Assembly: GCA_024679065.1 (NCBI GenBank) | Contig: JAGIQG010000011.1 | Location: forward strand, 6,758,001-6,822,000 | Source: Sphyrna mokarran | Taxonomy: Eukaryota | Length of the DNA: 64,000 nt | Direction: 5' to 3' | Shown: piece by piece, positions 1 through 64,000 of the stretch | Position numbering within the stretch: position 1 is the stretch's first letter | Layout: each line of letters opens with the position of its first letter | Notes under the pieces: model-generated | Database searches by the model: none | Told to the model about the DNA's origin: nothing | What the model saw: only the letters and a program-made list of their open reading frames with translations | Position numbers and translations under genes: made by a program

Positions 1-699
1 GTACTTAAAATGTTGTTCAAAATCTATTCACTAAATGTAGAGAATCACAAAGCTGTGACATGGCCTCTCCAGCTTCAAATGTGATTATTTCACCTACAAG
101 ACCTCTGTGCTTTGCCACATTCCAATTGTGTTGACAACAGTAAGCGACGTGTTTGGACAACTCTTTCCATAAAGGAAAAGCTTGAATTTGCACCGTACGT
201 TTCAAAATCTGTACTTCATTGCTAGTGAAATATTTTGAAGTGTAATCTTTGGTGTATTTTAGGATTCATTCCCAGGTGTGTTTATAGCTGATCTCAGAAG
301 GGCAGCTTTAGGGATGCCACAGTTTGTCTCAGTGTCATGGGCAAGGTAAAGGAGAAAGTTGCCAGATTTTCCACTCTTGGTTACTGTCGAACAGGAGGTG
401 AATGAGAAATAAGGAGTCAAGGATAGATCCTTGGAACGTCAAAAGTAACAGTGCAGGAGCAGGAAAAAAAGCCATTGCAAACGATACTCTGGATATGATT
501 AAATAAATAAGAATGGAACCAGTTGGCACTTGCCAGCCATGTCTGGTAAGGAGAGAGTTGGGTTTCTTTGCAATTCCCCATCCACAGTCTTATTATGTTG
601 GTTTGGATGACAAAATGACCTTTTGGGCACTTCAGTAAAAGCCTTTTCGTGCCTGTAGAACCATATCCTGGAAGTAAAAGCAAATTACTGTTGATGCTG

Positions 700-880
700 G
701 AATCTGAAACAAAACCTGAAAAAACTGGAAAATGTGAACAGTCTGACAGCATTTTGTGGAGAGAAAATAGAGCCAACATTTCCAGTTTGAATCCAGACTT
801 GAGATGTTGGCTCTGTTCTCTCTCCATAGATGCTGTCAGACCTGCTGAGATCTTCCAGCATTTTCTGTTTTTGTTTCATT
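700..880. repeat. Palindromic pair of a second short repeat family (probably Penelope-derived); other copies about 8210-8340, 16295-16385, 21520-21640, 51505-51612
   Basis: Shared motif ctctctccatagatgctgtcagacctgctgagat.ttccagcattttctgttttt; here present in both orientations around about 790. Confidence 0.6.
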
Positions 881-3351
881 CTGGGAGTACTCAGTGCCCT
901 CGGTACAGGTGGAAGAAAATCAGGACATGAGGACGGATCAAAGTAAAGGAAGCGTCCAGAAGTGTCTTCTGCCATTGGCACCAACTGGAGGGAAAGTATG
1001 TTCTACAGGGAAAGTTTGTGTGAATCATGTAAGGTCACAGTGAAAGTGTTCAGCAGGCGTTTGAAAGGTGCATTTTTTTAGCTTACTTCAAATGGACAGA
1101 GAGTAGCATTGTACATTCTGATGCCTGACACTCTGCAACTCCCACAATTGTTTGATTACATCTCGCGTGCTAAAAATGTTCAGTTTTTCATTAATTTTAA
1201 TTTTATATGTCACTTATTAGCTGTTACTTGTGACAGTTGCCAATGCTTTTAATTTTCATTTATGGTCGAGGCCTGGTAATTAGCCGTGGTTACACAGTAC
1301 ACAAAGGTGCTGTCGGCTGTGTGTCCTGATTCTTGGCAGATGGCCTGCAGTTAATTATGAAAGGCTGTGGAATGTAAAAGAAATTCCATGTTGTTGCTAC
1401 TGGCTGCGGACTGCCATTAGTGCTGCCTGAGATGGCTCCTCAAGTACTGTGTTTGGGATTAAAGTCATCAGGAAGCTGTGGGCTGTTTTTACAATATGAC
1501 TCTTGCCTGAGAGTAAAATAGCATTGCTTTTTACATAGGGTGATTAGCTGTAGGTTGGAAATCATGGCCTCCCAGTCCTCGGGAGTCTCCATCTGCTTCA
1601 CTGCACATCCTGCTTAGTTGTGACTTTGGATTTCCACTATAATGTCTTATGTTTGGTACAAATCAAAACCACCTTTTGCTAACACTATAGTGCCAGTATT
1701 CAATCCAAAGGCGAGTAGGGAATCCTTTCTCTCTCTGGCTTTTCCACTGTCACTATTAAGCCTGGCTATTTGCAGATGCCTGTCTTGGTGTGATTGAGTA
1801 GTCCTCTCATGCACAGATCAAATCACACACAGCTCTGAACATCCTGTCAGAAGAAGGAACAGCAGTGGAATTTCAGATGGTTATGGCTTGTTCAGATGAT
1901 ATTGGGCACGATCTTATACCAGCTGTTCAAGCCACAGTCCCACTGCAGTGAGGTTAGAGAATTTGGCATCCAGCCAAATCTCCATTCACTGCAGCGGGAT
2001 GGGAAAATCCCACCAGCAGAATAGTGGTAACACTTTGGCCTTAAGTTGTTTGTTTCTTTTAGATTTGTTCTCGTGTGATTTAGGGGAATAGACTTGAGAG
2101 CTGGTAATCTGTCACCTGAAGGGAATCCACATCTAAACAAATTACCCAGGGTTAATTTCTTGGATTTGACAATCTTTCAAAGCATTTGAACCTAAAAAGT
2201 CACATCATTGGAGTGCATACAATATATTCAAGGTTGTCAATTTGTCAACTGTAGAATATCTAAGATGATCTCTAGTGGAAGCCCTGAAGACAGTTTTTAA
2301 AAAATGCTCTAAGGATCCCATTCCTACCTTTCATTCTTCATATGTGTGGACTCAGAAACAAATCTGAAAAATATGGCCAATATCGGCTTTAAACACATGA
2401 CTGTTTTTGGTTATCTGGTATGTTTCATATGATTGGTCTTCATATTACAGCTCACTCTCCTCCATGGTTCACATTGCTTTCCATCTCTCTGCTGAATTCC
2501 TCGATGGAGTGTGAAAAAGGCTTGGAGGAGTTTACAATGCCAAGGCATTCATGTGATGAAGTCTTGCAGTGTTACATAAACTCCATGGCATTTTCCAGGC
2601 AATCTGGGCAGGATATCCAGAGGCAACAACTGACATCAGTTCTTCCATATGGAATCATAGGGATCCGTTTTCAGAACTTTTTCTCAGAACATTTGTGAGT
2701 TGAAGGACTAAGGAAATCTTATGCTGCTGGAGAATAACCTTTGTCCAGCTAATAAACAACTCCATGGAGATGTAAAGCAAGTGCAATGACATTTACTATT
2801 TAAAAAGAATTACTTCATACAAAGCAAATTTTATAAATGCCAGAGAGTTTGCAAATAGACATTTCAGCATGAAAAGTAATCCCCACCCTCAACTCTCCTG
2901 TACTATTAAGATATTATGGTAGACTTGCAAATGATTTCAAATGGATAGTCCAGGGTAAAGTCCACAGTGACCAACCAAATTCTCATGTTGTTCTGTATAA
3001 ACTGAATGGTCGAAATGAAAGTTTCAAACACACAAGTTGATTTGCCTCCCAATGAGGACTGGTGACTTTTTGTGAAGTTGAGAGCAGAAATGTAATGTTT
3101 AGATGGCTTGGTTGTGTCTGGAAGTTGAACTTCCAAAGACTGAGGAAAGCAGTATCCTGCAGAGAATGTATAAATGAGAACTTTGAAATTGACAATTTAT
3201 GATAAAGTATGCACTATTTTGTGCTTCACACTTACTTGAAGCGGTGTTAAAATTGCTGTGTACCATTTGACCCAGGACTCATCATTGGCTAACTGAGGGG
3301 ATCTTGAGCTTAAATCTCCAGTAAGATTTCACAAAACTCTATCTGTTTCAG

Positions 3352-3424
3352 GTTTTCCATGTAATACGGACATCATGCATTGATCTTCTGAAGGTGATTG
3401 AGAAATATCAGCAGAGACTCAACA
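3352..3424 (+). CDS. ICA1L: ICA1-like (ICA69 family, AH/BAR domain) coding exon, first one in the window
   Basis: Acceptor tctgtttcag, donor gtaagt; 73 nt, phase 0 to 1; reads VFHVIRTSCIDLLKVIEKYQQRLN, resembling the ICA1L/ICA1 N-terminal BAR helix (recalled). Not in the ORF track; found by hand. Confidence 0.9.
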
Positions 3425-4514
3425 GTAAGTATCCAAGTGCTTCCTTTCTGGAGTATTGACAAAACCAGTTGTGAGTGCTAGTTAGCTGTAGAACCATAAG
3501 TAAATGGCTCCTTTGGATCAAATACTTGTTGAAAAGACCAGAAAGATGTGCACTTCTGCATACCAGCTGAATTAGGAAATTCTTGTATAAACTTTCCAAC
3601 CTGATTGAATTTGAGATGAAACAGAGTTTCCAGCCAATTTATATGAGATCAGTTCCTGCAATGTGAAAATGGGCAAGCATTGAATATCTTTCTTTTTATC
3701 TGCAATTCAGATATGGAATTCATCTTCAATTAGTGTGGATTGATTCAATTTCAGACTTGCCTCAAGTACTGATTATGCTTTGCACTTGTGCCAACAGGTT
3801 GGCACCTGTGGTTTGCCCCATGATAGTGAATCTCCACTACTTCGTAGACAAGGTTAGAGGCTCCTGTCCAGCTCTGAATCGAGTCCATTTTTGTCCAGTT
3901 AGGAATTTTCTACATGTCTATCATGATGTAAGCTGAATGCCAGATCTCTTAAATTGGGACTTGGTTTGGTCTGTTACTCATTTATGCTGATGTAGGATCC
4001 TGTTCAGAAAGAGCAAATGCAACCAAATACTTCCCTTCCCTCAGAGTGAAAAGATAAGTAAGGAAAGCTTAAAGACATTGAACACACAGTTCAATACCAT
4101 TGAATTCAGCTCATTTTTTATTATAGATTGTCTACCCCTGTCAACACAGCAGATAAATGAAAGAGATTTCATGTGTTGCATTTGTTATTGCAATTATGTC
4201 AGCATGATTTAAGTGGCTGAATCAGATTTGGATACAGCACAGTACCAATATTGTCACTGGGTATTTCTGACATTGACATTGGAAAAAGATGTGCAGGTTG
4301 GATGAATTAGTCATGCTAAATTGCCCCTTTGTACGCCAAGAGATGTAGGTTAAGGGGATTTGTGATGTTACAGGGATAGGGCCTGAGTAAGATGCTCTGC
4401 CGGACACTTGATGAGCCAAGCTCACTTCTGCATTGTTAGGATTCTATGATGATTGAAAATTGCACTGGGGGAAGGAGGGGTCACCTTCACTGCAGCTTTT
4501 CATTCATCAACTTC

Positions 4515-5042
4515 TAGTCATCCTCTTATAAGAAGGATATTATTAAACTAGAAAGAGTGCAGAAGAGATTTACTAGGATACTACTGGGACTTGATGGTTT
4601 GAATTATAAGGAGAGGCTGGATAGACTGGGACATTTTTCTCTAGAATGTAAAAGGCTGAAGAGCGATCTTAAAGGGGTCTTTAAAATAATGAATGGTATA
4701 GAGCAACTAGATAGTCAGTATCTTTTCCCAAAAGTTCCAGACACCATCCTCTGAGTGTAAAAATTACCCCTCTGAACTCTTATGTTTCTCCCCTCTCACC
4801 TTAAACCGATGCCCTACCTTTTAGAGTTTAGTTTTAGACACCCTACCTTTGAGGAAAAATGTTGACTATAGAAACATAGAAGCTAGGAGCAGGAGGGAGG
4901 CCATTTGGCCCTTCAAGGCTGCTCTGCCATTCATTATGATCATGGCTGGTTGTCCAACTCAGTAGCCTAATCCTGTTTTTCCCCATAACCTATGACCCAT
5001 TTGCCCATATCTAGCTGTCTCTTGAATACATTCAATGTTTGC
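4515..5042. mobile_element. CR1 fragments in opposing orientations
   Basis: Plus piece 4515-4735 (QKRFTRIL...LFPKV), minus piece about 4735-4870, then a minus CR1 3' tail 4869-5040. Confidence 0.7.
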
Positions 5043-5069
5043 TAAAATCTCACTGACCATGCAATGATA

Positions 5070-5222
5070 GTAAGAAGCCTCACAATGCCAGGTCAAAGTC
5101 CAACAGGTTTATTTGGAAGCAAAAGTCACTAACTTTCGGAGCGCTGCCCTGTCTCATTCACGTTAGACTTGTGAGACTTATTAATGTATTTACCCCAGTC
5201 CAACGCCAGCATCTCCATGTCA
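5070..5222. mobile_element. Short Penelope terminal-repeat remnant
   Basis: taagaagcctcacaatgccaggtcaaagtccaacaggtttatttgg and tail taccccagtccaacgccagcatctcca match the elements at 20.2 kb and 32 kb. Confidence 0.75.
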
Positions 5223-6075
5223 TATAACAATGTGACAGGAATCAGAATACTGCAGAGGCTTCATCATCTGATAGTGCAGCAAATGTCCCGTCCTTACTCA
5301 ATGATGCTAACATTTTCCTTGCAAGTATTACTCACTGTATCTTAATTGGCAGACTAGTGAAAACTAGGATCTAATTCTGATTTTGGTGTATTGAGACATG
5401 TGCCTGTAGGTGGAGCTATTTGCACATTTTGCACCAATATACGGTGTGCTGTACAAACAGTCCACACACTAACAAAAACTGCCGAATCTACATATCAGTA
5501 TGAATTAATGACCAAACTGTTAATGTCACACCAACATATCCAAAATGAATGCAGTGAAACAAATTTATCCAAGGAGAAAAAAATGGAGGCTACAGGAAAA
5601 AGTCTAAGAGCATGGAATCTCGCCAATTTGTCTTGTGGAGAGTTAGCATAGAGATAGCAGGCTGAATGACCTCCTCCTATGCTGTGACCGTGCTGGATGC
5701 AGTGGGTTAGACACTTGTCTCTGGGATCAAGGTAAAAACTAGCCCAGACTGATTGGATGCTAGTGTCTGCTGTTTGCTGGCTAGCAATACATTGCATGAA
5801 CTGGGCTTCAGTGAGCTGAGTCTAGGTTCTGTCATCAATAATACGGAATTACCTGTAGTACAGACTTGGTTGGCATTGCATTGGCAATCTGTCTAAATTG
5901 CCTGGTGTGAGAAGTAGACAGATATCCCTTTAGCTGGGAGCTGTGCTAAATTATGGAAAACAGAAGGGGTTTCACTTGAAATCCTTAACTGTGCTGTACC
6001 AGATCTAGAAGTGGTTGCTGCTGACAGTGCACGGCTGAAATGGTGTGTTCCAGTTTGTTGTTATCCGCCATTAGT

Positions 6076-6405
6076 GGACAGCACAGTGGCATAGTGATTC
6101 ACACTACTGCCTCACAGCTGTTGGGAACTAGGTTGGATTCCTGGCTTGGGTCACTGTGTAGAGTTTGCACATTCTCCCCTTGTCTGCATGGGTTTGCTCT
6201 GGGTGCTCCGGTTTCCTCCCATAGTCCAAAGAGTTAGGTTGATTGGCCGCGCTAAATACCCCTAGTATCTTAGGATGTGTAAATTAGAGGAATTAGTTGA
6301 GTAAATGTGTGGGGTTGTGTATGGGGATAGGGCATGGGCTGGGATTGTTGTCAGTGCAGACTTAATGGGCTGAAAGGCATCATTCTGCACTGTAGCGTGT
6401 CTGTG
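6076..6405 (+). mobile_element. tRNA-derived V-SINE (HE1-like); other copies about 4285-4450, 12340-12600(-), 16500-16795(-), 22490-22745, 36850-37180, 49010-49197(-), 53347-53642
   Basis: A/B-box-like head (cagcacagtggcatagtg...ggttggattcc), core gtgtagagtttgcacattctcccc...gggtgctccggtttcctccc, CR1-like tail. Confidence 0.85.
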
Positions 6406-7049
6406 ATCTCCACACTGCTGAATTCACGATAATTGAGAGAACTGAATGGTTTCCAATTAAGTCACTCAGTGATTGCGACAAACATTCTCCGGTCAGATAT
6501 AGGTTGGTAAGTTGAAGAATGAAGGCCTCTCAAATTTGAAATTATTTCCCCCGCCCCAAAGCAAAACTAATTTGTGTTTTTGTCTCCCCACACCAGCCAT
6601 CTTGAGGCCTACCACAGGAAGATTGCTTGATGCATACAATTTGTGTTTGTACCTATATCCAAAATAAACTGGTTAAGCTAGTCTGAGCTTATCTTGCGTA
6701 GAGTTAGTCAACTCTGACTGGTTTCAAACCTAGCTGTCCACAGTAAAAGTAAAGTTCCATTTAATATATTGTGTCAAGGTTTGCTAACACTAAAACCCCT
6801 GACTTTGGGCTGAAGGTCCTTTACTCATGCTCATAGGATATCTGAGTGATTCTGACTGGGGTGTGTTAGGGACCGAGACATTGTTAGAGATCATCAACCT
6901 TAAATCCTCTCTTTTGTGGAATGTCTTGGCTAAAGCTTTGCCTCGTGTGAAAGCAGCCATATAATACAACCCTCAGCTGAGTTTCCAACCTTTTGTTCTC
7001 ACTCCATTACAAAGGCAAGTTATAAACTATCTTTGTGAGATTCCCTTTT

Positions 7050-7595
7050 CTACCCATCTACTGCTGGATCTTTTGCTCATGTGCTTGTCATCTCCAGATT
7101 TGACTATTCTAATGCTATCTTGACCAGCTTCCAATTCCCTCCACCCTCTATAAACTTCAGCTCATCTAAAATTCTGCTGATCCCAACCTCTCGTCATCTT
7201 TGTTTCACAGATCTATGTTGGCTCCTGGCCCACCAGTGCCTCATCCTTGTGTTCAAATCTCTCCCTGGCTTTTGCCCCTTCACATATCTCGCAGTCTCCA
7301 GCCTTACAACCTTTCCTATTCGACTGTCACCACCACTCGACTCTCTGATCTGCTTGACTCTGACCTCTTGTCTATTGCCCCCTTCTTTCACCAACTGTCC
7401 CTTCAGCCAAGTAAGCTTGTTGTCTCAAATTGCCTTGTTAAATCCCAGAGTGCATCTTCCTTTAAGACTGTCCTTAATATTTCATCTCATTGACTAACTT
7501 TATGGTAATACCCACTGCCACAGTCTTTGGTTCAGTATCCATTTTTTCCTTATTCCCCTGTCTGTTATGTTAAAAGAGTCATATCAATGCAATTC
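7050..7595 (+). mobile_element. L2-like LINE 3' fragment (related minus pieces about 54925-55140, 58230-58610)
   Basis: LVISRFDYSNAIL motif typical of the L2 ORF2 C-terminus. Confidence 0.65.
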
Positions 7596-7678
7596 TTAAT
7601 GTCTGAATTAAAATTTATTTTAGGAGGATAACTGTCAGGTGGTGTATCTGTACAGCACTTTTCTGATTTAAGTGGTAA

Positions 7679-7873
<195 letters not shown>

Positions 7874-8395
7874 TGATCTGGCTTGTTGCCTGACCTGGTA
7901 TCTACTTTTATCACGTGTATGCTTGATATTGAGAAATAGAATAATCAATGGAGATACAGTGCACGCTGTTTGATATGTGATTCAATTGAAAACTTGAACT
8001 TCAAGCTGCCCTAGTGTCTCACTGGGAAAAGGATAATGTTTATAGTGCTAAATTCTCAGATAATGTTGAATTAGCAGATTCCACTTTTGAGTAAATATTC
8101 CAGCCCAACATCATTCAGGGAACCTGTTTCTCCACCGAGTGTCTGAAAGCTAATTAGACTAGGTAATTTGCAGGGCATGGTGTGGGTAAATTTAAGATCC
8201 TTTTGTCAAAGCTTGTCAAAGGGTCATCTGAATGCGAAATGTCAGCTCTTTTCTCTCCTTACAGCTGTTGCCAGAGCTGTTGAGATTTTCCAGTATTTTC
8301 TTTTTTGGTTTCAGTCAGTATCTGCAGTCATTTGCTTTAAATTTAACATTGTTGACAAATTTGACAGTAGGGATCTTGCAACAAAGCATGCATTG

Positions 8396-9991
8396 TAGAA
8401 CATAAAACATTACAGCGCAGTACAGGCCTTTTCACCTTCTGTTGCACTGACCTGTGAAACCAATCTAAAGCTCATCTAACCTACACTATTCTGAAATCAT
8501 CCATATGTTTATCCAATGACCGTTTAAATACCCTCAATGTTTGAAAGTCCACTACTGTTGCAGGCAGGCATTCCACACTTTACTACTGTCTGACTAGGGA
8601 ACCTATCTCTGACATCTGTCCTATATCTATCATCCTTCAATTTAGAGCTATGTCCCCTTGTGTCAGCCATTTCCATCTGAGGAAAAAGGCTCTCACCGTC
8701 CACCCTAACTAATCCTCTGATCATCTTATATGCCTCTACTAAGTCACCTGTTAACCTTCTAACGAAAATAGCCTCATCCCTCAGTCTTTCCTCATAAGAC
8801 CTTCCCACCATACCAGGCAACATCCTGTAAATTTTGTCTGTACCCTTGCCAATGCTTCCACATCCTTCCTATAATGCAGCGACCAGAACTTATGCAATAC
8901 TCCAAGTGTAGCCGCACCAGAGTTTTGTGCAGCTGCAACATGACCTCATGGCTCCAAAACACAATCCCTCTACCAATAAAAGCTAACACACCGTATGCCT
9001 TCTTAACAACCCTATCAATGTAGATGTCAACTTTCAGGGATCTACGCACCTGGACTCTGATCCCTGTGCTCATCCACACTATCAAATACCATTATCCGAG
9101 TACTCTGTATTCCTGTTACTCCTTCCAAAGTGAATCACTTCATACTTTCCCGCATTAAACTCCATTTGTCACCTCTCAGCCCAGCTCTGCGGCTTATCTA
9201 TGTCTCTCTGTAACCTGCAACATCCTTCCACACTGTCCACAATTCCACTGCTTTAGTGTCAACTGCACATTTACTGACCCATCTTTCTACGCCCTCATCC
9301 AGGTCATTTATAAAAATGACAAACAGCAGTGGCCCCAAAACAGATCCTTGTGCTATACTACTAATAACTGAACTCCAGGGTGAATATTTCCCATCAACCT
9401 CCACTCTCTGTCTTCTTGCAGCTAGCCAATTTCTGATCCAAAACGCTAAATCACCCTCAATCCATGCCTTCCTATCTTCTGCAATAGCTTACTGTGGGAA
9501 ATCTTATCAAATGTTTTACTGAAATCCATATGTACCACATCAATTGCTTTCCCCTCATCCACCTCTTCGGTCACCTTCTCAAAGAACTAATAAGATTTGT
9601 GAGGCACGACCTACTTTTCACAAAACCGTGTTGACTACCCCTAATCAAATTATTCCTTTCTAGATAATTATAATTTCTATCTCTTATAATCCTTTTCAAA
9701 ACTTTGCCCACAACAGAAGTAAGGTTCAATGGTCTATAATTACCAGGATTGTCTCTACTTCCCTTCTTGAACAAGGGGACAACATTTGCTATCCTCCAGT
9801 CTTCTGGCACTATTCCTGTAGACAATGCTGACATAAAGATCAAAGCCAAAGGTTCTGCAATCTCCTCTCCAGCCTCTTGGAGAATCCTAGGAGAAATTCC
9901 ATTTGGTCCAGGGGACTTATCTATTTTCATACTTCCCAGAATTGCTAACATCTCATCCTTATGAACCTTAAGCCCATCTAGTCTAATAGCC
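8396..9991 (-). mobile_element. CR1/HER1-like LINE, 5'-truncated, frameshifted
   Basis: ORF pieces EDWRIANVVPLFKKGSRDNPGNYRP, QGSVLGPLLFVIFINDL, LVRLHLEYC; ttcta-type tail; TSD tgcattg at 8389-8395 and 9992-9998. Confidence 0.93.
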
Positions 9992-10238
9992 TGCATTGAG
10001 CGTTGAGATTTCGGTGAAGTATCTCATGTTTCAAATGCCCATACTGTGCATTGAGAAGGTCCTAATGATATGGATTCCTTCTGGGCATTTATAATACCTG
10101 GCACTGGTGTGATTGCAGATCTCACTGTTAAGGAGAGTGACATGAGCTGTTGAATTAATACCATTGTGCAAAGAAGATGTATGTTGGTTTTAAGTCTGAT
10201 TTCCTCCACCATACCTGGTATACCAATACAGTAAATAA

Positions 10239-10487
<249 letters not shown>

Positions 10488-11149
10488 TGAATGTTCTGCA
10501 GATATTGGGTTCTATCAGAATCAAAATACCTCCAGTTTTATTTGGATATGCTTCTAATTTGCATTTGTATAGATGTAGAAAGATGGGCAACATTAACTTG
10601 GGAGATTCCCAAAGGAAAAGAGATTTGACTTGACCCTGATTTGACAATGCTTTTAGGTATACACTTATGTTTTATTAGTTTTGTAGTTTACTGCCTTGGG
10701 AATGTGCTCTCTTCTGAGGGTAGTGGAAAGCTGGAACACTCTTCCATCCAGAAAAGCATTGAGATTATATAAAGTGGAAATTTCAAAACTGGATTGATAA
10801 ATTCTTTTAGGGAAGGATGTGAAGGGATATGGAAATAAGCCAGGTAGCTGGAAATAAGATAAAATTGAATGTGAAGCAGACTAGAGAGGCTGAATAGTCT
10901 ATTATCATTACTATGTTTCTATTCAGCTTTGTCAGGTACGATTCTCTATGGGCCCATTGAGTGCATTGCACCATCGAAAAACCTGATCCAGAGACATACA
11001 CAATGTAGGATCAGACACTTGTGTTCAGGTTAAATAACCTTGTTCCAACAGCAGATCTGTGGACCAACAATAACAAGGGCCTAACCAGTTCTGAAAATTG
11101 GTATTTTGGAACACTTATCTGTGAGAAAATCTGGTAATTCCTTCCGAGA

Positions 11150-11425
11150 GCACTACTTTAACCTAAATACACCTCAGATATGTCCCAAACTGAGCTTAAT
11201 GTACAGCTGGTGATATCAGCCCCTTCGACCTTCACCCCAGTTCTTCTAATATATTCCTTATGGCCACCATTGTTTTAGCCTTTTTGGTGTTAATACTCAG
11301 TCCAAATTCTAAGCTTCTAGATATTACTTGATCTAAGATATTTTGTAGAGCCTCTTCTGATTCTGCTGAAAGAACTCTCAACAGTGACATCAGAAAATAA
11401 AATGTCAGCATTTTGGTCATTTAAT
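11150..11425 (-). mobile_element. RTE-like LINE RT fragment
   Basis: AESEEALQNILDQV...EFGLSINTKKAKTM, the typical segment after YADD in non-LTR RTs. Confidence 0.6.
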
Positions 11426-12890
11426 CAGAGCGAATAACTACAGAGATCTCTTCCAGGGGCAAAGTGGAGAATAGCACGAAGAGGGCCCGACCTATGTGTA
11501 GTTGCAAAATGGATGCCACGGAATGGTTGCTGACAAGTTCCAGTGGATGTGTGAGTGTGACAGCAAGCCTGCTGACCTGAGTAACTACAAGAAATCAGAA
11601 ATATGGGGTGAAATAAATATTGGTAGTCTATCTTCCGAGGCAGCACTAGTGCAAGTTAATAGGGTTGAGTGTCTTTTGACATTATTCTATCAGCCAGGGA
11701 TTTATTTTCTAGCAACCCAAGTCTATTTGCAGAATCTATTTGAAAAGATAATTTTTTAGCTATTGCAATAAGAATTTGTATCCAAAACCTTTCCGGATTA
11801 AAGCAAGGTAACATATCCAGGAATGTGCAGTGACTGGAGGATTGTTACAAACAGATTAAGTGCTCAGTATTAATCTCAGTCAAGTATGTTCTGGGGAAAT
11901 TACCCAATCATCTCATTCTAACAATGGTGTCGCAATTTGTAGCTGTAATTGGAGGAGTTGCATTAAGACGATTACATGGAAGGTGGGTTTGTCAAAGAGC
12001 ACTTTCCCAATTGTGCATATGTACTAATTAGCTCAGTGACCTCAATGACACATGCTCATTCACAAAGATAAAATACATTTTCCCTTTAAAATACATTTTC
12101 CCTTTAGGAATGTAAGAGGCATTATTTCTTACTCTGGAAACTAGCATTGCAATATAGGTCCTTGAGGATATCCACATGCTAGAGATACAAAGAGCTTGTA
12201 GCATTTTTGATGTTACCTGGAATGATCATATTTGATTACCATTAACATGAGACCATTAACTGGTAATGGTGAGGTAAAGGGAAAACCACATCTGTGATAA
12301 TGCTTTAGTTTGAAATATACTTCAAATTACACTCCCTATATAGAATCCCTACAGTACAGAAGGAGGCCGTTAGGCCCATCAAATCTACACTGACCACATT
12401 CCTACCCAGGGCCTGTTCCTGTAACCCCACATATTTACCATACTAATCCTCTGACACTAGTTAATTTATCATGGCCAATCAACCTAACCTGCACATCTTT
12501 GGACTGTGAGAGGAAACTCACACAGTCACCCAAAGCTGAAATTGAACCCGAGTCTCTGGCACTGTGAGGCAGCAGTGCTAACCACTGTGCCACCGTACTG
12601 CCAGCATATATATTTAAATTTGTGTTTGCATCCCACCATCTTTAAATCGGTTATAAGAAGCCATTTTTCGTCACCATGGCTTCACTCATTGGCAGTTGAG
12701 ATTGAACCATGATTCAGTAAGGAGGGACTACTGTCACAGCACTGAACAGTTGTTGTTTTTTCAATTAGCCCCCTGTGACACAAGAAAAGTTGCCCAACTC
12801 TCCTTAAATCTCCTCCCTGTCCAACTTCACCTTCAAATCTATCCATTAGCCTTAACCTTCTGTCACCCTGCTAATCTTCTCTTGACTCAG

Positions 12891-13672
12891 ATAAATGTGT
12901 GGTGGTCCATTTTGGCAGGACCAATGGGATGAAGCAGTATAATATCAAGGGTAGGAGTCTTGGCAGTGTTGAGGAGCAGAAGGATCTTGGGGTCTGGGTC
13001 CATAGGTCTCTTAAATCTGCCCCGCAAGTGGAGGATGTGGTCAAGAAGGCATATAGTATACTGGCCTTCATTAATAGAGGAATTGAGTTTAGGAGTCAGG
13101 AGGTAATGCTGCAACTTTATAAGACCCTTGCCAGACCCCACTTGGAGTACTGTGCGCAGTTCTGGTCGCCTCCACTATAGGAAGGATGTGGAAGCTATTG
13201 AGAAGGTGCAGAGGAGATTTACAAGGATGTTGCCTGGATTGGGAGGCATGCCTTATGAAGATAGGTTGAGAGAGCTAGGTCTCTTCTCCCTGGAGAGACA
13301 AAGGTTGAGAGGCAACCTGATAGAGGTTTTTAAGATGTTGAGAGGAATAGATAGGGTGGATTCTCGGAGGCTATTTCCCAGGGCTGAAATGTCCGCTATG
13401 AGAGGACACAGGTTTAAGATGCTGGGGGGCAAGTACAGAGGAGATGTTAGAGGTAAATTTTTCACTCAGAGGGTGGTGAGTGAATGGAATCGGTTGCCGT
13501 CAGTGGTGGTAGAGGTGAACTCGCTGGGGTCTTTTAAGAGACTTCTGGATGAGTACGTGGGATGTAATGGGATTGGGAGTTACAGATAGGTCTATGGCCT
13601 CGTAAGTATAGATATAATCGGCACAACTTGTGGGCCGAAGGGCCTGTTTGTGCTGTAGTGTTCTATGTTCTA
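12891..13672 (+). mobile_element. CR1-like LINE 3' fragment
   Basis: ORFs 12899..13180 and 13128..13589 (RPHLEYCAQFWSP, LFSLERQRLRGNLIEVFK); tail ttctatgttcta; TSD tgactcag at 12883-12890 and 13673-13680. Confidence 0.93.
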
Positions 13673-13941
13673 TGACTCAGCATCTGTGAGGACTTGGTGA
13701 TGTATTTCAAGTTAAAGACAGTGTATAGCTACAAATTGTTGTCTGGCATGAGAACCCTCCTTAATACAAGACTATTTCAGAAGGAATGATAGGCCATAAT
13801 TGCAGGATGCCATCAGTTCAGAAATTCAGTATCTTTATTTCCCAGATAGACATTGTGAGATGTACCTTTAGTGTGACCTCCCAGCCCCAGGTATTGTATC
13901 TAAGCCTTGAATGAGCAGTTTAATCTGTATGAAACAAGAAC

Positions 13942-14510
13942 GGGGTATCAGTGGTTGTAGGCGTTTATAACTCTAGAATACAGTACTAGTGGGTACAGGT
14001 CTGTCTCTGTATAACACTCGGGTACAATACTGATATGTACAGATCTGTCTCTGTATAACACTGGAGTACTGTACTGGTAAGTATTGGTCAGTCTCTGTAT
14101 AACACTGGATACAGTACTTTTGGATATGGGTCTGTCACTGTATAACACTGGGGTACAATATTGGTGCGTATTGGTACTTCCCAATATAACACTGGGCTGC
14201 AGTACTGATGGTACAGTGTCTCTCACTGTATAATATTGGATATCGTACTGGTGGATGCAGGTCTGTCTCTGTATAACATTGGGGCACAGTACTGGTGGGT
14301 ACAGGTCTGTCTCTGTATAACATTGGGGCACAGTACTGGTGGGTACAACACTGTGTCTCTGTACAACACTGCGGTACAGTACTGGTGGGTACAGGTCTGT
14401 CTCTGTATAATACTGGGGTAAAGTACTGATAGGTATAGGTCTGTCACTCTATAACACTGGGATACATATTGGTGGATAGAGACGTATGACTGTTTAACAT
14501 TGTTGTACAG
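13942..14510. repeat. 44-bp minisatellite, about 13 degenerate units
   Basis: Unit ggggcacagtactggtgggtacaggtctgtctctgtataacatt (14281-14324; next unit starts 14325); explains the repetitive ORFs 13948-14447. Confidence 0.92.
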
Positions 14511-17500
14511 AATTGTGTATTGAATAATTGTTTAGCTGATTTAGAAAGCAGACTACAAGATGAATAAATTAAGGATATTTTCACTAATGGGCAGATATTA
14601 TTGATCCCCCATTGGCAGATTCACAGGTGAGTTTCCCAAATGGTCTTCCCACCACCCTCCTGCCTTTCATTGGCAATTTTATGCTTGGCTGGTGAGATCT
14701 AGAACATCCTAATTGAGGTACTTTAGTGATTAATTATTAGTTACTTAAGAGCCGCTTAAGAACATAAAACATATGAGCAGATAAGGCCATTTGGCCTCTC
14801 GAGCTTGCTCTGCCAATCTGCAACTATTTAGCCTTAATTTTAAGCTTGGTGGGAGGAGCTTGGAAGCAGGCAGGGGACGCTACAGTCTGCTGTGACACCC
14901 TTTCCACGTTGAGTGCTCCTGTCCCTACCCCAGTCAACGTCCGCCACCTCGGATGCTCCCCACCTCCTTCCCCCACCTCTCCATCAAGAATTCTACTTTC
15001 CCAGGTGTCCCTCCCCAATGATGCAACCCTTTCTGCAGTTACCTGGTTCTGGACTCCGGTCTGGGATTTAGTATCAGAAGAATTTTTGTAGTTTCAGTCC
15101 CAGTTCTGGTTGCTGCAGCCACTGGCATTGCTGAGAATACAGAGCAGCTGCTCTTCATGCTGGAGCCTTCCTTTTCTTTGAGAGACAACATGTCCCATCC
15201 GCAACCAGTTACTACCCTTGGGAGTGTTAAATAGCTGCTGAGGTTGGTGAGTGTGTTTGCTGCCTACTCTTTGGGAGATGGAGGGAAAGGCTTCAGTCTA
15301 AAAAATCCTACACATGTATTGGCATAAGTGAGATTTCCCACAAAGTAGCAAAATACTTAATATGATAGTCAGAACATTAAGATTAGTTTAAAATAATTTA
15401 GCATTTGAACTCAGTTAATATTAATTTTATTTAATCTTTTCTATCAGAAAAATATTGGTTTAATGTTGACTGCAGTTGCAGTGTTTTCCTAGTTTCTAAA
15501 TGACTCTGCAAGTTGGCAACAGCTGGGAGGTAAAAGTGTTGAAGCAATGTAAATAAATGTGCTTTATAAATATTAATAGAATTTGGAAAACATAATGTCT
15601 TAACTTCTCCTTTACAAGTACTGCAATTCAGTGCTTCAAATGCTTTTCTGTGGTTTACATTGGCAGCGCTACACTTCTTAAGAAATTGCCTCTTTAAGTA
15701 CTATGCTGTTTATTACTGGGATTTGCCATATAGCTTGGCATGAATAAACCATTTGTTTTGCAGCAGAATGTGTAAATGTGTCTATCGAAGATGAGTTGAA
15801 TCCTTGCCTGGAGAAAGCTGCTAGGGCTTAGTGCCTTGACTGGAAGCAGTTACCTCTTCTGCAGCAAGCGCAAACTGCCAAGAATAGATCCATTCCTTCT
15901 CAGCACGGCTGGGCGCTCTGTTTACTTGTCAGTCTGAATCAGCTTGAAAAGCTATTCTCTATGGGCTCCCTACTTAGAGAGAAGAGGGGGCGGTCAAAGA
16001 TTTGTTTTATTCATGTTGGCTGTGTCAGCTTTTGTAATCACACATTCTGTTTACAGACTTCACAACTACTAGTATGTCCTCAAGGCAAAAGAAAGTCAGC
16101 TTGCAGAGGAGCAATTCAAACCTTGACTGTTGTAGTCTTGCCAATCTTCTAATGGTGTGATCACAAGTGATAATCAATTGATGCCAGTTGACTATTGCTA
16201 GCTTGAGACTATATGCCAAGTTTGAAGAAAGAAATTAAAGTTGTACAAGTTGAGGCCTTTTGAGTTCTCTTGGAGCAACAATGAGAATTTTCAGCTTTGA
16301 CAATGGGTCACCTGGACTGGAATTGTCAACTCTTTTCTGTGGTCACAAATGCTTCTAGACCTGCTGAGATTTCCAGCATTTTCTTTGGGGTAATGAGAAT
16401 TGAGCCTTGCAAGTCAAGCAAGAGTTTGTGACCATGAAAGCATATCTATCAAAAGCAACTTGCATTTATATTACTTCTTTAAAGACATAAGAAATAAAGT
16501 TTAAAGTTTATTTATTAGTGTCATTAGACTGCTTACATTAACACTGCAATGAAGTTACTGTGAAAATCCTCCAGTCGCCACACTCCGGCATCTGTTCGTG
16601 TGCATTGAGGGAGAATTTAGCATGGCCAATGCACCTAACCAACGTTTAGGACTGTAGGATACACCCGGAGGAAACTCTCACAGACAAGGGGAGAACATGC
16701 AAACTCCACATATATAATGACCCAAGCCGGGAATTGAACCCAAGCCCTTGGTGCCATGAGGCAGAAGTACTAACCATTGTGCCACTGTGCTGCCCACAGT
16801 AGGAACAGTAAAAGGCCATTCAGCCCCTTGAACCTGTTCTGCCATTCAGTAAGATCATGGCTGTTTTGATGTGCCCTTAACTCTATTTTCCTGTCTGCCT
16901 TCCATGATTTGACTCTCTTGTCCATCAAAATCTATCTAACTCAGCTTAATTCAATGAATTAGCCTCTACTGCTCTTTGATGAACAGAATTCCAAAGACTA
17001 GTGACCCTCTGAGAAAAGAAATATCTTGTCATCTCTATTTAAATATCGGGTTCCTTATTTTGAAACCAACCTTCTTAGTTCTAGGTTTTTCCACAACAGG
17101 AAACATGCTTTCAGCTTTCACCCTGTCAAGCTCCCCTCAGAATCTAATTTGTTTAAATAAGATTACAATTCATTCTTCTTAACTCCAGTGAGTATAGGTC
17201 CAATCTGTTCGACCTTTTCTTATAAGATAACTCGTTCATCCAAGAATTAACCTAGTTGTACCTTCTTTGAACTGCCTCCAATGCAACATAGTCTGTTCAC
17301 GGCCCCTTATATTGATTTTTCTCATGAATGCAAACATCTCTTTTTCAACCTAATAAATCGTTTCATAATCTTAAAGATTCCATCAGGTCCCCTTAATAGA
17401 AAAAAGAGTCCTAGCCTGTTCATTCATTCCTAATAAGTATAACCTCTCTGTTCTAATAGCATCCTTGTAAATCTTCTTTGTATCTTCTCCTGGCGTCTAC

Positions 17501-17559
17501 ATCCTTTTTGAAGTATGGAGATTGGGACTGTAAAAACAGAAAGTTTTTTTATAGTGTTT

Positions 17560-17760
17560 TTCACAGCCACCAAATGTCTCAAAATGTTTTATGATCAATC
17601 GAATATTTTTGAAGAGTACTCTCTGTTGTAATGCAGAAAAGACAACAGCCAATTTGCACCAAGCCAAATCCTACAAAGAGCAGCCTGATAATGACCAGAT
17701 AAATGTTTGTGAGATGTTGATTGAAGGATAAATATTGGCCAGGATACCAAGTGTAATTTG
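17560..17760 (-). mobile_element. Old SINE, probably DeuSINE/SacSINE1-like; other copies about 42655-42850(-), 48670-48930(+), 53000-53240 plus 54195-54345(+), 62625-62680(+)
   Basis: Shared tcctggccaatatttatccttcaatcaacatc...atctggtcattatc...ttgctgtg..aaattggctg blocks; family name from memory. Confidence 0.55.
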
Positions 17761-18003
17761 CCTGTTGTTTAAAATAATACCTTTGAGGGAGGGATTGGCT
17801 ACCCACTGAATCGTGCCTTATAGGAACAAACATGTTATCAGACCAGCTAAAGGTCAGTGTTCTACCTATTATTTAGCTCCCAAGTTAGATTTAGGAAAGG
17901 CCTTTTCTTACTGAAGAGTAAAAACAGAAAACATTCTCAGGAGAGTGTGAGGTCATGAGTATTATGCCAATTGCTAGGTTGTTGAAGAGACTGATTGTTG
18001 AAG

Positions 18004-19757
18004 TAGGCACTTAGAGTGTTGCGATCTGATTAGGGATACGCAGCATGGCTTTGTTAAGGGGAGGTCGTGCCTTACAAATCTGGTAGAATTTTTTGAGGAG
18101 GTGACGAAAACGGTCGACGAAGGGTGAGCCGTTGATGTCGTCTATATAGATTTCAGTAAGGCGTTTGACAAAGTCCCTCATGGGAGGTTAGTTGAGAAGG
18201 TCAAGGCTCATGGGATACAAGGACAGGTAGCTAGATGGATAAGTAACTGGCTTAGTAATAGGTGACAGAGAGTAATAGTGGAAGGGTCTTTCTCTAGTTG
18301 GAGGTCAGTCACCAGTGGTGTGCCGCAGGGCTCGGTACTGGAACCTCTTCTATTTGTAATATATATAAATGACTTGGAAGAGGGAGTAAGTGGAGCGATC
18401 AGCAAGTTTGCAGACGATACAAAGATGGCTGGACTTGCGGATAGTGAGGAGCGTTGTCAGGCGATGCAGCAGGACATAGGCTGGTAGCTTGGGCAGAAAG
18501 ATGGCAGATGGAATTCAATCCTGATAAATGTGAGGTGATGCATTTTGGGAAAAAGAATGTAGTGGGGAGGTATATGATAAAGGGTAGACCTATTAAGAGT
18601 ATAGAAACACAGAGGGACCTAGGGATGCAAGTGTACAAGTCTCTGAAGGTGGCAGAGCAAGTGGAGAAGGTTGTGAAGAAAGCATATAGTATGTTAGCCT
18701 TTATAGGAAGGGGTATAGAGTACAAGAGCGGGCCTTTAATGTTGCAGTTGTATAAACGTTGGTTAGACCTCATTTGGAATACTGTGTGCAGTTCCAGTCG
18801 CCTTACTATCAGAAGGACGTGGAGACTCTGAAGAAAGTGCAGAGGAGGTTTATCAGAATGCTGCCTGGTATGGAAGGTCTGAGTCACGAGGAGAGGTTAG
18901 GCAAATTCAGACTATTTTCCTTAGAAAGACGTAGACTTAGAGGAGATCTAATAGAGGTGTACAAGATTGAGGGGTATAGATAGAGTAAACAGGGTTAAGC
19001 TTTTTCCTAGGATGGATTCGAATAGCACGAGGGGTCACGGGCTTAGGGTGAGGGGGCTGAGGTATAATTTGGATGCTAGAGGGAGTTTTTTCACACAGAG
19101 GATGGTGGGGATATGGAATGCGCTACCAAGTAAAGTGGTGGAGGCAGGTACTCTGGAGTTATGTAAGAAATACTTAGATGAGCACATGAACAGAATGGGT
19201 ATGGAGGGGTATAGAAAACTGACTTAAAATAGGCATCATGAATCTTGGAAGTCCCTGGGAAGTGTGTAAATAGATGATGATATTGATGTACTTGTTTTTA
19301 TCCTACAGGTACTTTGGTCCACCTTGTTGTCTAACGAGGGGCATGCACGCGATGGGTCGTGCGAGGGCTGCTCCTGGGTTTTTTTCGAGAGTATCCTAGT
19401 GCTTCACGTTGTTAGTGTACGCTTGATCTGGACCATTTGATGGACAACACGACAGCTCAGTGACTATCGCTGTGCTGTGCAGATACATGGATTAGGGCCT
19501 GTGTCTGTGGGAGTTTGCACATTCTCCCCGTGCTTGCATGGGTTTTCTCTGGGTGCTCCGGTTTCCTCCCACATTCCAAAGATGTGCTCGTAGGCTAATT
19601 GGCAAAACAAATTCTCCCTAAATTGTCTCAAATTCGGTTTTTAATCCATAGATCTATAAACATGGACAGGGATCGCGGGTAGAGGTGGGAACATCGGGGT
19701 GACAGCACAGGCTCGTTGGGCCGAAGGGCCTGTTTCCCATGCTGTTTTGTTCTTTGT
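18004..19757 (+). mobile_element. CR1-like LINE, 5'-truncated, with long SINE-containing 3' UTR (copy A)
   Basis: RT motifs DFSKAFDKV, GVPQGSVL, KFADDTK in broken frames to the stop at 19227, then an approximately 530-nt UTR ending gctgttttgttctttgt. Confidence 0.93.
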
Positions 19758-20187
19758 AAAAAGATCCTTGTTCTAGAGTCTAGTTGAGTAGACTTTGAGA
19801 ACTGTCTGCAGGATGTCTCAGTCCCTGTGGGGTTTGGCACTATCTCAGTGTGTAGTGACTACAAACTGTAGTCTAAATTATCCATGCTTTAGCACAAAAC
19901 TCAGTCAGAGTTTTGAAGTCTAGTGGAGCAGCTTTAATAGTTTACAGAGCCCTCATTGAGTTGCAAAAGCAGTTGCACGTGAAATGCTTTCACTTGCTGA
20001 GAGCTGTCCTGAATTGCCCAATTGTTCCAGCCTAGATTAAATGATTCTGCAGTATGTCAGTTATAAATTGCAGTTCAGGAATCTTTAGATGTGTATCACA
20101 GTATCTGGCAAGGTCTAATGATGTGACAGAGAGGTCAGTTGGGGTGAAGGAATGTGTAATTAGTTTCTCTGGCTAACAGGACGGATA

Positions 20188-20649
20188 GAGTAAGAAGTCT
20201 CACAACACCTGGTTAAAGTCCAACCAGTTTATTTGATAGTAAACCCACAAGCTTTCGGGGTTTGCCCTTTTGTCAGGTGAGTGGAGAGTTCTGATCTCAA
20301 ACAGAGCATATAAAAGGCACACACAGTTTATAGAATACTGATTAGAATGCGAGTTTTTAAAGCTAACCTGCTATTCATGTTTTAAAGATGCAGACAATGT
20401 TAGTGGAGATAGTATTAGGCATAGGTTAAAGAGATGTGTATTGTCTCCAGACTTCCATTCTAATCAGTATTCTGTAAACTGTGTGTGCCTTTTATATGCT
20501 TTGTTTGAGACCAGAACTCTCCATCTACCTGGTGAAGGGGCAAACCCCGAAAGCTTGTGGGTTTACTATCAAATAAACTGGTTGGACTTCAGCCTGGTAT
20601 TGTGAGACTTCTTATTGCATTTACTCCAGTCCAACGCTGGCATCTCCAC
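20188..20649. mobile_element. Non-coding Penelope derivative: inverted pair of terminal repeats, each with a decayed hammerhead
   Basis: Arms about 20190-20349 and 20456-20616; tail ccagtccaacgctggcatctccac; 13-bp TSD aacagga(c/t)ggata at 20175-20187 and 20650-20662; cores ctggtga...gaaagctt (+) and ctgacaa...gaaagctt (-). Confidence 0.88.
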
Positions 20650-23600
20650 AACAGGATGGATAAACACAGCAAAGCACATATTCAGTAAAAACTCCTTGTA
20701 AGTACCCTCTTGCAATCAGTGTACTCCAATATGCCTTTTTAATGAATTTCTAAACACATTTTTTTAAATGTTTTGATATCCTCTGAATAAAATGCATGTG
20801 TTGTATGCATGGGAGTTTTTTTTAAAAACACTATCATTTATTGTTTTTATAAGAAATGGAATAATATTTAGTTTCATAGTTGCAGTATACCAATACAACT
20901 GTTAATCTTTTATCATCTGCACTGCTATGTCCCTGACAGCAGGAAAATAAATGGGAAACTAGTAGAGCAACAACAGTACCATAGTAATTCATCACTGAGA
21001 TTAGTGGGATATCGATTCATGCCAATTCTCAATGTGTGACTGTTGTTCAGCTGTTAGAACTCTCACTCTGGAGTCAGAATTAAAGTCTTGGGTTCAGGTC
21101 GCACTCCAGAGACCTGAGCATCTCAACTGGCACTCAGCACTGTGCTGTCCTGTGGGTCTAAAATATGTGAGGTAAATGTGAGTTTTCTTTCTATGTCTGT
21201 AGCCCTTTGTCCACAGAGTTTCCACTTTGAGTACTGTTGGAGGCCAAGTTCATCATTAATCTAAGAGTTGATCATCCCCAATCACACTGTTAAATTTTAG
21301 TAGTCAACTTTAGAGCAGTGGAAGTTTACCATCTTGACCACAGAGAAATCAGTGAGAATAGTGGTTTGTGAAGTTAAAAAATTAGAGGGAATTTTAAAAT
21401 CTGACTTCTTCCTTTGTTGCTAATCCACTGAATAGAGTAAGAATGGAACTCGCTTCTCAAGGGCAATAGGGGATGGATAAAGGCTGGCCTTGCCTGCGTT
21501 GCTCACTAAGAATAAGCAAAAGTAGAATATTGTGGCTGGTGGAAGTTTGAAATAAAAACTATGCTGGAAATATTCAGCAGCATCTGTGGAGAGCAAAGCA
21601 AAGTTTATATTTCAGATTGATCAGCTTTTGCCAGAACTCTAGTCATTTTTCCACTATGTAAATTAAGGTCATGCTTTTGAAACCTGTGCATGTGGCTCTG
21701 AAGTCTGCTTGCAGGCATTCTTTATGATAATCATTTCTTTTTCTTTAAATAAAAGAAAATCATTAACAGACTGTGTTAGTATGTTCAAGCATGTGGCTGA
21801 AATTTGTTTGGCAGATGTCTTTAAGGTGATTTCGCTCAAGGGAAGAAGACACTTTGTTTTAATTAGCTTTTGGATATAGTACATCTCTTTGAAGTAACAT
21901 TTCGCATCTTAGATTTTAAAAATAATTTATTGGAGCCTTTGAAAGTGTACAGTTGCTTTGTCCAGATCTTACAATTCAGTTGAAAGTGAATAAATGCAAA
22001 TCTGATCCAGCATTAAGAATCCCCTTTCATTTAGCTGATATTAGCCAGAGCTAAACAATTAACCTTAACATGTTATATAAGATCATAAGGAATATGAATA
22101 GGAGTAGACCATATGGCCCCTCGGGTTTGCTCCGCAATTCAATAAGATCAGGCTGACCCAATCTTCACATGATCTTCAATTTCCTGTCTGTTTCCATAAC
22201 CTTTGATTCCCTTATAGTTCAGAAAAAACTTCAGCCTAGAATCTATTCAATGGCCTAGCCTCCGTACTACCTTGAGTAGAGAAATCTAAAGATTCACAAC
22301 CCTCTAAAAGTAGAAATTCCTTCTCATCTCCATCTTAAATGGGCGAGTACTTATTCTGAAACTGTGCCTCCTCATTTACAGTTCCTTTCAAGAGAAGAAC
22401 TATCTTCTCAATATCTACCCTGCTGAGCTCTCTTAGTATCTTTTATGTTTCAATATGATCGTATCTCATTTTTCAAAACTCCAGTGGGTATAGGATGGCA
22501 CTGTGGTTAGCTCTGCTGCCTCACAGCACCGGGGACCTGGGTTTGATTCCGGGTTTGGGTCACTGTCTGTGCGGAGTTTGCACATTCTCCCCATGTATGT
22601 GTGGGTTTCCTCCCACGTGCCGATTAGATGTATTGGCCATGCTAAATTCTCACTCAGTGTATCCGAATAGATGCTAGAATGTGGCGACAAGGAGATTTTC
22701 ACAGTAACTTCATTGCAGTGTGATACTAATAAATAAATTTTAAAAACTTATACAACCTGTTCAATCTTTCCTCATAAAACAATTCCTTTATCCTGGAACC
22801 AATCTAGTTAATCTTCATTGAACTGCCACCAATGCAAGTATATCCTTTCTCAAATAAGAAGACCAAAACTGTGCGGAGTACTCCCAAGTATGGTCTCAGC
22901 AATATCCTGTATAGTTGAATCAGGATTTCCCCATTTCAATACTCTATCCCCTTGCAATAAGGACCAACATTCCATTTAACTTGCTTGTTGTACTGGTGTG
23001 CTAACTTTGTATTTCATGTATGAGGACACCCAGATTCCTTTGTGCTGCAGCATTCTGTAGTCTGCTCTCTATTTAAATAATATTTTGCTCTTCTATTTGT
23101 CCTATCAAAGTACCGTAGATAATCTCAAAAATTCTATCATCCAAATTTTTGCATGCTTATTTTACCTATATCCCTTTGCAGGATCTTTATCCTACTCACA
23201 ACGTACGTTCGTCTGTACAAATCTTTGTATCATCAGCAAACGTGGCTGCAATACACTTTGATCCTTAAACAAAGTTGTTAATAAAAATTGTAAATAGTAG
23301 GGCCGCAACACTAAATCCCTGTGGTACACCTCCAGGTATAGTTTGCCAATCTGAAAATGACCATTTTTTCCCAATTCTGGCTCCTTGATTATTTAGCCAA
23401 CCTTCTTTCCATTCTAATATCCTCCTCCATTTATTTGGTGTAATAACTTTTTATATAGTGGCTTATTGAATATCATTTGAAAATCCAAATACACTGGGGT
23501 GAATTCTAGCCCCTACCACTTCCAACATAAGGGCAGGAAAGGAGTTGCCTTTCACACTGATAACTCTTAGGGCCCATAAATGGCCAATTAATGAGTACTT

Positions 23601-24374
23601 GAGGACTAAATTCTGTCTCTACTGTCATGTTATAGGTTTATTTGATGGCTGAATTGTGAGATCTTGAGTCTTGTGAACACTCTTTAACTATGTACAGAGC
23701 CCAGTTAGTTTCATGCATGGTGCTTCTGCCATGTAGGTTGGTCCTTTCTAAATGCTCTGAGTCTATTACCATGTTTCTCTATATATAATTCCATGGGTAA
23801 TGTGTTTCTCCAGCCGATGTTAACTCTTGCGCTGCTGAGCATCTTTACATTACAATGTCATGCAGGCACACACAACATCATACAACAACTCCCTTTCTTC
23901 TCAACACAAAGCTTAACTCTCTTCCAGTGGAGTATTACAATATAATCTTTATTTGCTATCCTTTTTCCCCACCTCAAGTTTCTGACTTTATAAATTCAGA
24001 CAACCTTGGCAGCTCTTCCACGCTTTAGTCTGTCATGTTTGAAAGAAGGGTAGTAGTATTGTGTTTCTGGGAATTGGTTATATTGATTTAATTTGCTTTT
24101 TGTACTCCTTTGAATTGTGTTTCACTTTATTAACAACCTGTCTGCTTTTCTTGCATAATGTGAGTTTGTCTAGCTCCTTCCAAAGGCAATTTCCTAAAGG
24201 TTCATTCTTAGGATGTACATTTTCTTTTTCTGTACCTGCCATGTTCCTGCGTGATGTATCTATACAATTCGCAAATTGAACTTTCATTTACATCTGGCTC
24301 ACAATTTCAGTCTGACATTTGTGTGTTGTTTCTTTTTCAGTAACTTAGGGGTCTTCTGTATATATCAGAGTCAT

Positions 24375-25222
24375 ATTCAGCATGATTTGGACAGGCTGAG
24401 TGTATGGACATCTGCATGGCAGATGCAGTATAATGTGGATAAATGTAAGGTTACCACTTTGCTATAGGAAGGTAGATTGTTACTTGAATGGGTATAAATT
24501 GAGAGGTGGATACTCAACAACACCTTGGAGTCCTTGTGCATCAGTCGCTTGAAGTAAACGCACAGGAACAGCAGGCAGAAAAGAAGGCAAATGGTATGTT
24601 GGCATTCATTGTGAGAGGATTTGAGTACAAGGCTAGGGATGTTTTGCTGCAATTATATAGGGCATTGGTGATGCCACACCTGGAGTATTGTGTGCAGTTT
24701 TGGTGTCCTTACCTGAGGAAGGATGGCCTTGCTAGAGAGGGAGTACTGCAAAGATTCTTGGGATAGCAGGTCTGTCATATGAGGGGAGACTAAGTTGGTT
24801 AAGATTATATTCACTGGAGTTTAGAAGAATGAGAGAGGATCTCATTGAAACTTATAAAATTCTAATAGGATTAGAAAGTATAGATTTAGAAAGAATGTTC
24901 CCAATGGTGGAGAGTCCAGAACTATGGATCATAGTTTGAAGATAACAGGTAAGGTGTGGAGAGAACAGGGATGTGGATAAATTTCTTCATCCAGAGGGTA
25001 GTGAATGTGCAGAATTTGCTATCACAATGTCGTTGAGGCTAAAATGTTGTCTAGTTTCAAGAAGAAATTAGATGTAGCTCTTGGGCCTAAAGGGATCAAA
25101 GGATATGTAAGGAAGTGGGGATCGGGATATTGAAATCAACAATCAGCCACGATTAAGCTGAATGACAGAACAGGCTCAAAGTGCTGATTGGTCTATTCCT
25201 GTTTCTAGTTTCGATGTTTCTA
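24375..25222 (+). mobile_element. CR1-like LINE 3' fragment nested in the LTR element
   Basis: DLDRLSVWTSAWQMQYNVDKC and LYRALVMPHLEYCVQFWCPY; CR1-type tail to about 25222. Confidence 0.88.
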
Positions 25223-26599
25223 AATCATCCTGTGCTTTTTCTTCAAATTCCTTGCATTTCTTCGTTGGACTTAGATTTTCTGATCTTATATCTATCATTT
25301 CTTTCTTTGTCTCGGCAGAGCTTTGTCCTGTCTTTCGTTTTGGTCTTGCTGTTAGCAGGTCTATCTCTGGCAAAATCTTAACTTGTTTCAATTCTATAAC
25401 TGTGTTACTTCTGGCTTCGTTCTCTGCTCTTAGAAAGATCTACCATTTTTCCATCCAGCTGCTATTTCAGTTCTTCAAACTTTCTCTTTAGCTTTCAGTT
25501 TCCTCTGGAATTTAGTACACTACTGAGTCTTTTACCAAACGGTTGTTCAGTTTGGTCAGAGTGATGTTAAATCCATTTTGCTTCTCTTCATAATTTTCCA
25601 GAAGAACAAGTTTAGTCCAATGGAATTTTTGTAATGTGAAGATTCTTCAATATGTTTTCCCTTTCTTTGTGAAGCCACCTTGCTTCATCTTGGGGTTTCC
25701 TAAAGTTTCTTCTGCTAGTCTTCCATACTGCCGTTTAAGATCGATTCCATGCTTTCATGGTACTCAACGGTTACACATTCCTTTTGCATTGGATCTTAAA
25801 GGACAATAATTTGTTCTTTGAACAGTTTATTTTATTATTGACCTCTTGCCATTTCACTCTGAGCTTCAGTGCATTGTGTTGTTGTCATGTGGCCCGCTTA
25901 CGAGCCTAGGTTGGTCATCATTGGTCCATACTCTCCACAACTTGGAGTTTAAAGTATATGTCAAAGCCTTTTACTATCTCACCAAATGTTGTTGAATATT
26001 GAGTTGGCTATGAAGAACTTCATCCACAAATAAACCAAAGATAGATAAAAAAAATTAGCTTTTCTTCTGTTTCCTTATTTAATCTTTTAATTTGCTTGTA
26101 ATTAAAAATGGTCTTTTCCAAGACACTCTGGTTTAGCTTAGCCTTTTTCTTATCCAAACTATTTCTTTCTTTTCTGATTTTTTTTTATCCATGAGCTGTT
26201 TTTTTTCTAGTGGTTGCAGCTTTAAATGCCTTTGCCCATTTAAGGCTGTTGGTTCTGTCTTTGTGAATTTCCCATACTGTTTGAAGTTCAATGCAATTCT
26301 CACAATCTAGGGCCTTTTTTCAAAGATCTGTCTTGTTCAAGACAGTCATCTCTGCAGAAGCTCTTTTTCTCCATCAAGGAGACTGGCGACTCAACTGAGA
26401 AGGGATTCCTTTTCCAAACTCTATAGGCTTCTCCTCCCTTTTCTAAAAAAAACATCAGTTTTTTGATTGAAATGTGTTCCTTTCTCTTAAACTTTGCAAG
26501 TTACTCCCTAATTTATTAAAATTCACTTCTGGAGTATGGCAGTCATGTGTTATGGTGCTGCTGTGTATTCCACCTGTAGCTTTCTCCCACCTTTTTCAA

Positions 26600-27252
26600 T
26601 CATGCCCCTATCTACATCAGTAGGAACAAAGTAGAAAGGTTGAGAGCTTCAAGTTTTTAGGTGTCTAGGCCACCAACAACCTGTCCTGGTCCCCCCCATG
26701 CCAAAACTATAGTTAAGAAAGCCCATCAACATCTCTACTTTCTCAAAAGACTAAGGAAATTTGGCATGTCAGCTATGACTCTCACTAGCTTTTACAGATG
26801 CACAGTAGAAAGCATTCTTTCTGCTTGTGTCACAGCTTGGTATTGGCTCCTGCTCTGCCCAAGACTGTAAGGAACTACAAAAGTTGTGAATGTAGCCCAA
26901 TCTGTTATGCTAACCAGCCTCCCATCTACTGACTCTATCTACACTTCCTGCTGCTTTGGCAAAGCAGCCAGCCTGGACATTCTTTCTTCACCTTCTTCCG
27001 TCGGGAAAAACATACAAAAGTCTGAGGTCACGTACCAAGCGACTCAAAAACAGCTTCTTTTCTGCTGCCATCAGCCTTTTGAATGGACTGACTTTGCTTA
27101 ATTTGATCTTTCTCTAGCTATGACCCTAGCACTACATTCTGCACTCTCTTATTTCCTTCTCTATGAATGGTATGTTTTGTCTGTATAGTGTGCAAGAAAC
27201 AATACTTTTCACTGTATGTTAATACATGTGGCAATAATAAATCAAATCAAAG
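26600..27252 (+). mobile_element. Rex1/Babar-like LINE 3' fragment (a second stub at about 48495-48665)
   Basis: KKAHQHLYFLKRLRKFGMS...FYRCTVESILS...TAWY; ends aataataaatcaaatcaaa. Confidence 0.8.
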
Positions 27253-27567
27253 TCTTCCCTGGGATAGTTATCTATTTAAAACATAAATACAGCTTCTGTG
27301 TTTTGTAATTTACTCAGTTGTATCTGACCAGTTTCCTTAACTCTGTGTCACTCAGTGTTTCAAAGTTGTTACTTACTCAAGACCAGATCACTTGGGGTCT
27401 TGTAATGGACTTCCACTCACTTTGGTGGTTTCCTCAACTTTTAAGTCTGAACCCAAACTTCCTGAACTGCTCCTTCAGTTTTTCTTATCAGCTGCATGTC
27501 TCTGGTCAGGCTTTGGTTCTTTTTAATTTTTCATATGTTGGAGATTCTATTTTGAGTTCATTAATTT

Positions 27568-28822
27568 AGGAAGCGTGGTTAAAAAGTTTGCAAATGTCAC
27601 CAAGATTGGTGGCATAGTGCAAGTGAAGAAGGTTATCTTGGATTGCAACGGGATCTTGATCAGTTGGGCCAGTGGGCTTGATGAATGTCAGATAAAATTT
27701 AATTTAGATAAATGTGAGGTGATACATTTTGGTAGATTGAACCAGGATTTACTCAGTTAATGTTAGGGCGTTGAGGAGAGTTATAAGACAAAGGGATCTA
27801 GTTCCTTGAAAGTGGAGTTTACAGGTGGATAGAGTGGTGAAGAAGGTTTTCGGCCTGCTTGGTTTCATTGGTCAGAACATTGAATACAGGAGTTGGGACA
27901 TTGTACAAAGCATTGGTAAGGCCACACTCAGAATGCTATGTATACAGCCCTGGTCACCCTATTATAGAAAGGATATTATTAAACTAGAAAGAATGCAGAA
28001 AAGATTACTAGAGTGCTATCCTGACTTGTTGCTTTGAATTATAAGGAGAGGCTGGATAAACTGGAACTTTTTTTCCCTGGAATGTAAAAGGAGTGATCTT
28101 ATAGAGGTCTATAAAATAATGAGGGGCATAGATCACCTAGACAGTCAATACCTTTTCCCAAAGGTAGGAGGGTTAAAACTAAAGGGCATAGGTTTAAGGT
28201 GAGAGGGAAGAAATGCAAAAAGATGCAGAGGGGAGAAATCAAAAAGGTGCAGAGGGGCAATTTTTCACCTACTGGAGGATACATTTCTCACTATCTATCC
28301 TGTCCTCTCCATCAAAAAATCAGTCAGCACTATGCTGACTTCCAATCTGACTGCCTCTCATTGATAATACACCAGGAGCAGTCTTAATAAGTAAATAGTT
28401 GGACTTTTGCCCTTCTTAAACAGAAGACCCACCTTGAAATCTATTGGCCAAATTGATTTTCAACTAGCTTGCTAGTTCCAGCAGTACCAGAACACAATAA
28501 GCGGCCACTGCTGGCACTGAGTCATGAGAACTGAAGGTAGACTCTGGATTTCAGGTAAGTTCAGGTGTTTAGGCTGGGGACATTTCCGTGACCCAGGAAG
28601 ATGGGTGGTGAATGTCTGGAAAAAGCTGCCAGAGGCAGTAATAGAGGTGGGTACAATTTTGTCTTTTAAAAAGCTTTTGGACAGTTACATGGGTAAGATG
28701 GGTATAGAGGTATATGGGCTAAATGTGGGCAATTGGGACTAGCTTAGTGGTTAAAAGAAGGGATGGCATGGACATATTGGGCTGAAGGGCCTGTTCCAAT
28801 GGTGTAAACCTCTCTGACTCTA
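27568..28822 (+). mobile_element. CR1-like LINE 3' fragment split by a foreign segment at about 28270-28600
   Basis: KFANVTKIGG, FNLDKCEVIHFG, WSPYYRKDIIKLE; resumes VVNVWKKLPEAV after about 28600. Confidence 0.85.
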
Positions 28823-30388
28823 CTTGTATGCCACGTTTCATACCACCACTGATCATCATGTTGTGTTATGGATTCATATGATGTCTCAAAGATATATGTC
28901 ATCTTTAAACATGAACACTTTATTGTTTATCTTTAACTATACACAAGTCCCAGTTTACTGTCATAAACAGTGTTGCTGTGCAGATTGATTCTTTCTAGAA
29001 TGCTCTGAAAGTCTATAACCGTGTACCCTCATACATCATTACGTGGGCAATGCTGTTCTCCAATCCCACATTAATCCTCGCTCTGCCAAGCATCTTTACA
29101 TTGCAATGGCATTCAGACACATGCAGCATCCATGGCAGTAATGCGTTTGACTGGGAAGCGGGAAAACCAAGTAAAACAAGAAAGCAATTATCTCCTTTAG
29201 GGATATGACCCTTGTGCCTTTTGTGAGCAGTGCCCTCAGGCCACCCCCCTGCTTCTCTCCTTGATTGCTAAAACCAGGACACCCGCAACACCTTCCACTC
29301 AATTTCTTCCTGAGGTCACAAAGATGACTCCAGCCTAAACACCTGGATTTACCTGAAGTCCAGAATCTATTTTCCGTTCTTGGACTCATAGTACCAGCAG
29401 CGTCTAAGACTGCACTGGTGTACGATCAATGAGAGACAGTCAGGTTTGAAGTCAGCATGGTGCTGACTGATTTGATGGAGCAAAGAAGGTGGGTAATAAG
29501 CAATGTGTCCTCCAGTAAAATTGCCCAGCTATGTCTACTGGTTCTCCATCATCCACAGAGTTTGTTATATCCTCAAAGAACTTGACTATATTTGTCAAAC
29601 ACAATTTCCCTTTCATAAAAACATGTTGACTGTGGCTAATTGTAAATGTCTAAATGTCTTGCCACTACTTAATAACAGATTACACCAATTCCCCAGTTGC
29701 AGATGTTAGGCTAACTAGCCTATAGTTTCCTGTTTTCAGTCTCCTTTCTGTTTTGAATAGAGATATTTCATTGTATATTCCTATCTGCATTCTTTGCAGA
29801 TTCTATAGTATTTTGGAAGATTATATCTAGAACATCCACAATCTCTACATCCCACTTCTTTTAAGATCCTAAGATACACAGCACCAGGTCTAGGGGACTT
29901 GTCAGCCTTTAGTCCTATAGATTTGTCATGTATTTTTTTCTCTAATGATTATTATTTTAATTTTATCTCTTTTGCCCCTTATTTTCTATTCTTATTAGGA
30001 TGCTTCTTTTGCCAAGATAGCTGCACGTTATTTATCTGTCATTTTCTTATTTCCCCTTATTAATACCCAAGTTTCATTCTCTTAAGGGACTGATAATCAT
30101 TTCTGCTAATCTCTCCTCATTTAGAGACTTGTAGTTCTTACTGTTTATATTACTTGCTAGTTCATCTCATAATCTTTTTTCTACTTCATTATTTTTTGAG
30201 TCATTTTTGCTAATTATTAATATGCTCAGAACTCTCCTGCTAATATTTATAGCATTTGTACACTTTTTTTTGCAACTTGATACCATCCATTGTTAGATAT
30301 GGATAGTTCATCCTTCTCAAAGCCTTTCTTTCTCAAAGGAATATATCATTGTTGAGAGTGGGGAAATATCCTCTGAAATCTCTACCTC

Positions 30389-31199
30389 TGTTTGTTTTTT
30401 TATATCATGTTCTCTGCAATTTGTAAACTTGTCTTTTGGTTTCATTGTGGCACTGGCTGTCTATTAAACATCCTTTTATTGCTGTTTCAATGGTGTAAAT
30501 GGGATTTTGTTTATTTTTACTCTGGGTCTCAGGTGCTTTCTGAGATTTGTTTTATGACCTTGCATTGTTAGGGAGAAGATTAGGTGTGTTTTAGACAGTT
30601 TCTGTTCTTAATGAATTCAAGATTTCACTTTCAGCTTTGAGGCTGCTAACTGCTGGTTTAGTTCGTAGCTGTCCTGGTTGTCAAGTGGAAAACAGTGTTT
30701 TTCTGCCCCCCCCCCCCCCCTGGTTTTGGAAATTCTGCTGGCTAGCTGGAAGCAAGGCTTCTGGCCTTCCTGGAGTAAAAGTTCTGTTGCTGGTGGCTCA
30801 CTAGTGTCTCTTTGGTGTTTTGGAAACATTCTGACTTCAAGCTTGTGTGTGTCTCTTAAGAGAGAACTTCGGTATCCAACCAAAGAACTAAGTTCCGGCA
30901 CCACGTAAGTATTCATATTTGTTGTGTTAAACCTGTGGCAAGGGTTTTAATTGTGAGATTTGTTTAGTTGGAATGGTTTTAGCTGTTAGGATTTATACAA
31001 TATCATCATTTTTTTCTTGTTTGTAATTAGTAAAAGTTATTGTTAATTTTCTTCCTATACACGTTAACTGTATTCTTAAACTTTGATCAAAGCTCCCTAG
31101 TGGGTCAGTTGAATCATACTCAAAGTGCTCATTCTAGTCAAATTCAAATTGCAAATCTGATGATCTAATATTGTGGTGTTTCTGACTTGAATTATAACA
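30389..31199. mobile_element. Probable solo LTR
   Basis: Non-CR1 block interrupting the old CR1; begins TG, ends ataaCA; flanks tacctc and taccac (6-bp TSD, one mismatch); contains a C15 run at 30706-30720. Confidence 0.55.
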
Positions 31200-32057
31200 T
31201 ACCACTGTTTGACTACCATCTTAACATTTTAAAAATACTTTTCCAGTCATCTCTTATCTTTAAATTGTTTTTATTTATACTTAAGGCTCTAGTTTCAGAC
31301 CCACGATTCTCATCCTCAAACTGAAATTTTTTCATCCTCTTCGCTAGAGAATACTTATGAATTCATTACTTAATTCTGTATCATTGCACATACCAGGTCT
31401 AAAATAACCTTTTCCCTCACTGGTTCCACAATGTTCCGAATACACATGTTCAACTCATCTTTAAAGGCAATGTTGCAATATTGAGTTGTTCAATCTGTGT
31501 GAAGATTGATGTTGGCCATGATTATTTTGTATTTTTCTTATATTTTTTGATTTGTAAACTCTCTCCTACAATGCAGCCACTCTAGACTACTCCTGCTGGC
31601 GATTTCTTACGATTGCTGCTTCTTAAACCCACCCAAACTGACTCTGTAACTTGATCTGCAGAGTAAGATCATTGCTCTCTGTTGTACTGATCTCATCCTT
31701 ATTTAGCAGAGCCACCCCACCTCCTTTTCCTTTTTACCTCCTTCCAAAGTGCCAAGTAGCTAAATATTCAGTTCACAGCCATAGTCATGTTGCAGCCTTG
31801 TCTTTGTAATGGCTGTCAAATCATTCCCATTTATTTCTATTTGTATCATCAATTCCTCTGTCTTGTTACAAATGCTGCATGCATTCAGATAATAAGACTT
31901 TAATTCTTAATTTTACCATTTTTCCTAACTCTGATCTGATTTCTTGGTGCACTGTTATGTTTTTGTTCTGATGTAGAGATGCCGGCGTTGGACTGGGGTA
32001 AACTCAGTAAAGTTTTACAACACCAATTTTAAATCCAACCAATCTATTTGATAGTAA

Positions 32058-32097
32058 ATTCACGAGCTTTTGACTCTATAGCCTTCGTCAGGCAAAT
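32058..32097 (-). ncRNA. Hammerhead motif copy with mutated GAAA box
   Basis: Reverse complement atttgc-ctgacga-aggctatagagtc-AAAA-gctc-gtgaat; GAAA changed to AAAA at a CpG. Confidence 0.65.
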
Positions 32098-34342
32098 GCA
32101 GTGTTCTGGTCTGCAGAGGCACTCATATCCACACAGACAGTTACAGATTGCTGATTAGAATGCAAATCCTTACATCTAACCTGCTATTCAAGTGTTAAAG
32201 TGGCTAACAATGTGTGTGAAGGGAATCCTGAGCATTGGTTACAGAATTGTGTATTTCCTCCAGACAGCACAGTAAGTGAGGTTTTTTGCTAACCCAGGCA
32301 AGTTACGGGGGTTACAGATAGTGTGTCATGAAGCCAAGATCCCTATTAAGACCATCCTCATTTGTGCGGAACTTGGCTATCAGTCTCTGCTCAGCAACTC
32401 TGCGCTGTCGTGTGTCACGAAGGCCCCCTTGAAGAACATTTACCCGCAGGTCGGAGGCCGAATGCCCATGACTGCTGAAGTGTTCGCCCACAGGAAGGGA
32501 ACTGTTTTGCCTGGTGATTGTTGAGCGATGCTCATTCATCCGCTGTCGTAGTGTCTGCATGGTCTCCCCAATGTACCATGCTTCGGGACATCCTTTCTTG
32601 CAACGTATTAGGTAGACAACGTTGGCCGAGTTGCAAGAGTATGTACCGTGTACCTGGTGAATGGTATCCTCACATTTGATGATGTCGTCCATGTCTATGA
32701 TCTGGCATGTCTTGCAGAGGTTGCTGTGGCAGGGTTGTGTGGTATTGTGGTCACTGTTCTCCTGAAGGTTGGGTAGTTTGCTGCGAACAATGATCTGTTT
32801 GAGGTTGTGCGGTTGTCTGAAAGCAAGAAGTGGGGGGGTGGGGATGGCCCTAGCGAGATGTTCATCGTCATCAATGATATGTTGAAGACTCCGGAGAAGA
32901 TGTCGTAGCTTCTCCGCTCCGGGGAAGTACTGGACAACAAAGGGTACTCTGTCCACCTTGTCCCGTGTTCGTCTTCTGAGGAGGTCAGTGCGGTTTATCG
33001 CTGTGGCACGTTGGAACTGTCGATTGATGAGTCGAGCGCCATATCCTGTTCTCACGAGGGCATCCTTCAGCGTCTGGAGGTGTCTGTCACGATCCTCCTC
33101 ATCTGAGCAAATTCTGTGTATACGGAGGGCTTGTCCATAGGGAATGGCTTCTTTAACGTGTCTAGGGTGGAAGCTGGAGAAGTGGAGCATTGTGAGGTTG
33201 TCTGTCGGTTTTCGGTACAGTGAGGTGCTGAGGTGACCGTCCTTGATGGAGATGCGTGTGTCCAAGAATGCAACTGATTCTGGAGAATAGTCCATGGTGA
33301 GTCTGATGGTGGGATGGAACTTGTTGATATCATCATACAGTTGTTTCAATGATTGTTCACCATGAGTCCAAAAGAGAAAGATGTCATCTTTCTATCTAGT
33401 ATAATGTATTTAGTATATAAGTTTGGTTGAAGATCTTATGTGGTGAAGAAGTCTTGTTCGAACCTGTGCATGAAGATGTTGGCATACTGAGGTGCGAATT
33501 TGGTCGCCGTGGCTGTTCCATGTGTCTGGATGAAAAGCTGATTGTTGAAGGTGAAGACATTGTGGTCCAAGATGAAGCGGATGAGTTGTAAAATTGCATC
33601 CGGAAACTGGCAGTTGTTGGCATTGAGTACTGAGGCAGTTGCAGCAATACCATCGTCGTGGGGGATGTTGGTGTAGAGCGCCGAGACATCCATTGTGACA
33701 AGGAGTGTCCCTGGTTCAACTGCTCCATGTGTGCTGAGTTTCTGTAGGAAGTCCGTAGTGTCAAGACAAAAGCTGGGGGTTCTTTGTACAATGGGTTTCA
33801 GGATGCCCTCGATATAGCTGGAGAGGTTCTCACACAGGGTCCCATTGCCCGATACGATAGGACGACCGGGTATGTTTGCCTTGTGTATCTTTGGGAGGTG
33901 ATGAATGAGCATCGCTCAACAATCACCAGGCAAAACAGTTCCCTTCCTGTGGGTGAACACTTCAGCAGTCATGGGCATTCAGCCTCCGACCTGCGGGTAA
34001 ATGTTCTTCAAGGGGGCCTTCGTGACACACGACAGCGCAGAGTTGCTGAGCAGAGACTGATAGCCAAGTTCCGCACACATGAGGACTGTCTTAATAGGGA
34101 TCTTGGCTTCATGACACACTATCTGTAACTCCCGTAACTTGCCTGGGTTAGCAAAAAACCTCACTTACTGTGCTGTCTGGAGAAAATACACAATTCTCTA
34201 ACCAATGCTCAGGATTCCCTTCACACACATTGTTAGCCACTTTAACACTTGAATAGCAGGTTAGATGTAAGGATTTGCGTTCTAATCAGCAATCTGTAAC
34301 TGTCTGTGTGGATATGAATGCTATTGTAGACCAGAACACTGC

Positions 34343-34382
34343 ATTTGCCTGACGAAGGCTATAGAGTCGAAAGCTCGCGAAT
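34343..34382 (+). ncRNA. Minimal type I hammerhead ribozyme motif in Penelope terminal repeat (core intact)
   Basis: AUUUGC-CUGACGA-A-GGCU-auag-AGUC-GAAA-GC-UC/GCGAAU: core boxes, 4-bp stem II, 6-bp stem I, palindromic AGCU stem III; predicted cleavage after 34376. Confidence 0.8.
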
Positions 34383-34449
34383 TTACTATCAAATAAATTG
34401 GTTGGATTTAAAATTGGTGTTGTAAAACTTTACTATGTTTTTGTTCTGT

Positions 34450-36040
34450 CATGGACATGTGCATCAGTGGCCAGGCCAGCATTTGGTGCCCATTCCTAAC
34501 TGTCCTTGAGAAGGTGGTAGTGAGTCATCATCTTGAACCACTGCAGATTATCTGGTGCGGGTACAGCGCTTTAAGAAGGGGCTTCCAAGATTTTGACAGC
34601 TATGGGGAAGGAAAGGCAATACAGCTCCATGTCGAGATGGTGAATGGCTTCGAGGGGAACCAGGATTTGGTGCTTCCCATGTATCTGCTGCCCTGTCCTT
34701 CTAGGTGGTAAAGGCCACAGATTTGGAAGGTACTGTCATGGAAGTCATGGCAAGGTTTAAATGTTTAAAGTGGATAGGAAGCTAATCAAGTGGGCAGCTT
34801 TGCCCTGGATGCTGTTGACTTTCTTGAAAGTCTTTGGAGCCACACAGTCAGGCATGTGAAAGCTATACCATCACAATTCTGACTTGTGCCTTGTAGATGA
34901 TGGACAGACTTTGGGGAAGCAGGAGGTGAATTAGTCCCCTCTTTATTTCCAACTTCTGATTTGTTCTTGTAACCACAGTATTTATTTAGTTGGCTAATAT
35001 GGATGTTGTTACTGGAAGATTCAGCAGTGGTAATGCCCTTATATGTCATGGGAGATGATTAGATCCTGGGATGGTCATTGCCTCACAGTTATTTGGCACA
35101 AACGTTACATGCTATTTATCAGCCCAAGCCTGAATATTGCCCATATTATTGTTGATTAAGTGCCACTTGATAGCATAGTTAATGTCACCTTCCATCACTT
35201 TGTTGGTGATGGAAAGGAGGCTGGTAAGGCAGTAATTGGCCAGATTGGATTTGGCCTGATTTTTGTGAATCCCTGTGTAATTTTTCGCATTGGAGCTGTA
35301 TGAGAACAGCTTTGCTAGGTGTGTGGGTAGTTCTGGAACATGTATTTTTGCAAATGCTATTGCTGGAATATTGTCAGGCTCATAGCCTTTATTGTATTTA
35401 TTGCCTTCATCCATTTCATGACTTCACATGGAGAGAATTGAATTGGTTGAAAATTGGCATTTGTGATACTTAGACCTTTGGACGAGGCTGAGATGGATTG
35501 TGAACTTGGCACTTCTGGTTGAAGGTGGTTATCTGTTGCACTGATGTGCTGGATTTCTTTATCAGTGAGCATGCTCCACCAGCAGTCATGACTGCTTTGG
35601 TAGGACTGCAGAGTTTTGATTTGATCTGTTGGTTATGGGAGCACTTACCTGGTCTGTTGTGTGCTGCCTCTGCTGCTTGACATCCATGTCATCCTGTGCT
35701 GTTGCTTCACCAGGTTGGTGCATCTAATGCTGCTCCTGGCATACTCCCCTGCACTCCTCATTGAACCAGAGTTGATCCCCTGGTTTGATCGTAATGGTGG
35801 ATTGAGAGATATGCTGATTTATGAGGTTACAGATTGTGGTTGAACACAATTTTACTGCTGCCAATAGCCCACAACTCCTCATGTGTCCAGCTTTGAGTTG
35901 CAAGATGTGTTTGAATCTTAGTGTTTGTATGCTCTGTCCTCTTGTCACACTCTGATTATCATTACTCATGAAGTGCCTCCCGTCCCCAGGGAGCAGCTCC
36001 CTCTTCTTCTGGTACTGGTACCAGTCCCTATGATTTGAAA
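34450..36040 (-). mobile_element. Old CR1/L2-group LINE fragment (related pieces about 57870-58175)
   Basis: Decayed ORFs TITIKPGDQLWFNEECR, PDNIPA...LAKLF...NLANYCLTSLLSITNKVMEG, NIQAWADK. Confidence 0.75.
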
Positions 36041-36405
36041 CCCATTTTTCCAACACTAATGCTTGGGTCAGGAAGTGGAAGCATTGCTGCTGAGTACTGT
36101 ATCTGATTCATGCTGGAAAACCGAGATGCACGGATGACAGGTGAGAAAAGAATTGGGCACAGCAGTGATCCAATTAATGGTTGAATGGCCTCCTGTTGTT
36201 CACAGGTCTTGCCTGTTTAATGGCTGCTCTGGGAAACAGTTACTTTATGAAAAACTCTGTGTTCAAGAGACAGAAATAGAATCATTGGCAGAAGCAAGAT
36301 ACACTTCTGTCAATTGCAGGCTGTGAATGTGTGAAAAATTCAGTTGTGTGTTACAAAGAAAAACAGTTTATTTTATTCCCTTTAATTGATTAAGCTAAGG
36401 GCTAA

Positions 36406-36570
<165 letters not shown>

Positions 36571-37229
36571 TAGAATGGAACATGTCACATAAACGAGGTG
36601 CATTAGGTCATGACATCTACAAACTTTGGGACTCTGCTCATACTGCAGGAAGATGAGTGCTTTTACTCTTCCATGTCTTGGCTTTGTTGTCAATTAACAG
36701 GACAGCATCACACTGTTTAAATCATTGGTATCATTTGGTATAGTGCATGGTTGGGTGCTCAACTAATAAGAATTACAAATACCTATCAAAGAGGATTCGT
36801 TTGAAGCAAGTCTCTCATGAGCGCTAAAGTAGTTTCTTAGCTCATTCAGGCTTTGAGCAGGGTGAACACATGGTTACGGGGATAGGATCTGGATAAGATC
36901 TCCTTTGGAGAAGAGTCAGTGCAGACTTGATGGACTGCCCAATCATTTTTATGTGATTCAATCTTCAGAAATTTGCATCACTACTAAGGTCAGTAGAGCA
37001 GACGGTGCCGTAATGGTTAGCATTGCTGCTTCATTGCTGGCCTGGGTCACTATTTGTGTGGAGTTTGCACATTCTCCCTGCGTCTGCGTGGGTTTCCTTT
37101 GGGTGTTCCGCTTTCCTCCCACAGTCCAAAGTTGTGCAGGTTAGGTGAATTAGCCATGCTAATTTCCTCCTTAGTGTCAGGGGAAATGTAGATTTCTTTT
37201 GGTAAAGTGTCACACAGAAGACATTTAAC

Positions 37230-38135
37230 AAAATGGGCATTTATGGAATTGAGCGAAAATTGGCAGTGTGAATACAGAATTCTGTCAGTGAGAGGAGGCA
37301 GAGGGAGGTGATAGATGTCAATCAGATTGGGGAAGTAGTTTGCAGTGGTGTTCTCCAGAATCAGTTGCTTTTTAGATTGTTTATAAAAATTAAATTAGAC
37401 TCAGCATTATGAAGTTTGTAAGTAATGTGAAACTTAGTAATGTAATAGGACAGTGATGAGGATAGTTGTCGACTTCCAGATGACAGTTAGAATGATGAAA
37501 TTAGCAGATGCAAGGCAGGTAGATTTCAGTGCAGCAGAATGTGAAATGAAGGCTAATATAGAAAGGCAGTATACTATATAATATTTTGAAAAGTGTAAAT
37601 GAACAGATAAATCTTGGTCCTTATAGGTAAATTCTTAAAGGTGGTTTGGCAAACTGATGTGGTTAAAAAAGCATACAATTATTTGCCTTTATAAATAGAA
37701 GCACCGGATGCAAAAGCAAAGAGCTCATGTTAAACTTTACAAATTACTTGTTCGCCTTAGCTGGAGAATGGCAGACTGAAGGTGAATAGATGACCTTAGA
37801 GAGGTATTCAAGATGATGAGAGGTTTAGATAAAGTGGTTGAAGAAAAATTATTCCATCTGACAAGAGACCCAGAGGTCATGGACTGAAAAACGTTTGCTC
37901 AAGATCTAGCAGGGAGATAAGTAGGATTTTAGTTATTCAGAGTTACTGGTATCTGGAGCTCGCTAAAGCCTGATGGAAGCAGATTCCATACATAATTTTA
38001 CATTAAGTTAGACGGATCTGTTGAAGATGAAGGATTACAGGGTTCTGGGCAAAGAGCAGGGGTGTGGTGCTGACAAAGAGTCGGCATGGCAATGAAAGTT
38101 GAAAGGCCTCCTCCTGAGCTTCAGCTTTCTATGAT
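37230..38135 (+). mobile_element. Heavily decayed CR1 fragment (similar debris about 16800-17525, 39290-39420, 40030-40200, 43860-44290, 45130-45520, 53240-54160, 56970-57620)
   Basis: Recognisable CR1 nucleotide motifs (gcagagggaggtgatagatg, ggttaaaaaagcatac, gaaaggcctcctcctg...ttctatgattc) without open frames. Confidence 0.65.
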
Positions 38136-38797
38136 TCTTTATAGGCCAGACTGCATAAGGATAACAGGTTTCCTTTCCAAAAGGACTTTTACTGAGGCAA
38201 GCTCTTTTTTATTTCCAGGTTTTGAATTCAAATTCTGAAGCCAGAATATGGATTTGAACTCATTCTCATAACCCATATTCTATCTGCCCTTGCATTCAGC
38301 TTAGCACAAGTATGAAGTCAGTCTTTTCCTTGATTTCATTCCACCAATATATCCCTATCTGCAAGTTATTGAGTCACAACTTATTAATTGAGCTCTGTAT
38401 GTATGAAGAATTGTTAAGCATATTTTATTTATTAATTTTTGTTCCAAAACATTTTCTCCTCCTCCCTCCTTCCCTGGATGATGTAGCATTTCCTGCTTGA
38501 TAGGAGGGAATTCAGTTTATTTGTCAGCATCACTATTGATAATCCTTCTTGTTAGTACTTCCCTCATTCTCCCCCACACTGGCCTCATCTGTCCTCCCTA
38601 TTAGTATCCATTCAGAAGCAGTCATCTCTTTCAGTGGTATGTCTGAGAATAAGAATCTGCCTGGTCAGACTTAATACTGTGCCCTACCACTGCACGCTCT
38701 GCCCATGCCATCTTTCCTTCTTAATTTCATTTGGTCTCTTTATCTGTTTTCGCCTTGTACGCCTAGAAATGATGTGGTCTTTTTCCTCTTCCTCTAG

Positions 38798-38896
38798 ACA
38801 ACATTGCTTCAGTTCTGGGAGAGGACAGCCCATATGATGTCTCAGATTCACGAGAGTTTCAAGGGCCATCAACAGTATAAATTTACCACGCTGAAG
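38798..38896 (+). CDS. ICA1L: ICA1L coding exon
   Basis: Acceptor ttttcctcttcctctag, donor gtaaga; 99 nt, phase 0 to 0; TTLLQFWERTAHMMSQIHESFKGHQQYKFTTLK. Confidence 0.95.
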
Positions 38897-40304
38897 GTAA
38901 GATTGAAAGAAAGCCGGAAGAGGTCTGTCTGCCTGTCAAGTCCGTTTCTTACAAAAATCCATCTGTTTTGCCTTCTGACAAATGGTCTCACAAGCTCTCT
39001 GTTTGACCCATCAAAACAGTGCTATAAAGTCCAGATTGCATTCGATATTCTTATGGGAATTTAAAACATTGGTTGATGCCTGGAGAGCTTTATGCTCAAT
39101 ATGGATAGAAAATACCTATCCATTGCCTCTATTGGGCCCCCAAAGCAGCAGTGGAGCATCTCGGTGCATTCTCACTATTTCATTAGAAGCAAAATCAGTT
39201 TACTCATGCAATGACTTATAATCTAGCATGCACTGTAAGAAAGGATTGTGGGAATACCTTCAAAAATAATGCTCAAAAAGGTCTTGGATAAACATAAACA
39301 GGAAAGGTTTCTGGTCCTGTGGTGAAAGAGCAGGGGGGTGAAACTAATAGGGTAGCTTTTCAAAAAGCCAGCACAGGTATGATGGGCCAAATGGACTTCT
39401 GTGCTGTAATATTCTATGATTATATTCATGATTCTATAATTTCTTCTATCAGAAGTGTTCCCCTGGTGTCCTCGCTAACAAGTGTGGGCTGCCTTTAAGT
39501 AGCATTATTGATACACAATTTCTGGCCTTATCTTACAACATGTGCAACCAATGACTAGCGCAGTTTAGTCTGGCTGCACACCTTCTTCATTAAATGAACA
39601 AGCACATTTCACGTATGCCTGAGAGATTTGTAACAGATGGTGGTGGCATTTGATAGATAGGCTTTCTTTGTTCATACCATACACTAAGTGACCATACCAA
39701 GTTGTCATGGGAACAGTCGCTTATTATGAGCAGCCAGAGGAACAAGCCTGTGCTTGCAAAACCCAGAAGTATGATGTTAGATATAATTCAGCAATTGGGA
39801 AATACCTGGCAAATAATCCTGAGTGTGCTAATAGCCATACTAACAACCAATTTAAGATGATCAGTTGAGCTTATAATATAGCTCATAAACACTTGCCAGA
39901 AGGGAATAAATTCTTATGTTGCCCATTTGTGTGAATGTGATTGTAATCCCACCAGCCACCAGGTGACATAGTGTCAAATTTTACCTCATTACACGGAAAG
40001 AAAATATATTGTGATGTTTTAGTATGTTCAAGTCAAGAGTGGATAGGTTTTTAATTGACAAGGGAATTAAGGATTACGGGGAGAAAGTGGGAAAGTGGTA
40101 CTGAACCACTACAGATCAGCCATGATCTTATTGAATGGTGGGGCAAGCTCGAGGGACTATATGGCCTGCTCCTGCTCCTAATTCTGATATTCTTATGTTA
40201 AAGGTACCACGTAAATGCAAGTTCTTGTTGTTCTGTCAGCCATAGTTTGTATTCAATTGTTACTCTTAGAAGAAAGCAGTTTATATGTTAGGATCCCGGG
40301 TTAA

Positions 40305-42304
40305 TGTTATAACTGAATGGGAAGTTCCCAGAAATAGAACCCTGGCTCAAAACGTTGTCAGGGCGATTCTACCAAAAATATTCTAAGTGTCAGATTCATG
40401 TGAAAACTGGAGTAAATCATGCTGTTTTTTCGGTGGGAGATAAGAGAAGAATCTCTCTGTTTGTGTACTGCAGAGTGTAAATCCCGCTGGAAAGCACTGA
40501 GTGGGCCACTGCGCATGTGCTGATCTGTCAGCACCTAGATTGATGCACAAGCAATGGCCCCTGTCTGCTGGCCTCCCGATTTGCCCCATGACCATGCAAT
40601 GCCACCCCCGTCCCCGACACAGCCTGATCATTGCCCCACCCCAATGGCAGCGCTGGTCACTGGCCTGTCTCCTCCACTAATCCTGCCATGTGGCAGCAGA
40701 ACTCCTGGAGGCAGTGCCAAAGTGTCCCCTGGGCACTGGCATCTTGTCTCTTGGGCAATGCCAGGGGGCTCAGGCTGGCACTACTAAAGTGACAATGCTC
40801 AAAGACACTGACCCCATACCCTGCTGCCCGACTTCTGGGGGGGCTTTGATTGGCCCCCACTTCACTCCAGCATGTGGAAATCTCTGGGCCCACTAGCTCC
40901 CCACAAGTAGCTGTAGTAACCCTGCTGGAGTGAAATACTCCTGGCGGAGGGGGAGGGAGAGGCTAGCAGGCCCAGAGATTTCCATCCCAGACCCGCTAAT
41001 GCCATTTAAACGATATTGAAAGGAAGGGCTGCAAATATTATGCCAGAAATCTGGTGCTGGGAGACACACTAACAGCCGGATGCCCAATGCAAATTGCACT
41101 AATCTGGCACTGCTTAAATCTCCCAGCCTGCTCCACTAAAAATTCAGTGTAGTGGGATGGGAGAATTCCGCCATCTCTCATGTAACTTTTATTTTTTTAA
41201 TAACAGACTAACAGGCTGCTAATTAATTTTAACAAAACATTTATTAAAAAGGAAAAAATTTGGATTGTCACACAGTATTCCTTTATTCCCTCCTTGACTT
41301 AACAAATGCAAGTTTAAGGATTAATACAGTTGAATAAGTACTTTTGAAGTATTAGTAGTCTCTTTAACACACAAAGTCCTTTTTTAAAGTATACAAGATG
41401 TGGTCAAATGCATAGTCTGCTCTCAAACCCAAGCTAATGTCTGGATTTCTCCTCTGAAACCCCCCCACCCCCACCCCTGGGGATTATCATGTGAGAGTTT
41501 CCAAACTCTCCTCAAAACCATGCTTTAAAACCTTCTCTTGTAGCAAAATTTTCACTGAATGGTTCACATTCTGAATTCCAACCTACGTTTTCCAAAGGAT
41601 TCTTGAGCAGAGTTTCTACTCCACTTCTACCGGCAAATTCACTCCAGTTTTTGTACCAATCCATTTTGTCTTGACTGTTTCTACACACACAAGCTCCACT
41701 ATCCAGCTACTGATTGCTACAGATATTTTAATTCATGTCTCGCAGTGTGTAGTTAAATCTCTCAAACTTGAAAATCACTTCAGATCTTTTTCTGATGTCT
41801 CAGCCTTCCTCTAGCGCTCTCTGTCTTTACTGAGCCGTCCTGTGTTCTCCTGCCTTTAATTTCATTCTGCTTGGAAAATTTTCTCACTCTCTCTAGTTTT
41901 CTTAACTAGCTACTCTTTAGATAACCATTATTCCATTGTATGGTTTTTCTTATAGCAAAGCTGAGAGAGATGTTCCCTCTCTACCTTTCTAACACCCCAC
42001 TACTTTTAATAGAACTGGTGTAGGTGTTCCCTTTCTACAACGGTGTTAACTTTCAGTTAAAAACTAAGAACCTCTAGTTGCTAAGCAACACCTGCAGTTT
42101 TACCTTTATATTTACATTTTACATTGCAATTCTCTTTAAGCACAGCACAAAATCTAAATCCTTCCAAGTACAAAATCATTGAAGTAGACACATCTAAAAC
42201 TATACCTTATTTTGAATGTTTATCAGTACATAAAGAATCCCTTAAAACTATCTTTGGTTTACTAACTTAATTAATATCTTTCAACATCTTAAAAAAAAAT
42301 CACA
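40305..42304. mobile_element. Possible solo LTR-like repeat split by a MITE-like element
   Basis: Begins tgttataac (reverse complement resembles the ttataaca end at 31199) and ends atcaca; no TSD recovered. Confidence 0.4.
40361..41172. mobile_element. GC-rich non-autonomous DNA-transposon-like (MITE-like) repeat
   Basis: Sharp GC rise; imperfect terminal inverted repeats gggcgattct and agaattccgcc; related ends near 1950-2020, 23494/29527 and 43523-43702. Confidence 0.6.
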
Positions 42305-42924
42305 AAAGGAATACATTGCTGACAGTTTGCTTTTCTGGTGTCATCACTGTTTCCTTTGAAAAAGGAACAGATCGTTCCCAGGCTACACTGTTAACTTCTA
42401 GTCACCAGTAGAGCAGCTTATCAAAGAGCTGGAAGCAGTCGCCTGCCTGGTATCCAGGCCACATGGGGTTTTGACCAGCGAGTGGTTCAATGTACATTTG
42501 ACTATAAATAGAATAATAATGGGTAATGAGAACTCATTCATGGAGCAAGTCGTCAACTAGATTTGAGTTGCAAGCAGAGAGTTTAAGTTACATTGCAGCA
42601 TTGCTGTTGGTCAAGGATTTTCTGCAGTCAGTATACACAGGCAATGGAAGATCAGGAAGAACTTACATTTTTACATAGTATCTGTAATGTCCTTTGGACA
42701 TTGCATATGTCAGGAAACTTGGCAACTAATTTATTAAACCGTTAACAACAATGAGATAAATGACCCATGGCTCTGTTTTGGTTGAGGGATGAATATTGAC
42801 CAAGACACTGGCTAGAACTGCTACTTCTCTTCAATTGATGCCGTGGGAGGCTTTAAATCTAAGAGAGGAGAGGATAGATTGACGATTGTGCCATCAATTG
42901 ACATTGATATCTGTCACTGCTGAC

Positions 42925-43030
42925 TGCACTTGCCTGATGAAGACACGGGAGTGTTGAAAGCTCGCTATTTTACTATCAAATAAATCGGTTGGATTAATAA
43001 TTGGTGTTGCTAAATTCTTACTGAGTTCTT
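42925..43030 (+). mobile_element. Solo Penelope terminal-repeat insertion carrying a hammerhead core
   Basis: ctgatga-a-gacac-ggga-gtgtt-gaaa-gctc followed by tactatcaaataaatcggttgga, as in the 34.4-kb copy; flanked by the 9-bp direct repeat actgctgac (42916-42924, 43031-43039). Confidence 0.8.
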
Positions 43031-43243
43031 ACTGCTGACAGATCCAAAGTTGTTGCAGATTGCTAGTGAGACAGCTCAGTGAAGGAGTCGCCACTTCATC
43101 CTCCAGTACTCGATAACATGTACAACACATTCCCCCTTGCAATATTAGACCCAGGGATAATTAGGTAGTATCTAGTTGTCATTTGTAGGGTCTTTTTTCA
43201 GACTCTAAATGTTTTGGTTGTTTTTTTTATCTTAAACTCACAG

Positions 43244-43335
43244 AGCTTGCAGGACCCTTTTCAACATCTGACTGAGGAGGAGTTTAACCAGACCAAGGAG
43301 AAAGAGGAGGAATGCATAACTGATGATATAGACAA
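43244..43335 (+). CDS. ICA1L: ICA1L coding exon
   Basis: T-tract plus actcacag, donor gtaagt; 92 nt, phase 0 to 2; SLQDPFQHLTEEEFNQTKEKEEECITDDID(K). Confidence 0.88.
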
Positions 43336-45519
43336 GTAAGTAAGGATTCCTGTAATCACAAACAGGGGAGGGGATAGAAGGTAATAGCTGTACCTCGCTA
43401 GGCAGCAACTGCATTGCTCACTTGTTGCACACTCACATTATGTCTTGCTCGGAGCAAGTTTCAGGCAGTTTAGAAATAAACCTGAGATGCTGCTTTAAAA
43501 TGTGTCTGTCCACAAGACATGAGGGCAGAGTATTTTAGTATGAGCTCGATCATTGCTCTTCCAATTTCCAGTGCAGTGGGAAAAATCCTTCCAGCTGTTT
43601 TCACTTAACAATCTTTATTGGTTGTCTGCCTGAGATCAGTTAAAATTGACTTGAGAGCTGTGGATGACTCAACGCTATTGATCGACATGTGGAAGAATTT
43701 CCTCTCATTGTCAACAATGGAATATATTGGAAAGGGGACTGACATATGTTACCCATTTTGCACACTCCTGATAAGTGGCCTGAAATGACAAGCATGAACG
43801 ACCAAGGTTTATCACTGATGTCAGCTGTGGCTTAGTTATAACACTCTTTTGCCTCTGTGTCTGTAGGTCAGGATGATCTAGTTCCTTGAGCCTATTCTGC
43901 CATTCAGTGAAATCATAACTAATGTATGATTTAACTGCATACACTTGCCTTTGTTTCATATTCTCTCGATCCTTACTTAACAGAAACCTGCTTTAAAATG
44001 AACAATTGACTCAGCACTGAGTTCCTTTGTGTCGAAATGTTTCCTACCTTCACTCCTGAAATAATTGATTCCTACTTTAAGACTTACAATCTCCCAACCA
44101 GCCAAAATAATTTATTTCTGTCCACCTTCTTCACTTCTTGATCAAATCATCCTTTAATTTTCTAAATTCCAGGGAATATAACTCTAGTTTGCCTTGGAAA
44201 TTTAACCTTTGGAATCTAGATATCATCTAGTAAGATTATAGTGCACTGTCTCCAAGGCCAATATATCCTTCCTGAGGTGCAATGCCCAGAAATGAATGCT
44301 GTACTCCTCTCGCCGAATCTTCTGTCTGCTGACCCTCCCTCCCATTCGCCGACCCTCCAGCTCAGGCCTGTCCTGTTCCTGACCATTCTTTTCCCTCTCA
44401 CTGAATTCCAGTTTTGTGGCTTATGGCCTGTCCTGTTCCCTGGCCTTCCTGGTCTACACTGACCCACCAGCCCATAACCTTTCCTGTTCCCTGACCCTTT
44501 CCACACCCCTCCCTCTCACTGCCATCCATCTCATCACCTCTTTCAGGCCCTTGCTGCATGAGAGACTTTCCCCACTGTCTGGCCCAGGAGAGGGTGGCAC
44601 AGGGAGGTTTGGGAGAGAGCTAGTAAGGGGGCAGCATGTGTGGTGATTGGGAATTTTGGCAAGCAGAGTGGCTGGGACCAGAAAGGTTGGGGAAAGTAGC
44701 ACGAGGGAGAACCAGGGAGCAGAAGTTCAGATGAGTAGAAAGAAGTAACATATTTATTTTATATTTTAAGTTTATTTTGTTTTGAAAGTTATTTCCATTT
44801 ACCAGTATAGAAATTCAGCAATGTGAAATATTTCAACTTAGAACATAAAGTTTTCATATATTTTGTTGATAGAATAAGTGCTAAAAAGTCTAACTACAGC
44901 TTTTCCCTTGGCTATCACAGGAAAATCCAATTTGCTTAAAGTTGTTTCACATCTAGTTGCAATTTTCAGGGATGCAACTTTAAGTGCGAACTTACTGTAG
45001 GTAACCTCCCTTGTGGGAGGTTACTATTCACCCCTGTCAATTACAGTACTTGTCTCTTTTCTGCTTACTCTCTGTTCCTGTCTGCTCAACAAATTTTCTA
45101 ACTAGAAAACCTTCAATTCCATGAGCTTCAAACTTAGCTAGTGGGTCTTATAAGGAATTTTATCAAATGCTTTCTGGAAACCTAGATGAATAATATTGAC
45201 ATTATTTGGCTCACTACCTTAGTCAAGCCTTCAAAAAGTTTATTCGGATTCATTAGACATGCCCTACCCTTTACAATTCCATGCTGCCTCTTTACGATCG
45301 GTGGATATTTTTCAGTAACTTCATTCTTAATTATAAAGTTTCGTAATTTTCCAACAAAAGATGATAGGTTAACTGGTTTCCATCTGTCCAGTTTTATGAA
45401 TAGCAGAGTAAGGTATGTAATTTTCATATCTAATGCAATGGTTCCTGAATCAAAAGAAGATGAAAGATTAGTTAGGGTGCCTGCAACTTTCTCACCTATT
45501 TCCTTTAAAACTATGGGAT

Positions 45520-47575
45520 GAACAAAGAACAAAACAGCACTGGAAACAGGCCCTTCGGCCCAACGAGCCCGCACCGCCACCCCAATGTTCCCACCTCTAC
45601 CCGTGATCCCTGTTCATGTTTATAGATCTATGGATTAAAAACCAAATTTGAGACAATTTAGGGAGAATTTGTTTTGCCAATTAGCCTAAGAGCACATCTT
45701 TGGGATGTGGGAGGAAACCGGAGCACCCGGAGAAAACCCACGCAAGCACGGGGAGAATGCGCAAACTCCCACAGACACAGGCCCAAATCCATGTATCTGC
45801 ACAGCACAGCGATAGTCACTGAGCTGTCGTGTTGCGCATCAGATGGTCCAGGTCAAGCGTACACTAACAACGTGAAGCACTAGGATACTCTCGAAAAAGA
45901 TCCAAGAGCTCACGACCCATCGCGTGTATGCCCCTCGTTAGACAACAAGGTGGACCAAAGCACCTGTAGGATAAAAACAAGTACATCAATATCATCATCT
46001 ATTTACACACTTCCCAGGGACTCCCAAGGCTCATGATCCCTATTTTAAATCAGTTTTCTATACCCCTCCATTCCCATTCTGTTCATGTGCCCATCTAAGT
46101 ATTTTTTAAATAACTCCAGAGTACCTGCCTCCACCACTTTACTTGGCAGCGCATTCCATACCCCCACCACCCTCTGTGTGAAAAACTCCCTCTAGCATCC
46201 AAATTATACCTTACCCCCCTCACCCTAAGCCCGTGACCCCTCGTGCTATTTGAGTCCATCCTAGGAAAAAGCTTAACCCTGTTTACTCTATCTATCCCCT
46301 TCAAAATCTTGTACACCTCTATCAGATCTCCTCTAAGTCTACGTCTTTCTAAGGAAAACAGTCCCAATTTGCCTAATCTCTCCTCGTAACTCAGACCTTC
46401 CATACCAGGCAGCATCCTGGTAAACCTCCTCTGCACTCTCTCCAGAGTCTCCACGTCCTTCCGGTAGTAAGGCGACCAGAACTGGACACAGTATTCCAAA
46501 TGAGGTCTAACCAGCGTTTTATACAACTGCAACATTAAAGGCCAGCTCTTGTACTCTATACCCCTTCCTATAAAGGCTAGCATACTATATGCTTTCTTCA
46601 CAACCTTCTCCACTTGCTCTGCCACCTTCAGAGACTTGTTCACCTGCACCCCCAGGTCCCTCTGCGTTTCTATACTCTTAATAGGTCTACCCTTTATCGT
46701 ATACCTCCCCCCTACATTCTTTCTCCCGAAATGCATCACCTCACATTTATCAGGATTGAATTCCATCTGCCATCTGTCTGCCCAAGCTACCAGCCTATCT
46801 ATGTCCTGCTGCATCGCCTGACAATGCTCCTCACTATCCGCAAGTCCAGCCATCTTTGTATCGTCTGCAAACTTGCTGATCACTCCACTTACTCCCTCTT
46901 CCAAGTCATTTATATATATTACAAATAGAAGAGGTCCCAGTACCGAGCCCTGCGGCACACCACTAGTGACCGACCTCCAGTTAGAGCAACACCCTTCCAC
47001 TATTACTCTCTGTCTCCTATTACCAAGCCAGTTACTTATCCATCTAGCTACCTGTCCTTGTATCCCATTTGCCTTGACTTTCTCAAGTAACCTCACATGA
47101 GGGACTTTGTCAAACGCCTTACTAAAATCCAAATAGACAACATCAATGGCTCGCCCTTCGTCCACTGATTTCGTCACCTCCTCAAAAAATTCTACCAGAT
47201 TTGTAAGGCACGACCTCCCCTTAACAAATCCATGCTGCGTATCCCTAATCAGATCGCAACGCTCTAAGTGCCTATACATCCTAACTCTAAGAATCCCCTC
47301 CAACAGCTTCCCTACCACTGACGTCAAACTCACCGGCCTATAATTTCCAGGGTTATCCCTACTACCCTTTTTAAACAACGGTACAACATTAGCTATTCTC
47401 CAGTCCTCTGGGACCTCACCTGTGTCCAAAGAAGAGACAAAGATTTGCGTCAGAGGCCCAGCAATTTCACCTCGCACCTCTCTAAGCAGCCTGGGATAAA
47501 TGCCATTAGGCCTCAGAGATTTGTCAGTTTTAGTGGTACCTAGAAGCTCTAACACTTCCTCCCTCGGTATTGATC
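45520..47575 (-). mobile_element. CR1-like LINE, young, near-intact RT, same family as copy A (copy B)
   Basis: 502-aa ORF 46095..47603 with YLDFSKAFD, GVPQGSVLGP, KFADD; one apparent frameshift near the C-terminus (GSFSHRG versus GSFFTQR in copy A); same 3' UTR at about 45520-46045. Confidence 0.95.
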
Positions 47576-49296
47576 TTAGGGATAGGTCATGGTTAAATGC
47601 CATTATTTGCTTATATGACTAATAGTTTCCTCCACCCTTGGGATGTAAAATAATTATTTAGCACATGCACCATTTCTTTGTTTCATTTATAATATTCATG
47701 TTATAATTTTTAAGCACCCCTGCATTTGTTTTTAAGCATCCACATTTTCCTGGTGTAATTGTAAAAAATCTTGGTATTGATTTTAATATCCTTTACAAGT
47801 TTCTTTTCAAACTTCCTTTTTGAGAGTCTTACTAAAAGTATTGTAACCCTTTTTTTGTCGTTTGTATCTCTCCTATTCACCAGGATCTCTGCTTTCATTG
47901 CATTTTGTATACTTTTAGCTTTATGTTATCCCTTTCCTTTTGAATTGTCCATGACATTTTGCTTCTTAGGGGTATAACTGGTTTTGTATCACGTTAAATT
48001 ATTTTTTGAACACCTCTCACTGATCTTTTTTTGTTTAACTTCTTAAACTGGACGGTATGTTAAATATTTTATTATGACCAGTCTCTCGTCCTGTTGAAGT
48101 TGTCCTTATATAAATCTAGAATCCAATTAAATGCTCCATGTTTCTCCCTTTCAAACACAGCACTCTGGTCACTATTAAATAAATGTTCACATACTGATAG
48201 AGTATAATTAAATCTGTATCATTGCTCATTAAATCTGACATGATTTGCCTCTCTGATGGTTCCAGCATGTAGTTGCTGCAAAAATTATTCCAAATACTTT
48301 CAAGAAATTCATTACCTTTCTGACTGGAGCTTGTCTCTTATCCCAGTCTATATGGAAGTGAACATTCCCCATTAAAACCTCTCTGCCTTTACTACATAAG
48401 ATAAATATTAAATCCAGTCTCCACATTAATACATTCTTTGATTACACAGCTACTATTAGGAGCACTATACACGATTCTCACTGCAAACTTAAATCTGCTG
48501 AATGGACCTATCTTTTTTTAAGTTGATCTTTCTCTACACCCTAGCTATAACTGTAACACTACAATCTACACCCTCTCCTCTATGAATGGTGTGCTTTGTC
48601 TGTATCGCAAGCAAGAAACAATACTTTTCACTGTATACTAATACACGTGACAATAATAAATCAAACTGTAGGGTTTCTGTGATTCAATGAAATCAAAGAC
48701 AGTAAATTGAACTGCCATCTGTTCTGTCAAGTGGGAAAGATCCCAAAATTCAATTTGGAGAAGAGTAGAGCAGTTTCTAGGCAATATTTATCTCTCCATC
48801 AAGATCATTAAAACAGATTATCTGGTCATTATCTTGTTTGTGGCCTTTATTCTACAGCAATTTACTGCTCCATTTCTCTTCATTAGAGCAGTAACTATAC
48901 GTTAAGTGCTTTATATGTAAATGCACTTCATAAATCAACATTTCTTGTCATCTTTAGTGTTAACAAATTCCACAATTCCTAATACTGATACTGCGTCATG
49001 TAGTTTTCATAGAAACCCTATAATGCAGAAAGAAGCCATTCAGCCCATCGAGTCTGCATCGACCACAATCTCACCCAGGCCCTACCCTCATAGCCCTACA
49101 TATTTTACCCACTAATCCTTCTAATCTACGCATCTCAGGACACTAATGGGCAATTTTAGCATAGTCAATCAAACTAACTCACACATCTTTGGACTGTAAT
49201 ATATAGAACTGAAATATCCAGGTTTCTCTGGGCAGGGAGTTTAGTTGGTGGGCCCCAGTGATATTATCACCTTATTTGTCAATTCAAGCAGATATA

Positions 49297-49421
49297 TTTG
49301 GTTTTTAATCCATAGATCTATAAACATGGACAGGGATCGCAGGTAGAGGTGGGAACATCGGGGTGGCGGCGTGGGCTCGTTGGGCCGAAGGGCCTGTTTC
49401 CCATGCTGTTTTGTTCTTTGT
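49297..49421 (+). mobile_element. 3' stub of the copy A/B LINE family (copy C)
   Basis: ttggtttttaatccatagatctataaacatggacagggatcgc...tttcccatgctgttttgttctttgt, nearly identical to 19634-19757. Confidence 0.9.
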
Positions 49422-50228
49422 ATTCTTTGTATATACTTCCTGTGTGCAGTTCTCCAAGTTGGCCTTAACACTGGCATATTGTCTTCCAATGCCATGACTT
49501 TGTCATTGCTTTGATAAAATTCATTTCAGGTGGATAAACTGAATGGATGTTATATTACCGATGTGGATATGACCTTTTTTGTTCTACTGTAACTTACAAA
49601 AGTTATTATGAGATGCCTAAAGATTGTAGAATGGCAATCAAACTCCAAATATGTGAAAATGAAGGAACTGACATCAAGAGTGAAAGCACAAGAGGCACTT
49701 AGAGTGCTAGGTACAAAAAAAAGAGAATGAAATGCAAAGTGAAATACGCTTAGAAATGAATGCAAAAATGTGCAGGAGGCTACAAATTCAAAAGACTGAG
49801 GAATAAACTCTTAAAACAAAAAGAGGACTGAAAATAACTCTTAATTACTAAGGATAAGCTTAGTAATTGTACTTAGTAATGTTACTCATTAAAGGGGGAG
49901 GCGATGGAATTCCTTTCTCTACTGTTTTATTGCAGCCTGTTTGATCTGCTAATATTGCTAACAATGACTCTCAGACTGTAGAGGGAGATAGTGTCTGAAA
50001 AATGCACAAGAGATAAAGAGATTGAATTTGAGTTCTGGCAAGGATGCTTTGTTTGACTGATGTTCGATATTCTTGATATTTCTTCGAAGCTCCAAGACGT
50101 TATTGCAGTTTTAAGTTAGCCTCCTGAATTCTGACTTTTTATTGGTACACTGCATTAGTGGACTATGATATAAACTAGTAGGAAGATCAGAAGGTTTCTC
50201 CATCTGATGTGGTTTTATTTGTTTTCAG

Positions 50229-50272
50229 GTTGGTGCTCCTGGATGAAGATGAAGAGCCAGGACCTGGTGCAG
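50229..50272 (+). CDS. ICA1L: ICA1L short coding exon
   Basis: Acceptor ttttatttgttttcag, donor gtaaat; 44 nt, phase 2 to 1; (K)LVLLDEDEEPGPGA, similar to the recalled ICA1L KLVLSDEE segment. Confidence 0.85.
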
Positions 50273-52475
50273 GTAAATAATTGAGGGAGTTGCATCCACT
50301 GTTGTGTTGTTAGTAGTTTGAGGATCCAGTATATTCCAATTCCACTTCATGATTACAAAAGATGTTTAAATCCTATCCTGCCCAAATTTTGCTTTGTTCA
50401 CATCTTCAGAAAGCTAACAGGCTGAGCCAGACTGGGGAGGCTAATGTATCTTATCTGTTTCTGTTGAGAAAAGCAACAGCAGCTCTGCCAGCTATTGCCT
50501 GTCATATCAAATAGGATCATATAGTATTCACAGCCTAATAACATCCACACTAGACTCCTACCATCTTTCTGCATCTTGCTCCATAACCATCTCTTTCAAT
50601 TTCCTTCACCTTAAACATCCACGCTCCTTGCCTCAACTCCTTTTGTGTAGTGAATTCTACCTTCTCCGCACTGTTTGCTCAGTTTCCTGAACCTGCTTGG
50701 CAATCTAGACTGGTTACTAATCCTATTGAGGAGACTGTTTTCTTCACCAGCTATTCTGCCTCTCTTGCTGAGATTTCAGGAAGGAAGAAGTAATCAGAAG
50801 AGTCAGTGGTTCTGATTTTGTCCAAGGAATACCAAGTAATGCCAGAGATGTAGACATACTGCCAAATTTAAGACCCCTTTAGAATTTTTTTTAACTTCTG
50901 CTTCACATTTGGCAACTGGCCAAACTGCTGGTTGACTCCTGGGCAAAAAGCTGCAGTCAAGAATGTCCTTGCCAATCTCAATTGCAAGGCAGGCCAGAGG
51001 TTAAGGGTTTCGGATGGTCATTTTGTTGTGTGGGATGTTACTGGGGAGAGAAAATGATGCCACGGGGGAGTTATAGAGAAGTTGCTTATCACACCAGTAA
51101 TTAGAGCTGTGATTGGTAGAAGGGAGTCTGGAAACCTGCTTCAGCTCCTCCTGGTCCTCAAGGAGTGCTGGAAAAAAAAACTTACCTACTTTAGTTGGCA
51201 ACACCTTCCTCCATTTGTTAGCTAGTTTCTTGTGTTTTTACTTTCAGACAACGTTGACCTCTTTCTCTGCTATTCGCACATTTTGCTATTTTGTTTTCAG
51301 ACAATGTTAAACTTTATTTTGCTATTAACGCCTCGTCTGGGCAAAAACTTTAATCTTTATACTACAATTACCACTACCTTTGACTTACATTCCATGATTC
51401 CTTTCTTCTTTACTCTCCTGCCCTTCAATCTATTTTCTATTTTGCTCAGGCTGCCCTTTATTCCTGTTTCCTTAACAGCATAAACCCATCATATTTTTGC
51501 TTCTCTCCAGCTTAAAAGAGGAGTCATATTGGACTCTAAACATTAACACTGTCTCCATCTCTGTGGATGCTGCCAGACCTGCTGTGTTTTTCTGGCTTTG
51601 TTTTGTTTTTATTATGTGGCTTCTTAGATTCAGAACCTAATATAGTAGAGCGACAGATTCTGTCCTCACTGCCTGAGGGTTTTTATTCATATGGATATGT
51701 TATGTGCTGATGCAAGTACTTGTCAAGAAGGACAATGATTGATGTACATTATTGTGATACTCTTCTGAGGCCATCATTTTACTCAACTAAGTGGCCTTAT
51801 AAGGACAAGGAGCCAGTAAGTCACAAAGACAGTGTTACACTGTATTAAATTGACATCGTAATTCCACAATGAATCACCTACTAGTCAGCCATCTACTAAT
51901 AAGTTAGTTTTCATTTAATGGGCATTTTTTCATACAGCAGTCGGGCCCTGATGTTGTGGAGCAGCAGTTATTTTGCCACATAGCATTATCTTAGAGGTAA
52001 TTAGTTAATATTGTGGAAGAATTTAGCAATGTTGATACATCAAGAAACATTTTAAGAGATTACACAGTAATTACAGCACAGAACGAGGTCATTTAACCCA
52101 ACAGGACCACGATTCTGGACCCCTCAAACCTCATGGTATTGAAGAGTCTTTTGGATGAATATGTTTGAGTATGAACATATGTCAATGTTCTTTGCTCATC
52201 TATAACACTATAATCCTATTAAATAGGATTAATTTCCCTATTTAAACCAGCTTCCTTGGGAGCAATGCTGAGCATTTCTGCACAAAGTGAGAGAGAACCT
52301 CAATTATCTTCCTGACTGTGGAATGAAATAGGTGTAAACATGGCTGTGAATCCTTTTCCAGCTTGCACTGTGGAATGGATAGGGGAATATATATGATTTA
52401 TTTCTGTACATTAGTTTTTCAGTCCTAACAATGTGTGTCTTGAGGCCTCATTTTCTGCTGCTCCACATTTAACAG

Positions 52476-52577
52476 GGGGTCAGAGTGAAGTAACAAGGAA
52501 CATTGCCAGCCAAGATGCCACTCAACTCACTGCAGAGCTGGAACCATCAAGCAACACACAACAATTCTATGAAATGG
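52476..52577 (+). CDS. ICA1L: Probable ICA1L coding exon (variable linker)
   Basis: Acceptor catttaacag, donor gtaaaa; 102 nt, symmetric phase 1 to 1 and open in the required frame: (G)GQSEVTRNIASQDATQLTAELEPSSNTQQFYEM. Little recognisable homology; supported by splice signals, phase and position. Confidence 0.65.
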
Positions 52578-55500
52578 GTAAAAAAGCCATGTGCATGTTC
52601 ACACTTTATTTTGGTGCTGGTGAGATCTCTTATGCAAAGCTCTTAAAAAAAACTTTATGAACTGTCATATTTTATGTAGGTATCAACATAATGCTCGCAG
52701 GATTATTAAAAAGCAATTTGGATAAGCAGTGTCGTGATAAACAACAAAGCCATCGTTCATTTACATTCCAGCTAATCTGCACCTCAATTCATTTCCCAGC
52801 CTTTGATCCCTCTCTTGACAGCAAAGAAACAGTCATGCTTCAAGTTTGGTTTGGATAATTAAGGAACAAGGAAAGACCAATCAACCAACTCATTTCACAG
52901 TCTATTTACAAACTGAAAAACATCAAGTCTTGCAATGATCATGTTTTAATCTGGTTTGTAAAATACTTGAATGAAATCTTTGATATTTAGACACTCTTTT
53001 AGCACTGTCAAAACTAAGTCATGGATTCAAGGCGAAATCCAAAGACATGAGAACATATTCTACACTGCTCCTTCAGTAACGTCCTGAGAGAGTGCTGCAT
53101 TGTTAGAGAGAATGTCTTTTCCAGATGCAGTGTTAAACTCAGGCCTAGTTTGTCTGTTCGGGTGTGTGCCAAGTATCCTGTAACTCTTCGAAAATAACTA
53201 CCTAAATTGATTTGAGGAGCTGAGAGAGATCTGCGTTACAGATTCAAATATCACTAAAAGAAATGATACAGGTTAATAGGACCATAAAGAATCCAAACAA
53301 AGTACCAGTGATCATTACTAGAGGATGGAAATGCAAAGCAGCAATGGGCAGCTTGGTGACAATGGTTAGCACTGCTGCTTCACAGCACTAAGGACCCAAG
53401 TTTGATTCCCGGCTTGGGTCGCTGTCTATGTGGAGTTTTCATATTCTCCCCATGTCTGTGTGAATTTCCTCCCCTCTGTCCAAAGATGTGCAGGTAGGTG
53501 GATTGGCATACTAAATTGCCCCTTAGCGTCTGAGGGACCAGCTAGAGTAAATGTGTGAAGTTATGGAGATAGGGCCTTGGTGGGATTGTGGTCAGCACAG
53601 ACTCGAGAGGCCAAATGGCCTCCTTCTGCACTGTAAGATTCTAAATTCAACTTCTGTAGAGGCTTGATTCAACCATATTTAGCGTATTGTGAACAGTTCT
53701 CGTCTCCATATTATGAAGAAGATACCTGACACTGACAGTGACACAAAGAAGAATTAATGAAATGATACCTGAATTGAGAGGTCAGACATATCAAAAAAAG
53801 ATTAAACAGGATGTACGCTTTTCTCTAGATTAGAAAAGGATTCAATAAGGTAGACATAGGGAAAATATTTCTACTTATGTGGTGGGGGAATCCAAAAGTA
53901 GTGGCTGTAAATACAGCTAGTCCAGAATAAATCTAATAAGGAATTCTGGAGAAACTTCTTTACCTTGAACAAGGTGGAACTCTATCACAGGGAAATGTTG
54001 AGGTGACTAATATAGATGCGTTAAAAAGGAACTGAGATAAACAGATGATGGAGAAACAAGTAGAAAGGTATATTGATGCAGCTAGAAGTCGTCTTGATGG
54101 AGCAGAAACACTGGCATGGCATGGCTGAATTAACCTGCTTCTCTGTTGTAAATGCTATGTGACACCACAAATCAGAGCCAACAACACAAACAGGTCATTT
54201 TTCATTGCTGTTTATAGGACCTTGCTGTGAGTAAATTGGTTGCCCACAAACTAACAGTTATGCATTTAAATACTTCACTGCCTGTAAAGTAGATACGATG
54301 TCCTGAGGATGTGAAAGATATAATATAAATGCAAATCTTATTTTTTTTCTTTCGGCTAAAAGTGATGGTTTGTGATCTACTTTTGGGCCAACATGTGTGC
54401 ATCTCTGAACTAGCTATTTGGTGAGTGATTGCTATAGCCAGAATCAGGAGCACCACTCATGGCGCTACTTGTGGAATGTGGCAGCCTTGAGGAACTTGAT
54501 TAGCAATTCCAAAATAAGGAATTGATAATTTCACCATGATAAATTGTGAAATGAAGATCACTAAATCCGATCATTTGTGGCATGTATCAGAAAAATGACC
54601 ACAAATGCTGTCAGGTTACTGATAAAACCCAACTAGTGCACCAGTGTCCTTTAGAGAGGGAAACTTGCCAATCTTTCCAGGTATGACCCACATTTTGACC
54701 CTCAGTCAGGTATGAGGGAAACCTGAAAAGGACAACAAATCCAGAAATCAAATTATGCAGAAAATTCATGATTTTAAAACATTAATGGCAACCTAGAAAA
54801 TGAGTGCTATGCATTTAGGGACAAATATTCGTACTAAGTAAACCCCAGTTGGGAAGTTTTATTTGTGGTGACATCACTCGGTGAGTCTGCCATTAGTGGA
54901 TGCGTTACTTCAATTGTTCAATAACAACTTGCATTCATGTAGCACCTTTAATATAGTAAAATGTAAGAAGGAGCTTCACAGGAGCACAGTTGAGCAAAAA
55001 TCTAGACACAGCAACATAGAGATATGTTGAAAGGTGACAAAAGCTTGATCAAGGAGGCAGGTTTTCAGGAGTTTCAGGTTTTGAAAGAAGAGTGAGCGAA
55101 TGGAGAGTATTAAGTAGGAATTCTGCCTTAGGCAGCTTGAGCCCAGACCTCCAGTGGGGGGTTGGTGACTGGGGGCAAGAGTGTTGGGCATGCTCAGGAA
55201 GCCAGAATTTAGTAAGAAAGCTTAACTCTATCTCACAAATTCTCAATGTAGAGGAAACATATGTTTCAATCAGGACCAGAATGAGTTGGTAGAAATGTGG
55301 GACTTGCACTGAGGTAAGTTAGAGACTGGCACATTCTTCATGTACATGAACATTTTCAAACTGCTTTGGAACTACAGATCTATTAATTCCAGAGCCCTGC
55401 TTCAAGTATAAAGAGGTTCACAGACAGTGTGATCCTTCGATTTTTGTAGGAATATGAACATTTGATCTGACAAGTAATTCACTTGTCACAGGAAATACTG

Positions 55501-58500
55501 ACTGATTCTTTGGTGTATGATTTGTGCAGGAAGCTGGCAGTTTTGATCTCTGGTTACTGCCAAGATGGTAGACCTACATCAGCATGTTGGTGATACAGTG
55601 ACCTCTGTGCCCCAGACTGTTTCCTGTTGATCCCTGCCAGTGATCTTACTGGAAGTGCATATATTTGAACATCAGATGGTACCAGAATTGGATTTGGTTG
55701 AGATTGGTTTCTGCTCAGTCTGCCCTCTTAGTTTGCTGTCATAGGCTTGCTGCCTTAGATGAGGTGCCAATGATCGGGAATAGTATCCAACAAAGAAATG
55801 ATACTTGGATCTTCTTTACCTTCCTCCCACTTTTGCCCCTCCTTACTCTGCTTCAAATTCTCTCTGCCCCTTTCTTCATGCTGTTCCTAACTCTGTGTTC
55901 ACAGGCCTCTTTCCCAGTCTTTTTACCTTTAACTTTGTTGCCAACTCCCCTGCTGGTTATATGAAATTGATCCCAGATTGAGCCCACAGGGTCCAAAGTT
56001 GCACCAGATATATCACCGTACATCTCTGACCCCTGATTCCAAAATCTGACAACCAAATGTTACCCCAATGATGGGTCAGACTGGGTCAATCCTGGAAATG
56101 ACAGAACTGCTTGTAACTCACTGACTGACAGGGCGGCTCAGAGCAGCTGCTTGGTGCCACAGGAATGAATATGAATATTTTGTAGCTGGATTCAACTCCT
56201 TTTTCAGGGCTTTTATCAGGTTTAAACTTGAGTGCAGGAACCTGTACCGAATAAATATTGAGCCTGCCTCCATAGTGTATTTGTATTCTCAAAACTGTCA
56301 TGTGAATAGGACTTGTGTTCTGGAGGAAAGAAAGTCAGCTACTGTGTAAAAGTGTTGGATGTTTCTGTGGTGATGTAACTGTGTGGCTGGAATAACTGTT
56401 TGTAACTTGCATTCAGCCAATGTTTCGTTTCTTTCCCTTAAACTTCCATTCAAACTCAGATTAGCTTTAGCTCCGGTAACTTTGGTTATATCCAGATTCA
56501 AAATGTCATTTGGTGTAAAGGGGAGGGATAGAGTTTGGAACATAAAGATGTGAAGATTTCATTCATAATCTTTGAATACTTGTGGAGTGGGGTTTGGGTA
56601 TTGGTTGGGTTGTGGGGATGCGATAATGAAAGCCTCGTTGACCTCACACATCCTCTAGTCTGACGCTGGGAGGTTGCCATCTTATGGGACTTGGCTTCAG
56701 CCCATCCACCATTGTGTCTTCATTCTGTCACTAAGTTGCCACTTATTTGTCACAAATTTATTGGCCACCATCACTGGTGCTGATGCGTGCCCCGCCATCG
56801 CCAGTGCTAATATGTATCCCATCCCTGGCAAGATTGTTCAGAGGGGGAGTCACATTGGGAGCCCACCTGACTCCTTATTCTGCAAGTTTGCCTTCAAACC
56901 CTCCTCAATGGGATGGGAAAGATTCTGCTCAATGTCTTGTACCTCGACTGTACTGATTTCCATGTCCTGTTAGACCATTGATCAGATGATCCTCGTTTTT
57001 TCTTTCCTTTATTTAAAACTATTTTGTCTCGAGCTGTGGCTGATGCTGATATGCCCCTATTGTCAATCCTGTTACCATAAGAATGTGGTATTCGGTTAAA
57101 AAGTGTTTTAAACTCTTTAGCCAACATACAGAATTTCAAAGGGACTTTGTTTGAGAGGAATATTTTCTGCACCTAGCTTAGTCTGAAACCTATAACTAAA
57201 CTTCTTGAACAAAGAATGATTGCCCAAGGCAACGTAATCACAAGATCATTTACTGGAAGTCAGATGCTTCACCAGAAATCAGATCAGAGAGAAACACAGT
57301 TCTTACAGGAGTTTCACCCAAACACACAATGTAGGTTTTTCCCTTCAAAGCAGCGCAGGAGTCATCACACTTGGCCATGGTATCCAACATTAAATCACTT
57401 TCCAGTTCATGTCACAGGACTTTCTCCAATTCTGTGCACTCTTATTTTTATGGTAATTGCTTATATCAAATCTTCTTCCTTGCTGGATACCCATAGTCCA
57501 ATTAGATAACATCCATATCTAATCTTATCTATCTAATTGATGATCTCAACAGATTCAAGTAGATCAGTCAGACATAACTTCTGCTTGATAAAACTATGTT
57601 GGCTTTCTCTCATCAGCTCATATTTGTACATCATCCTATTTCACCAATCCCACCATTCAACCTATCCCTCAATACAGAAACTCTTCCATTCGATACTTCC
57701 CTCAAGTCCTATTATTAAAGCCTATTCCTCTGCTGTCTTGTCTGTACAATCCCCTGATTCTCCCATTGAAGCCCATCCTTGTACTGTAAGTGTCTCATTT
57801 TTAATATCCAACTGCTCGAAGACAAAAAGCTGGCTTTGCCAGCACCCCATCCATTACCTTAAAGATTAAGCTCCTCCATCACTAGACACCATATCTGTAA
57901 TATCTACTATCTATAAGAAGCACTGTGTCAACTCACCAAGGCTTTTTTTTTTGACAGCAAAGCCATGACCACTAACACCTGAAAAGGCAAGGGCAGCAGA
58001 CGTGTGAGAATACCATTACCTACCAGTCTTACACCATGACCCATTTGGTCAAAAATCCTGGAAATCCCTCCTTACTGGGGTAAAGGACTGTTGTGCTTCA
58101 AAAAAGTGGTTCACCACCACATTCTCAAAGGCACTTAGGTTAGATGATAAATGCTGGCATTGCCAGTGACGTATAGACCCCAGGTGTGTATAAAACTCAT
58201 TTTATGGCTGTCCTTTTTGTCTCTATTACAACAAGAACATTAATGTAGAAAAATGTTCCACATTACTTTACAGACTAAATTTTGATGCTGAGGCAAAGAA
58301 GGTTTATTTTGAAGGTCAAGGACCAACAGCTTGGTTGAAAAGGCTTTGAGGACGGTGTTACAGTGGGACAGAGATGGGAGGTTTAGAATTTTGGATATAG
58401 ATGTGGAAGGCAGTGGTGGGGTGAAAGAAGTAGCAATGCACAATAAGCTCAAATTGGAACCATGCAGAGTGCATTGGGTGGTAATGTTGGACAAGGTTAC

Positions 58501-59018
58501 AGAAATAAGGAGGGATAATTCTGGAGCAATTTCAACATGAGGATGAGTTGATGGACTGGGCCCATCTTAAGGTTGTGAAAGAGGCTATATAAGTGCAAGT
58601 TCTTTATTATTTCTTGAACAATTTTTGCACCTTTGTGAAACAGTGGGTTGATATGAATGTATACTTTCTTTGACTAATTGCCTTGTTGCATATTCTTTGA
58701 CTATTCCATTTCATTCCAATGAACAATGCATTAAATATTATTTCCTCTCACAGTTGGAGACTTTCTCTGATTGCAGCTGTTAATGAATCTTGCATCACTC
58801 TACTTCTATAACGATTATCTCCCCGATGCTCTTTTATATGTGGTAGCCTTTATGCTGTCTGTGGTCATTCAACACACTTCCTCATTGAAGCAAGCCTTCC
58901 CACTAAGTGAAAGCCATATGATTGCAAAATATGCAATTTTGTTGTAGATTGATTAGGAAATGCTTGTGTGAAATGTCTAGCTCACTCAGCTTAATACCAT
59001 CGTTATCCTTTGTTTCAG

Positions 59019-59279
59019 TGCCGAAGGACTTACTGCCTGACATGTTAGACAGTGAGAATCTGGAGAAACATGAGTTGACGTTTCTGAGTGACCTGTTGAA
59101 CACTAAACCCAATGCACCCAATGACTTCAGCCATGAGTGGCAGAGCACATTTGGAAGCTCAGAGCTCAGCCCAGGGCCTATGGCAGAAGCGACCGAACCC
59201 AAACTAGCTGATGCTCCAACTGGTTTCCTGCCGTCTGAACTGTTTGACCTCAGCCATGATCCAGCAGGAACTTTTATTG
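59019..59279 (+). CDS. ICA1L: ICA1L coding exon (ICA69 C-terminal region)
   Basis: Acceptor cctttgtttcag, donor gtgagt; 261 nt, phase 1 to 1; (V)PKDLLPDMLDSENLEKHELTFLSDLL...FSHEWQSTFG...GFLPSELFDL...GTFI. Confidence 0.93.
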
Positions 59280-60543
59280 GTGAGTCTTATCAATTATTCA
59301 ATCACATTCTTCCCTTCACTGCGCCGTAAGTGGCTTCAGTAATAAGCCTCTGTGTGCAAAAAGCTACACTTTAGTTACAATTTGAGTTACTTGAGTTACA
59401 ATTTCAATAACAATAACTTGAGTTACAATTTCAAAAGCATAATCTCTATTGTAAAGTCCAATTACTCTTTTCCCCATCCCAGCACCCTTTCTTCTAAACT
59501 CCATACACAAACTTCTGTTGTTGATATGAGGGATTGAATCCCAGCATACAAGTCTCTGCAATGCTACTGTGTGGTCAGCAAAAGTGCCTTTGTTTAATCA
59601 GCCCACTGACCCCTGTCCCTCCCATTCCAGCCCCATGAGGGAAAGCATTCTCTCTTTAATCAACTCAATCAGGACAAAGCTAGCAAACCATCTTCATTGC
59701 TCATTCCTATTGCCCCTAAGAATATTTGGAGAAATAACTTGTGGGTGATGATCTCTAGTGTTCTGGTGATGGGATCAGATCCCTGAATATGGAGAGGATT
59801 AAGTGTTTGCTAGCATCCAGTGTGGCAACATCACACCTGATCCACAGAATCCTTGTGGAGCCCCAAAAGAGAGAGGTCTCAAACTTTTATGAAGGGCAAG
59901 ACGCTGGGAAAGCAGTGGCTGTTGGTAATATCAATGGATGGGTGATTCAGAGGTCCAGGCTAATGTTCTGTGTCACAGGTTCAAATCTCATCACAGCAGC
60001 TGATGGAATTTAAATTCAGTTAATAAACCTGAAATTGAAAGCTAGTGCCCCTAATGGTGAGCTCAAAACTATCGTGATTATCATATAAAAAAAACAACCT
60101 TTAGAGAAAGAAATCTGCCATGCTTACCTGATCTGGCCTGTGACTTCAGGTTAATTGTGAAATGGCCTCTATTAAGACATCCAGTTCAAAAGCAACAAAT
60201 ATTGACCTTGTCACATGTTAGGAAAGAATATAGGAGCGAAAATAGATCATTTCAGCCGAGTCTTGAGCTTTGAAGGTGACAGAAACTTTCCGTGGTCCTA
60301 GAAATTCTCAGTCTCTGATGTGAAAATCTTCTGGCATTTACAATAAAGTAAGTTGGAAACTCAGATTTGAAAACTTTGGGATCAGGCTTCCCTCTAAGGG
60401 CTGGCTAGGTCAGAGTGAGGTATAAAGCAGGGCTGAGCATCCTTTCCATCATGCATATACAATCAACTATACCACCAGACTGTCTTTTAATCCTTTATTC
60501 TGTGTTTTGAGTGTGTTATTCTAATAATATGTTATTGTTTAAG

Positions 60544-60654
60544 GTTGGACAGATCCACCTAAATCACAGCCAACACCAACCCTAGCCCCACAACATCCAG
60601 AGGCAAAAGTTCCGATAAATCACCCTCAGACCTTATCAAAGGTCCCATCCAAAG
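60544..60654 (+). CDS. ICA1L: ICA1L coding exon
   Basis: Acceptor ttattgtttaag, donor gtatgt; 111 nt, phase 1 to 1; (G)WTDPPKSQPTPTLAPQHPEAKVPINHPQTLSKVPSK. Confidence 0.8.
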
Positions 60655-61342
60655 GTATGTGACAGAGAACATTGATTCAGCTCATATCTCTATGAACAGA
60701 ATTAACACAATTTTTGCTGGAATCATAATTGTGTCAGAAAAGAAAAATATTTTAAACAAAAATTGCCTCCAGTATTTTAACATCCCATTAGCATCACAGA
60801 TGATTGTCACAGATGTAAATACATGAAATGATTATCATCAAGGAAAAGAAAATACTGGTGTCAAGTCTATCCATTGTATAGCTGAGCTTTTTAATTCAGC
60901 GTGTATCCCAGACTTAGTCGGCTCCAATTAACGGGATGGTGGGTTTAGTCTCATTGGGAGAGGAAAACCATCAGAATTCCCAATCCAAATGCTTTGCAGG
61001 GAGACTTGCTGATAAATGTGCCTATGCACTTTATGGTCTGATACGCCCTGGACTGAAATGCTCTAATGATGCCAGTAGCTGTGGAACTGCAATACTCTCA
61101 GCTGAAGAAGAGGACACTGGAGAGATTGAGAATGAAAGATTCTCTGTACAGATTATTCCAGGACTCAGCTACTTGTCAAATACACTTTGTTTTTTCCTCC
61201 GTTCTTTGAGACAAAGAACAAAGAGATGGAGGGATATAGGAGACTGTTTTAAATAGGGATCAAGAGCCTTGGCACGCTCCTGGGAATCAATTGATTCCTG
61301 TGGATCTTCCAATATATTTTCTGGCTCATTTGTTTTACTTTT

Positions 61343-61848
61343 GAGCTTCTGGGAATTCCCTTGAATGTTTGCATAAGATGTGCATGTTATTGATGTTTTT
61401 CTCTCTTAATCCACAGTGCTTCGGTCCGCCTTGTTGTCCAACAAGGGGTATACACGCAGTGGGTGGTGCGAGGGCTGCTGTTGGATGTTTCAAGAGTAGC
61501 CTAGTACTTCACGTTGTTAGTGTCTGTTTAAACTGGACCAGCTGATGGGCAACACGACAGCTCAGTGGATTTGGGCCAGTATCTGTGGGAGTTTGCGCAT
61601 TCTCCCCATGATTGTGTGGGTTTTCTCCGGGTGCTTCGGTTTCCCCCCACACCCCAAAGATGTGCTCTTAGGCTGATTGGTGTAACAAATTATCCCTAAA
61701 TTGTCTCCCCTTTGTTTCCAATGTGGATTTCCATAAGCATAGACAAGGGTCATGGGTGGAAGAGGGAACTCACACTGTTAAAATGGTGGCATGGGCTCAT
61801 TGGGCCGAAGGGCCTGTTTCCCATGCTGTGTTGTTCTTTGTTCTTTTT
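61343..61848 (+). mobile_element. Diverged relative of the copy A/B 3' UTR (copy D)
   Basis: Collinear blocks ccttgttgtccaacaagggg, cttcacgttgttagtgt, caacacgacagctcagtg, the V-core, and tail gggccgaagggcctgtttcccatgctgtgttgttctttgttc. Confidence 0.85.
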
Positions 61849-61971
61849 GAGCAGCAACCATCTGCAAGTGGGCAGATCTCATTTTGTATAATGAGGTTTG
61901 TTTATATTGGGACAGAATCTGTACAGCAAAGTTACAGCTGCCCGATTAGCCAGCTAAACCCAGATTTCTGA

Positions 61972-62208
<237 letters not shown>

Positions 62209-62985
62209 TTGCAGGGAAATGGAGGGAGGAGGAAGGAAGTCACTAAGTTATATAATATACATGTCTAACTACGGAAATTTTATAAATATATATATATAAA
62301 TATATATATTTATTAAAACACTGGGTTACTATCTCAAAAAACAGAATATAAAACAGTTAAATGGAATGTTACAAAACCATTAAACTCCTGGGATGTGGTG
62401 TCAGTAATATCAATTTCCTGTTTAATTTCCCATATTCAGGTGTTGCTGCAATCCTGGTTGTTAGTTACTGGGTAGAGGTTAACTGTACTCCACAGGTCCT
62501 GGCTGTTTGATAGGGCTACACACCTTGCTGTAAAAGCTGTGCTGATACACAAAAGCTCAGGTTGCCTTCTGGTTGTGTTGGAGAACACCCAAAGTCTGAA
62601 TCATCTCAGTATAAAGAAGGTCATCCTCATCATTGTTGTGCTTTGGCATTTTGCAGCACAGTTACAGCAATGTTTCTTTCATAAACAATTTTTAAATAAT
62701 TGAATGTATACTTAATGGTTAATGTCTATCTCTCGAGTTTAATTATTTACCTTCTATGGTTGGACAGATTATAAAATGTACTAAATAAGTAAATGGGATT
62801 TGTTTTGTGTGATATCTATAAGCTACACTGTGCCTGGAATGGACCAAATTCTTTATTACTAGACACAGGCAGTGGTCTATCTTATTTTGTTTACTTTTCT
62901 TGCAGTGGGAGAAGTGTGCTGCTATTATCTCCACATCCAAAACATTGCACTAACTTTGGAAAGGTGAAGCGGCAACTGTCATTTT

Positions 62986-62991
62986 AATAAA
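62986..62991 (+). terminator. Candidate polyadenylation signal
   Basis: First AATAAA noticed after the stop codon, with GT-rich sequence (ttgggttgagttt) about 20 nt downstream; a second AATAAA at 63296-63301. Confidence 0.45.
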
Positions 62992-64000
62992 AGCTCCCTC
63001 CTGTAGCACTTGGGTTGAGTTTATTGCGTTATAGGCAACAGAAGTTGTCCCTCCTTTCAATGTTTTCTATAGTACTCTCTTCTAAGGAGGACTGATGGCT
63101 TGACCAAGCTAGCCAGGTCATGTTGGAGGGAGACCTAAATCCTTCCTCGTACACTAGTCAGAAAGGTGAAGGGACTTGGATTGGTGGTAGGGAAAAAAGC
63201 AAAAACTACACCTTTCTGGCATTAGAAGTCACATCTTTAACTGTGGCCTTAGAAAGCAGGAAATATGATTTCCTGGTGGTGCCAGCCTGAAAAATAATAA
63301 ATCTAATACTAAGCACATTTTAGTTGGGCTTCAGTTAACTTAATGTCATTGGGCTAGTGAGGTAGCAGTCAGCCAGGGCTCTCCTACTCCTTCCTCACTA
63401 CCTGGCAAAACCTGCAGGAAACTGATTTTCGGCCATTTGAGTCCTTGAATGCAAGGAAGTGACCAGTGCCAATGAAGCAATGACACAAGAGGGAGTGCAA
63501 CATCCAGCAGTTTTTCATTTCACTTGTCCCTCAGAAACTTGAACTTTCCTGCCACTTCACCTTAAAAGTTAGGAAAGCCTTTAATGAGCTGAGATACTGC
63601 TTGGTATTCTCAGCCTCCCGTTATCAATTGCACCATCAGCAGTAGTGTAAGTTTAAAGCTTGGGTTGGACAGATGGTATTATCCACTAGTTAGAATTTCC
63701 TGTTTAATTCAGAATTATTAGCTCAGACAAGGGTATGACCAGGAAGAATCTGGAACTATCATTTCAAAATACAGTATGTTCATACAAAAACCAAATCTGT
63801 TATTGTACAAAAAGCAGTCACTTTGGATCTTATAGGGAAAAAATATTGTGTGTTAAATTACAACCATTTAATTGGTAAAGATTTTTTCTGTAATGCACCG
63901 AACTGTTGCCTTGTCAAACACTGGAATTGAATACTGCCTCATTTCCATATAATGTACAATAACATTGAATTTAAAATCTGGAACTATGAACTAGTCAATT

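Follow-up and report, generated by a model that had tools for sequence, protein, structure and literature searches.

Why does a CR1-type LINE carry what looks like a V-SINE behind its ORF2 stop codon, how much of that sequence is SINE, and what has kept it there? We addressed these questions in a 64-kb window (the whole stretch of DNA that was analysed), which is animal DNA of 41% GC with many decayed LINEs and SINEs. The family is a real LINE-SINE chimera with a reversed flow of sequence: the head, the V-domain and the post-V segment of a V-SINE were captured, and the tail was not clearly captured. Our preferred reading, with a probability of roughly 0.7, is that an autonomous CR1-type lineage once acquired, in its 3' UTR, the 5' two-thirds of a V-SINE, and that this piece has been copied with the LINE from then on.

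Four insertions of one CR1-type family

Self-comparison of the window revealed four insertions of the family, copies A to D (Table 1). Copies A and B share 93.5% identity across 1761 nt and 93.1% across their last 576 nt, C is 94% identical to both over 127 nt, and D is ~74% identical to either A or B. All four start downstream of the apurinic endonuclease/ORF1 region. Compared with B, the ORF2 of A has three indels and two in-frame stops; B retains ~480 open codons with a single frameshift near the end. D consists of the last 13 ORF2 codons, a stop codon (61250-61252) and a UTR of 593 nt, which has 83 extra nt near its beginning and has lost another 27 nt from the head. Each of the three copies extending into ORF2 has, after the stop, a UTR of 523-593 nt with a head remnant, a V-domain and ~40 nt past V. 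The UTR limits that the initial annotation gave for A and B were confirmed.

Table 1 Features of the LINE family in the window.
Feature	Position	Strand	Remarks
Copy A	18004-19757	+	5'-truncated ORF2 plus UTR and tail
Copy A, ORF2	18004..19227	+	RT domain to stop codon 19225-19227
Copy A, UTR	19228-19757	+	530 nt
Copy A, UTR start	19228..19308	+	Ends in pyrimidine tract and CAG, 3' splice acceptor-like, AG 19307-19308
Copy A, probable conserved domain	19309..19439	+	Predicted three-way junction 19315-19435
Copy A, V-SINE tRNA-type head remnant	19440..19497	+	A-box-like motif 19453-19463
Copy A, V-domain	19498..19582	+	19540-19570 matches published Vhc SINE
Copy A, post-V segment	19583..19625	+	Homologous to free V-SINEs
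Copy A, linker	19626..19701	+	Poorly conserved
Copy A, CR1-type terminal stem-loop and short terminal repeat unit	19702..19757	+	
Copy B	45522..~47530	-	5'-truncated; 5' boundary approximate
Copy B, stop codon	46045-46047	-	
Copy B, UTR	46044-45522	-	523 nt
Copy C	49296..49428	+	Linker and tail only, 5'-truncated
Copy D	61211..61845	+	Diverged subfamily

Several details of the insertion sites were recorded. D lies between 6-nt direct repeats resembling a target-site duplication (61205-61210 and 61846-61851), and no such repeat was found at A. The extra 83 nt of D (61287-61370) are flanked by an imperfect short direct repeat (11/12 nt, p=0.0065); deletion between its two units may have removed this stretch from A and B. 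Copy B (junctions 47530 and 45521, minus strand) interrupts an older CR1 of higher AT content, at the homologous codon. The frame of the older CR1 resumes on either side, the 5' junction of B is open in frame, and the 5' end of B equals its 3' flank at 8/9 nt; this resembles either a 5' truncation guided by homology or a target-site duplication that has mutated. A host exon at ~59019-59279 (+) encodes an ICA69 C-terminal domain (Pfam PF04629, E 7e-19) and is probably part of ICA1 or ICA1L. Copies A, C and D share its strand, with D ~2 kb downstream of it.

The flanks of the copies are unrelated, as all 12 pairwise comparisons of 500-nt flanks fell within the range of shuffled sequences (30 shuffles per comparison). 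The ORF2 sequences of A and B differ by 69 substitutions in 404 ungapped codons, gapped codons and the B stop being left out, and 30 of these are synonymous. Neutral expectation is 20.1 +/- 3.5 (p=0.004, 5000 simulations matched for CpG, transition and transversion classes). Substitutions per codon position (21, 18 and 30) show a modest excess at the third. The raw dN/dS of 0.34 overstates selection because of transition bias, and the class-matched simulation was used instead. Purifying selection acted on ORF2 while A and B diverged. Part of their divergence therefore arose in protein-coding source copies, both with the UTR. Protein P0121 ends in the same C-terminus (62/71 to A, 43/46 to B), so the family exists in other data, at the level of protein only.

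With all three ORF2-reaching copies carrying it between unrelated flanks, the SINE-derived part moves with the LINE, as the initial annotation had claimed. Segmental duplication, which common DNA around A and B would have indicated, is ruled out by the unrelated flanks. The wider explanation that the arrangement reflects duplication, an assembly artefact or separate SINE insertions beside LINE copies is refuted by these flanks together with the synonymous excess, and the copies also lie on opposite strands, have four different 5' ends and share one embedded V clade. A chance junction does exist in the window: the free V-SINE S2 (16843-16500, minus strand) begins exactly where a CR1 tail of the same orientation ends (16797), so LINE-SINE junctions arise by simple insertion. 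Even so, we regard this explanation as extremely improbable for the family.

The reverse transcriptase of CR1 elements binds a terminal stem-loop, starts synthesis at the target site and reads through the UTR, generally ending before the copy is complete. To judge from its sequence, the element appears to work like a CR1 LINE, having the testable features except the octamer end of amniotes. The frame of copy B contains an RT domain (Pfam RVT_1, E 1.5e-33). Among the best 120 of 7648 matches to B ORF2, the closest named vertebrate relatives came from Hypanus sabinus (65%) and Chiloscyllium punctatum (64%), and those from birds and turtles had 40-56% identity; we take these ray, shark, bird and turtle RT proteins to be CR1. 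The higher identity to ray and shark proteins makes an elasmobranch the probable source of the window. As for CR1, all four copies are 5'-truncated with a common 3' end, and the family tail has a 3' terminal hairpin, a stem-loop of 15 pairs. An octamer microsatellite end of the amniote type is absent. Instead, there are 1-2 copies of a 7-9 nt unit, one base off the heptamer unit of another CR1 in the window, copy E. The octamer end is described for amniotes in the available text of PMC4316615, so its absence leaves a fish CR1 possible. The same text describes CR1 retroposition by target-primed reverse transcription and suggests the 3' hairpin as the RT recognition site.

The family thus resembles vertebrate CR1, as portrayed in the accessible parts of PMC4316615 and PMC13343379 (the latter with 1,003 CR1-group consensus sequences), in its RT-bearing ORF2, heavy 5' truncation and terminal hairpin. 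It differs from amniote CR1 in its terminal unit, and those parts describe no SINE within a vertebrate CR1 UTR. It also differs from its neighbors. The UTR of copy E, at 12891-13672, measured 82 nt (13590-13671), agreeing with the ~80 nt first noted. By eye, all 10 other CR1 3' ends inspected in the window were ORF2-like to within ~60-100 nt of the end, and none had a V core; the UTR of the family spans 523-593 nt. An ORF2 tree of six window copies resolved only A+B.

The SINE-derived segment, the linker and the tail

A profile of five free V-SINE cores matched A (E 9e-17), B (8e-16) and D (4e-15), in line with the V-SINE core first recognized there. Compared by eye, the Vhc SINE of Strombus gigas (PMC4758252, figure S4) agrees with B at 30/31 nt, with A at 29/31 and with D at 28/31.

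A profile HMM of free heads missed the tRNA-type head in A, B and D, and ARAGORN found no tRNA. An ungapped matrix trained on five free heads placed A (19440) first and B third among the non-training sites of 127,934 positions. D ranked 135 at 34 columns because of the deletion in its head, and was the first non-training site at 24 columns. Against what we take to be the A box and B box consensus, the embedded copies scored 7, 7 and 8 of 9 for the A box. The B box is absent from all three embedded heads (best 6/10), compared with 8-10 of 10 in five of the six free copies, the sixth having its own deletion. The embedded head of A has lost ~18-20 nt, B box included, and the head-to-V distance is ~71 nt in A and B and 44 in D, versus 87-91 in four intact free copies. 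The embedded head is real but weak. The matrix ranks and the B-box scores bear out the initial description of a decayed tRNA-like head with no clear B box.

Embedded and free consensus sequences agree at 28/42 positions in the head, 58/69 in V and 29/41 in the post-V segment. Homology to free SINEs was shown from 19440 to ~19625 only, and the linker (19626-19699) matched none of five free SINE linkers (15/15 comparisons, p 0.11-0.86). The claim that a whole V-SINE had been captured is therefore not upheld. As to stand-alone movement, V-bearing copies lie downstream of ORF2 in 3/3 cases and none starts at the head. As it lacks a B box and shows no stand-alone copy, the embedded piece is best called V-SINE-derived and not a V-SINE.

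The head remnant lies in register upstream of V, so the sequence flowed from SINE to LINE, the reversed direction that had been proposed. Within the window, the phylogeny of embedded and free V-cores places the embedded copies in one clade (support 100/99 among 8 rows), and at 14 diagnostic columns A, B and D have in common a base seen in 0/6 free copies. The clade and these columns argue for a single capture. Since the flanks are unrelated, ORF2 evolved under purifying selection and the embedded V forms one clade, this one capture was spread by the LINE. D carries the 14 diagnostic columns at ~74% identity, so the chimera predates the A/B split and is long-lived, as suspected.

At 19546 of A, and in the same column of B and D, the embedded copies have T, against C in five of six free copies. 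T is also the base at this site in three published invertebrate Vhc SINEs (accessible part of PMC4758252). As one site only, this hints that the donor was an older V-SINE type. The T at 19546 would also suit the LINE being the ancestral donor of the V-domain, with V-SINEs taking V from such a UTR, and LINE origins of SINE bodies have been proposed (Kojima 2018, PMC5786205, in the text available). However, the tRNA-type head remnant upstream of V, in SINE register, largely refutes this direction. Moreover, the Vhc block occurs in mollusc, arthropod and cnidarian SINEs according to the available portion of PMC4758252, and V is missing from the 10 other CR1 ends inspected. We consider LINE donorship very improbable.

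Free V-SINEs in the window show two types of 3' end. S2 (16600-16500, minus strand) and S3 (22650-22740, plus strand) have a common end with an A-rich AATAAA-type run, and S1, S5, S6, S7 and S8 have a CR1-type tail, unlike S2 and S3.

The last ~55 nt of the family scored best against CR1 copies E (53.5) and G (45.5), versus 14-32 against five free SINE tails and 15-28 against seven other LINE tails. The terminal stem-loop of A has an outer stem at 19702-19745 and an inner hairpin at 19717-19732. It is paired in 94% of cells across seven LINE tails, in which covariation did not go beyond shuffles (38/500), and a tail tree resolved no groupings. We lean toward the tail being of the LINE's own origin. 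The statement that the LINE now ends in its parasite's sequence is not sustained, with the linker unmatched and the tail closest to CR1 E and G.

A whole V-SINE could nevertheless have landed downstream and been read through, its tail replacing that of the LINE, so that everything from 19440 to the end would be SINE. The head, V, post-V, linker and tail do follow the order of a free SINE, and the head-to-end length of 318 nt, plus the ~20-nt deletion, fits a whole SINE, near the length of free S1 (6074 to ~6405). A profile of three free SINE tails matches 19683-19736 (E 7.5e-4). Tail borrowing is documented by the HE1-HER1 pair in the table of PMC3747384, as far as that source was available, and since V-SINEs take their tails from LINEs, a donor with such a tail may exist outside the window. 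The unmatched linker (15/15) speaks against this history, as do the tail scores (14-32 with free SINE tails, 45-54 with G and E) and the absence from the unique part of any relic of a former LINE tail (12/12 comparisons, p>0.26). We regard it as a real but minority possibility.

Under our preferred reading of partial capture, the event would have occurred in a source copy along one of two routes: a V-SINE inserted ahead of the LINE's own tail, or the RT switched templates, which is how retroposons are usually proposed to exchange modules (PMC4824008, accessible part). The UTR start showed no homology to the short UTRs of CR1 copies E, F and G (9/9 comparisons, p>0.06), so the insertion point cannot be placed. 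Loss of the B box would have removed the internal Pol III promoter; the captured piece would for that reason no longer be a Pol III unit, and would be read only within the LINE transcript. The D lineage would have lost a further part of the head.

Conservation along the UTR

Within the window, the 212 nt preceding the head match only A, B and D, and the domain at 19309-19439 has no further occurrence. The unique segment of ~210 nt described in the initial annotation thus stands, but its conservation and predicted structure had been missed. What is new is a conserved domain, probably structured, directly behind an acceptor-like site.

At sites where A and B agree, D matches them at 42/73 positions in the UTR start, 97/115 in the domain, 28/28 in the head and spacer, 73/81 in V, 37/42 in the post-V segment, 51/78 in the linker (counted over 19626-19713) and 40/42 in the tail, gap columns being dropped. 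The pattern is unchanged without CpG columns. Identity to D rises from 58% to 88% right after the AG at 19307-19308, remains high across the domain, the head and V, and then falls to 65%. The change in conservation is best placed at 19309, immediately past this AG (2-lnL range 19308-19323). With the tail excluded, the best high-identity block is 19310-19628 (237/268 versus 95/153), which 0/200 permutations reach. V alone exceeds the rest (p=0.006) and is not above its neighbors in the block. The profile amounts to a single comparison, of three junction-bearing copies with D the sole diverged one; from this one diverged copy, the close match across 19309-19625 suggests that the LINE RNA is constrained.

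The region 19309-19439 folds to the same predicted three-way junction (~120 nt) in A, B and D. Single-sequence z-scores were -2.05, -1.86 and -1.65. The alignment gave z -3.9 with column shuffles and -2.5 (10/400) with a dinucleotide-preserving null (antisense -1.65), for a region that was picked after the fact. Of 43 pairs, 28 are invariant, 10 have one-sided changes and 5 are broken, with 0 two-sided compensatory changes. On this moderate evidence, 19309-19439 is probably a conserved, structured domain. No conserved fold was found for V (alifold z +0.26), and the available text of PMC4758252 likewise reports that the Vhc hairpin is not preserved in fish V-SINEs.

Other sources for the domain were tried. 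Rfam gave 0 matches at E<=10 for the UTR of A and the domains of B and D, so a known RNA (5S, Y RNA, snoRNA, ribozyme) was rejected. Four weak matches elsewhere in D (E 0.66-8.3) were far below gathering, and the whole window had 0 matches at gathering. A reading frame in the unique domain was also rejected, as frames differ among A, B and D and many differences are of CpG type.

What would hold 19309-19625 together? We somewhat favor purifying selection on this stretch, most likely as a cis element of the LINE RNA that aids the stability of the RNA or its assembly into RNPs, with drift in the spacers on either side. If V is indeed kept by selection in a LINE, it must help the retroposon RNA itself.

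Alternatively, the capture is real and the identity of 19309-19625 stems from exchange between subfamilies, by template switch or gene conversion, with V as a passenger. Its boundaries are step-like, and the promoter-dead head remnant is 28/28 identical yet adjoins a 27-nt deletion in D. That D is the sole diverged copy and that two-sided compensatory changes number 0 would agree with exchange as well. However, the low-high-low-high pattern needs several switch points, the 14 embedded columns shared by D exclude conversion from the window's free SINEs, and pairing is kept in 10 of the 15 variable pairs of the domain. We find exchange rather unlikely as the source of the identity.

A more speculative idea is that 19309-19625 is a domesticated RNA module that starts at a working 3' splice acceptor, with V acting in cis for retrotransposition independently of Pol III. 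All three copies have a pyrimidine tract and CAG before 19309. Joined to a short leader, the domain, V and tail could form a small non-coding RNA, itself retroposable. By a crude score, 164 of the 8969 AGs in the window do as well as the acceptor of A and B, and 24 as well as that of D. No donor scoring at least 7/9 was found in the UTR start, although several were found in ORF2, and no copy in the window starts at the 19309 acceptor. Against splicing, a T-rich tract may cause both signals, no donor was identified, and three of the four copies lie on the host exon strand. We judge the idea quite unlikely.

Known systems and other elements of the window

The original papers on HE1 and HER1 are reportedly those of Ogiwara et al. 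from 1999 and 2002. In the accessible part of PMC3747384, this system of sharks and rays has, like our family, a V-domain, a tRNA-type head and a CR1-type tail, with the tail common to SINE and LINE. There, the SINE takes the tail of the LINE and is a Pol III unit; here, the head and V lie inside the LINE, with no B box. HE1/HER1 is likened to our family by description, not by sequence.

BovB lineages with SINE or CR1 fragments at their ends are said to have been described by Walsh et al. in 2013. They resemble our family in that a LINE master absorbs and spreads the sequence of another retroposon. They differ in belonging to the RTE clade and in reportedly carrying terminal fragments, which are not known to include a conserved SINE domain with evidence of constraint.

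Closer precedents for flow from SINE to LINE are two Repbase entries in the available text of PMC5786205, in which SINE-related sequence is fixed in an autonomous LINE consensus. Ingi-3_AC has a Ceph-SINE/RTE-like stretch in its 5' UTR, possibly through SINE recombination, and RTE-1_DAn has tRNA-like sequence within the LINE. Both are of other clades and lack a V-domain, and the Ingi insert is in the 5' UTR. In the same text, the Repbase SINE-LINE comparison of Kojima 2018 names no LINE with a V-domain, and no sequences resembling the conserved SINE bodies were found as their source. The Vhc SINEs of molluscs and arthropods share the ~31-nt core (28-30/31 identity), but they are free with intact heads, whereas our family has a head remnant inside a LINE (PMC4758252, accessible part).

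A CR1 with V in its UTR was not found in the literature searched, and an entry in a repeat catalogue (Dfam, Repbase) may exist. Motif searches of the supplements of PMC4824008 (two files), PMC11481361 and PMC5786205 gave 0 matches, as did the first 400 characters of the PMC13343379 consensus sequences, a span short of their 3' ends and so no evidence on the UTR, and the available portions of PMC5499810, PMC7245038, PMC8620236 and PMC8303610 contain nothing on such an element. Beyond the window, the junction did not turn up in the collections searched, which comprise no shark genome. Two scans of bacterial and archaeal genomes, aimed at copies present as contamination, gave 0. One search with translated UTR frames returned no candidate; another gave 27 weak matches (best E 2.4e-8), none spanning the 73-residue query and most in the V part.

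The role of SINE central domains is still unclear (PMC11481361, accessible part), and host function and element integrity are rival ideas for the conservation of V-type domains (PMC4758252, likewise in part). This family bears on the open question of what preserves central domains like V across animals from cnidarians to fish: as V sits here in an autonomous LINE and has no Pol III promoter, it can be viewed apart from SINE biology, which offers a route to its function. Here, sequence passed from parasite to host element, the reverse of the usual borrowing. In repeat annotation, each such copy would be recorded as a LINE plus a SINE, and young V-SINEs would be overcounted.

Two other repeats in the window were recorded. 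On the minus strand, the element at 32000-34440 matches RT (E 0.0029) and GIY-YIG (E 0.00015), neither reaching the curated cut-off, and we presume from this domain pair that it is Penelope-like. The matches sit between 541-nt inverted repeats that are 96.5% identical, and related palindromic pieces lie at 20195-20654 and 42923-43030. Positions 13979-14475 hold a tandem array of a 44-nt unit in ~11 copies, with 76% matches.

Follow-up and report, generated by a model that had tools for sequence, protein, structure and literature searches.

Does the hammerhead ribozyme motif that lies complete on the sense strand of an ICA1L intron in this shark cleave the pre-mRNA of its host gene? The initial annotation had regarded the motif as a notable and potentially self-cleaving site. 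Here, we consider this proposal in the light of the motif itself, its relatives in the genome, the element in which it resides, and the transcript in which it would be found. The window refers throughout to the whole stretch of DNA that was analysed, 64,000 nucleotides in length.

A hammerhead motif in an ICA1L intron

Searches by tblastn with shark ICA1L proteins place the ICA1L exons in order on the + strand of the window. The protein matches (10/10) are all named islet cell autoantigen 1-like and derive from sharks and rays, the best being 91% identical, and an exon at ~59.0-59.3 kb matches Pfam ICA69. The same type of search also places a more distantly related ICA1L-family locus on another contig, and a fragment resembling the last ICA1L exons, with stops, at C1326:33247477-33247774 (- strand) is possibly a processed or partial pseudogene. 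The exon order agrees with the location given by the initial annotation, i.e., the sense strand of an ICA1L intron, and the following features, of which the parts of the hammerhead were read from the window sequence, can be listed:

10485-36432, + strand: ICA1L host intron, 25.9 kb, GT...AG, between the exons that encode ~aa 128-195 and aa 194-236 in the shark homologue
34343-34382, + strand: minimal type I hammerhead, with the core and stems of the family majority; predicted cut at 34376/34377 if active
34343-34348, + strand: stem I 5' strand, AUUUGC
34349-34355, + strand: hammerhead core box, CUGACGA
34356, + strand: extra A, between positions 9 and 10.1
34357-34368, + strand: stem II, GGCU/AGUC, 4 bp, loop AUAG; G10.1-C11.1 is G34357-C34368
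34369-34372, + strand: GAAA box of the hammerhead
34372-34375, + strand: palindrome AGCU, remnant of helix III
34376, + strand: C17 of the UC cleavage site, followed by the predicted cut 34376/34377
34377-34382, + strand: stem I 3' strand, GCGAAU
34391-34396, + strand: AATAAA hexamer, with a GU-rich stretch downstream to 34423; a pseudo-LTR family feature in most subfamilies

Every part of the motif that had been annotated (CUGACGA, GAAA, stems I and II, the extra A, AGCU, and the UC site) is thus present at 34343-34382, at a distance of 2,056 nt from the intron acceptor. The CUGANGA and GAAA...UH core is complete, and the additional nucleotide separating positions 9 and 10.1 (A34356), the G10.1-C11.1 pair and the palindromic AGCU are those given for minimal hammerheads in passages of PMC4209133. 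The motif furthermore sits within the pseudo-LTR of a Penelope-like element. By sequence and position, it is the minimal type I hammerhead that is standard for the Penelope pseudo-LTR, and the word intact applies to it at the sequence level. Judging from its sequence, the AATAAA directly after the hammerhead may represent, on the host strand, a premature poly(A) signal. The same intron also holds a degenerate 44-nt tandem repeat at 13958-14515.

Within the 64-kb window, the bare pattern CTGANGA-N6-30-GAAA occurs at chance level (6 found vs 6.7 expected), and an Rfam scan of positions 25000-45000 at E<=10 returned 16 weak matches, none of which is to a hammerhead family, a result that is uninformative where helix III is absent. 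The case for a hammerhead therefore rests on evidence from the family.

Conservation of core and stems in family copies

The 2.77-Gb genome contains 154 exact copies of the 40-mer. The core pattern CCTGAYGAA-N8-18-GAAAGCT, which requires no stems and makes the AGCU palindrome common to all matches by construction, gives 43,582 genome matches vs 7 for the reversed control, corresponding to one match per 63.6 kb. Core conservation across family copies is borne out by these counts and by the identity of the motif with the family majority; the flanks of the motif are conserved as strongly as the motif itself in family copies. Genome-wide, many core matches have a neighbour on the other strand within tens of bases, and any RNA copied across such a pair would fold into a perfect hairpin. 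Of the first 100 matches listed in the CpG family search described below, 24 make up 12 opposite-strand pairs within 4 kb, and one same-strand pair is present (both counted by eye).

Pairing in the stems was evaluated in the first 30 loci of the core-pattern search, which all lie on one contig and are not a random sample. For the first three pairs of stem II, a mean of 2.93/3 is paired vs 2.51 with shuffled partners (0/2000; 30 loci), and for stem I the mean is 4.97/6 vs 4.69 when shuffled (9/2000; 30 loci). Covariation was counted in 27 rows, i.e., four window copies and 23/30 loci, leaving out L032, L033, L034, L045, L053, L055, and L056 as near duplicates or for rearranged flanks; the rows are related, and the figures are not probabilities. 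Among these 27 related rows, 91.3% of the cells are paired vs 81.1% with shuffled partners (0/500) and 29-41% with slid partners, and covariation thereby supports helices I and II. Pairs changed on both sides (4/8) are not above the level of the shuffles in the same 27 related rows (144/500). At the level of sequence comparison, the pairing indicates that the hammerhead fold was retained while the subfamilies diverged.

The Penelope-like element carrying the motif

The motif at 34343-34382 lies within one arm of a 541-nt inverted repeat with 96% identity between the arms. This repeat is part of the following unit:

31956-31970, + strand: target-site duplication, left copy, 15-nt exact; end bases overlap the element ends
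31971-34434, main body on the - strand and inverted copy on the + strand: whole element, 5'-truncated, one insertion, with 15-nt exact direct repeat flanks
31971-33898, - strand: main body of the element, with RT fragment, CX4CxxC linker, GIY-YIG, 3' UTR, hammerhead twin, and tail
31971-32005, - strand: tail of the Penelope-like element, ~35 nt, left arm only
32058-32097, - strand: hammerhead twin, with a CpG change of G12 to A; predicted masking complement of the sense copy on the host strand
32312-33391, - strand: 359-aa open frame with RT end, linker CHSNLCKTC, and GIY-YIG endonuclease (GIY-YIG 22.5 bits, cutoff 22.6)
33436-33898, - strand: RT fragment (RVT_1 E=0.003, under the curated cutoff)
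33900-34434, + strand: inverted 5'-truncated terminal copy with GIY-YIG coding end, 3' UTR, and hammerhead, without tail
34434-34448, + strand: target-site duplication, right copy, 15-nt exact; end bases overlap the element ends

The 15-nt exact direct repeat on either side of the whole unit shows that 31971-34434 constitutes a single insertion. The RT fragment stops just before the RT YIDD motif, and a frame break occurs near 33392-33436. RT and C-terminal GIY-YIG belong to one open reading frame, for which the matches in the window are weak and the family loci continuous (627 aa in L062). The segment CHSNLCKTC agrees with the CX2-5CxxC linker between RT and endonuclease, a motif that passages of PMC8557442 give as typical of Neptune and Nematis elements. 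The element is likely, from its sequence, of the Neptune type, with the linker and the vertebrate host as the grounds on which Neptune and Nematis are separated. Element anatomy and family evidence together uphold the annotated identity of the motif as a dimer-type minimal type I hammerhead of a Penelope-like element. A non-LTR retrozyme, which consists of non-coding tandem repeats of 50-1000 nt with a hammerhead in each, was considered and rejected for this coding insertion with inverted arms.

Compared with the majority of 70 aligned family segments, the two arms show 9 and 12 differences over 535 sites; at about 2% from the family majority, the insertion is therefore young. For comparison, 15 family loci were fetched, and the 7 with two opposite arms were chosen. 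In these loci, which were selected because two arms are present, a single arm bears the full tail (7/7), and a flanking repeat of 12-16 nt with <=1 mismatch surrounds each unit (7/7). At L061 and L074, the upstream terminal repeat continues into a start codon that lies ~95 nt beyond the predicted cut. L074 carries two same-strand hammerhead motifs 3,018 nt apart, the second of which has G8 changed.

Orientation and decay of the antisense twin

Because the insertion is tail-out inverted, the sense strand of the host carries one hammerhead, preceded by its own complement. From this anatomy, we infer that a tail-out inverted insertion would present the motif on the transcribed strand in either gene direction, and always after the complement. 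A special meaning for the sense orientation was accordingly rejected, as the tail-out structure forces a sense copy.

The antisense twin at 32058-32097 has lost its GAAA box, as had been annotated, through a change of G12 to A. The second change in the twin is in stem I, where a G-U pair is retained, and the AATAAA is changed as well. In hammerheads, G12 is the general base (passages of PMC6155905). At the family CpG formed by C11.1 and G12, 855 copies have CG, 108 have CA, which breaks the core, and 87 have TG, which spares it; equality of CA and TG is not rejected (p=0.15, all genomic contexts pooled). Since the CA and TG counts at this CpG are similar, the loss of G12 in the twin is, as far as sequence tells, ordinary CpG decay. 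The CpG at positions 7-8 shows 8 CA and 7 TG (counted by eye among the first 100 matches listed in the CpG family search). Selection preserving G12 in inserted copies was rejected on the same counts (CA 108 vs TG 87); the sequences of inserted hammerhead copies give no sign of selection, with the pooled CA/TG test leaving room for a sense-intronic subset. Elsewhere in the left arm (32113-32122), three adjacent non-CpG differences from the family majority (32116-32118) may be due to clustered mutation or to conversion from another subfamily.

Predicted folding in the pre-mRNA

For the isolated 40-mer, the predicted probability of the hammerhead fold is 0.015, and single-strand folding of five stretches gave no complete hammerhead, with z-scores all between -1.3 and 0.3. 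The duplex between the 40-mer and its twin is predicted at -68.6 kcal/mol vs -6.6 for the monomer hammerhead fold, and the active homodimer at -12.9 vs -24.7 kcal/mol for the best alternative dimer. These nearest-neighbour folding energies ignore tertiary core contacts, proteins, and helicases. The duplex of the whole arms is predicted at -1027 kcal/mol, of which -872 is reached before the motif is transcribed. As the initial annotation had suggested, the motif would be masked by the inverted arm: the predicted fold of 31950-34460 pairs 39/40 motif nucleotides with the upstream arm. A search of the window for a sense-strand dimer partner matching 34343-34382 found none.

Other hammerhead copies and repeats in the window

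A short relic from another subfamily (42923-43030, + strand) has an intact core at 42934-42963 on the ICA1L sense strand. This copy lies 8.6 kb downstream of the motif at 34343, in a later intron and ~270 nt before the acceptor near 43243, and its stem I is only 2 bp, as in L033, L034, and L047. No close inverted arm was found for it, the best antisense match being 79%, and it is less masked than the copy at 34343. The heterodimer of the two is predicted at -11.0 vs -19.3 kcal/mol for the best alternative. An older, short tail-out inverted pair from a third subfamily occupies 20191-20654, with both cores broken (20529 on the + strand and 20276 on the - strand). Counted by strand, the window contains two intact and one broken hammerhead on the sense strand, and two broken on the antisense strand, with 1 chance match; these are too few for a statement on depletion. 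Two LINE-like RT-coding copies (18004-19757 and 45522-47618) are 94% identical and in opposite orientation. They flank the exons at 36.4, 38.8, and 43.2 kb, an arrangement that could promote exon skipping or the formation of circular RNA.

Passenger or active ribozyme

Based on these observations, we assign a probability of roughly 0.87 to the explanation that the hammerhead is a passenger copy from a Penelope-like insertion and likely inactive in the ICA1L pre-mRNA, where it would be paired with the inverted arm transcribed before it. The motif would be maintained in tandem source elements with two same-strand copies ~3 kb apart, which could process the RNA of the element, and after insertion the hammerhead would decay neutrally. 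According to passages of the literature, minimal hammerheads that lack a stable helix III would cleave weakly, and only as dimers through the AGCU palindrome or with the protein of the element. When ICA1L is transcribed, the antisense arm (32000-32540) would emerge first and the sense arm after it, and the 535-bp arm duplex would be zipped over ~440 bp by the time the hammerhead emerges. Judging from the predicted pairing, cleavage of host RNA by 34343-34382 is likely to be negligible. Two observations speak against a silent passenger: all 40 nt are free of mutations in the sense copy but two are changed in the twin, although an unmutated copy is common given 154 exact copies, and the intact sense-strand core at 42934-42963 has no close inverted arm. 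The notable self-cleaving site proposed for the host pre-mRNA appears weak in view of the 154 exact copies, the orientation set by insertion, and the CpG decay of the twin; in addition, published passages describe minimal hammerheads of Penelope-like elements that show no activity as monomers and little as dimers (PMC4209133) or that depend on the protein of the element (PMC11167929).

That some ICA1L transcripts are cut in trans at low rates, by an AGCU heterodimer with other sense hammerheads in nuclear RNA, is an unlikely alternative to the passenger explanation. The duplex would first have to be unwound or edited, possibly with help from the protein of the element, and little effect on the mRNA would be expected. 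Partners would be at hand, since the AGCU palindrome is shared, by pattern construction, by all 43,582 core matches and a second intact core is present in the same pre-mRNA at 42934, and dimer and protein-assisted cleavage are described in passages of PMC4209133, PMC6765202, and PMC11167929. Yet the arm duplex is predicted to be far more stable, the copy at 42.9 kb lies in a later intron and forms the heterodimer at -11.0 vs -19.3 kcal/mol for the alternative, and rates in vitro are low even for tandem dimers (passages of PMC4209133). It is very improbable that the motif has been domesticated to regulate the splicing or level of ICA1L, like the hammerheads of RECK and other amniote genes. An intact motif on the sense strand, 2 kb before an acceptor, is what such a role would call for, and conserved intronic hammerheads do exist in amniotes (PMC6155905, in part), but the insertion is young (~2% from the family majority), family copies conserve the flanks of the motif no less than the motif itself, and the orientation is set by the structure of an insertion in which the motif is predicted to be masked by its own complement. 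That short motifs have come together by chance and form no hammerhead is almost certainly wrong. The bare core pattern at its expected level in the window, the Rfam result for 25000-45000, and a predicted minimum-energy fold other than the hammerhead agree with chance; 43,582 core matches vs 7 in the control, compensatory changes in both stems, and the fixed position within the terminal repeat of the element do not, and covariation and copy counts together refute this explanation.

The single locus carries little weight, since both the motif and the element that harbours this copy have been described before. With ~1 intact core per 64 kb, the shark genome should be a good system for studying Penelope hammerhead cutting in vivo, as tens of thousands of copies are available for measuring intronic strand bias and cyclic-phosphate ends. 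A bolder proposal, which we regard as a long shot, is that more than 40,000 cores sharing AGCU make partners so dense that intronic copies, the one in ICA1L among them, are cleaved at a measurable rate, either in trans or with the protein of the element; tail-out inverted insertions would then be tolerated in introns as self-masking in either direction, and unmasked sense copies would be selected against.

Comparison with known systems

Our literature search found no publication on hammerhead ribozymes in shark genomes, where the supplements of papers may already list shark motifs, and the passages of PMC4209133 that name vertebrates with minimal hammerheads in Penelope-like elements do not include a shark. 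A 2026 preprint, in the part available, counts one chondrichthyan among retrozyme-bearing genomes and places 42-44% of Xenopus copies in introns. By structural descriptor, ~4,000 motifs were reported for coelacanth and ~9,000 for Xenopus (PMC4209133); the 43,582 shark core matches exceed both, but do not require stems, and with different search rules the numbers are not strictly comparable. Stem II has 4 bp in the shark motif compared with 7-8 in the minimal hammerhead of Schistosoma. As for activity, Cervera and de la Pena (2014, PMC4209133) describe a minimal hammerhead as inactive as a monomer and of low activity as a dimer, even a tandem one, and a review that covers Lunse et al. 2017 (PMC6765202) gives very low rates for hammerheads of Penelope-like elements even as dimers.

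With the Neptune-type EN+ elements of Craig et al. (2021, PMC8557442), the shark element shares an RT followed by a C-terminal GIY-YIG, the CX2-5CxxC linker, 5' truncation, an inverted truncated 5' copy, and a 30-40 bp tail at one end; an inverted truncated copy with a one-end tail has already been described for Penelope-like elements (passages of PMC8557442 and PMC11167929). The Poseidon element PAc from Anolis (PMC11167929; Frangieh et al. 2024) likewise carries its hammerhead within the pseudo-LTR and has a tail delimited by two alternative 3' ends. Unlike PAc, the shark element has a Zn-linker, and its start codon is located ~95 nt after the predicted cut site, whereas that of PAc is within stem II. 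The passages on the anole hammerhead report that it is cut only with the protein of the element and is dispensable for insertion in vitro, and that reads from the anole show no RNA ends at the hammerhead cut site.

Conserved intronic hammerheads of amniotes, e.g., that of RECK, are similar to the shark motif in being intronic, type I, and derived from retroelements (passages of PMC6155905). Unlike these RECK-type ribozymes, which are conserved at single loci, the shark copy belongs to a multicopy family, is a young insertion, and lacks a stable helix III.
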